Part shown: positions 1 through 32,000 of the stretch, in pieces
Layout: every line of letters starts with the position of its first letter
Numbering within the stretch: position 1 is the first letter of the stretch
Source of the DNA: Candidatus Baldrarchaeota archaeon
Lineage (GTDB): Archaea > Asgardarchaeota > Baldrarchaeia > Baldrarchaeales > DXJG01
Direction: 5' to 3'
Assembly: GCA_019056805.1 (NCBI GenBank)
Contig: DXJG01000009.1
Span: 126,015 to 158,014 of the forward strand
Length of the DNA: 32,000 nucleotides
The notes under the pieces: model-generated
The model's input: the letters and a program-made list of their open reading frames with translations, nothing else
What the model was told of the DNA's origin: nothing
The model's database searches: none
Made by a program: the position numbers and the translations under genes

Positions 1-1
1 A

Positions 2-256
2 TCCTTCATGATACTAATGCAAATACCCATAATCGAAACCGCAGATCAAGCTTATAGAGCATTTGCAGCTGGAATATCTATCGGATTAGCTGCCCTAGGT
101 GCGGGTTTGGGAGTAGGATATTCGGGAGCTGCTATGTCTGGAGCTATAACGGAGCGTCCTGAAGCTTTCACCAAAAGCTTAATTTCCGTCGTTTTGGCAG
201 AGGCATTGGCCATTTACGGGCTTCTAATATCCTTCATGATACTAATGCAAATATAA
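2..256 (+). CDS. atpK: A/V-type ATP synthase proteolipid subunit c (K), 5'-truncated by the window; apparently the last hairpin of a multi-hairpin fusion
   Basis: Gly-rich TM1 GISIGLAALGAGLGVG, loop ITERPEAF, TM2 with ion-binding Glu (LAEALAIYG). The frame is open from base 2 and starts with SFMILMQI, identical to its own C-terminus. Confidence 0.92.
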   Translation, partial: SFMILMQIPIIETADQAYRAFAAGISIGLAALGAGLGVGYSGAAMSGAITERPEAFTKSLISVVLAEALAIYGLLISFMILMQI

Positions 257-336
257 TACGAAAAGTAGTTTTCCTCCATTATTTTTAACTATTTATGTAT
301 AGAAATTATAGAAATTTCGAATAAGTTTTCCATTCA

Positions 337-546
337 TCATCTTTTTCTACTTTTTATTATTCCAGCCACATAAAAAAGATGAAGCCACATAATAAAAGTT
401 CCAACAAGAGTACCCACCATGGTACCAAGTATTTCGTTCCCAGATTGACGACCAATTATATATCCAACAGCAGCAAAAATAACAATATCAAGTACAATAC
501 CAGAATATTTAAAAAGATCACCCCAGGTAGGCCCTTCCTTACTCAT
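337..546 (-). CDS. Small 2-TM membrane protein, AtpZ/AtpI (ATPase_gene1)-like
   Basis: 69 aa, two hydrophobic helices (AAVGYIIGR...ILGTMVGTLVG) and a basic tail. It lies directly downstream of ATPase subunit C on the same strand. Family resemblance is by eye only. Confidence 0.55.
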   Translation of the reverse strand: MSKEGPTWGDLFKYSGIVLDIVIFAAVGYIIGRQSGNEILGTMVGTLVGTFIMWLHLFYVAGIIKSRKR

Positions 547-586
547 AGTAATTACGCCCTAAATAGTCGTTATTAGTATACTTTTA

Positions 587-1651
587 TTATTCCTTTTGTA
601 TTAAATATTTTCTTATATGAACTGGTATTATTCTTTCTTCCTTCCCCACAACAATTGTTTTCAGATTTTTTATCTCAAACCACTTTAAATTAAGATAGCA
701 AAGTATAGTGCCTATCTGGAACGGATAACCATAGCCTGCCTTTTTACTAGCTTCATAGATAAGTTTATCAAGCTCCACTTCAATTCCTGTTAAAAGATCC
801 TTCTTTTCATATTTCCTTAATACATCATGTAAAATCGAATCATACGGATGAACGGCTAGTGTTTCAACAACTTCGCTAACCGATTTTGCTTCTAAACTCT
901 TCCGTAAGATTTCATCCCTTAGTCTGTAATTTACCCTGAGTAATAACTTTTGAATGGTTAAATGATCCAGCCCTAAAAGTTTTCCCCTCAATAATATTTT
1001 GATATTTATTGAATCTATTTCTACTCCCACTACACGTCTTGATACTCGTTTATCAAGACCACCCATATTGTCCTTGATATATTTCCAAATTTCCTCAAAT
1101 GAAACTCTATCAACAGCTACTTCAAGCGGTAAAATGTTTCGGGTTTCTTCATAATATCTCCAATTCTCCTCTAATGCCTTTCTAAAGATTCTAATGGGGA
1201 TATTTTCTACCATTTCCTTTAGATCCTTTTTCTTTAATAGTTCTTCACAAACTGGTCTAGTAAAAACACTAACTGGTATTATATACCGCATTGCTTCTTC
1301 TAATGGTAAGTTTGCAACTTTTGTTCTCAAAAGAGTTTTCAATGTTCTAGCTTCAAATTTCATGCGAATTTTATTTAAAAACTCTTTTACATCTGATGGA
1401 GAAGATCTATAGAGTGCGCTAAATGTTTCTATAAAATCTTCAGAAAAAACTCTATCCAAAATTTCTGAATTTATTTGTTCAAAAGGAAATGCCACTAGTT
1501 TTGGACCATAGGGACTCTGTTCCAGTAGTCTTACCATTGTTTGGAAACTTTCAGCACCAATTAGGGAATCTATAGCCTCTCTAGTAAGTAACTTACCCAT
1601 CATTCCCCTAACTTTTGCATTTATATAAGCATATTTTGATACCTTACCCAC
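587..1651 (-). CDS. atpC: A/V-type ATP synthase subunit C (V0 d homolog)
   Basis: YAYINAKVRGM N-terminus, EIDSINIKILLRGK, and C-terminal YLNLKWFEIKNLKTIVVGK; 354 aa; GTG start after a GGTGA SD. Confidence 0.9.
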   Translation of the reverse strand: MGKVSKYAYINAKVRGMMGKLLTREAIDSLIGAESFQTMVRLLEQSPYGPKLVAFPFEQINSEILDRVFSEDFIETFSALYRSSPSDVKEFLNKIRMKFEARTLKTLLRTKVANLPLEEAMRYIIPVSVFTRPVCEELLKKKDLKEMVENIPIRIFRKALEENWRYYEETRNILPLEVAVDRVSFEEIWKYIKDNMGGLDKRVSRRVVGVEIDSINIKILLRGKLLGLDHLTIQKLLLRVNYRLRDEILRKSLEAKSVSEVVETLAVHPYDSILHDVLRKYEKKDLLTGIEVELDKLIYEASKKAGYGYPFQIGTILCYLNLKWFEIKNLKTIVVGKEERIIPVHIRKYLIQKE

Positions 1652-1705
1652 TTTATCTCACCATTTCCAGACTAAGAAAAATTTGAGAGATTAAAAAATA
1701 TAGTG

Positions 1706-3202
1706 TTACATTTTGAGTACAGCTTCTGCAGCTTTTTCAACTACTTCTATCGCTGTCCTTGGCCATATTCCTATGAAGATTATCTGTATAGTCAGGATGA
1801 CTATGGGTATGAGTATCGATATTGGTGCCTCTTTTACGTGTTCCATTTCTTTGCTTGGCTCAGCGAATAGTATGATGTGAATTAGTCTCAAATAATAGAC
1901 TACTGAGAAAGCACTGTTGATAAGAGTTAATGCAGCAAGTACTAATTGTCCGCCTACGACGGCTCCCCATATAATCATAAACTTAGATACAAATCCACTT
2001 AATCCTGGAACTCCTGCAATAGCTAAGCATCCCATGAAGAAGCAAAATGCGGTAATAGGCATCTTTCTGCCTATTCCTTTAAGTTCTTCTAGGTTTCTAG
2101 TACCCAATTCGTGGATGAAAGCCCCTGCGCAAAGGAATAACATCCCTTTCATTAACGAATGGTTAAGTACATGAAGAAGTCCTCCAGCTACACCTATCAC
2201 AGCTGCTGTTTCACCGACTCCATTCATCATTCCTACAGCTAAACCTGCAAAAATGTATCCTATGTTCACTATGCTAGAGTATGCTAGCAATCGTTTAATG
2301 TCCTCTTGGAGCAACGCCATAATGTTACCTACGGTCATGGTTAGAACGGCAAAGACGGCAACTATTGTCCCATAATCCAATACCGTAACTGGGAAAGCAA
2401 GAAGTAGTACACGTAAAATACCGTAAACACCGTTTTTGATAACTACTCCTGAAAGCATAGCACTAATTGAGCTTGGCGCTGCGGGGTGTGCATCTGGTAG
2501 CCAGGTGTGCAGCGGTACTATTGACGCCTTCACACCAAATCCGATTATTAGCATACCCACTATTAGATACAACGATGGATCTGTTTTTGCGACTTGTAAA
2601 GCTTGATGGACAGCTTCGTAGCTAAGAGTTCCAGTAAGCCCGTAGATGAGTGATATAGCGTACAGTAACGTAGCAGAGCCGAAGGCTGACATTACGAGGT
2701 ATTTAAAGCCTGCTTCTACAGGTTCCCATGATTCTTTTCGGAAGGAGACAAGGGCATAGCTTGAAACGCTCATTAATTCCCAAGCAACAAAGAGCGTGAA
2801 TAGATCGCCTGCATATACTACTAAATTCATTCCGCCGATTAAGGCTAGTAGAAGTGCATAGTATTTGTCAAGACCAGTGTCTTTCTCCATATATGCGATA
2901 CTATATATTGTTACTAGGAAACCTAGGTTACTGAAGACAAGGGACATAAACCAACTTAACATATCAACTCTAAGGCAAGCCCCACCTGGAGGCTCAAAGA
3001 GGTAATGAAATGTTATTACACCTTGTTGGGATACAAGTTGATAAAAGTATATTACCGATGCTATGGTTCCCAGTGCCACTAGAGCCGCTAGATATCCTGT
3101 GACTTTTTCAACACCTGCTTTTCTAAGTAATATACCGAGTAGTGCAATTATAATTGCTCCTGCAAACGGTATTAATAGGGGTAACAATATTTCCTGTATC
3201 AT
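1706..3202 (-). CDS. nuoN: Antiporter-like proton-pumping subunit (NuoN/MrpD-like) of the membrane-bound hydrogenase
   Basis: Polytopic, with WELMSVSSY (Glu), GVKASIVPLHTWLPDAH (Lys), SGVVIKNG (Lys), IKRLLAYSSI and GFVSKF. Confidence 0.85.
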   Translation of the reverse strand: MIQEILLPLLIPFAGAIIIALLGILLRKAGVEKVTGYLAALVALGTIASVIYFYQLVSQQGVITFHYLFEPPGGACLRVDMLSWFMSLVFSNLGFLVTIYSIAYMEKDTGLDKYYALLLALIGGMNLVVYAGDLFTLFVAWELMSVSSYALVSFRKESWEPVEAGFKYLVMSAFGSATLLYAISLIYGLTGTLSYEAVHQALQVAKTDPSLYLIVGMLIIGFGVKASIVPLHTWLPDAHPAAPSSISAMLSGVVIKNGVYGILRVLLLAFPVTVLDYGTIVAVFAVLTMTVGNIMALLQEDIKRLLAYSSIVNIGYIFAGLAVGMMNGVGETAAVIGVAGGLLHVLNHSLMKGMLFLCAGAFIHELGTRNLEELKGIGRKMPITAFCFFMGCLAIAGVPGLSGFVSKFMIIWGAVVGGQLVLAALTLINSAFSVVYYLRLIHIILFAEPSKEMEHVKEAPISILIPIVILTIQIIFIGIWPRTAIEVVEKAAEAVLKM

Positions 3203-3205
3203 TTT

Positions 3206-4690
3206 TCACCCACCGATCAGTCTTTCTATTTCTTCAGCAGCTGGAATTAATATTCTTAATACAAGATCTGGATAGAAGCCTAAGAGAACTGCAAGGAAAG
3301 CTAGAATCGCCATAGGAGCCAACATGGTTAAAGGCGGTTCTTTAACATTTTCAAACTCTTCTCTCGGCGGTCCGAAGAACACTCTTCTTATCATCCATAG
3401 TATGTAACCAGCAGTTATTACTGTTGAAATTACAGCAAGCGCTGCAATTAAGTAATGTCCTGATGCGAAGGCTCCTGTGAATATTAGAAACTCGCTGACG
3501 AAACCATTGAGAGGCGGGGTTCCTGCTATTGATAACCCAGCAATGAGTGTTATTGTTGCAGTTATCGGCATTTTTCCTGCTAATCCTCCGAGTTTATCCA
3601 TATCTCTACCCTTTATTGGATCGATTTGATGCATTAGAACTCCTGCTACCATGAAGAGAAGCCCTTTACATATAGCGTGGTTTACTATGTGAAACATTGA
3701 ACCAACTATTCCATACTTTGTAGCTGCTGCTAATCCTAGGAACATGTAACCCATTTGTGATATACTTGAACATGCAAATAATCTCTTGAGATCCTTCTGA
3801 GCTAGAGCTAGTACTCCTCCATAAATCATAGTTACGACAGCTATTCCCATAAACACCGTTGTGTAAATTACAAATATAGTTCCAAAGAAGGTTAGAAGAA
3901 TTCTGGCAACTGCGTAGGTTCCACATTCGATCATAACACCTGAAAGAATAACACTTATCGGGGTTGGAGCTTCTGCGTGTGCATCTGGCAACCAGTTATG
4001 CAACGGGAACAATGCCATTTTTACTGCGAATCCGAGCATAAACAGAATTACTATTATCTTAAGGGTTGATGCTGGAGCTGCTGCTATACCATTAACCATT
4101 TCAGCCGCATATAGATCGAATGTTGCCGTTAAGTTCCATGTAGCTGCGATACCAAGAATTATACAAATAGCGCCTAAGTGGGTAAACATGAAGTATTTGA
4201 ATGCTATTAGTTGAGCCTTTTCTGATGTTCCCCAGCGAGCAATTAGCAACCATGATGGAATTAACATTAATTCCCAGAAGATATAGAACTGAATTAGATT
4301 AGTTGCTAGAACAACACCAACCATACCTGCTATGTAAATGAGTAAAAGCGCGAAATAAAGTTCCTGATTATGTTCATGTGACATGTATCCTATGGAGTAT
4401 AAAGTAGCAAGTGTGCACAACAGTAATATTATCCCTGCAATTGGTGTACTCAAATTGTCTGCTCGTAATCCAAATGTTAATCCGATGATTCCAGCCCATG
4501 AGTACTCCTCTACATATAGACCTGTCTCAAGAACGGTAGGCACCACGCTTATCGAGAATATTGCCAGGGATAGAAAAGAGAGGATAAAGGCTAACCATCC
4601 TGCAGCCTTCGTCGATCCCTTACCTACGGCATATACTATTGGTGCGCCAATAATAAGCAACACAACCATGATTAAGAGCGGACCACTCAT
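3206..4690 (-). CDS. nuoM: Antiporter-like subunit (NuoM-like)
   Basis: FWELMLIP, FAVKMALFPLHNWLPDAHAEAP, DLKRLFACSSISQMG and NGFVSEF (the NuoM-type TM12 Glu). Confidence 0.88.
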   Translation of the reverse strand: MSGPLLIMVVLLIIGAPIVYAVGKGSTKAAGWLAFILSFLSLAIFSISVVPTVLETGLYVEEYSWAGIIGLTFGLRADNLSTPIAGIILLLCTLATLYSIGYMSHEHNQELYFALLLIYIAGMVGVVLATNLIQFYIFWELMLIPSWLLIARWGTSEKAQLIAFKYFMFTHLGAICIILGIAATWNLTATFDLYAAEMVNGIAAAPASTLKIIVILFMLGFAVKMALFPLHNWLPDAHAEAPTPISVILSGVMIECGTYAVARILLTFFGTIFVIYTTVFMGIAVVTMIYGGVLALAQKDLKRLFACSSISQMGYMFLGLAAATKYGIVGSMFHIVNHAICKGLLFMVAGVLMHQIDPIKGRDMDKLGGLAGKMPITATITLIAGLSIAGTPPLNGFVSEFLIFTGAFASGHYLIAALAVISTVITAGYILWMIRRVFFGPPREEFENVKEPPLTMLAPMAILAFLAVLLGFYPDLVLRILIPAAEEIERLIGG

Positions 4691-4702
4691 TTTTTTCCCT
4701 CC

Positions 4703-6805
4703 TTAACCGAAGAGTAATAGTAATAGTATCGCAATTACACCCAGCATTACAGCGATCATGTTATAGTTTAGATCACCAGTATGTGTTTTTCTGAATGCCT
4801 GGCTAAAACTACGTACAACCCATGCTAACGCATAGTTAAACCTGTCAACGATGCCCTGTTCAAAGAACCTGTAAATTCCCAGACTTAATTTTATGAATCC
4901 GCCAACTATCACCTTTGTGTAAAAGTCATTGATATACCATCTGTTGTAGAAGAATTTGTGTACGGCACGGAAGAATCCATGCTTCTCCAAGAACTCTCCT
5001 GGATCAATTTTATGACTCCAATAGAAGTAATATGCAGGAATTCCTCCAAGGGCAATGGCACCTAGTGTCATAAGGATTGTTGGTGAAAACAATAGTTCTG
5101 CGAATATTTCCATTGATACGTGAACTTCCACTCCTTTCCAGCCTTTGAACATGAATACTTGGAACATTGGAGCGAACAAACCGCCTATAACTGATATTGC
5201 AGCTAGAACCGCTAGTGGAACCCACATCACTGGAGGAGCCTCATGTATATGTTCTCCTTTATGTTCTCTCTCCTTGATGTATTCGCTTTCAGGCCATAGG
5301 AATATTATAGCTATCATCCTAATGCTATAGAATAAGGTTATTGCGGCAGTTATTACTGCCATAAATAACAGTATGTATCCAGTCGTACCAATGAAGGCAT
5401 ATCCATGGGCATATGCTTCGTTAGCGAGTATCCATGCAGCATCAAATATAGTTTCTTTAGACCAAAAGCCGCTGAAGGGTGGTATACCGGCGAGTGATAA
5501 AGCTCCGATGAGCATACATTTGTATGTTATTGGCATATATTGTTTTAAGCCGCCCATTTCAAACATGTCTTTTGTTTCAGTAGCATGTAGAATCGCACCA
5601 GCTGAGAGGAATAAGAGGGCTTTAAAGACTGCATGTGACATAAGGTGGAAGGTTCCTGCATAGTATCCTTCAGCTATTTCTCCGGCAACGTAGCCTATTA
5701 GTCCTCCTACTCCAAGTGCAAGCATCATATATCCTATCTGTGAAATTGTTGAATATGCTAATACCTTTTTAACTTCTCTTGCCACCATTCCCATCGTTGC
5801 AGCTAGAAATGCTGTAAACGCACCTATACAAGCAACTATTAAGGAAAACGTGTATAATGCGCCAGTGAAGTTAATTAATTTGAATACTTCAACAAAGATG
5901 GGTAATACTCGTGCTACTAGGTAAACACCGGCTTTTACCATTGTTGCTGCATGTATGAGTGCAGAAACTGTTGTTGGACCTGCCATAGCTTCTGGTAACC
6001 ATACGTGCAATGGGAATTGAGCACTCTTACCTATAGGTCCACCGAAAAGTAGTATTATAGTTGGTATTAGTAGTCCACTTGCTACAAGTAATCTGGCCCA
6101 TTCTATATATTCCTCGCTTCTAAGTTCAAGAAAGTTGAATGTCGGGTGTCCTGCTTTCCAGGTGAAAACATAAATTGTTAAAATTGCTATTAGAAGGGCT
6201 ACATCGCCTACACGAGTTGTGATGAATGCTTTCATTCCACACATAGCATTATATTCGCCTTCAGTTTTATAATCTGGAACCGGGCTGGGATCTTTTTTCT
6301 TATGCCAGAACCCTATTAGGGCGTACGAACACATTCCGACAATTTCCCAGCCTATGAACATTTGTAGAAAGTTGTTTGCCATAACTAGGAGAACCATTCC
6401 CCCGATAAAGAAGTTCTTGAAGAACCAGTACCTTGTTAAATCAGGATCGCCATGCATGTATCCTAATGCGTACACCATGATTAGAGCACCGAGACCACTG
6501 GCAATATTAGCCATAAAGACACTTAGAGGGTCAACGAGTACTCCTACTTCTATTCCTAACCCTGGGATCCATTCTATTTTCGATTCATATGGAATACTAG
6601 TACTAAGTACCTCTCCAGTGAACCAGTTAACGACTTTCCCCGCGAAGATATCGGGCACCATTGAAAGAGCGAATATAAAGCCAACGATGCTGAACAGAAC
6701 AGCCCCATAATCTCTTACTTTCGGATGGATTTTTGCTAATAAAGGTGTTAATAATGCGCCTATTACAGGAATTCCCCAACATAGCCACGGTGCTAGAGGC
6801 AGCAT
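4703..6805 (-). CDS. nuoL: Antiporter-like subunit (NuoL/MrpA-like)
   Basis: 700 aa; FIGWEIVG, GKSAQFPLHVWLPEAMAGPTTVSALIHAATMVKAGVYL, HAVFKALLF, FWSKE, and a long C-terminal extension (HTGDLNYN). Confidence 0.92.
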   Translation of the reverse strand: MLPLAPWLCWGIPVIGALLTPLLAKIHPKVRDYGAVLFSIVGFIFALSMVPDIFAGKVVNWFTGEVLSTSIPYESKIEWIPGLGIEVGVLVDPLSVFMANIASGLGALIMVYALGYMHGDPDLTRYWFFKNFFIGGMVLLVMANNFLQMFIGWEIVGMCSYALIGFWHKKKDPSPVPDYKTEGEYNAMCGMKAFITTRVGDVALLIAILTIYVFTWKAGHPTFNFLELRSEEYIEWARLLVASGLLIPTIILLFGGPIGKSAQFPLHVWLPEAMAGPTTVSALIHAATMVKAGVYLVARVLPIFVEVFKLINFTGALYTFSLIVACIGAFTAFLAATMGMVAREVKKVLAYSTISQIGYMMLALGVGGLIGYVAGEIAEGYYAGTFHLMSHAVFKALLFLSAGAILHATETKDMFEMGGLKQYMPITYKCMLIGALSLAGIPPFSGFWSKETIFDAAWILANEAYAHGYAFIGTTGYILLFMAVITAAITLFYSIRMIAIIFLWPESEYIKEREHKGEHIHEAPPVMWVPLAVLAAISVIGGLFAPMFQVFMFKGWKGVEVHVSMEIFAELLFSPTILMTLGAIALGGIPAYYFYWSHKIDPGEFLEKHGFFRAVHKFFYNRWYINDFYTKVIVGGFIKLSLGIYRFFEQGIVDRFNYALAWVVRSFSQAFRKTHTGDLNYNMIAVMLGVIAILLLLLFG

Positions 6806-6820
6806 GACCTAACAGCCCCC

Positions 6821-7129
6821 TTACCATTTTAATCTTCTCATTTTTCTAACATCTAAGGTTCCGTAGTGTCGATATATGAGGAGAGTAAGCGACAATGCTA
6901 GAGCTATGACTCCCGCACCAACACCGATTGAAATTATAACAAAGCTACGAGCTAAAGGATCCAGACCTACAGTTGTAGTGCTAAGTGCAATAAAGTTGAG
7001 ATGAGCAGCGTTTATCAATATTTCAATGCCGATTATGAGTTTTATGATATTTCTTTTCGTTGCTAAACAGTAGAGTCCTATTAGATAAAGTATTGCAGCT
7101 GCACCTAAGTACCAATTTAATCCTATCAT
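6821..7129 (-). CDS. nuoK: NuoK/MrpC-like membrane subunit
   Basis: 102 aa, 3 TM helices, IGLYCL...RNIIKLIIGIEIL motif; overlaps the upstream gene's stop. Confidence 0.88.
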   Translation of the reverse strand: MIGLNWYLGAAAILYLIGLYCLATKRNIIKLIIGIEILINAAHLNFIALSTTTVGLDPLARSFVIISIGVGAGVIALALSLTLLIYRHYGTLDVRKMRRLKW

Positions 7130-7671
7130 TCCTTCTCTCCCCTTTCTCTTCTAAATAATGTAGCTACACCCAAACCAGCTACAAATAATGCCATTGCTTG
7201 AATTAATACATCTATTATTCTCACTTGCCAAACAGATTGTGCAACATTTTCCAGAATATTCTGGAAGGGTTTAAGCACAGGGAGATTTAAAGCCTCACCG
7301 TAAACAAAATGAAGGCCAACGTAGCTTGCAATAAACACTTGAACCATAAGAATGGCAATGATTATGAAAAGAAGTCCTCCAGATACCTCTGTAGCAATGT
7401 CATACTTCATTTCTTCCCTTTTTCCCTTTTCACCTGGGGACATTAAACTTAACACTGCCAAGAAAAGAACTATGACAGCACCGGCATACACTAGAAGGTT
7501 AATAACCGCTACGTAAGGTGCGTAGAGCACGTAAAAAATTATACTTAGAACCGTGCTCATTAGACCGAGTGAAACAACTGCATACGCTAATTTTTTTAAT
7601 TCAACGGCTAAAATTGCAAACAGGATTAAGAATCCAATCAACGCAACTTCGATCATAAATTCCAAGCTCAT
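7126..7671 (-). CDS. nuoJ: NuoJ-like membrane subunit
   Basis: APYVAVINLLVYAGAVIVLFL is typical of NuoJ. The GAGGT SD fits the ATG at 7671 better than the ORF-track start at 7677. Confidence 0.85.
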   Translation of the reverse strand: MSLEFMIEVALIGFLILFAILAVELKKLAYAVVSLGLMSTVLSIIFYVLYAPYVAVINLLVYAGAVIVLFLAVLSLMSPGEKGKREEMKYDIATEVSGGLLFIIIAILMVQVFIASYVGLHFVYGEALNLPVLKPFQNILENVAQSVWQVRIIDVLIQAMALFVAGLGVATLFRRERGEKE

Positions 7672-7677
7672 TTCCAT

Positions 7678-7834
7678 ACCTCGCTGGATTTGCTGTCGCG
7701 TTGTGCAGTGTCTTATTGTAATTATACCCTAAAAAGTTTTCGCCCTAATACTTAAAAGGGTAGAGTTAAAACACAATTTAGTACCCTAAGTTCTCCCTAA
7801 GGACTCGTATTAAAGATTAACGCAGGGGGTTAAA
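7678..7834. promoter_or_regulatory. Divergent promoter region between the nuoJ-N block and ATPase H/E, with repeated CCCTAA and an AGGGTA-N19-TACCCT inverted repeat
   Basis: CCCTAA at 7727, 7743, 7784 and 7795; TACCCT at 7725 and 7782; AGGGTA at 7757; AT-rich TATA-like tracts. Function is inferred. Confidence 0.45.
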
Positions 7835-8149
7835 TTGGCTAACAAACTCATAGAAATAATAAGTGAAGTTGAAACAAAAGCAAAAGAGATAATTAGCGAA
7901 GCAGAGAAAAAAGCAGAAGAAATAATCAACCAAGCAAAGAAAGAAGCAGAGAATATCAGGGAAAAAGTCTTAAAAGATGCAGAAATCGAAGCAGAAAAAG
8001 TTTGGAAAGATATCTTGACAAGGGCGGAAGCGGAAGCAAAGAAAATAGTTGAAAAAGTAGAAAAAGACATAGAAAAATTAAGAACAGAAGCCCGCGAACA
8101 ATTTGATGAAGCTGTAAAATTAATCATGGATACTATAACTGGGGTGTGA
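7835..8149 (+). CDS. atpH: A/V-type ATP synthase peripheral stalk subunit H/G
   Basis: 104 aa E/K/A-rich coiled coil with about 11-residue periodicity (EAEKKAEEIINQAKKEAENI); directly upstream of subunit E; TTG start after a GGGGGT SD. Confidence 0.8.
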   Translation: MANKLIEIISEVETKAKEIISEAEKKAEEIINQAKKEAENIREKVLKDAEIEAEKVWKDILTRAEAEAKKIVEKVEKDIEKLRTEAREQFDEAVKLIMDTITGV

Positions 8150-8153
8150 TTAA

Positions 8154-8771
8154 TTGAACGAACGGGTAGAAAAAATTGAGGAAATTATAATTAACGAAGC
8201 AAAAGGAAAAGCTGAAAACATTATCGCCAAAGCAAAAGAAGAGGCAAAGAAGATTCTTGATGAAGCTGAACAGGAAGCTAAAAAAGAAGCAGAAGAAATA
8301 ATTAACAAGAAGAAAGCAGACGCTGAAGCCCAAGCTCGCCGTATACTATCAGAAGCAAAATTGGAAGCAAGACTAAAGATACTTAATGCCAAAGAACAGT
8401 TAATATCAGAGGCTTTTGACACTGCCATTGAAAAGTTAAAAGAATTTTCGCAAAGTACACAATATAAAACCGCATTGGAAAATCTCATTAAAGACGCCGC
8501 AATAATTATAAGAGGCGGAGACTTAGAGGTTCTACTTCCAGAAAACACAAACGTGAATCTTGATTTATCAAAAATAGCAAAGGAAGTTGAAAATCAAACC
8601 GGAGTAAAAACTTCACTTAGCATATCCAACGAAACGATTAGAAGCATCGGTGGCGTAATAGTCAGATCAAAAGACCAATTTTTAACCGTGGATAACACTT
8701 TTGAAGCAAGACTTGAAAGGCTACGAGAACAACTTCGTGTAAATGTAGCCAATTTACTCTTTAAAACATAA
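8154..8771 (+). CDS. atpE: A/V-type ATP synthase subunit E
   Basis: N-terminal coiled coil plus C-terminal IGGVIVRS...VDNTFEARLE motif. Confidence 0.93.
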   Translation: MNERVEKIEEIIINEAKGKAENIIAKAKEEAKKILDEAEQEAKKEAEEIINKKKADAEAQARRILSEAKLEARLKILNAKEQLISEAFDTAIEKLKEFSQSTQYKTALENLIKDAAIIIRGGDLEVLLPENTNVNLDLSKIAKEVENQTGVKTSLSISNETIRSIGGVIVRSKDQFLTVDNTFEARLERLREQLRVNVANLLFKT

Positions 8772-9028
8772 TTTTCATCCCTTATTTATCCTTAATTAAC
8801 TTTCTTTTATACTCCGAATCTAAAATAATCTAAATCAAACAATCAAACATCAGTTTTACTCCATATCATTATTATAGCATAACATAAAATAATCAATAGC
8901 ATTATGATGAAATTATAATATTACATGAAATCTTAACTATCTTGCCATAAGAAGCATTTCATTCACAATTTTACATGGTGATAAGCAGAAAGTAGAACAA
9001 GGTCGATGTATCGAATATGGGTGTTAGA

Positions 9029-9973
9029 ATGTCTAGCAAGTCTTGTAGATTTTGTTCTAAACCTGCTATCCTGAGAATACGGTACTCCGGGCTTCTAGTA
9101 TGTAAAAAGCATTTTATAGAGTACTTTGAAAAACGAGTGTTTAGAACAATTCAAAAATATAAAATGATACGAGAGGGAGACAAGGTTTTACTTGGACTTA
9201 GTGGGGGAAAAGACAGCATAGCACTTCTCCATATATTTACAAACCTACAAAATACTTTGAAATTTGAAATTCTTCCCCTCTTTATAGATTTAGGAATTCA
9301 ACTTAATAATTACTCTCAGGTTAGCAGCGAAATAGTAAAAAGAAATTGCAAAAAACTTGGACTAGATGTTATCATCGTAAAAATAAAAGACGAATACGGT
9401 TTTTCGATAGATAATGTTTCCGCCAAGAAATTAAGGAGACCTATATGTTCTGTTTGTGGATTAATTAAACGATATGTACTTAACAGAAAAACCCTTGAGT
9501 TATCAGTTAACAAGGTTGCTACTGGTCATAACCTTAATGATGAAGCAACTTTTCTTCTACAAAACATTATAAACACAGACGTTGACTTGTTATCCAAATT
9601 TGGACCTATTCAACCGACACTTGAAGGACTATTTGTAAGCAGGATAAAACCATTTTTCGAAACATATGAAGATGATATATCACTATATGCGACCCTTAAA
9701 AACCTAGAATACGTTGACACAACTTGCCCATACGCCAAAGATGCTTCGACATTGCAACTTAAAACAATTATAGCAAACCTTGAAAATATAAGACCCGGCG
9801 CAGCCCTGGCTATGGTTAAAGGATTCTACAAAAAAATTAAGCCTTTACTTCAAAGTATTAGAGAAGAAAGAGAAGAAAAAATAACTAAATGCAAAATATG
9901 TGGTATGCCAACATCTATGGAAATTTGCTCATTTTGCCGATTGAGAGACAGAATCGCTAAAACAAATTTTTAA
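9029..9973 (+). CDS. ttuA: TtuA/Ncs6(Ctu1)-family tRNA 2-thiolation protein (PP-loop ATPase)
   Basis: N-terminal CxxC..CxxH Zn finger, SGGKDS PP-loop, CSVCG, TGHNLND, CPY, and C-terminal CxxC..CxxC. The ATG at 9029 follows a GGTG SD (track start 9017). Confidence 0.88.
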   Translation: MSSKSCRFCSKPAILRIRYSGLLVCKKHFIEYFEKRVFRTIQKYKMIREGDKVLLGLSGGKDSIALLHIFTNLQNTLKFEILPLFIDLGIQLNNYSQVSSEIVKRNCKKLGLDVIIVKIKDEYGFSIDNVSAKKLRRPICSVCGLIKRYVLNRKTLELSVNKVATGHNLNDEATFLLQNIINTDVDLLSKFGPIQPTLEGLFVSRIKPFFETYEDDISLYATLKNLEYVDTTCPYAKDASTLQLKTIIANLENIRPGAALAMVKGFYKKIKPLLQSIREEREEKITKCKICGMPTSMEICSFCRLRDRIAKTNF

Positions 9974-10251
9974 CCATTTTATAAACGCGATTTTTCTTAA
10001 TATCACTTGTGTTATGATTTAGGATACAAGATAATTAAGAAAACGCGGTTTTTAGATGACGTTTATATTTTTTTTCTTTATACTTTTTCTTTATACACAA
10101 AAGGGAAAAATATAATTATAGTGATTGAAAAAGATGCTATGTCATCTAAGTTAAACTTAATAAGGTACACGTTGTTGAATCGATACACTTTTATTAGATG
10201 AATGAAGTTAGTAGTTGGTCTGAGTGTTAGGATTGCTGGGGGTTTAGCAAC

Positions 10252-10566
10252 ATGACCTCTCTAGTAACTTGGATGGGACTAGTAATTTGTGTACTCATAG
10301 CGGTTGTACTTTACCTTTTAGGGAAAAAAATAGCGCCTCCAAGCGAAGAAAACCCTGAAAAAAGAGCACCCTATGCATGCGGTGAAGATTTTCCACCAGA
10401 AGAGGTCCAAGTATATATTCACAATTTCCACTACATTGCTTTCTTCGTGATTTTTGAAGTCGCGGTTCTTCTTCTGGCATTGTCCATGTATTCCTTCTCC
10501 TTCTTCGCTGTGGCGTTATACGCAATTGTTGTTTTTCTAGCACTTTCTCAAATACCAAGGTGGTAG
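10252..10566 (+). CDS. nuoA: NuoA-like membrane subunit
   Basis: 3 TM helices; loop PYACGE; FFVIFEV matches the NuoA FIIFDVE pattern. Confidence 0.8.
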   Translation: MTSLVTWMGLVICVLIAVVLYLLGKKIAPPSEENPEKRAPYACGEDFPPEEVQVYIHNFHYIAFFVIFEVAVLLLALSMYSFSFFAVALYAIVVFLALSQIPRW

Positions 10567-10568
10567 AA

Positions 10569-11003
10569 ATGGCAGTGTTAAGTAAACTTGTAAAATGGGC
10601 GAGAATAAAGTCTCCTTGGATAATTCATTACAACAGTGGTGGTTGCAACGCATGTGATATTGAAGTTGTTGCTGCATTAACCCCTAGATTTGACGTTGAA
10701 CGTTTCGGTATTCTTCTTAAAGGTAGCCCTAGACACGCTGATGTACTAGTTGTCACTGGGCCAGTAACTAGGCAAACTAAAAATAGACTAATTAGAATCT
10801 ATAATCAAATGGCTGATCCAAAATTTGTACTAGCTGTAGGTACCTGCACTATAACTGGCGGAGTATTTCGTGGAGCCTACGGTGTACTGGGCGGAGTAGA
10901 CGAAGCAATACCAGTTGACGTATTTGTTCCTGGATGTCCACCCAAGCCAGAAGCCATAATTCAAGGAGTTGTAAAACTATTAGAAAAATTGCAGAAAACC
11001 TAA
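10569..11003 (+). CDS. nuoB: Group 4 [NiFe]-hydrogenase small subunit (NuoB homolog)
   Basis: SGGCNACDIE (CxxC), SPRHADVLVVTG, AVGTCTITGG, PGCPPKP. Confidence 0.92.
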   Translation: MAVLSKLVKWARIKSPWIIHYNSGGCNACDIEVVAALTPRFDVERFGILLKGSPRHADVLVVTGPVTRQTKNRLIRIYNQMADPKFVLAVGTCTITGGVFRGAYGVLGGVDEAIPVDVFVPGCPPKPEAIIQGVVKLLEKLQKT

Positions 11004-11017
11004 AATAGGAGGTAAAC

Positions 11018-11491
11018 GTGTTGAGCGAAAGTTTAGAAGTTGAAAAAGAAATCGTTGACGACTTCAAAAAAATTCTAGGGGCAGACTTTATAGACGGACA
11101 AGTTCAACGTAAGGGACGAGTCTACATAAAAGTGAAAACAGACGCTTACAAAAAAGCAATAGAACATGCAGTAGAGAAATGGAATACCTACCATCTATCA
11201 ACCATAAGTGGCGTTGACTTGGGAGAAAACATAGAGCTTCTATATCACTTACTTGATCCAAAAGCCAAAATTACCATTACAATAAGAACAGAGATTCCTA
11301 AATCCGACCCAAAGATTGGAACAGTTTCAGATATACTCCCATCTGCCTTAGTATATGAGAGAGAAGTATACGATCTCTTAGGCGTAATATTTACCGGTCA
11401 CCCAGATCTTAGACGTTTAGTCTTACCTGAAGATTTCCCTGAAGGAGTTCACCCACTTAGAAAGGAGTGGAAACCTGAGGAGGTTAAATAG
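11018..11491 (+). CDS. nuoC: NuoC-like hydrogenase subunit
   Basis: HLSTISGVD and YEREVYDLLGVIFTGHPDLRRLVLPEDFPEGVHPLRKE. Confidence 0.92.
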   Translation: MLSESLEVEKEIVDDFKKILGADFIDGQVQRKGRVYIKVKTDAYKKAIEHAVEKWNTYHLSTISGVDLGENIELLYHLLDPKAKITITIRTEIPKSDPKIGTVSDILPSALVYEREVYDLLGVIFTGHPDLRRLVLPEDFPEGVHPLRKEWKPEEVK

Positions 11492-11493
11492 AA

Positions 11494-12711
11494 ATGAGCG
11501 TTGAAAAAAGAATTTTTAAAATACCTGTTGGCCCACAGCATCCAGCTCTAAAGGAATTTGAACACTTTGTATTTACTGTTGATGGAGAGAGGGTCATAGA
11601 TGTAGGTTTTAGAATAGGTTACACTCACAGAGGCATCGAAAAACTAGCTGAATCAAAAACATATATTCAAAACCTTTATCTCTGTGAAAGAATTTGCGGT
11701 ATTTGTAGTGCGGCTCACCAAGGCTGCTATGCTCAAACCGTTGAAGAACTTGCTGATATTACTGCTCCCCCCAGAGGGACATATATTCGAACATTAATTT
11801 GGGAATTGGAACGTATTCACAGCCACTTATTATGGCTTGGTGTTGCAGCACACGAAATAGGATTTGACACATTATTTATGTTAGTTTGGCGTGATCGAGA
11901 AGTAGTTATGGACCTATTAGAAATGATTTCAGGAAACAGAGTCAACTATGCGATGAGTACTATAGGAGGAGTTCGTAGAGACATATCTGATGAATTAAAA
12001 CATAAAATACTGAAAGGACTAGATATACTTGAGGAAAGAACAAAATATTACAAAGAAGTTTGTATGAAAGAACAAACAATCCTAGCTAGAGCTGCAAATG
12101 TAGGTATATTAACACGAGAACAAGCATTAAAGCTCAACGCGGTCGGTCCAACTGCCCGAGCATCTGGAGTAGACGTAGATCTACGTAGAGACGATCCTTA
12201 TGGAGCATATGATGAAGTACCTTTTAACGTAATAGTTTATGATACATGTGACGTACTTGCCAGAGTTCTAGTGCGAGTTGACGAAACCTTTGAATGTATT
12301 AACATGTGCCGCTGGCTTCTTGAAAACTTACCAGAAGGAGACATAAGAACTAAATTCGCCCGTAAAATTGCCGAAAACGAAGTTGTTGGTAGAGTTGAAG
12401 CACCAAGAGGCGAACTATTCTACTACATAAAGTCTAATGGCACCGATAAACCTGAAAGACTTAAAGTTCGAACACCCACGCTAGCTAACATACTCCCAGT
12501 TTGTGAAATGCTTAAAGGAGGATATATCGCTGACATACCCATTGTACTCGCTGGAATTGATCCATGCTTTGCATGTATGGATCGTGCGCTCTTTATAGAC
12601 GAGAACTCAGAAAAGAAATGGGTGTGGAGTAGGGAACAATTGAGAATATATTCAATTAAGTGGTATAAGGAACATGGCAATGAGGTGGTGAGGGAAAGAT
12701 GGAAACAATAG
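11494..12711 (+). CDS. Group 4 [NiFe]-hydrogenase large subunit (NuoD/EchE/MbhL homolog)
   Basis: GPQHPAL, GYTHRGIEK; intact L1 motif ERICGICSAAH and L2 motif DPCFACMDR, giving four Ni/Fe-ligating Cys; EAPRGE. Confidence 0.93.
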   Translation: MSVEKRIFKIPVGPQHPALKEFEHFVFTVDGERVIDVGFRIGYTHRGIEKLAESKTYIQNLYLCERICGICSAAHQGCYAQTVEELADITAPPRGTYIRTLIWELERIHSHLLWLGVAAHEIGFDTLFMLVWRDREVVMDLLEMISGNRVNYAMSTIGGVRRDISDELKHKILKGLDILEERTKYYKEVCMKEQTILARAANVGILTREQALKLNAVGPTARASGVDVDLRRDDPYGAYDEVPFNVIVYDTCDVLARVLVRVDETFECINMCRWLLENLPEGDIRTKFARKIAENEVVGRVEAPRGELFYYIKSNGTDKPERLKVRTPTLANILPVCEMLKGGYIADIPIVLAGIDPCFACMDRALFIDENSEKKWVWSREQLRIYSIKWYKEHGNEVVRERWKQ

Positions 12712-13694
12712 AGTTACTTATTCTTCTCCTTAAATTTATAGTATTTCCCGGAGCCATTTTCTGTATAGCATACGGTTTCTTCCTAGAGTGGTTCGATAGA
12801 AAACTTTACGCTAAATTCCAAAACAGAATCGGACCTTTACTCACAGGACCAAAAGGGTTACTTCAACCATTTGCAGACTTCGTTAAATTATTAGCAAAAG
12901 AGGATATTACACCAGTTGGTGCTGATAAACTCGGGTTCACACTCACTCCCCTACTAACTGTCGCTGTTTCACTGTTCACATTACTGTTCATTCCAATCCA
13001 CTCATTAACAGGAGTACTAAGTTTACCAGGAGATGTTCTACTTGTTTTGTTCATCTCAACCGTATTTGGACTGCTAATCATGTTTGCTGGATACTTCTCT
13101 GGTAATAGATTCTCCATGGTAGGAACAGAGAGAACTGGGCTTCAATTTGTTGGATATGAGATACCCTTTGCTCTTTCCGTTATTTCTGTAGCAGCCGCCG
13201 CGAGAAGCTTAGAAATCACCAACATAGTTAATTACCAAGTCAACATACTCGGTTTACCTTTAATAGTCTTCACTCCCATAGCATTTGCCATATATCTTAT
13301 AAGCGCACTAGCAAAACTAGAAAAAATACCATTTGACATCCCAGAAGCGGAAACAGAGATCGTAGGTGGATGGCAAGTAGAATACAGTGGAAAGAAACTA
13401 GCATTCTTCAGACTTGCCACAGATTTAAAAATGGTCTTTGTCTCAGGACTTGCCGCAGCACTGTTTCTCGGGGGACCATATGGCCCTTCAATTCCAGGCT
13501 TAGAACCAATATTCTACACTATCTGGTTTATCATAAAAACATTAATTGTAATGTTCATATTAAGTAACCTTAGATCGCTTTTCGCCAGATACAGAATAGA
13601 CCAAGTAGTTCATGGATTCTGGAAATACATGGTACCATTAGCAGTATTACAAATCTTAATTGTTGAAGGTCTCATATTTATGGGGGTAATCTAA
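12699..13694 (+). CDS. nuoH: NuoH-like membrane anchor subunit
   Basis: RKLYAKFQNRIGP, QPFADFVKLLAKE, KIPFDIPEAETEIVGGWQVEYSG. Confidence 0.93.
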   Translation: METIELLILLLKFIVFPGAIFCIAYGFFLEWFDRKLYAKFQNRIGPLLTGPKGLLQPFADFVKLLAKEDITPVGADKLGFTLTPLLTVAVSLFTLLFIPIHSLTGVLSLPGDVLLVLFISTVFGLLIMFAGYFSGNRFSMVGTERTGLQFVGYEIPFALSVISVAAAARSLEITNIVNYQVNILGLPLIVFTPIAFAIYLISALAKLEKIPFDIPEAETEIVGGWQVEYSGKKLAFFRLATDLKMVFVSGLAAALFLGGPYGPSIPGLEPIFYTIWFIIKTLIVMFILSNLRSLFARYRIDQVVHGFWKYMVPLAVLQILIVEGLIFMGVI

Positions 13695-13695
13695 A

Positions 13696-14049
13696 ATGCC
13701 GCTTCCTGGAGCTATGGAAAAAGAATTAATAAAACTTATAGCAAAAAAACCTGCTACAGAAATGTATCCTTTTATTAAAGTAGAACCTCCAGAAGGATAT
13801 CGTGGAAAAATTTCGTTCGACATAGAAAAATGTATCGGCTGTGGTCTTTGCGCCAAAGACTGTCCAGCTGGAGCCATTGAAATGGTAGAAGATGAAAGAA
13901 CAAAACTCAAAAAACGACCAAAATTCATCTATAGTAGATGCCTATTCTGCGCACAGTGCGAAGAATCCTGTCCACGTAAAGCCATAAAACTAACAAAAGA
14001 ATTCGAGCTAGCAGATTACAACAAAGAAGCCATGGTAATCGATGTCTAA
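13696..14049 (+). CDS. nuoI: NuoI-like 2x[4Fe-4S] subunit
   Basis: MYPF...YRGK, CIGCGLCAKDCP and CLFCAQCEESCP. Confidence 0.92.
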   Translation: MPLPGAMEKELIKLIAKKPATEMYPFIKVEPPEGYRGKISFDIEKCIGCGLCAKDCPAGAIEMVEDERTKLKKRPKFIYSRCLFCAQCEESCPRKAIKLTKEFELADYNKEAMVIDV

Positions 14050-14147
14050 CGTAAAATATATTTTAAATATTTTCTCTTTTTGTCATAGCAAAAAATAAAG
14101 AATATATAATACAAAACAAAAAGAGGAGAATAGATAAATTAACTTCT

Positions 14148-15521
14148 CTAGTACTTCTTAAGTACTTCTTCTTCTGGTGGTGGCGGCGGAATTAAGCCTT
14201 CCTTCATTAAGAGACGAACAGATTCTCGAGCATTTTTGATAATGGTAGTAGCCCTTTCCCATAATTCTTGCTTACTTGGTTTAACTCTAGCTACTCCTTC
14301 TTTAATGGATTGTAGTGCACAAGCAACAGCTTCTCTCGGATAAACTTCCCACTCTTCCATCGTAGGTACAATGTAATCTTCATGAATACCTTTTTCTTCA
14401 GCAAATTCAGCCAACGCTTTTGCAGCTGCAATACACATATCATCAGTGATTGTCCTAGCTTTTACATCTAAAACTCCTCTAAATATGCCTGGGAATCCAA
14501 GTGAGTTGTTAATCTGGTTTGGAAAGTCTGATCTACCTGTTGCAACGATTCTAGCTCCTGCCTCTTTTGCTTCCCAAGGCCATATTTCAGGTATAGGATT
14601 CGCACATGCAAACACTATGGCATCATCTGCCATACTACTAACCCATTCAGGCTTTATTACACCGGGCCCAGGTTGAGACATGGCTATACAGACATCTACA
14701 CCTTTCATTGCCTCTGCAATTCCACCTTCCCTGCCTTCAGCATTAGTTTTAACACACATCTCCCATTTCCATGGATTTTCGTCCTTCCTTGCTTCAACGT
14801 CCTTCCTATTTGAATGCAATATTCCCTTACTATCAACCATGAAGATGTTTCCAGGTTTAACTCCTGCCTTTATAAGAACAACTGCAGTTCTATAGTTAGC
14901 TGCACCAGCTCCAATCATTGCAACCGTAATCTCGTCCATTTTCTTACCTACTATTTTTAGAGCATTTATTAACCCGGCGAGTGCTACTGTTGCAGTCCCT
15001 TGCTGATCATCATGCCAAACAGGAATATTAAGCTCTTCACGAGCTTTTTCAAGTATATGGAAACATTTTGGCTTCGCTATATCTTCTAAGTTAATTCCAC
15101 CAAATGTTGGTTCAAGCCATTTAAGCGCCGTTATGATTTCATCAGGATCTTTTGTTCCCAAACAGATTGGAAAAGCATCGACTCCACCTAAATATTTGAA
15201 AAGTATTGCTTTACCTTCCATAACAGGCATGGCAGCTTCAGGGCCAATATCACCCAGTCCAAGTACCCTAGTTCCATCACTTACAACTGCCACAAAATTC
15301 CACCTATTAGTATATTCAAAAGACAATTCTGGATCTTTGTGGATTTCTCTACATGGCGCAGCAACCCCAGGAGTGTACCAGATTGCGAAATCGAACATAT
15401 TTCTTATAACACACTTTGGCATTACTTGCAGTTTTCCTTCGTAGAATGGATGGTATGCCATTGCCAATTTTGCTGGTTTTTTAGCTTTCTCAAGAAGTTC
15501 CTCAACTGTTAATTTCTTCAT
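14148..15521 (-). CDS. NAD(P)-dependent malic enzyme
   Basis: YTPGVAAPC, VSDGTRVLGLGDIGP, PVMEGKA, INLEDI, HDDQQGTA, GAGAA, ATGRSDFPNQINN. Confidence 0.95.
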   Translation of the reverse strand: MKKLTVEELLEKAKKPAKLAMAYHPFYEGKLQVMPKCVIRNMFDFAIWYTPGVAAPCREIHKDPELSFEYTNRWNFVAVVSDGTRVLGLGDIGPEAAMPVMEGKAILFKYLGGVDAFPICLGTKDPDEIITALKWLEPTFGGINLEDIAKPKCFHILEKAREELNIPVWHDDQQGTATVALAGLINALKIVGKKMDEITVAMIGAGAANYRTAVVLIKAGVKPGNIFMVDSKGILHSNRKDVEARKDENPWKWEMCVKTNAEGREGGIAEAMKGVDVCIAMSQPGPGVIKPEWVSSMADDAIVFACANPIPEIWPWEAKEAGARIVATGRSDFPNQINNSLGFPGIFRGVLDVKARTITDDMCIAAAKALAEFAEEKGIHEDYIVPTMEEWEVYPREAVACALQSIKEGVARVKPSKQELWERATTIIKNARESVRLLMKEGLIPPPPPEEEVLKKY

Positions 15522-15984
15522 TTTAAGCCCACCTCATTAGAAAGTAGTCGTATTTGTTTTTAAACTTTTCATACGGGGTTTACATGGTTGTATTTTCCTT
15601 TTACTTGTTTATTTTTGCTTTGAAATTTTATGGTGGTTTTAAATGGAGAATTATGAATATAAGTGTTTCTTTGATATTTTGGTTTAAATCCATGGATTTC
15701 ATCAAAAATTATTGTAAAATTTCATTGTCTAAATTCAAATTAGACTAGGTATGCTTAAACAGTTAATTTGATAATTTTAAGCAATACTTTCGATACTCTA
15801 TTTAGCATTACATTTTGAAAGAAGAATCCTAGCGGGCTATATACTAAATAAGCTTCATGTTTCGGAGAGCCCTTACTCAAGGAGAATAAACTAATCATCA
15901 TTTCGAAAAAGAAATGGAGGATAAGCCTTCGAAAAGTACTATTAATTTTGTGAGGATTATCCAAAGTCGCCTAAACTCTTATCC

Positions 15985-16353
15985 TTATATTTTTTCATTC
16001 CCAAACCACGTATATAGTAGAAATACTAAAACCACAGTTGCTAAGAACAAATCCATAATACCAAACGGATATATTGTATGAGCTTCAATCATTGTTTCTA
16101 TGCTCAATATCATGGCAAAAACAATTCCCCATTTTTTCATCGACCATGTCGCATAGCCTGCAACTAATCTAGAAAAACCATAAATGGCAGAAAGCGCCGC
16201 CATAAAAATTATTTTTCCTTGGTTATCCTGAAAACCTGCAATAGCAAGGAGTTCACTAGGTAAACTAAGCAACATCACGACACCAGTTATTTCAATAAAA
16301 CCGTGAACAAAAAGCATTACAGAAGCTATTTTTATGCTAGTTTGTTTATCCAT
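15985..16353 (-). CDS. Hypothetical 4-TM membrane protein
   Basis: 122 aa with four hydrophobic segments; GGAGGTGAG SD upstream. Confidence 0.7.
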   Translation of the reverse strand: MDKQTSIKIASVMLFVHGFIEITGVVMLLSLPSELLAIAGFQDNQGKIIFMAALSAIYGFSRLVAGYATWSMKKWGIVFAMILSIETMIEAHTIYPFGIMDLFLATVVLVFLLYTWFGNEKI

Positions 16354-16569
16354 GTACTCACCTCCTCTATAATTGATTAATTTTAATTATGATACCCTTA
16401 AGTTTAAAATATCGGGGTAAAAGTGTTTGTATACTTATAATCTTCATTGTCTTTTCTTAAATCTTAATTCAATACTAATCTACATACCATCTAATAGCTT
16501 TAAAGGACCGTTTACTCTTGTATTTCAATCTCTCTCAATACGAACCCGTGTTTTTTAGAGGTGATGTTA

Positions 16570-17370
16570 TCATCTAACCAAAAAAGAATAGTATTCTGGT
16601 CGTCTATCCTTTATGAGGTCATTGTAAGGTGTAATCTTTTTGTTTCTAGCCAATTCTATATTTATTTCAGCTATTACGATTTCTTCTTTACTTTTACTTC
16701 CTTTAGCTAAGACGTTTCCTTTTACATCTGTTATCTGACTTTGACCAGTGAACGTTAAATCTCTTTCTTTACCTACTCTATTTGCTGTTATTGTGAATAC
16801 ATGGTTTTCAAGAGATCTTATCTGCATTGCCTTTTGACCATATGGTAAAACTAAATTTGCAGGATGACATATAATTTCAGCGCCTTTTAAAGTAAGAATT
16901 CTCGTAACTTCTGGAAACGCCCAATCAAAACAGATCATGACACCAAAGCTAAAATTATCTTCCCTAATAGCTTCTATAGGTGTATCTCCAGGTTGAAATA
17001 TTAGCTTCTCTTTGGCAAATAAGTGAAGTTTCCTATACTTTCCAATATATCCCTTTGGACCTAAAATAACAGCCGAATTATACAATTTTTCTTGATCTTT
17101 TTCATTTATTCCACCTATAATCCACGTAGAGTGTCTTTTAGCTATTTTTTCCCACTCTTTTACTGTTGGTCCATAAGGCACTGGCTCTGAGCAATCCAAT
17201 GCTTGTTGTTTATTTTCAAAATTATAGCCAGAGTTAGATAATTCAGGAAGAACTAAAAGCCTCGCACCTTTCTCAATAGCTTTCTCTATAAATGTACACG
17301 TTTTAACGAGATTTTCCTCCAAATCTCCCAGCTTAGGTGATATTTGTATTGCAGCAACACATAACTTCAT
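16570..17370 (-). CDS. Carbon-nitrogen hydrolase (nitrilase family)
   Basis: Catalytic triad in LPEL (Glu), YRKLHLF (Lys) and ICFDW (Cys); ANRVG. Confidence 0.92.
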   Translation of the reverse strand: MKLCVAAIQISPKLGDLEENLVKTCTFIEKAIEKGARLLVLPELSNSGYNFENKQQALDCSEPVPYGPTVKEWEKIAKRHSTWIIGGINEKDQEKLYNSAVILGPKGYIGKYRKLHLFAKEKLIFQPGDTPIEAIREDNFSFGVMICFDWAFPEVTRILTLKGAEIICHPANLVLPYGQKAMQIRSLENHVFTITANRVGKERDLTFTGQSQITDVKGNVLAKGSKSKEEIVIAEINIELARNKKITPYNDLIKDRRPEYYSFLVR

Positions 17371-17737
17371 TTCTATTCCCTCTAGATTTTCTAATACTTA
17401 TTTTTGCATCCGAATCGTAATCGCTATATTACTGTTTCATCTCTTAAAAGATGCTACTATCATTCAAAAACAATTTAACTAACTTTAATATTATGCTAAT
17501 TAACATCTTAAGAGGATAATTACAACATGAAAATAACAGAAAAACACTTTAATCGCTAAAAACAAGAGTAAAAGGTTTCATCAGGTGTAACTAAAAACTA
17601 AAACAAATCATAAATTATAAAAGACTACTAAAAATGCTTAAAGAAAAATACGCCAGATTTATCTCAACAAATAAACATCAGTAAAAGTAAAACGGGACTT
17701 TAAAATTTTATTAAGTTCCAAATAGAGAGGAAGAATC

Positions 17738-18745
17738 ATGCTATCATCTAGTGAAGATTTAGCTAAGCTAGTTAGAGAAATTCGAGACTTCATAGGTGTA
17801 GTTAGAAAAGAACCAATCGTTAAAGTTACATCAAGGCTTGTAACAACCCTTAATTTTTCCTCCGCAAGAATTCTAAAAAGTTTCGGAGAAGACTGTGCTA
17901 TCATGCAACTTGATAACAGCGACAAACTTCTACTTTTCGCCACCGATGGTATTTGGCATAAACTTATAGAGGCAGACCCCTATTTTGCAGGTTATTGCTC
18001 CGTCCTTGTAAATGTAAATGATATTGTAGCAAAAGGTGGCAGAGCGATTGCACTCGTTGATGTTCTAGGATTATCCAACCAAGAAGAACTTAATAAAATC
18101 ATAGACGGAATCATTGCCGGATGTAAAAAATTCGGAGTTGCATGCGTAGGCGGTCATCTACACCCAGATAGCCCAATAGCATCAATTTCCGTTGCAATAA
18201 TAGGTACAGTACACAAAGAACACGTAATTTTCAGCGACACTGCAAATACAGGCGACTTAATAATTTTTGCCATAGATCTCGATGGAACATTTCACCCTAA
18301 GTTTAAACTCGCATGGGACACCACATCACATAAATCTCCTAAAAAAGTACAAGAGAAGTTCGAAGCGATTTTTCAAATAGCCGAAGAAAAACTTGCAACA
18401 GCATGCAAAGACATGAGCAACCCAGGTCCAATAGGAACCTTAGCTATGCTTCTCGAAGCAAGCAATGTCGGAGGGAAAATCGAAATCGAAAAAATACCAA
18501 AACCAGAAGATATAGAAATATCTAGGTGGGTTAAAATATATCCTGGTTTCGGAATGGTCCTAACTTCCAGTAAAGATACTTCTAAAAAATGTATCAAAAT
18601 GCTTGAAGATCACGGTATTTCTGCATCGATTGTAGGTAAGGTTATTCAAGAAAGACGTCTTGTTATTGGCGCTAACGATACCTATGTTCCTGTTTTTGAT
18701 TTTTCAAAGGATAATATCTCAGGAAAACCCCGTCTCAAAGAATAG
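17738..18745 (+). CDS. AIR-synthase/PurM-like superfamily protein, methanogenesis marker protein 2-like
   Basis: SFGEDCA, DGIWHKLIEADPYFAGYCSVLVNVNDIVAKGG, GGHLHPD, ACKDMSNPG, YPGFG. Confidence 0.8.
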   Translation: MLSSSEDLAKLVREIRDFIGVVRKEPIVKVTSRLVTTLNFSSARILKSFGEDCAIMQLDNSDKLLLFATDGIWHKLIEADPYFAGYCSVLVNVNDIVAKGGRAIALVDVLGLSNQEELNKIIDGIIAGCKKFGVACVGGHLHPDSPIASISVAIIGTVHKEHVIFSDTANTGDLIIFAIDLDGTFHPKFKLAWDTTSHKSPKKVQEKFEAIFQIAEEKLATACKDMSNPGPIGTLAMLLEASNVGGKIEIEKIPKPEDIEISRWVKIYPGFGMVLTSSKDTSKKCIKMLEDHGISASIVGKVIQERRLVIGANDTYVPVFDFSKDNISGKPRLKE

Positions 18746-18797
18746 ATCTAAATATTAAAGCGAAATTAACTATAAATAGTAAGTAAAACTTTATTGA

Positions 18798-18897
<100 letters not shown>

Positions 18898-18953
18898 ATA
18901 ATAATTTAGATATATAAATCCTCTACAATGGTATTTCTGGTCTGATTTCATGG

Positions 18954-20285
18954 TTATGAGAAATCTGTTAACTTTGTTTGGCCTTTAAACCTTTTATTTT
19001 CATGTATTTCTTGTTGTTCATATTTTTTTGTTTCAAAAATTATTCCGCCGTATACCCCATCAAATCCTGGTTTGTATTTTATTTGTCCTAGTCTTACCTT
19101 TATTATTGCTTCTGCTACTTTTGGTCCTGCAATTTGACTTATTTCGTCTTTTGGGGCATTTAACATGACGTTGTATTCGTTTCCAAAATGTTGTATGAGA
19201 CTTATGTATGTTTCCCAGATGCTTTTTACTACGGGGCTACTTGTATTCTTTATATACATTAATAGTTCAGTTAGAGGTATTAGGTGGATAAAAGAAGTTG
19301 AATTAGGAGGAATATATCCATCTGGTCTGTCTGCAAGCTCTTCCACTCTTTGCAAAACACCTATTGTCATAGTTCTTCTACAAATCGGACAAATATTATT
19401 AAGTTTTAAGGCTTCTCTTGGATGAAAACACACATCAACTTCGTGTAATTTCCACATACCACTGATCAGATATCTTCGATCTTTCCTATGTCCCGTATAA
19501 TGATACTTGCCGTATTCTGGTGGAACCTCTATGGTCATTTCAAAGCCCGTATTCCTTTTCCCACGTATTGCATCAATTAGAGAATCATAAGTTAGCCTCT
19601 CCACTTCAAAAATGTTTGCCTCTCTACCTAATCTATGAGGATAAGGACTATGACAGTCACTGTTCGAAACAAGTGGGAATTTATCCAATTCTTTTACTCT
19701 CCAGCACATTTTTGGATCTGCACTAAGACCTGTTTCAAGCGCCAAGAGGTTCTCCGTTTGGTCTTCATAACATTCTTTTACACTGTTAAATCCTTTTTGT
19801 CCAAGTACAGAGAAATGTGAAGTCCATATATGGCAAGGAATAATTTCCACTCTTTGATCGACAGATTTTACTATTTCAACAAATTCTGATGCACTTATTT
19901 CAAGTTCTGGTCTTCCATTTAGCGATAAATCTCCATAGTTCTTTAAAACATCGATTAATTGCTCGGCAATCTCAAAATTTGGTACTAAGAGAAGATTGTG
20001 TATTCTCTTAATATGGCCCTCATATTCAAAGTTTGTAGAGATTTCACCCGTAATCATATAACGTATTTCGCTGCTTCTTTTTCGAAATTTGTATAATTCG
20101 GAATTTTCTACTTCAATAAGTTTTTCCTTTAACTCTTTTAACCACTTTGGATGAGTAAAATCTCCTGTACCGATCAGATTAAGTCCTTTCATCTCTCCGT
20201 AGCGATCTATGTTTTCCAATGCCATTTTATTACTTGTCCCTGTACTATACAATGAATGTATATGTAGATCAGCAAATACTTTCAT
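18954..20285 (-). CDS. endoQ: Endonuclease Q (PHP-domain DNA repair endonuclease, TIGR00375-like)
   Basis: ADLHIHS, GTGDFTHPKW, ETGLSAD, SNSDCHSP, RLGREAN, GKYH..H, CPIC, GFDGVYG; C-terminal PIP-like QTKLTDF. Start at ATG 20285 after a GGAG SD (track start 20330). Confidence 0.85.
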   Translation of the reverse strand: MKVFADLHIHSLYSTGTSNKMALENIDRYGEMKGLNLIGTGDFTHPKWLKELKEKLIEVENSELYKFRKRSSEIRYMITGEISTNFEYEGHIKRIHNLLLVPNFEIAEQLIDVLKNYGDLSLNGRPELEISASEFVEIVKSVDQRVEIIPCHIWTSHFSVLGQKGFNSVKECYEDQTENLLALETGLSADPKMCWRVKELDKFPLVSNSDCHSPYPHRLGREANIFEVERLTYDSLIDAIRGKRNTGFEMTIEVPPEYGKYHYTGHRKDRRYLISGMWKLHEVDVCFHPREALKLNNICPICRRTMTIGVLQRVEELADRPDGYIPPNSTSFIHLIPLTELLMYIKNTSSPVVKSIWETYISLIQHFGNEYNVMLNAPKDEISQIAGPKVAEAIIKVRLGQIKYKPGFDGVYGGIIFETKKYEQQEIHENKRFKGQTKLTDFS

Positions 20286-20571
20286 ACTAAAGTCTCCATA
20301 ATCAAGATATAGAAAGGAAATAGCAATCATTATCAGTTAAAAGAAACCAAACTTATATACTTTTACATTTCAACTAAAACCCTCGAATAAGATAGCTTTT
20401 CTCACAAAGTCTCATTCCCTTTAATCTATAATTAAGTTAATTTATAATTAATACAATGAAAAATCACTACTAGGGTTAAAAATAAGATAAAAACCTAAGA
20501 TAAACTATTAAATTTAATATTATATACTATATTGGAATGCATCTTTAAGGGATTAAAGAAATATGTTGTAT

Positions 20572-21099
20572 TTACTCTTCTTTCTTTCTTACTTTTGCAA
20601 AAAGTTCTTTTAATTCTTGTAATGCTTGTCTATGAATATCTTGTCTTGTAACAGGACGTGGGGGAGGCGGAGGCCGTGAAGTTGCTGAAGGAGATGGCGG
20701 AGCCGAGGTAGGAGGTTTAGGTTGCAGGGGAGCTGCTGGCGGTGTAGTAGCTGGTGGTGAGGTAACAGATGTAGGTTGAGATGAAACTGTAGATCTTGGA
20801 GGTATTTGAGTTTGTGGAGGCGGTAAAGGCTGTTGTACTGGTTGTGGATATTGAGGCGGTTGGACCTGCGTTGGCTGTCTTGCTTGGGATTGTATAGTTG
20901 CGGATTGTTTTAATGATGTAATTTGTTTCTCTAAATCTTGCATTCTTTTTTCAACGTCAGTTATTCTTTCCTCTAATATTGATAAGCCATTTAAAATTAG
21001 TTCAAAGAATCTGCCAATAACACTAGCTATTTCGTAAGCGGATTTTGATGGTAATTTTTTCAATAACTTATTAAATATGTTTGCGAAACTTTCAGACAT
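20572..21099 (-). CDS. Hypothetical protein: N-terminal helix, coiled coil, long Pro/Gln/Ser/Thr-rich linker, C-terminal amphipathic basic helix
   Basis: 175 aa ORF with heptad segment LEERITDVEKRMQDLEKQITSL, PPP-rich linker and tail RQALQELKELFAKVRKKEE. Confidence 0.8.
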   Translation of the reverse strand: MSESFANIFNKLLKKLPSKSAYEIASVIGRFFELILNGLSILEERITDVEKRMQDLEKQITSLKQSATIQSQARQPTQVQPPQYPQPVQQPLPPPQTQIPPRSTVSSQPTSVTSPPATTPPAAPLQPKPPTSAPPSPSATSRPPPPPRPVTRQDIHRQALQELKELFAKVRKKEE

Positions 21100-21221
21100 G
21101 ATGGATACATCCCCAAGATTGATGTAACATTAACCTTTAAGAACATTTGCATAGATGGAAACATATTCCACCGTTATTCTATACGGGATTTTAATTAATA
21201 ATTAAGGAAATTTAAAAAATC

Positions 21222-21380
21222 TTATGTTTTCTCTTCTTCTTCGGGACGCCATTCGTATCCACAGTCTAAACACTTATTTCTCTTGGCATAAACAGGTTTA
21301 TGAGCAACATAAGTTAAAACGGTAGTTTTATCTTCTACTTTAACTATATTGGTACTTCCACACTTAGGACAAGGCATCAT
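21222..21380 (-). CDS. Small Zn-ribbon protein (52 aa; absent from the ORF track)
   Basis: Hand translation: MMPCPKCGSTNIVKVEDKTTVLTYVAHKPVYAKRNKCLDCGYEWRPEEEEKT*. Two CxxC pairs; GGAGG SD upstream. Confidence 0.8.
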   Translation of the reverse strand: MMPCPKCGSTNIVKVEDKTTVLTYVAHKPVYAKRNKCLDCGYEWRPEEEEKT

Positions 21381-21538
21381 TTCTTCCTCCTTTGCGGAAG
21401 TTTAAATTCAAATTAGACTTAAATAATATTGCTTAAGTAACCTATAAGTTTTCTGATAAACAAGTCTTAAGATTGTGATATCTTCAACTACATTGAGATA
21501 TTGTTCAATATCTAAAATATGTAACTGTTTTTAGCTTT

Positions 21539-21673
21539 CTATTCCACTTTTGTGAATTTTAATAAAGTAGCCCCGCACTTAGGACATTTCCCGTTCGTTT
21601 TCAAAAGCTTGGAAAATTCAGTAATTTCACCGCATTCACATTTATACCTTACTTCCCCAACTTCATTACTCAT
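21539..21673 (-). CDS. Small Zn-ribbon protein (44 aa)
   Basis: MSNEVGEVRYKCECGEITEFSKLLKTNGKCPKCGATLLKFTKVE; CxC and CxxC; G-rich SD before ATG 21673 (track start 21757). Confidence 0.65.
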   Translation of the reverse strand: MSNEVGEVRYKCECGEITEFSKLLKTNGKCPKCGATLLKFTKVE

Positions 21674-21820
21674 ATCGAACTCCCAACCCCAAAGTAAAAA
21701 TTTCTCCAATATATCATTTTGAAAACAGATATTTTTAAGATGCTCTTCATGTCTCAAATAGAATACAAATTAGCACTGGTGAGTATTTATATTTGATGCA
21801 GTGGGAGTAACATATATGAT

Positions 21821-23080
21821 ATGAAAAATTTGGAGTTGAAAACTATGGGAAAGGGTATGATTTCTGAGACCGCTCGTTATGCTTTAGAAAATCCTAGCTC
21901 AATTCGAGAAATAATGTCAGTAGTGACCGACTTCAAAAAACATCCAGAGAAATATCCAAGACCTTTAATATATCTTGGAGGCGGATGGCCACAGGATCCT
22001 CCTCCACCAATTCTTAGAACTGCAGCTAAAGAGATTATAGAGGACGACCATACGTGGATAGAGTCTTCAAGATATGGAACAACCCGTGGACAACCAGATT
22101 TCATCGCCGGTATCATAAATTACGAGAATTTCATCTTTGGTCGCAAAATTTACGAAGAAGAAGTTATTGTGGGTTCAGGAAGCACCGAATTAACGGCGGC
22201 TTTCATGCTTACCATTCTGGATCCGGGTTCTGAAGTAATTTTAACATGTCCCGGATACTTAAATTATCCGAGGCAGATTCAAACCGAAACATTGCTTCGA
22301 TGTAAAATCAAGCGATGGACCGTTCTAAAGAACCATACTTTTAATCCTGATTTCGATGAACTGCAGGATCTAATAAGCGACAAAACACGAATGCTAATCC
22401 TTTGTACTCCAGGTAATCCAGACGGTCAAGTTTACACAGATGACATGCTCAATGCAATCAACGACATTGCAGAAGAAAAGAATATCTGGGTTATGATAGA
22501 CGTAGCATATCGAGCTTTCATATACGAAGACTACCCAAAATATTTCAGCAGAGAAAGGAGAGAAAACGAAATCTGGATGTGCACATTGTCGAAAGAATTC
22601 AGAGTTCCTGGATGGAGAATGGCCTATGCCTTGGCAAATGAAGAATTGATTAAAGCTGTGGAAACGGTGGAACAAGCTCGAATACTTTGTCCCAACAGAA
22701 TGGCTCAGGAAATTCTTACCAGAGTTCTTCAAGACAATACAAGGCTAAAAACCGTTAAGGAATATTATGAAACGGGGAAAGAAAAGTACAAAAAAGTTGC
22801 GCAATACACAGCTGAAGAATTAAGAAACAACATACCAGACTTAGGGATCCTGGAACCAAAAGGTGGGTTCTATGTCTTCTTTGATGCCTCAAAATACGAA
22901 AAGGACTCAAAGCGTTTGTGCAGTGATTTACTAGGAGAATACCAAGTTGCCTTAGCTCCGGGTGTAGATTTCGGTATGGAAGGGTGGATTCGACTTAGCT
23001 TTGCTCCCATTGTGGAGGAACCAGAGACGCTTAAAGAAGGTTTAAATAGGATGAAAGAATATTTTTCCAAAAAGAAATAA
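21821..23080 (+). CDS. PLP-dependent aminotransferase class I/II (aspartate/aromatic aminotransferase-like)
   Basis: YGTTRG, CTPGNPDGQV, IDVAY, SKEFRVPGWRMAY (PLP Lys), PKGGFY, GWIRLSF. The true start may be 21845. Confidence 0.9.
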   Translation: MKNLELKTMGKGMISETARYALENPSSIREIMSVVTDFKKHPEKYPRPLIYLGGGWPQDPPPPILRTAAKEIIEDDHTWIESSRYGTTRGQPDFIAGIINYENFIFGRKIYEEEVIVGSGSTELTAAFMLTILDPGSEVILTCPGYLNYPRQIQTETLLRCKIKRWTVLKNHTFNPDFDELQDLISDKTRMLILCTPGNPDGQVYTDDMLNAINDIAEEKNIWVMIDVAYRAFIYEDYPKYFSRERRENEIWMCTLSKEFRVPGWRMAYALANEELIKAVETVEQARILCPNRMAQEILTRVLQDNTRLKTVKEYYETGKEKYKKVAQYTAEELRNNIPDLGILEPKGGFYVFFDASKYEKDSKRLCSDLLGEYQVALAPGVDFGMEGWIRLSFAPIVEEPETLKEGLNRMKEYFSKKK

Positions 23081-23111
23081 TCTATTCTCTTTATTTTAAA
23101 TGGTGCCTTCA

Positions 23112-23879
23112 ATGGATGTTTCTGAATGGAATAGATATGAAATTTTTAGCGAAATAAAAGTTCCCTATAATATTCCATTTTTTGTGAGATGTGATGGAAG
23201 AAATTTTCATCGTTTAACAGAAGAAATGGAATTTAAGAAACCGTATGATAAGGAATTCGCAGAAATTATGGTTAAAGCAGCAAAATGTCTTTTTAAAGGC
23301 GGTTTTAACCCGATGTTAGCCTACATTTTCTCGGATGAAGTAAATATTCTTTTTCTTGAGGCACCATTTAATGGGAGAATAGAAAAAATAGATAGCATAG
23401 TTGCGTCTTTTCTCGGCAGCGCCTTTTCTTTAGAGCTACATTTTAGAAAAAAAGTTAATAAAATTATTAGTTTCGATGCAAGAATTATTCCTATACCTAA
23501 AGAAAAAATTTTAAAATATTTAGCGTGGAGACAGCTAGAATGCTGGAGGAACCACATAAATTCTTATGCATTCTATACACTTATTGAAAAGGGGTTGAAT
23601 CGTGAAAAAGCTGCAAAAATGCTTAAAGGCTTAAAAAGCATCGAACTACATGAGCTAGTTTTTAAGGAAAAGGGGTTAAATCTAGCTAAAACTCCGACAT
23701 GGCAGAGAAGAGGGGTTCTCCTATACTTTGAAGAATATTTTAAGGAAAGTACTAATAAAATTACAGGAGAAAAGGTTCTGGCTGTTAGAAGAAAACTGGT
23801 TGAAAACTGGGATCTACCAATATTTAATTCTCCAGAAGGAGAAAAATTTCTATATAAAATTATTAAAATAAAAAACTAA
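23112..23879 (+). CDS. thg1: tRNA(His) guanylyltransferase Thg1 / Thg1-like protein
   Basis: VRCDGRNFH, KPYD, SDEVNILF, FDAR, YLAWRQ, PTWQRRG. ATG 23112 follows a GGTG SD. Confidence 0.93.
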   Translation: MDVSEWNRYEIFSEIKVPYNIPFFVRCDGRNFHRLTEEMEFKKPYDKEFAEIMVKAAKCLFKGGFNPMLAYIFSDEVNILFLEAPFNGRIEKIDSIVASFLGSAFSLELHFRKKVNKIISFDARIIPIPKEKILKYLAWRQLECWRNHINSYAFYTLIEKGLNREKAAKMLKGLKSIELHELVFKEKGLNLAKTPTWQRRGVLLYFEEYFKESTNKITGEKVLAVRRKLVENWDLPIFNSPEGEKFLYKIIKIKN

Positions 23880-23895
23880 GGTAGTTATTTTATCA

Positions 23896-25167
23896 TTAAG
23901 ACTTAGGTTTGATGATTATTTCTTGTTTTGCATATACCTCAGTGTTTGATGACACGTTTCTATCAATAATAACACCAGGAGAGATATCAACATTTGTACC
24001 AATTATTTTTCCTGGAAGAATCGAAACATTGATAGATATGTGTGTATTGTCTCCAATGACAGCTCCAAATTTTTCCATCGGAACTTTAACTCGCTCTTCA
24101 TTCACATCCATATAGATGGGTTGCAACCTAGGTGAAACATTCCACGTCTGCGTCCCGGCACCAACATCCACATTTTCTCCAAGAATGCTATCTCCAATAA
24201 AGGATAATCGTCCTACCTTTGTTCTATCAAAAATAACACTATTCTTAACTTCCACACCAAATCCAACAATTACATCTTTACCTATTGATACATACTCTCT
24301 TATAAGAGCGTTATTCCCAATGTAACTATTTTCTCCAATGAAACAAGGACCCTTAATCGTTGATCCAGACCTTATTTTTACATTATCTGCTATCCATACA
24401 GGGCCCTCGATCTTCGTATTATCTTCGATTGTTGCTGTTTCCGCAATAAAAGACCCTTTACCTTTAAGCAGTTTTGAAAGAACCAAGCGATTAGCCCTTA
24501 AAATGTCCCATGGATACCTTATTTCAACCCATTCTTTTTCCCAAACTGAAACGTAAACTTTTCCTGTCTGCGCAAGTTTTCTAATAGATGCATCTAAAGT
24601 TTTCTCGCTTTTAAGAAAATCAAAAATATTTTTCTTGAAAACATATACTCCTGCAACCGCATATTTACTGGGTGTTTCTCCAGGCTTTGGCTTTTCAACA
24701 ATATAATCTAGTTTAGAATTTTCAGAGAATACAACAACACCATAAAATTGTGGATTTTCAACAAGAGTGGCAGATACAGTCGCATCTGCATCAAGTTCCC
24801 TAAAAGTTTCAATAGTCCTACCTATTAACTCTGGATCTGCAAGAATGTCGGCATGAATTACTAAAAATTCTTCTTCATCTATCCTTTGTTCAGTTTTTAA
24901 GATCGCATCTTCTACGCCTAACGGTTCTTCCTGCAAAACATAGTCTATTTTAACACCGAATTTATCTCCAAATTCAAAGTAATTTTCTATAATTTCACGC
25001 TTATACCCAACTACAATCAAAATATCCTTAATTTGATTTTCACGTAGCCCTTCAATAACATATTGCAATAAGGGTTTACCTGCAATTTCCAACATAGGTT
25101 TAGGCCTAGTTTCTGTAAGTGGCTTTAACCTGTAGCCAAGTCCTGCTGCCAATATAACTGCTTTCAT
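23896..25167 (-). CDS. glmU: Sugar-phosphate nucleotidyltransferase with C-terminal left-handed beta-helix (archaeal bifunctional GlmU-like)
   Basis: MKAVILAAGLGYRLKPLT, PKPMLEIAGKP, QEEPLG, VEKP, followed by hexapeptide repeats. Confidence 0.8.
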   Translation of the reverse strand: MKAVILAAGLGYRLKPLTETRPKPMLEIAGKPLLQYVIEGLRENQIKDILIVVGYKREIIENYFEFGDKFGVKIDYVLQEEPLGVEDAILKTEQRIDEEEFLVIHADILADPELIGRTIETFRELDADATVSATLVENPQFYGVVVFSENSKLDYIVEKPKPGETPSKYAVAGVYVFKKNIFDFLKSEKTLDASIRKLAQTGKVYVSVWEKEWVEIRYPWDILRANRLVLSKLLKGKGSFIAETATIEDNTKIEGPVWIADNVKIRSGSTIKGPCFIGENSYIGNNALIREYVSIGKDVIVGFGVEVKNSVIFDRTKVGRLSFIGDSILGENVDVGAGTQTWNVSPRLQPIYMDVNEERVKVPMEKFGAVIGDNTHISINVSILPGKIIGTNVDISPGVIIDRNVSSNTEVYAKQEIIIKPKS

Positions 25168-25382
25168 TCCTAACCACCATAACATTATTTTCCCTGCTTG
25201 AAATAATTTCCAGAAGTGAAGATATAAAATAAGAGTGGTTTAGTCACATATTAAGATTATTATAGTAGTACGGGAGATCTCCTGCTAACTGTTAAAAGTT
25301 AAAAACTTTATTTGTCTCTCATTTCAATTTTTAAGAAGTAAAATTCATACACAACTCAAGTAAAATCAATTCAAACCATATT

Positions 25383-26057
25383 TCAGTAATTTTTCTTTTC
25401 CTTTAACTTTGGAAGTAATATTCGTACTGCTCTTTTATTTTTATCCATCCACTTCGCTTTCCCACTATCTATTAGAATGTTAATAACTTGAAGAAGATCT
25501 TCGGTAGGTAGAGTTTTTATAACATCTGGACCCTCCTGTAAGAGGTCATAGGGTGTGAAATATATAGTTCCTGTGTTTAACGCCCAATTATATAGATACT
25601 CTGCCAGTTCTTCAAGTGATTTCCAATAAATTCTAAGCCTATTTTTATCCACCCATTTCGCAAATCCTTTTTCCACAAGGTAATTCATAATTTCCTTTAA
25701 ATACTCTGCTGGGAGTTTAGAGTAAGGATTTGTTGATAAAAGATCATCTATAGAAATTACATGTTTAATATGAAAAGAAGCCCATTTCAACAAAAGATTA
25801 CCCCAATTTTGAAGCCAAGATCTATATAAATCCGTATTTCTAGGTTTTATATACATCCAAGGATAATCTACCCAATCAGGGAAAACAAATTGAGGCCGCT
25901 CCTTTACAACCTCAACTTGCTTCGCAACTTTAATTTCCTCACTTATCCTTTCCACTTCCGAAACAACTTCTTGTTCAACCTCTTCTATTTCATTTATTTC
26001 TATTTTCTCTTTTTCTTGTTTCTCTTTTTTCCTTTCTTTTTCTTTAGCTGACAACAT
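25383..26057 (-). CDS. vps25: ESCRT-II subunit Vps25 homolog with a charged N-terminal extension
   Basis: FVFPDWVDYPWMY...WGNLLLKW and RIYWKSLEELAEYLYNW resemble the eukaryotic Vps25 N-terminal PPxY-like region and the WH1-WH2 junction. It is tightly coupled downstream of vps4. Confidence 0.82.
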   Translation of the reverse strand: MLSAKEKERKKEKQEKEKIEINEIEEVEQEVVSEVERISEEIKVAKQVEVVKERPQFVFPDWVDYPWMYIKPRNTDLYRSWLQNWGNLLLKWASFHIKHVISIDDLLSTNPYSKLPAEYLKEIMNYLVEKGFAKWVDKNRLRIYWKSLEELAEYLYNWALNTGTIYFTPYDLLQEGPDVIKTLPTEDLLQVINILIDSGKAKWMDKNKRAVRILLPKLKEKKNY

Positions 26058-26066
26058 TACCACCGC

Positions 26067-27221
26067 TTACGTAGCAAATTCTCTAGTCCATTCTTCATAT
26101 TTTTTAATCTCATCTAGAGAGACCGAAGGTCTTATCTTCGACAACGATTGCATAAAATCTTGCATTGTAACCGGCCTAATCTTTTCAATTTCAGTTAACT
26201 TTCCTTCTTGGTCAAGTTCCCTTATGGGCATCATTAAAGCCTCTCTACAAATTAAAGCTATATCGGCTCCACTATAGCCTTCTGTAAGCTCAGCTAATTT
26301 ATCAAAATCAACATCATATGCTAATTCCACGCCCTGCGTATGTATTTTAAAAATCTCTTTTCTAGCTTCCTTGTCAGGGAGAGGAACATATATTCTTTTC
26401 TCAAATCTTCTTCTCATCGCAGGATCAATGTCCCATGGACGATTCGTAGCACCAAGAACAACAATTCTTTCATCCTCTTTTTCCTTTAAACCATCCATCT
26501 CTATTAAAAGCTGTGTTTTTAATCTTCTCTCTCCACCAATGTCTTCCTCCGCCCTAACAGTTGCAATAGAATCAAGTTCATCTATAAAAATTATTGAAGG
26601 TTGATTTTGCCTTGCAAGGTCAAAAAGAATCTTTACAAGTTTTTCGGATTCTCCTAACCACTTTGAAACAATAGATGCAGCATCAACATTGAAAAAGGTA
26701 GCATCGCACTCCGCAGCCACAGCTTTCGCAATGAGTGTTTTTCCACATCCAGGAGGCCCATAAAGCAAAATCCCTTTCCAAGGCTTTCTCGCTCCTTTAA
26801 AGAGATCTGGTCTTAGAATAGGAATTATTATGGCTTCTCTCAACGCAGTTTTTGCTGCTTGAAGATCGGCTACATCCTCCCATCTCACATTAGGTTTTTC
26901 ATAAACTATAGTATCAGCTATTGCCGCGGTTAATGAGTCAACGTCTTCAGTTATTCTTCTACCCGATCTAGTTAATCGAGTTATTTTTACTGTTTTTCCT
27001 TTAAGGTAATTCTTAAGTTCTTTACTTCTTTCAACATATTCTTTAGCTTTCTGATAGTATATTGCTTGCAGTTTAGGGTTTTCAGTTAACTTCGAGAGTT
27101 TTAATAAAATTTCCGCTGCTTTCACATATTTTTCCATTGCTTCTTTATAATTTCCCTCTATATCAAGTCTTGTAGCTTCCCTTGCTATTTGAGAAGCATA
27201 TTGTAAGAGTCGAGAAGACAT
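26067..27221 (-). CDS. vps4: Vps4 AAA+ ATPase (MIT + AAA)
   Basis: N-terminal MIT three-helix region (AREATRLDIEGNYKEA), EKPNVRWEDVA, PWKGILLYGPPGCGKT, SKWLGESEK, IFIDELD, ATNRPWDIDPAMRRRFEKRIYVPLPD. Confidence 0.95.
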   Translation of the reverse strand: MSSRLLQYASQIAREATRLDIEGNYKEAMEKYVKAAEILLKLSKLTENPKLQAIYYQKAKEYVERSKELKNYLKGKTVKITRLTRSGRRITEDVDSLTAAIADTIVYEKPNVRWEDVADLQAAKTALREAIIIPILRPDLFKGARKPWKGILLYGPPGCGKTLIAKAVAAECDATFFNVDAASIVSKWLGESEKLVKILFDLARQNQPSIIFIDELDSIATVRAEEDIGGERRLKTQLLIEMDGLKEKEDERIVVLGATNRPWDIDPAMRRRFEKRIYVPLPDKEARKEIFKIHTQGVELAYDVDFDKLAELTEGYSGADIALICREALMMPIRELDQEGKLTEIEKIRPVTMQDFMQSLSKIRPSVSLDEIKKYEEWTREFAT

Positions 27222-27331
27222 TTTGTTTCACTTCGCTTCAAAATGATGAGGATAATTTTGATCTAAGAAAATGAGTGGCACAAATAATATAAAGATTAAT
27301 GTGTGTTACGTATTTGAAGGAGGAAAAGAGT

Positions 27332-27952
27332 TTGCCTCTTGCAGATAAAATTAGAATGTTTCTACGCTGGTTAAAGGGTACTCCCGATCTTAGAGAAATT
27401 ACCCTACAATTAGAGATCTTTACGCGTAAATTAGATTATCAGAGGAAACGATTAGAAAATGAAGCAAGAAAATGTAGAGAAAACGCCAGAAAATATCGAA
27501 TTGAAGGTAATGAAGAAGCATCTAGAATGTATGCTGAACATTTTCTACGTTACCGAAAATGGGCTTTAGGAATAGATGCTTTCAGACTAAGAATAGACGG
27601 TTTATTAGTTAAACTTAGACAGGCCCAATCGGTATCCGAGATCGAAAATGCTTTACGGGGAATTCGAGCAGCTGTAATTGGTTTAAAGGAAGCAATAAAT
27701 GTTCCTGACATAGCTGAAATGGTGGAAGACATAGATAAACAAATGAGAGAGATAGAAGTAGCTCAAGATATCACAGAAACCGGCATGGAACGTCTTACAG
27801 TTTCAACCGAAGTTACATCAGATGAGATAAACAGAGTATTAGCAGAAATAGACCAAGAAATCGGTGTTGAAACCGGAATAGCCTTACCAGAACCATCAAA
27901 GAAAATAAAAGAGCTAGAAAAAGACATTAAAAAACTAAAAGAAGAATTATGA
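27332..27952 (+). CDS. ESCRT-III, Vps2/24/46 (CHMP1-3) class
   Basis: Helical Snf7 fold; ASRMYAEHFLRYRK...RIDGL resembles the CHMP1/Did2 pattern; acidic C-terminal half. TTG start at 27332 after GGAGG (track start 27299). Confidence 0.85.
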   Translation: MPLADKIRMFLRWLKGTPDLREITLQLEIFTRKLDYQRKRLENEARKCRENARKYRIEGNEEASRMYAEHFLRYRKWALGIDAFRLRIDGLLVKLRQAQSVSEIENALRGIRAAVIGLKEAINVPDIAEMVEDIDKQMREIEVAQDITETGMERLTVSTEVTSDEINRVLAEIDQEIGVETGIALPEPSKKIKELEKDIKKLKEEL

Positions 27953-28203
27953 CAGTATTTATTAATAAAACCAAATAATCACAGTTAATTTTCACTTATT
28001 ATAAGAAATCCTAGGAACTCCACTTAAATCAAAATACATCATTTTGTTAGATAATAACGTCTTGTGCTAAAAACAAGAAAATTCGAGGTCATTGAGCCGA
28101 AATAAAACTATCTGATAAAATAAATTCGTTTCAATCGTATTTAAGGTAAAAATATTAAAAGGGAAATGTGATATGTGAATATGAGTTAGCGAGGTGTTTA
28201 TGT

Positions 28204-28833
28204 TTGCCAAAATTTCTTGATAAACTCTTCGGGAAAAAAACAAAGTCTGAAGATGAAACAATTGCGGAACTTAGAGCTACGATTAATAGACTTCAATTAA
28301 GAAGTAAAGAGCTAGATAAAAGAGCCAAAATGAGTAGAGAACAAGCTAAAGAACTTTTAAGAATGGGCAATAAAGAAGGAGCAAAATTCCAATTAAAAAG
28401 ATGGTTCCGTTATGTTCAACTATTTAACAGATATTCTAGGCAAATTGCAAGCTTAGAAGATGCTATTGCAACAATAGAAACTGCAAGAGACAGTGTTGAA
28501 ATGTCTAGAGCATTATCAACAGCACTCGACGCACTTAGACAAGCTAGAGAAATAGCTTCTCCAGAAAAAGCAATGGAACTCATGGTAAGAATGGATCAAA
28601 CGATGCAGGAGATAGAAAGCACATCACAAATTCTTAGTGAAGGCTTTGAAGTAGCTGGAGAAGAGGATCAATCAATTGAAAGAGAACTAGAAAAATTGGA
28701 AGCAGAAGTTATGCTTGAAGAAGCTGGAGAACTACCAAAGATACCTGCAAAAACGGAAAAAGTAGAAGAAATAGAGGAAGAAGTCAAAAAACTAAAAGAA
28801 GAAACATCTGAAGAAGAGAAAGAAGAAGCGTAA
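28204..28833 (+). CDS. ESCRT-III, Vps20/32/60 (Snf7/CHMP4-6) class
   Basis: N-terminal amphipathic FLDKLFGKK; GNKEGAKFQLKR...LEDAIATIETA; LPKIP tail. TTG start at 28204 after GAGGTG (track start 28168). Confidence 0.88.
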   Translation: MPKFLDKLFGKKTKSEDETIAELRATINRLQLRSKELDKRAKMSREQAKELLRMGNKEGAKFQLKRWFRYVQLFNRYSRQIASLEDAIATIETARDSVEMSRALSTALDALRQAREIASPEKAMELMVRMDQTMQEIESTSQILSEGFEVAGEEDQSIERELEKLEAEVMLEEAGELPKIPAKTEKVEEIEEEVKKLKEETSEEEKEEA

Positions 28834-28973
28834 CATATATTCCAGTATAGTTCAATTAAATACATGATTTCTCTGTAAATTATTATAAAAGGAGATAAAT
28901 GAAACAAAAACTACAACTATTCAAATGAGACAACTAGCTATAAAGTGATATAATACCAAAAACGTAACTTAGA

Positions 28974-30506
28974 TCAAAACTTAACAAAATCATTACTTTT
29001 CCGCATATTAACATTGAAATCGAAATTTTGACGACCGCTTTTTAATTCACGTAGCCTTTTTTCAATAGCATAAAGTTTTCCAACCCAAGACCTATAATAT
29101 TTAAAATAATTTTCCACGGAAATTAAACCGTCTTCAAAATATCGTTTCAATTCTTTTATTGTTTCTTCTGTTTCATATTTCTCTTTCTCGAGCTTAAATA
29201 TCTCCATCTTCAACTTATCTTCTGAACCACGAGGACTGTATGAAATCTCATGAAACACAACATTTTTCGAAACGTTAGAATGGCTTACATGTTCAGTTTC
29301 TGTAATTTTTTTAATTCTATTTAGAATTCTCTCAACTTTCATTTTTAAATCTGAAGTTTCTAACATTAAACTAGACACTTTGGAGGTAACAAAAGTATCC
29401 TTTAATGAGTATTTTTCGAAGTTTAATGCGATGTTAATATAGTCTTTTACTAATGGTAACATATTTGATGGGAAGCTAAAAGTAAGTTCTCCGTCATTAC
29501 ATTTTATAATTAGTCGTTTTATCAATCTACCCTTTATCTCCACATCTCTGATACGTTCTAATGGAATCTCAAAAGATTTGTAAAAAGATTTTTTAAATAA
29601 TCCTTTTTCAGCTAGGAAAATAAGCCGCTTATCAGTTAGAAATAGCTTTCCCCCTTCCTTTGGCACCCTTATGATATCAGATCCAGAAAACTTCGCGTTT
29701 TGAATCGCATATATAGGTTTCTCATCAAAATCTAATGATAAAATATCCTTATATTCACTAAATTCTTGACAATGTTTATACAGGGAGGAGACTAAAATTT
29801 CTAATTTCGAGAGCTTTTCTTCGATTTCCATTAAAGACTCATCTACATAATTCTTATAGTCGTTTAAATCTGCCTCAATTCTAGTTAAAATACTTCTAAG
29901 ATAAGGAAGATCTTCAACTTTAAACTGTTTTTCGATGGAAAACTTTGGCCCAATTGATAAAAGTAAACTTCCAATTTCCTCAATTTTCCCTAAAATTCTC
30001 GTTTTAACCAGGCTATAATCATTAAAAACATCCGTTAAAGTCCTTTCAATTACTGGATAATTAAAAAACCGGGAACGTCTAACGAAAATTAAAGTTCTTT
30101 TGACGTAATCAAATTTACGAGCAAATTTTCCCAACTTAACATAACCATACTTTATCTCAAAAGAAAGTTTTCTAAATTTCGCTTTCAAGGTAGCTTGTTC
30201 TTCTGCAAAATCAACTACCTCGGTAGAGCCACATTTGGAACAAGTCTTCACATACTTGGTAACAAAAACGACTTTCTTACTCTTACAGTCTTCACAAGAA
30301 TAATTGGATAAATCCTTATTTCTCCCTTTTCCAGTCTTAAGCTCTTTAACATTCTTTGACCCGCAGGTCAAGCAAATTGGAAACTTTTCTATTTTGACCG
30401 ACACGCAATTACGACATAACCCTGCTCCACACGTCCTACATATCCACTCAACTTCCTTCAATCCACACTTATGGCAGATTTCTCTCTCTGTATAAAAGTT
30501 TTCCAA
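28974..30506 (-). CDS. ESCRT-associated multidomain protein: six-CxxC Zn-finger region, coiled coil, PH/GRAM/GLUE-like domain, C-terminal steadiness box (Vps23/Vps37-like)
   Basis: CxxC at aa 11, 23, 31, 45, 71 and 89; GKLFLTDKRLIF..EIPLERIRDVE (PH-like); ETEETIKELKRYFEDGLISVENYFKYYR (steadiness-box pattern). Adjacent to ESCRT-III; TTG start after GGGAG. Confidence 0.72.
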   Translation of the reverse strand: MENFYTEREICHKCGLKEVEWICRTCGAGLCRNCVSVKIEKFPICLTCGSKNVKELKTGKGRNKDLSNYSCEDCKSKKVVFVTKYVKTCSKCGSTEVVDFAEEQATLKAKFRKLSFEIKYGYVKLGKFARKFDYVKRTLIFVRRSRFFNYPVIERTLTDVFNDYSLVKTRILGKIEEIGSLLLSIGPKFSIEKQFKVEDLPYLRSILTRIEADLNDYKNYVDESLMEIEEKLSKLEILVSSLYKHCQEFSEYKDILSLDFDEKPIYAIQNAKFSGSDIIRVPKEGGKLFLTDKRLIFLAEKGLFKKSFYKSFEIPLERIRDVEIKGRLIKRLIIKCNDGELTFSFPSNMLPLVKDYINIALNFEKYSLKDTFVTSKVSSLMLETSDLKMKVERILNRIKKITETEHVSHSNVSKNVVFHEISYSPRGSEDKLKMEIFKLEKEKYETEETIKELKRYFEDGLISVENYFKYYRSWVGKLYAIEKRLRELKSGRQNFDFNVNMRKSNDFVKF

Positions 30507-30763
30507 TGTTATCTCCCTACTACAATGCTACAACAAGCTGAAATTAAACAATATAATCTGCATTATTTAACCACTCGTAACACGTTAATATTACGTCACC
30601 AAACAAACTTTACTAATTTCATAGATAGGACATTCACCTTAATTTTACACATCTAAATGCCATAACATAGATTTACGAAAAGCTTTGAAAAGAAAACATT
30701 ATCAACTAACATGAAAATCAAAACTATGTTTAGAAATAGTTTGAATTTCAAGAAAGAAAAGAC

Positions 30764-31522
30764 TTATTCGTCTAAATCTGCCAATTTCCTGCAATGTTCT
30801 TCAAAGAAGTCAAATATTTGAGTTAAAAATTTTACGTTCGATATATTGGACTTATCTCCTTCCTCAAGCTCCCTATGATGCCACCAGTATCCCCACCTGT
30901 AAAACATATAAAGCAAGCCAACAGCGAACACAAGTCCATTACCATAATTTCTTATAGCAGCAACTACCCCTGGCCTATTTCCCATCATTGCAGCCCCCAA
31001 TACAGTCCAATCATTTGAAACTCTTAAAAAATAAGGAGCTATCTTTGGATCTTTACCAGGAATCTCTGCAACTGCTTTTAAATTTTCATTAATTTTATGC
31101 TTTCCCAGAAAATTCCTAATGAGTTCAAAACGTGAATCTACCTTCAAGAACCGTTCCGGAACTCCACAAAAGAACGCATAACTCTTGGCCTTCTCTTCTA
31201 AAAACTCTGCATCGAAAACTCTAAGCAATCTATTTATTCCTTCAAAATTTTCAACCGGCCTGCCAATGAAAAGAATTCCTCCTTCATCAACCCAAGAAGC
31301 AATTTCACGAATCTCTTTGTTATGAAAGGGTATATTACCTGATGCACTTATTATAATAAAAACATCCCAATCATCTAAATCTTCTCTACTTACATTTCCA
31401 CGAGTTAATCCAACGGTGTATCCCCGTTCTTTTTCTAACCACCAAAGAAATCCCCCAATGCCTAGAACTCCTGGCATCTCTGATTCGTACCGATAAACAT
31501 CAATAAGAACATCAAGTATCAC
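30764..31522 (-). CDS. Hypothetical protein with a class-I GATase-like (DUF4350/GldG/GIFT-like) fold
   Basis: DLDDWDVFII..S..PF...EI..I..WV..GG.LF and INRLL..F pattern; C-terminal GLVFAVG...SN..F. GTG 31522 follows GGAGG. Confidence 0.5.
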   Translation of the reverse strand: MILDVLIDVYRYESEMPGVLGIGGFLWWLEKERGYTVGLTRGNVSREDLDDWDVFIIISASGNIPFHNKEIREIASWVDEGGILFIGRPVENFEGINRLLRVFDAEFLEEKAKSYAFFCGVPERFLKVDSRFELIRNFLGKHKINENLKAVAEIPGKDPKIAPYFLRVSNDWTVLGAAMMGNRPGVVAAIRNYGNGLVFAVGLLYMFYRWGYWWHHRELEEGDKSNISNVKFLTQIFDFFEEHCRKLADLDE

Positions 31523-31651
31523 ATACAACCCTCCACTATCCTATATTCAACCCTTTCTCAGCACTATAAAATATGATGCAAGATCACTATTTTAAAATTC
31601 TATTACCACCGGGTAACGGTAAATATTAAAATAATAAAATTAAAGTGTGAG

Positions 31652-32000
31652 TTAAAATCCTTTTTCCTTCAAGAATTTCTCAATTATATCTCTTAGGTCT
31701 GGCTTTCCTATTTCTTGTAGCTCGTATCTCACTCTTAATACTGGCTTATCTACATCGATTAATCGTCTTATATCAATTGGAGTCCCAGTTACAACGATGT
31801 CACACTCTGTTCTTTTAATCGTCTCTTCTAATTCCTTTATTTGCTCTTTACCATAACCCATTGCCGGTAAAACAGGTCCCAGATGAGTGTATTCTTCATA
31901 AACTTCTTTTATTGAACCAACAGCGTAAGGACGCGGATCTATAATCTCCTTAGCTCCAAATTTCCTAGCAGCCAAGTAACCCGCTCCAAAAGGCATATGG
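31652..32000 (-). CDS. C-terminal part of a cyclic 2,3-diphosphoglycerate synthetase-like / COG2403 P-loop protein (5'-truncated)
   Basis: MPFGAG..A...GA.EIIDPRPYAVGSI...LPAMGY...Q..ELEETI..TECD.VV.GTPID...V.YEL. Confidence 0.75.
   Translation of the reverse strand, partial: HMPFGAGYLAARKFGAKEIIDPRPYAVGSIKEVYEEYTHLGPVLPAMGYGKEQIKELEETIKRTECDIVVTGTPIDIRRLIDVDKPVLRVRYELQEIGKPDLRDIIEKFLKEKGF

Follow-up and report, generated by a model that had tools for sequence, protein, structure and literature searches.

How two blocks of genes that resemble both respiratory complex I and [NiFe] hydrogenases should be read is the question raised by this locus of an uncultured Asgard archaeon, whose genome is 91% complete. 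The window, i.e., the whole analysed stretch of 32,000 nucleotides, has genes for homologues of complex I subunits on both strands: those of J, K, L, M, and N occupy 7677 to 1706 (minus strand), and those of A, B, C, D, H, and I occupy 10252-14049 (plus strand). It is probable, at roughly 0.78 in our estimation, that these divergent blocks encode a single Hfo-type complex, an assignment based on protein motifs, trees, and gene order. Hfo, a "Fpo-like 11-subunit [NiFe] hydrogenase", belongs to group 4g of HydDB, which is heterogeneous.

Gene content and layout of the locus

The preliminary description of this DNA listed homologues of all 11 complex I core subunits, and the Pfam search bears this out (Table 1). 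Likewise, none of the genes that it reported as missing from the window (NuoEFG, formate dehydrogenase, CODH, Mrp, and hyp genes) was found there. The two blocks are transcribed divergently and lie 2.6 kb apart, with atpH, atpE, and the gene of a PP-loop ATPase between them. The nuoJ and nuoK genes overlap by 4 nt, and atpC lies on the same strand as nuoN, 54 nt downstream. The region between nuoJ and atpH is strongly conserved in two relatives (L005 and L006), and contigs from a second, independent study, spanning nuoK, nuoJ, this intergenic region, and atpH, show zero differences. Three further ORFs were considered as extra subunits and rejected: 7810-8127(-) and 8150-8548(-) are antisense to atpH and atpE and gave no significant Pfam match, and 10007-10201(+) gave a sub-threshold Pfam match only.

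Table 1. Features of the locus. Pfam assignments of the window genes exceed the curated cut-offs.
Feature	Coordinates	Strand	Evidence
atpC (A/V-ATPase subunit C), linked gene, not a subunit	587..1651	-	PF01992, 212 bits
NuoN orthologue, antiporter-like subunit, 498 aa	1706..3202	-	PF00361/PF00662 (Proton_antipo_M + Proton_antipo_N)
NuoM orthologue, antiporter-like subunit, 494 aa	3206..4690	-	Proton_antipo_M + Proton_antipo_N; TIGR01972
NuoL orthologue, 700 aa	4703..6805	-	Proton_antipo_M + Proton_antipo_N; TIGR01974
NuoK homologue, 102 aa	6821..7129	-	Oxidored_q2, PF00420, 78.5 bits
NuoJ homologue, 183 aa, unsplit	7126..7677	-	Oxidored_q3, PF00499, 47.8 bits; also MbhD
Divergent intergenic region nuoJ/atpH, presumed promoters	7678..7834	.	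Sequence reading
atpH-like coiled coil, not a hydrogenase subunit	7835..8149	+	
atpE, not a hydrogenase subunit	8154..8771	+	vATP-synt_E
PP-loop/TtuA-like ATPase, not a hydrogenase subunit	9017..9973	+	ATP_bind_3 + TtuA_LIM_N
NuoA homologue, 104 aa	10252..10566	+	Oxidored_q4, PF00507, 31.9 bits, above cut-off
Hydrogenase small subunit/NuoB homologue, 147 aa	10560..11003	+	Oxidored_q6, PF01058
NuoC homologue, 157 aa	11018..11491	+	Complex1_30kDa, PF00329, 108.9 bits
[NiFe] large subunit/NuoD homologue, 405 aa	11494..12711	+	Complex1_49kDa + NiFeSe_Hases
NuoH homologue, 331 aa	12699..13694	+	NADHdh, PF00146, 302.8 bits
NuoI homologue, 117 aa, 2x[4Fe-4S] ferredoxin-like subunit	13696..14049	+	Fer4 families

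The hydrogenase head and the membrane body

The large subunit (D) contains the motifs L1 (ERICGICSAAH) and L2 (DPCFACMDR), with both Ni-Fe cysteine pairs intact, and a catalytic Glu loop that reads KEFEH; its 43-aa C-terminal tail is homologous to the cleaved tail of HycE. In the B homologue, GGCNACDIE is followed by GTCTITGG and GCPP, and its four Cys align with those of HycG; the tandem CC of NuoB was not found in the alignment with E. coli NuoB and HycG. The motifs of both proteins, aligned with the E. coli proteins, fit HycE/HycG rather than NuoCD/NuoB, so the earlier reading of D as carrying both NiFe motifs and of B as having a hydrogenase-type CxxC instead of the tandem CC holds. Among solved structures, the large subunit scores highest against MbhL (6cfw_L, 318.8 bits), followed by HycE (260.7) and Nqo4 (219.5), and it shares 64-67% identity with Bathyarchaeia/Thermoproteota homologues. 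The NuoI homologue has two CxxCxxCxxxCP motifs and falls below the cut-off of the NuoI, HycF, and HyfH models. The Fe-S ligands of the head are intact.

The three antiporter subunits proposed in the preliminary description were confirmed in the tree of antiporter-like subunits, where L falls with E. coli NuoL (support 100/99), M with NuoM (99/97), and N with NuoN (100/99), all of them apart from the antiporters of Hdr clusters and from HycC/HyfB/HyfF; HyfD forms the sister branch of the NuoL group. The L subunit aligns with TIGR01974 above cut-off over model positions 9-628 of 630. Its best solved matches are NdhF/NuoL (full length, 309-243 bits), compared with 124 bits for MbhH, and its AF2 model (pTM 0.78) has NdhF/NuoL/ND5 as leading Foldseek matches. 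Residues 590-676 of L are non-hydrophobic, as in a lateral-helix region, and precede a terminal TM anchor (677-700). The residues retained in L are E144, D178, K229, H254, H334, H338, K342, and K399. The M subunit (353.7 bits against TIGR01972 NDH_I_M, above cut-off) keeps E144, K234, H348, and the NuoM-specific TM12 Glu (E407), and N keeps all of E. coli NuoN E133, K217, H224, K247, K295, and K395. E36 is retained in the NuoK homologue, Y59 in NuoJ, and K46 in NuoA, in which D79 is replaced by Glu. The channel residues also differ from those of E. coli at NuoM K265, which is Glu, and at NuoK E72, which is Val. The H subunit matches E. coli NuoH best (164 bits vs. 83 bits for MbhM), with 9 of the 11 conserved charged positions identical and the other 2 changed conservatively.

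Maturation, electron partner, and direction

The genome search for maturation genes, proposed together with the preliminary description, recovered hypB, hypC, two copies of hypD, hypE, hypF, and a hycI-like protease; hypA was not found in this 91% complete genome. A lack of NiFe maturation genes, named in that description as a possible refutation, thus does not apply. Neither NuoF, FrhB/FpoF, nor MrpG was found in it. As the NADH and F420 modules and MrpG are absent from the genome at this completeness, ferredoxin is the likely electron partner, which supports the ferredoxin-linked enzyme suggested earlier.

In the proposed mechanism, the head (B, C, D, and I) would sit atop a complete complex I-type membrane body (H, A, J, K, N, M, and L). 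Reduced ferredoxin would dock at the NuoI-like subunit, three [4Fe-4S] clusters would carry electrons to the Ni-Fe site, and protons would be reduced there to H2. The redox energy would be relayed through the E-channel of NuoH/A/J/K and the lateral helix of L and could drive the export of H+ (possibly Na+) via N, M, and L. The resulting ion gradient might then power the ATP synthase, an A-type enzyme with genes interspersed among those of the hydrogenase. The donor, ion specificity, stoichiometry, and direction given here are those that we infer for the complex.

The enzyme should be reversible, and the debatable issue is its main direction. In our judgment, H2 evolution from ferredoxin is favoured by about 60:25 over the reverse, in which ATP hydrolysis by the linked A-ATPase would maintain a gradient that drives electrons from H2 uphill to ferredoxin for the Wood-Ljungdahl pathway. 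This reverse operation has a real, although minority, chance of being the main one. It was proposed for Hfo of acetogenic Bathy-6 by Loh et al. (PMC7886697), it fits the presence of an acetyl-CoA synthase (CdhC) gene, the one component of the pathway examined here, and the interleaving with ATP synthase genes suits it too. However, in the published metabolic reconstructions of Asgard archaea, the preferred direction is that in which ferredoxin is oxidised and H2 released (PMC11291895; bioRxiv 10.1101/2024.07.04.601786), and sequence fixes neither direction.

One complex or two

The nuoA, nuoJ, and nuoK genes are single-copy in the genome, and its three PF00361 genes are all located in the window. 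A second group 4 hydrogenase head is encoded on another contig (C11), in a cluster composed of NuoH, NuoI, NuoB, Fer4_11, a CCG/HdrB-like protein, a NuoCD fusion with L1/L2 intact, and a small membrane ORF, with no PF00361 gene of its own. It might be proposed that the JKLMN arm, which is transcribed on its own, serves as a common module for either the ABCDHI head of the window or this Hdr-linked head; the exclusive pairing of the arm with the window head is therefore probable rather than certain. The 82%-identical Baldrarchaeota cluster is also antiporter-less, and farther relatives hold one antiporter within the cluster. Nevertheless, sharing of the arm seems improbable: the C11 enzyme, with its own NuoH and small membrane ORF, may be a minimal one in which coupling is weak or absent, genome completeness is 91%, and in L007 the arm is contiguous with a head of the window type.

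That genome, of the close relative Ca. Asgardarchaeum abyssi (L007), lacks the atpH, atpE, and PP-loop genes found between the blocks in the window and carries J-K-L-M-N-A-B-C-D-H-I as one contiguous array on one strand. The layout in L005 and L006 is identical to that of the window, including the three intervening genes. The same divergent pair of blocks, with hycI adjoining, occurs in a Bathyarchaeia genome (L056), and in L058 the genes A-B-C-D-H-I-J-J'-K-L-N are contiguous, with the second antiporter grouping with NuoN in the tree. The single array in L007 and the divergent layout in Bathyarchaeia indicate that the blocks most likely encode one ferredoxin-linked, reversible, ion-translocating hydrogenase; the assignment of the blocks to different complexes, named in the preliminary description as a possible refutation, does not agree with this gene order. 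An Ech-like six-subunit hydrogenase (ABCDHI) next to an independent Mrp-like cation/proton antiporter (JKLMN) could explain the 2.6-kb separation of divergent units by ATP synthase and PP-loop ATPase genes, but is very unlikely, since MrpG was not found in the genome nor MrpE/F/G-type genes in the window, the antiporter-like subunits fall with NuoL/M/N, L keeps a lateral-helix region meaningful only in a multi-antiporter arm, and NuoA is encoded apart from its structural partners J and K, which belong to the other block.

The least credible reading is that of an Fpo/Nuo-like oxidoreductase passing electrons from ferredoxin to quinone or another carrier, with leftover cysteines: the membrane body is indeed complex I-like and NuoD models score best among NCBIfam models for D, although below cut-off, but D retains the catalytic Glu loop, the His of L1, and each of the four Ni-Fe cysteines, its tail is of the protease-processed type, hypB, C, D, E, and F are encoded in the genome, and both L1 and L2 occur in 38/38 other group 4 homologues of the tree set, a count that leaves out the E. 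coli NuoD outgroup. When D is aligned with E. coli NuoCD, its KEF stands opposite AHG, whose His is presumably the quinone-site His, the Tyr in the NuoCD stretch opposite L1 aligns with a Cys-motif position, and D lacks the loop insertion of NuoCD. In this alignment, D conserves neither the His nor the Tyr presumed to belong to the quinone site.

Comparison with known systems

The caution about novelty voiced in the preliminary description was justified: its biology is right, and the architecture is already published rather than new. Hfo, with 11-subunit complex I architecture and a NiFe site, was described from Bathy-6 Bathyarchaeia genomes and placed in HydDB 4g (Loh, Herve & Brune 2021, PMC7886697), with Hfo-like clusters also reported in Pyrodictium delaneyi and Ca. 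Methanomethylicus (PMC7886697). Asgard complex I-like group 4 [NiFe] hydrogenases were reported by Valentin-Alvarado et al. 2024 (PMC11291895) and groups 4j-4q by Appler et al. in a 2024 preprint (bioRxiv 10.1101/2024.07.04.601786); across these three sources the same architecture has been described and the same mechanism proposed. Likened by architecture, the window complex and Hfo have in common the 11 subunits and L1/L2, and both lack FpoF/NuoEFG and the Mbh Na+ module. The divergent JK..LMN/ABCDHI layout is also common to the window and the Bathyarchaeia locus. The differences are the deep-branching Asgard host, the separation of the blocks by atpH, atpE, and the PP-loop ATPase gene, the unsplit NuoJ, and the canonical arm order J-K-L-M-N, compared with J-J'-K-N-L-M in Bathyarchaeia. 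With the Asgard complex I-like group 4 enzymes the window shares the Asgard host, a NuoBCDI head whose Ni-Fe site looks active, a full lateral helix in L, syntenic ATP synthase genes, and ferredoxin as the proposed donor. The deep-branching Asgardarchaeia and Baldrarchaeia are called Mbh-like in the preprint (bioRxiv 10.1101/2024.07.04.601786), whereas the arm is complete (L+M+N) in the window genome, itself of this deep-branching group, and likewise in L005, L006, and L007.

Pyrococcus furiosus MBH (group 4d, PDB 6CFW) provides the closest solved catalytic subunit, at the 318.8 bits given above, and couples H2 formation from ferredoxin to ion translocation, as is proposed for the window complex. 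MBH is not known to have a lateral helix, it contains an Mrp-type Na+ module (MbhA-C) that the window lacks, and by score the window L and H resemble MbhH and MbhM far less than they do NuoL and NuoH. Its single antiporter-like subunit is MbhH (PMC7886697). E. coli Hyf (hydrogenase 4) and Hyc (hydrogenase 3/formate hydrogenlyase, PDB 7Z0S) have in common with the window a group 4 head and a cleavable C-terminal tail on the large subunit, and with HyfB, D, and F, Hyf likewise contains three subunits of the antiporter-like kind. Yet HycE and HyfG are far from the window D in the tree (branch about 2.1), and HyfB, HyfF, and HycC group with neither M nor N. Hyf and Hyc are formate-linked, while no formate dehydrogenase gene was found in the window. 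The 11-subunit relatives devoid of the NADH module (archaeal Fpo-like complexes, cyanobacterial NDH-1, and bacterial Nuo11) have the same core subunits and a likely ferredoxin donor, and their likeness extends to the grouping of L, M, and N with NuoL/M/N, represented in the tree by E. coli Nuo only, and to NdhF as the best solved match for L. Quinone or methanophenazine is the electron acceptor of these relatives, in which the Ni-Fe ligands have been lost; in the window, the ligands are intact. Judged from its sequences, the complex is a mosaic, with D nearest to MbhL/HycE, L nearest to NdhF/NuoL, and H nearest to NuoH.

Gene organization of the locus

The preliminary description placed all 11 core subunits of a complex-I-shaped [NiFe] hydrogenase in the window. 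This is borne out by Pfam and NCBIfam models, with the antiporter-like subunits L, M, and N (letters denote Nuo homologues) placed by a tree. The gene content thus stands as first described; left unstressed there were the divergence of the two blocks, JKLMN on the minus strand (7677 to 1706) and ABCDHI on the plus strand (10252-14049), and their interruption by ATP synthase genes. In either block, neighbouring genes overlap or lie no more than about 15 nt apart, which is the pattern expected for operons. Three further ORFs were considered as extra subunits and rejected: 7810-8127 (minus) reads atpH in antisense and is of low complexity, 8150-8548 (minus) overlaps atpE, and 10007-10201 (plus) has only a sub-threshold Pfam match.

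Gene order in and around the hydrogenase blocks; genes were assigned from the ORF listing and Pfam/NCBIfam scans
Feature	Position (nt)	Strand
atpK	to 256	+
atpC	587-1651	-
nuoN-like	1706-3202	-
nuoM-like	3206-4690	-
nuoL-like (700 aa)	4703-6805	-
nuoK	6821-7129	-
nuoJ	7126-7677	-
divergent intergenic region (157 nt)	7678-7834	
atpH-like coiled coil	7835-8149	+
atpE	8154-8771	+
PP-loop/TtuA-like ATPase	9017-9973	+
gap (278 nt)	9974-10251	
nuoA	10252-10566	+
nuoB	10560-11003	+
nuoC	11018-11491	+
large subunit (D)	11494-12711	+
nuoH	12699-13694	+
nuoI	13696-14049	+
malic enzyme	14148-15521	-

Genes of an A-type ATP synthase (atpI, atpK, atpC, atpH, and atpE) are dispersed around the hydrogenase blocks as well as between them (window 1-1651 and 7835-8771; L064:15944-19098; and, in Bathyarchaeia, L056:1-2309). 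The PP-loop/TtuA-like ATPase encoded between atpE and nuoA carries an N-terminal LIM-type zinc finger; its gene occupies the same place in two related loci (L005 and L006), is absent from the locus of Ca. Asgardarchaeum abyssi (L007), and has a paralogue, 32% identical, on contig C6 of the same genome. The sequence between nuoJ and atpH is nearly identical in the related loci L005 and L006. Within it, a CCCT-N10-AGGG inverted repeat overlaps a TTAAAA box, forming a candidate regulator site that both transcription units would share. The region also has a cluster of four CCCTAA copies, which is not kept in L005 and L006 although the region as a whole is conserved.

Catalytic head

The Ni-Fe motifs noted earlier in the D homologue, and the hydrogenase-type CxxC in the B homologue, hold in alignments with E. 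coli HycE and HyfG and with HycG and HyfI, respectively. In the large subunit, the ligand motifs L1 (ERICGICSAAH) and L2 (DPCFACMDR) match HycE and HyfG column for column, and all four Ni-Fe cysteines are kept, whereas E. coli NuoCD has RIEYLGG and DFVMSDVDR in these columns. The N-terminal loop reads KEFEH, compared with DEPGH in HycE, with a conserved Glu in both, while NuoCD has AHG there. We take the His of AHG and the Tyr of RIEYLGG to be the quinone-site residues. In the alignment with NuoCD, the complex I hallmark, i.e., this Tyr and His together with loss of the Ni-Fe cysteines, was not found in the window's D subunit, and the long NuoCD loop insertion is absent. The 43-residue tail that follows the L2 Arg is homologous to the tail of HycE, which is cleaved by HycI. 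The four cysteines of the small subunit for the proximal [4Fe-4S] cluster (GGCNAC, a CxxC; GTC; GCPP) align with those of HycG and HyfI, whereas the first of these sites is SCC in NuoB, and the NuoI homologue contains two complete CxxCxxCxxxCP motifs. As judged from sequence motifs, the ligands for the Ni-Fe site and three [4Fe-4S] clusters are intact. Among solved structures, the large subunit scores highest against MbhL (318.8 bits), followed by HycE (260.7) and Thermus Nqo4 (219.5). The catalytic head is therefore predicted to be that of a group 4 hydrogenase. Selenocysteine was considered for several Asgard homologues with an in-frame TGA near L2 and rejected; in the three that were read, the TGA is an ordinary stop directly after DPCxSCTDR and the next gene follows.

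Membrane arm

A complex I-type arm, comprising a NuoL with lateral helix, NuoM, and NuoN together with H, A, J, and K, was found by trees, profiles, hydropathy, and matches to solved structures. NuoH with NuoA, J, and K forms the textbook interface in complex I. Among solved structures, the best matches of the L subunit, over its full length, are cyanobacterial NdhF and bacterial NuoL at 309-243 bits, compared with 124 for MbhH, and that of the H subunit is E. coli NuoH at 164 bits, compared with 83 for MbhM. In the maximum-likelihood tree of antiporter-like subunits, the window's L, M, and N group with E. coli NuoL (100/99), NuoM (99/97), and NuoN (100/99), respectively; none of HycC, HyfB, HyfF, or the antiporters from Hdr-linked hydrogenases joins these three groups, and HyfD branches as sister to the group of NuoL. 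The window's L covers the NCBIfam NuoL models to their last residues, and its hydropathy profile has a non-hydrophobic stretch of about 85 residues (590-676) between TM15 and the terminal TM. On profile coverage and hydropathy, the C-terminus of L is predicted to follow the lateral-helix design. The AF2 model of L (pTM 0.78) has a confident core, and its top structural matches are NdhF, NuoL, and ND5; residues 619-700, which cover the lateral helix and the final TM, are modelled as helix at pLDDT <50, so profile coverage and hydropathy, rather than the model alone, carry the lateral-helix geometry.

The identity of the channel residues was read from alignments and is given in E. coli numbering. 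Residues kept are E144, D178, K229, H254, H334, H338, K342, and K399 in L; E144, K234, H348, and the NuoM-specific TM12 Glu in M; and E133, K217, H224, K247, K295, and K395 in N. In the smaller subunits NuoK E36, NuoJ Y59, and NuoA K46 are kept, and of the 11 charged positions of NuoH nine are identical and two changed conservatively. The complex-I-type proton-channel residues are thus present except at two positions, the central TM8 Lys of NuoM (K265), replaced by Glu, and the second Glu of NuoK (E72), replaced by Val.

A probable single complex from two gene blocks

In L005 and L006, both from MAGs with large subunits 91-92% identical to that of the window, the split layout is identical, down to atpH, atpE, and the PP-loop gene. 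The locus of Ca. Asgardarchaeum abyssi (L007; large subunit 88% identical) has J-K-L-M-N-A-B-C-D-H-I contiguous on one strand. The same divergent pair occurs in a Bathyarchaeia genome (L056), with hycI to one side and, on the other, directly downstream of the antiporter block, atpF, G, E, and A. This synteny in relatives points to a single complex made by the two blocks, and the ATP synthase genes at both the window and the Bathyarchaeia Hfo locus show that their linkage to the hydrogenase spans phyla. The nuoJ/atpH junction is spanned by contigs from an independent study; the layout is therefore not an assembly artefact. For A, J, K, and the three genes of the antiporter-like family PF00361, no further copy was found elsewhere in the window's genome. 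An Asgardarchaeia contig (L058) has the run A-B-C-D-H-I-J-J'-K-L-N, its second antiporter grouping with NuoN in the tree. The relatives with two antiporters (L008, L050, and L058) keep orthologues of NuoL and NuoN and specifically miss NuoM, with NuoJ divided between two genes.

Genome context and proposed mechanism

The genome (1.92 Mb, 91% complete) encodes ESCRT-II (Vps25-like) and a Vps4 AAA ATPase side by side in the window (25383-27221, minus strand); such a pair is a hallmark of Asgard archaea, which supports the assigned taxonomy. The genome's closest relatives carry the labels Baldrarchaeota, Asgardarchaeum, or Odinarchaeota. A genome-wide check for Ni-Fe maturation genes, proposed at the outset, returned hypB, hypC, two copies of hypD, hypE, hypF, and a hycI-like protease, all above cut-off, while no hypA turned up in this 91%-complete genome. 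Pfam/NCBIfam scans found neither NuoEFG, FpoF/FpoO, nor an Mbh/Mrp Na+ module in the window, and searches of the whole genome with three models, NuoF (PF01512), FrhB/FpoF (PF04432), and MrpG (PF03334), gave no match. This leaves ferredoxin as the plausible redox partner. The interpretation as a complex-I-shaped [NiFe] hydrogenase is supported by the motifs, the tree, the maturation genes, and the failure to find an alternative input module.

It is proposed that ferredoxin would dock on NuoI and that electrons would travel to the Ni-Fe site, where protons would be reduced. Conformational and electrostatic coupling via H/A/J/K and the lateral helix could then drive ions outward through N, M, and L, and the adjacent A-type ATP synthase might consume the gradient. 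Catalysis is expected to be reversible. We lean towards H2 evolution as the direction, in agreement with the Asgard literature (PMC11291895; bioRxiv 10.1101/2024.07.04.601786). The reverse role, as proposed for acetogens by Loh et al. (PMC7886697), is a serious alternative because the genome contains an acetyl-CoA synthase gene.

Another group 4 [NiFe] hydrogenase cluster of this genome lies on contig C11 (64717-70481, minus strand; L004:4718-10482), in the order orf105, NuoH, NuoI-like, NuoB, Fer4_11, orf88, CCG/HdrB-like, and a NuoC-D fusion with intact L1 and L2. An antiporter-like gene is absent from this cluster and from its 82%-identical Baldrarchaeota counterpart. One might suppose that in the Asgardarchaeia/Baldrarchaeia lineage JKLMN, as a transcription unit of its own, is a module shared by either of two heads, the adjacent ferredoxin-linked ABCDHI or the heterodisulfide-reductase-linked NuoH-I-B-HdrCB-CD on C11. 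Loss of the antiporter gene from the second head in this lineage, with one such gene kept by the Methanomethylicus, Odinarchaeia, and Bathyarchaeia relatives, speaks for such sharing, which we nevertheless hold to be very improbable. A more modest and likelier reading is that deep-branching Asgard archaea already have the full L+M+N arm. A soluble [NiFe] hydrogenase of four genes (Fer4_22 subunit, FAD/NAD-binding subunit, small subunit, and large subunit), resembling group 3b sulfhydrogenase, is also encoded on contig C9 (50835-54784; L063:3836-7785).

Distribution and significance

A close homologue of the large subunit (E <= 1e-80) is found in 142 of the 301 sampled genomes of the phylum, and thousands of metagenomic proteins have 60-67% identity to it. 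Its identity to Bathyarchaeia and Thermoproteota homologues is 64-67%, and in the tree it lies near a Bathyarchaeia sequence with Hfo gene organization, the deeper forks being unresolved. Asgard large subunits are interleaved with Thermoproteota ones, which hints at lateral transfer or very old paralogy. They are not monophyletic in this tree (P0083, L009, L010, and L050): a Hodarchaeota sequence is nested among Thermoproteota/Bathyarchaeia, and a sequence from Njordarchaeota forms a pair with one from Nitrososphaerota, which suggests lateral transfer or binning errors.

The full L+M+N arm is present in a deep-branching Asgard genus (the window, L005, and L006; genomes G018 and G039) and in Ca. 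Asgardarchaeum abyssi (L007; G004), which appears to belong to a different family. The enzyme family is already published and widespread, and the locus opens no new question. Among living models, Hfo-type enzymes, in which a hydrogenase active site is joined to an arm whose L, M, and N group with those of complex I, come closest to the transition from a proton-reducing hydrogenase to complex I. The locus, with its tight linkage to ATP synthase genes, is a clean example of them in a deep-branching Asgard lineage and suggests that the complete arm predates loss of the Ni-Fe site and extends beyond Bathyarchaeia and Heimdallarchaeia. The compact, well-preserved 11-gene set is a reasonable target for biochemistry and structure determination.

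Comparison with known systems

Exactly this architecture was described by Loh, Herve and Brune (2021), assigned to HydDB class 4g, and named Hfo (PMC7886697). Asgard complex-I-like group 4 hydrogenases that keep the full lateral helix, have two antiporters, and are syntenic with ATP synthase were reported by Valentin-Alvarado et al. (2024; PMC11291895), and the Asgard subgroups 4j-4q were named in the preprint of Appler et al. (bioRxiv 10.1101/2024.07.04.601786). According to the latter, Mbh-like complexes that include an Hdr domain occur in deep-branching Asgard classes, and complex-I-like ones with a shorter arm in Heimdallarchaeia. The full arm in deep-branching Asgard archaea is at odds with the stepwise change, towards Heimdallarchaeia, from Mbh-like to complex-I-like complexes that has been published. 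The large-subunit tree, whose outgroups were E. coli HycE, HyfG, and NuoD only, cannot assign a HydDB or 4j-4q subgroup. The likeness to Hfo lies in the 11 Nuo/Fpo core subunits encoded together, as a contiguous set in L007, and in the lack of a match for FpoF, NuoF, and MrpG in the 91%-complete genome; the window fits Hfo in all the features of gene content and sequence that were compared. Compared with MBH (group 4d, P. furiosus), which has a single antiporter-like subunit and the Mrp-derived Na+ module MbhA-C, the window encodes three such subunits, and its genome gave no MrpG match. With respiratory complex I it shares the arm (the L lateral helix, M, N, H, A, J, and K), whereas its D subunit keeps the Ni-Fe cysteines.

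Follow-up and report, generated by a model that had tools for sequence, protein, structure and literature searches.

A probable Baldrarchaeial member of the Asgard Znr_CC_PH_SB family, combining zinc modules, a PH domain and a Vps23-type steadiness box, encoded beside ESCRT-III genes

The window analysed here, a stretch of 32,000 nucleotides from a Candidatus Baldrarchaeota contig (DXJG01000009.1), carries a gene for a 510-aa protein on its reverse strand, next to a cluster of ESCRT genes. DNA of this genome has been seen in subsurface and marine metagenome runs; no RNA run is among the sequencing runs listed for it, which has no bearing on expression. The gene, the parts of its product and its ESCRT neighbours are as follows.

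28974..30506, (-): whole gene of a probable Znr_CC_PH_SB family member; 510-aa open frame that begins with TTG and has full-length homologues
30363..30476, (-): first zinc module, aa 11-48; 41 diverse members retain all eight Cys
30231..30296, (-): third zinc site, aa 71-92; C-x2-C...C-P-x-C zinc ribbon with a beta-hairpin
29739..30209, (-): helical (coiled-coil) region, aa 100-256; modelled by AlphaFold2 as four long helices
29424..29726, (-): PH domain of the GRAM/GLUE/bacterial-PH kind, aa 261-361; Pfam bPH_3 and Foldseek
29226..29423, (-): linker, aa 362-427, of low confidence; pLDDT drops under 50 at aa 365-391 and 402-427
29022..29225, (-): steadiness box, C-terminal helical hairpin, aa 428-495; family profile and hhalign
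28168..28833, (+): ESCRT-IIIB (Vps20/32/60-like), the convergent neighbour; Pfam Snf7, E 9.7e-20
27299..27952, (+): ESCRT-IIIA (Vps2/24/46-like); Pfam Snf7, E 1e-14
26067..27221, (-): Vps4 AAA ATPase; Pfam MIT, AAA and Vps4_C domains
25383..26063, (-): Vps25-like ESCRT-II subunit; Pfam ESCRT-II (PF05871), E 7.9e-14

The stop-free frame at 28974-30506 is a real ORF, and its TTG start aligns with the Met of full-length homologues that are 57-87% identical to it. Its product is built of four parts, beginning with a 12-Cys zinc module and a helical region. A GRAM/GLUE-type PH domain comes next, and a linker of variable length leads from it to a Vps23-type steadiness box at the very C-terminus. The parts recognized in the initial annotation (zinc pairs, helical region, PH domain and steadiness box) are all present and conserved, and the boundaries it proposed were right to within a few residues. 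It had also remarked on the absence of a UEV domain, in keeping with our Pfam scan, which gave no UEV or UQ_con match at E<=10. A single-sequence phmmer search against the PDB returned no match, and only family profiles gave matches; NCBIfam has no model for the protein. The full-length AlphaFold2 model is of middling confidence (pLDDT 69.9).

The gene lies tail-to-tail with the ESCRT-IIIB gene, so that the two are convergent and not co-transcribed. The best PDB match of the ESCRT-IIIB protein is Heimdallarchaeota ESCRT-IIIB (9ftl, E 6.4e-16), and the best matches of the ESCRT-IIIA protein are CHMP1B, CHMP2A and CHMP3. On the same contig, 12 kb away, are genes for ubiquitin, a UEV-Vps23 (G000 C17, L007:11488-12219), Vps28, a stand-alone copy of the Vps28 C-terminal domain (CTD; 95 aa), an EAP30 (Vps22/36) protein, E1, E2 and a RING protein. 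The initial annotation had envisaged a one-chain, possibly ubiquitin-independent adaptor. That one chain should stand in for ESCRT-0, ESCRT-I and ESCRT-II and replace the ubiquitin-dependent ESCRT machinery is unsupported because the canonical parts are present on this contig, with Vps25 in the window itself.

Linkage to ESCRT genes, on which the initial annotation had made its reading depend, extends to the homologues: an ESCRT-III gene lies within 5 kb in 22 of the 23 loci examined, which come from four GTDB families. Nine of these loci also have Vps4 and Vps25, and five of the nine an EAP30 protein as well; at 13 of the 23, the ESCRT-III gene is the sole ESCRT neighbour found. The type of the adjoining ESCRT-III varies: three GTDB families have a IIIB-like gene there, and another has a IIIA-like one. 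A related-locus search with one family alignment returned three close loci.

At the N-terminus, the six CxxC pairs that had been noted at aa 11-92 (C11/14, C23/26, C31/34, C45/48, C71/74 and C89/92) are indeed there. None of the twelve Cys varies in the close family, and among 41-45 distant members each is invariant or almost invariant. The first module is spaced C-x2-C-x8-C-x2-C-x4-C-x2-C-x10-C-x2-C and is open to two readings, as a B-box-like module or as a pair of zinc ribbons. We take the spacing of its first six ligands to be compatible with B-box1, and Pfam zf-B_box matches the protein at E 0.0036 (17.9 bits, under the cut-off of 24.1). In the third site, C71, C74 and C89 are invariant and P90 and C92 nearly invariant among the 41-45 diverse members, and the models place strands at 68-71, 79-88 and 95-98. 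Modelled alone, the zinc module reaches a pLDDT of 85.5. Its model had no Foldseek match at E<=0.001, and its fold matches were all weak (Z 3-4.4) and spread over zinc ribbons, RING, B-box and ZZ domains. The model allows no finer assignment than to small Cys4 zinc-binding domains.

A FYVE-type spacing had been noted in the initial annotation, which quoted CRTCGAGLCRNCVS, located at aa 23-36, and remarked that the basic R(R/K)HH motif is missing. The string CRTCGAGLCRNC does resemble the CRxCGxxxCxxC part of FYVE fingers, and on that basis the protein might be a FYVE-type phosphoinositide sensor whose tail is SHOCT or a generic coiled coil and has no relation to ESCRT-I. The finger itself does not bear this out: the R(R/K)HHCR and WxxD motifs are absent from the sequence, Pfam FYVE gives no match at E<=10, and the fold matches listed for the zinc module include no FYVE finger, the sole FYVE protein among them being matched through its B-box domain. 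The tail, treated below, bears on the same reading.

The predicted coiled coil corresponds to a helical region with helices at 100-117, 120-143, 150-189 and 197-251 in the AlphaFold2 model; pLDDT is mostly 72-90 and falls to 57 at aa 141-150. The length of this region is conserved across the family. The linker between PH domain and hairpin varies from 36 to 130 aa across the family in a MAFFT alignment, and the gap measured by HMM coordinates exceeds 200 aa in members of 650-830 aa. A MIM1-like motif considered at aa 386-400, in the helix after the PH domain, does not fit the consensus when compared by eye.

The middle domain had been described as PH/GRAM-like, and a PH fold is supported by both sequence and structure comparison. 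Pfam bPH_3 (PF14470) matches aa 261-344 above its cut-off (E 4.9e-6, 27.4 bits against 23), with weaker matches to GRAM (E 0.0045) and Vps36_ESCRT-II (E 0.049). Over the family, bPH_3 is matched by 25 of 44 members, GRAM by 18 and Vps36_ESCRT-II by 17 (best E 4.1e-6). The AlphaFold2 model has seven strands and a C-terminal helix at aa 264-361. Foldseek matches this model to PH domains at E of about 1e-5, the best single-domain match being the GLUE domain of Vps36 (2cay_B, E 7e-6, TM 0.63, 22% identity), and the top match in a PDB profile search is again Vps36 (2cay_A, E 0.021). Conserved basic residues are K283, K293-R294, K305-K306, R327 and K330. DH-PH (RhoGEF) proteins that appeared in a whole-model Foldseek search superpose at rmsd 17-26 A; we read them as matches to a PH domain with nearby helices and assign no DH domain.

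The C-terminal hairpin (helices 428-458 and 464-509 in the AlphaFold2 model) carries the family motif L..L...F..G.IS...YFK.YR....ELY.I. On the single sequence, Pfam Vps23_core matches weakly (aa 435-473, E 0.16). A profile built from 50 family members matches the yeast Vps23 core in the PDB (2p22/2f66/2caz) at E 4.6e-7 to 1.2e-5 and TSG101 (6vme_B) at E 7.8e-5, both spanning the two hairpin helices, and marginally VPS37B (6vme_C, E 0.25). In hhalign, the hairpin aligns with residues 185-241 of the genome's own UEV-Vps23 (probability 97.5%, E 5e-12, 39% identity) and with the N-terminal hairpin of Vps28 (E 4.5e-5). Short stand-alone proteins matched by the hairpin region also score for Vps23_core.

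SHOCT was considered for the same segment, since its G-[LI]-I-S..E-Y motif is superficially SHOCT-like. The 510-aa protein has no SHOCT match, and in the family SHOCT is found in 2 of 50 members, weakly (E>=0.014), against 29 of 50 for Vps23_core, the commonest Pfam match among the hairpins. As judged from these profiles, the hairpin is a genuine Vps23-type steadiness box, as the initial annotation had proposed by comparison with TSG101. So far as sequence and fold comparison can do so, the FYVE sensor with a generic or SHOCT tail is already refuted, and we regard it as exceedingly improbable.

Proteins of this type are widespread in Asgard archaea. There are 86 representative clusters at E<1e-10, with lengths of 430-830 aa and the hairpin always C-terminal; a family match at E<=1e-5 was obtained in 384 of 400 Asgard genomes, with scores below 1e-100 for most of those listed. 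The close-family profile finds Loki-type proteins of 650-750 aa at E 1e-40 to 1e-45. Makarova, Tobiasson, Wolf and Koonin (2024, mBio 15:e00335-24; PMC10936438) described Znr_CC_PH_SB, or Znr_PH_CC_SB (asCOG cog.011556), with three zinc ribbons, a coiled coil, a PH domain and a steadiness box, and proposed it as a likely ESCRT-I component with a membrane-associated PH domain. The 510-aa protein shares these traits: zinc modules, a helical region, a PH domain and a C-terminal steadiness box. One of our loci (L050) has the gene order L35Ae, a 663-aa homologue, MetE and Snf7, which is that of the published Lokiarchaeum GC14_75 entry for cog.011556 (L35Ae, X, MetE, Vps20; Table S2 of PMC10936438), where the Vps20-family gene is the only ESCRT gene. 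Matched through family profile and gene order, the 510-aa protein is very probably a Baldrarchaeia-type member of the Asgard-specific Znr_CC_PH_SB family. The initial annotation had named the architecture its best candidate for an undescribed system, and in this it was anticipated by that publication; its idea of a membrane-targeting ESCRT adaptor is a reasonable prediction that matches the published one.

How could such a protein act? Its steadiness-box hairpin may pack on the homologous hairpins of Vps23, Vps28 or both, making it a UEV-less ESCRT-I subunit that would either fill the third (Vps37-like) position of the headpiece or form an alternative ESCRT-I. When the hairpin was folded as a complex with this genome's Vps23 (C-terminus) and Vps28 (N-terminal domain), the median score was 0.37 and that of a control 0.24, which counts neither for nor against binding. 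The PH domain, through its conserved Lys/Arg, would keep the complex on the anionic archaeal membrane and provide the GLUE-like membrane contact that is missing from Asgard ESCRT-II (Vps22/25), while the zinc module might bind cargo, ubiquitin or another ESCRT partner. From there, the path would run through Vps28 to ESCRT-II (Vps22/Vps25) and on to nucleation of the ESCRT-IIIB encoded by the adjoining gene. The partners that this requires (UEV-Vps23, Vps28, the Vps28-CTD copy, EAP30 and Vps25) are all encoded in the genome. Against it, the helical region precedes the PH domain and not, as in the stalk of Vps23/Vps37, the hairpin itself, and the gene is convergent to ESCRT-IIIB. In addition, an Odinarchaeotal Vps23 dimer forms a trimer with one Vps28 and no third protein (Hatano et al. 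2022; PMC9192718), so a third hairpin is not required in that lineage. Taken as a whole, from UEV-less ESCRT-I subunit and PH anchor to zinc partner binding and ESCRT-IIIB, we would put this mechanism at about an even chance of being right.

The similarity to Vps36 invites a different division of labor, in which the zinc module and PH domain would act like the yeast Vps36 GLUE domain with its NZF fingers, binding the Vps28 CTD, ubiquitin and the membrane, and the hairpin would dock on Vps22 or Vps25 variants that bear a steadiness box. Vps36 GLUE heads both the single-domain structural and the PDB profile matches of the PH domain; Asgard archaea lack a GLUE-bearing Vps36, and an unidentified bridging factor has been postulated (PMC9192718). 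Asgard Vps22 proteins with a steadiness box have been reported (PMC10936438), and the five loci that combine EAP30, Vps25 and Vps4 place the gene among ESCRT-II genes. Against this, the zinc modules are N-terminal and not inserted in the PH domain, their spacing is not that of NZF fingers, and GLUE is not matched more strongly than GRAM or bacterial PH. Since bacterial PH and GRAM models fit the domain as well as or better than GLUE, a GLUE-like lipid or ubiquitin function can be proposed by analogy only, for the ESCRT-I mechanism too. We consider the Vps36-like arrangement unlikely.

Another route is suggested by the gene neighborhoods. In Thermoproteota, CdvA recruits CdvB. By comparison, the 510-aa protein might work independently of ESCRT-I/II, sitting on the membrane by its PH domain and directly recruiting the adjoining ESCRT-III. 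This would suit the conservation of neighbours, which is highest for an ESCRT-III gene and not for Vps23 or Vps28, as at the 13 loci without other ESCRT genes found. For this route, however, the ESCRT-III type next to the gene is inconstant, and we know of no winged-helix docking site in Asgard ESCRT-III proteins. The Lokiarchaeum locus has the Vps20-family gene only, and Makarova et al. report that CdvA resembles the steadiness box in HHpred (both PMC10936438); weak matches to Pfam CdvA occur in 4 of the 50 hairpins of the family. Yet the hairpin is far nearer Vps23 than CdvA, and the protein has neither a PRC barrel nor a CdvA E3B-type tail. We find direct recruitment of this kind distinctly unlikely and keep the UEV-less ESCRT-I subunit as our working reading.

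No known group is more closely related to eukaryotes than the Asgard archaea, which, to our knowledge, lack ESCRT-0, Vps37 and a Vps36 with a GLUE domain. How their ESCRT-I/II reach the membrane is unsettled, and Znr_CC_PH_SB is an obvious candidate for the missing contact. It is near-universal in the phylum and encoded beside ESCRT-III genes, and has so far been described by computation alone (our literature search found no experiment on any member). It is tempting to speculate that two parts of eukaryotic ESCRT, otherwise missing from Asgard genomes, have their archaeal origin in this family. The UEV-less hairpin chain would be the forerunner or functional equivalent of Vps37, and the zinc-PH module would have given rise to the Vps36 GLUE domain, reaching ESCRT-II through domain shuffling along the eukaryotic stem. 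If true, ancestral Asgard ESCRT-I would have had its own membrane anchor; we think this ancestry rather improbable. The copy described here is no new kind of system. Being short, well conserved and part of a compact complete cluster, it could be a convenient construct for biochemistry.

Compared to known systems, the 510-aa protein shares with Vps23/TSG101, including the genome's own UEV-Vps23, a homologous C-terminal steadiness-box hairpin, but it has zinc fingers and a PH domain in place of the UEV, and the PH domain and a disordered linker come between its long helices and the hairpin. With Vps37 (Mod_r) it has in common the lack of a UEV, helical regions, a steadiness-box hairpin, and a possible place as third headpiece subunit; its match to VPS37B is marginal, Pfam Mod_r gives no match, and its hairpin is nearer Vps23. 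The Vps36 GLUE domain (2cay, 1w7p) likewise has a PH fold, the strand motif G.L.LT..R[LI].F and zinc fingers in the same protein. In the 510-aa protein, however, the PH domain is unsplit by NZF fingers and no EAP30 winged-helix domains are matched in Pfam, and the domain resembles GRAM and bacterial PH families just as strongly. CdvA is a membrane-binding adaptor with a helical hairpin and a gene beside ESCRT-III and Vps4, as is predicted for the 510-aa protein, whose hairpin fits Vps23_core far better and which lacks the barrel. From the published Znr_CC_PH_SB there is no difference in kind: domain set and order, restriction to Asgard archaea and ESCRT-III neighborhood are common to both. Relative to the Loki-type members (about 650-750 aa), this copy is short, with 510 aa and a 66-aa linker from PH domain to hairpin, and the cluster that its gene forms with ESCRT-IIIB, ESCRT-IIIA, Vps4 and Vps25 is unusually compact.

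The gene at 28974-30506 (minus strand) is an open frame of 510 codons that begins with TTG. Because this frame is open and seven homologues of near-equal length (57–87% identity) align a Met with the TTG position, the gene and its TTG start are real. Its nearest named relatives, at 60–63% identity, come from metagenome-assembled genomes, one of them labelled Odinarchaeota and the others Candidatus Baldrarchaeota; the genome that contains the window has 1.92 Mb in 18 contigs and is 91% complete. Everything that the initial annotation had observed in this protein was confirmed, and its architecture is as follows.

Regions of the 510-aa protein
aa 11-92: zinc module, six CxxC pairs
aa 100-256: helical region, four long helices in the predicted model
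aa 261-361: PH domain
aa 362-427: linker, poorly predicted
aa 428-458 and 464-509: helices of the C-terminal hairpin

The C-terminal hairpin is a steadiness box, as had been proposed. Pfam Vps23_core matches the single sequence weakly (E 0.16), and we built a hairpin profile from 50 family C-termini. Searched against the PDB, this profile matched three entries of the yeast Vps23 core at E 4.6e-7 to 1.2e-5 and TSG101 from human at E 7.8e-5, and these alignments span the two helices together with the G-x-I turn. The score for VPS37B was E 0.25; some designed coiled coils also scored, over one helix only. The hairpin is homologous to those of Vps23 and Vps28: hhalign paired the profile with the last 57 residues of the genome's own UEV-Vps23 (probability 97.5%, E 5e-12, 39% identity) and, more weakly, with the Vps28 N-terminal hairpin (E 4.5e-5). 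The commonest Pfam match of the family hairpins is Vps23_core (29/50) rather than SHOCT (2/50), and short stand-alone proteins retrieved with the hairpin region score with Vps23_core too.

The proposed PH domain also held. In this protein bPH_3 exceeds the Pfam gathering score, with weaker matches to GRAM and Vps36_ESCRT-II, and among 44 family members these three match 25, 18 and 17, respectively. Foldseek with the full model returned numerous PH domains (E about 1e-5); of the matches that consist of a single domain, the best was the yeast Vps36 GLUE domain (2cay_B; TM 0.63 by target, 22% identity). When PDB sequences were searched with the family profile, Vps36 ranked first, though at no better than E 0.021. 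We thus assign the domain to the GRAM/GLUE/bacterial-PH group; a specific relationship to GLUE is no more than suggested.

None of the twelve Cys of the zinc module varies in the close family, and they are fully or almost fully conserved in 41–45 members that share only about 20–30% identity. The first eight are spaced C-x2-C-x8-C-x2-C-x4-C-x2-C-x10-C-x2-C, of which the beginning presumably matches the first six ligands of B-box1; the last four form a classical zinc ribbon (C-x2-C...C-P-x-C). The sole Pfam match is a sub-threshold zf-B_box. Modelled alone, the domain is confident (pLDDT 85.5), and in a fold search it resembled zinc ribbons, RING, U-box, B-box and ZZ domains, all of them weakly. 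We rejected the suggested FYVE identity: the protein is missing the basic R(R/K)HHCR motif and Pfam FYVE gives no score.

The architecture had been put forward as possibly undescribed; it is already published as the Asgard family Znr_CC_PH_SB, cog.011556 (Makarova et al. 2024, PMC10936438), itself described by computation. Table S2 of that paper places the 650-aa member of Lokiarchaeum GC14_75 between the L35Ae ribosomal protein and MetE, with a convergent Vps20-family gene after MetE. Our family profile retrieved a 663-aa homologue (locus L050) in the order L35Ae, homologue, MetE-like, Snf7, which is exactly that of the Lokiarchaeum entry, and the window's protein therefore belongs to the published family. 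Our literature search found no experimental work on it. An exhaustive profile search gave 151 representative clusters at E<=0.001, of which 86 reach E<=1e-10, with proteins of 430–830 aa. Every member has the first 400 residues as well as the C-terminal hairpin; the linker alone is variable, differing widely in length. At E<=1e-5 the family matches 384 of 400 whole Asgard genomes, most genomes among the matches listed falling below 1e-100 and a few GTDB families giving weak, domain-level matches only.

The gene is convergent with ESCRT-IIIB, and beyond ESCRT-IIIA lie Vps4 and then a Vps25-like gene. Twelve kilobases on, the same contig carries a ubiquitin-ESCRT-I/II cluster.

Genes near 28974-30506 and elsewhere in the genome
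28168-28833: ESCRT-IIIB, best PDB match Heimdallarchaeota ESCRT-IIIB
27299-27952: ESCRT-IIIA, PDB matches CHMP1B/2A/3
30764-31528 (-): 254-aa ORF directly upstream, weak DUF4350 and DUF2194 matches only; also the neighbour in a related genome (L011, 79.5% identity)
23100-23879 (+): Thg1-type tRNA-His guanylyltransferase (Thg1 and Thg1C domains), flanked by aminotransferase and sugar-nucleotidyltransferase genes
L007:8766-13877 (G000:C17), 8.8–13.9 kb past the window end: E1 (ThiF), E2, an 86-aa RING protein, UEV-Vps23 (243 aa), Vps28 (202 aa), a stand-alone copy of the Vps28 C-terminal domain (Vps28-CTD) and a Vps22-like EAP30 (Vps22/36) protein
L007:12840-13127 (+) = G000:C17:170839-171126, 12.8 kb past the window end: the Vps28-CTD copy (95 aa), between Vps28 and the EAP30 gene
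L008:3983-5722 (+) = G000:C18:81982-83721: 579-aa protein in which a right-handed beta-helix of the NosD type (aa 73-245) is followed by a hairpin resembling Vps23_core (aa 463-502, E 4e-4) and, at the C-terminus, by a prokaryotic RING finger (aa 527-570)
L009 (G000:C9:263000-274000): 870-aa open frame, weak Vps23_core-like match (E 0.13)

The Vps28-CTD copy is 31% identical to Vps28 residues 107-192 over 89 aa (E 4e-7); such separate copies are reported from some Asgard genomes (Makarova et al. 2024). The 579-aa protein is a candidate E3 ligase with a steadiness box and might dock on ESCRT-I. With E1, E2, RING, UEV-Vps23, Vps28 and EAP30 on the contig, the organism possesses the usual Asgard ubiquitin-ESCRT set, to which the Znr_CC_PH_SB protein adds; the idea that one chain replaces this set is thus abandoned.

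Linkage to ESCRT genes, which had also been anticipated, is conserved. We sampled 23 loci: the homologue with its surrounding 20 kb from each of 20 genomes, and three close loci. An ESCRT-III gene was present within 5 kb of the homologue in 22 of them. Vps4 and Vps25 accompany it in nine, and five of those nine (GTDB family f31) have EAP30 too. Families f1, f19 and f20 have a IIIB-like ESCRT-III gene beside the homologue; the one in f31 is IIIA-like and forms part of a complete EAP30-Vps25-Vps4 cluster.

Type of ESCRT-III gene by locus
IIIA-like: L048, L049, L055, L056, L059
IIIB-like: L043-L046, L050-L054, L057, L058, L060-L062

Such proximity brings to mind a CdvA-like protein that recruits the neighbouring ESCRT-III directly, a reading we consider improbable. 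We favor a role within ESCRT-I, in which the hairpin would dock the protein into the headpiece, the basic PH domain would hold the assembly on the membrane and the zinc module would bind cargo, ubiquitin or a partner. Makarova et al. 2024 likewise regard the family as a likely ESCRT-I component whose PH domain is expected to be membrane associated. Hatano et al. 2022 (PMC9192718), who do not mention the Znr_CC_PH_SB protein, describe Asgard archaea as having neither Vps37 nor a GLUE-bearing Vps36, and suggest that their bridge from ESCRT-I to ESCRT-II may be an unidentified factor.
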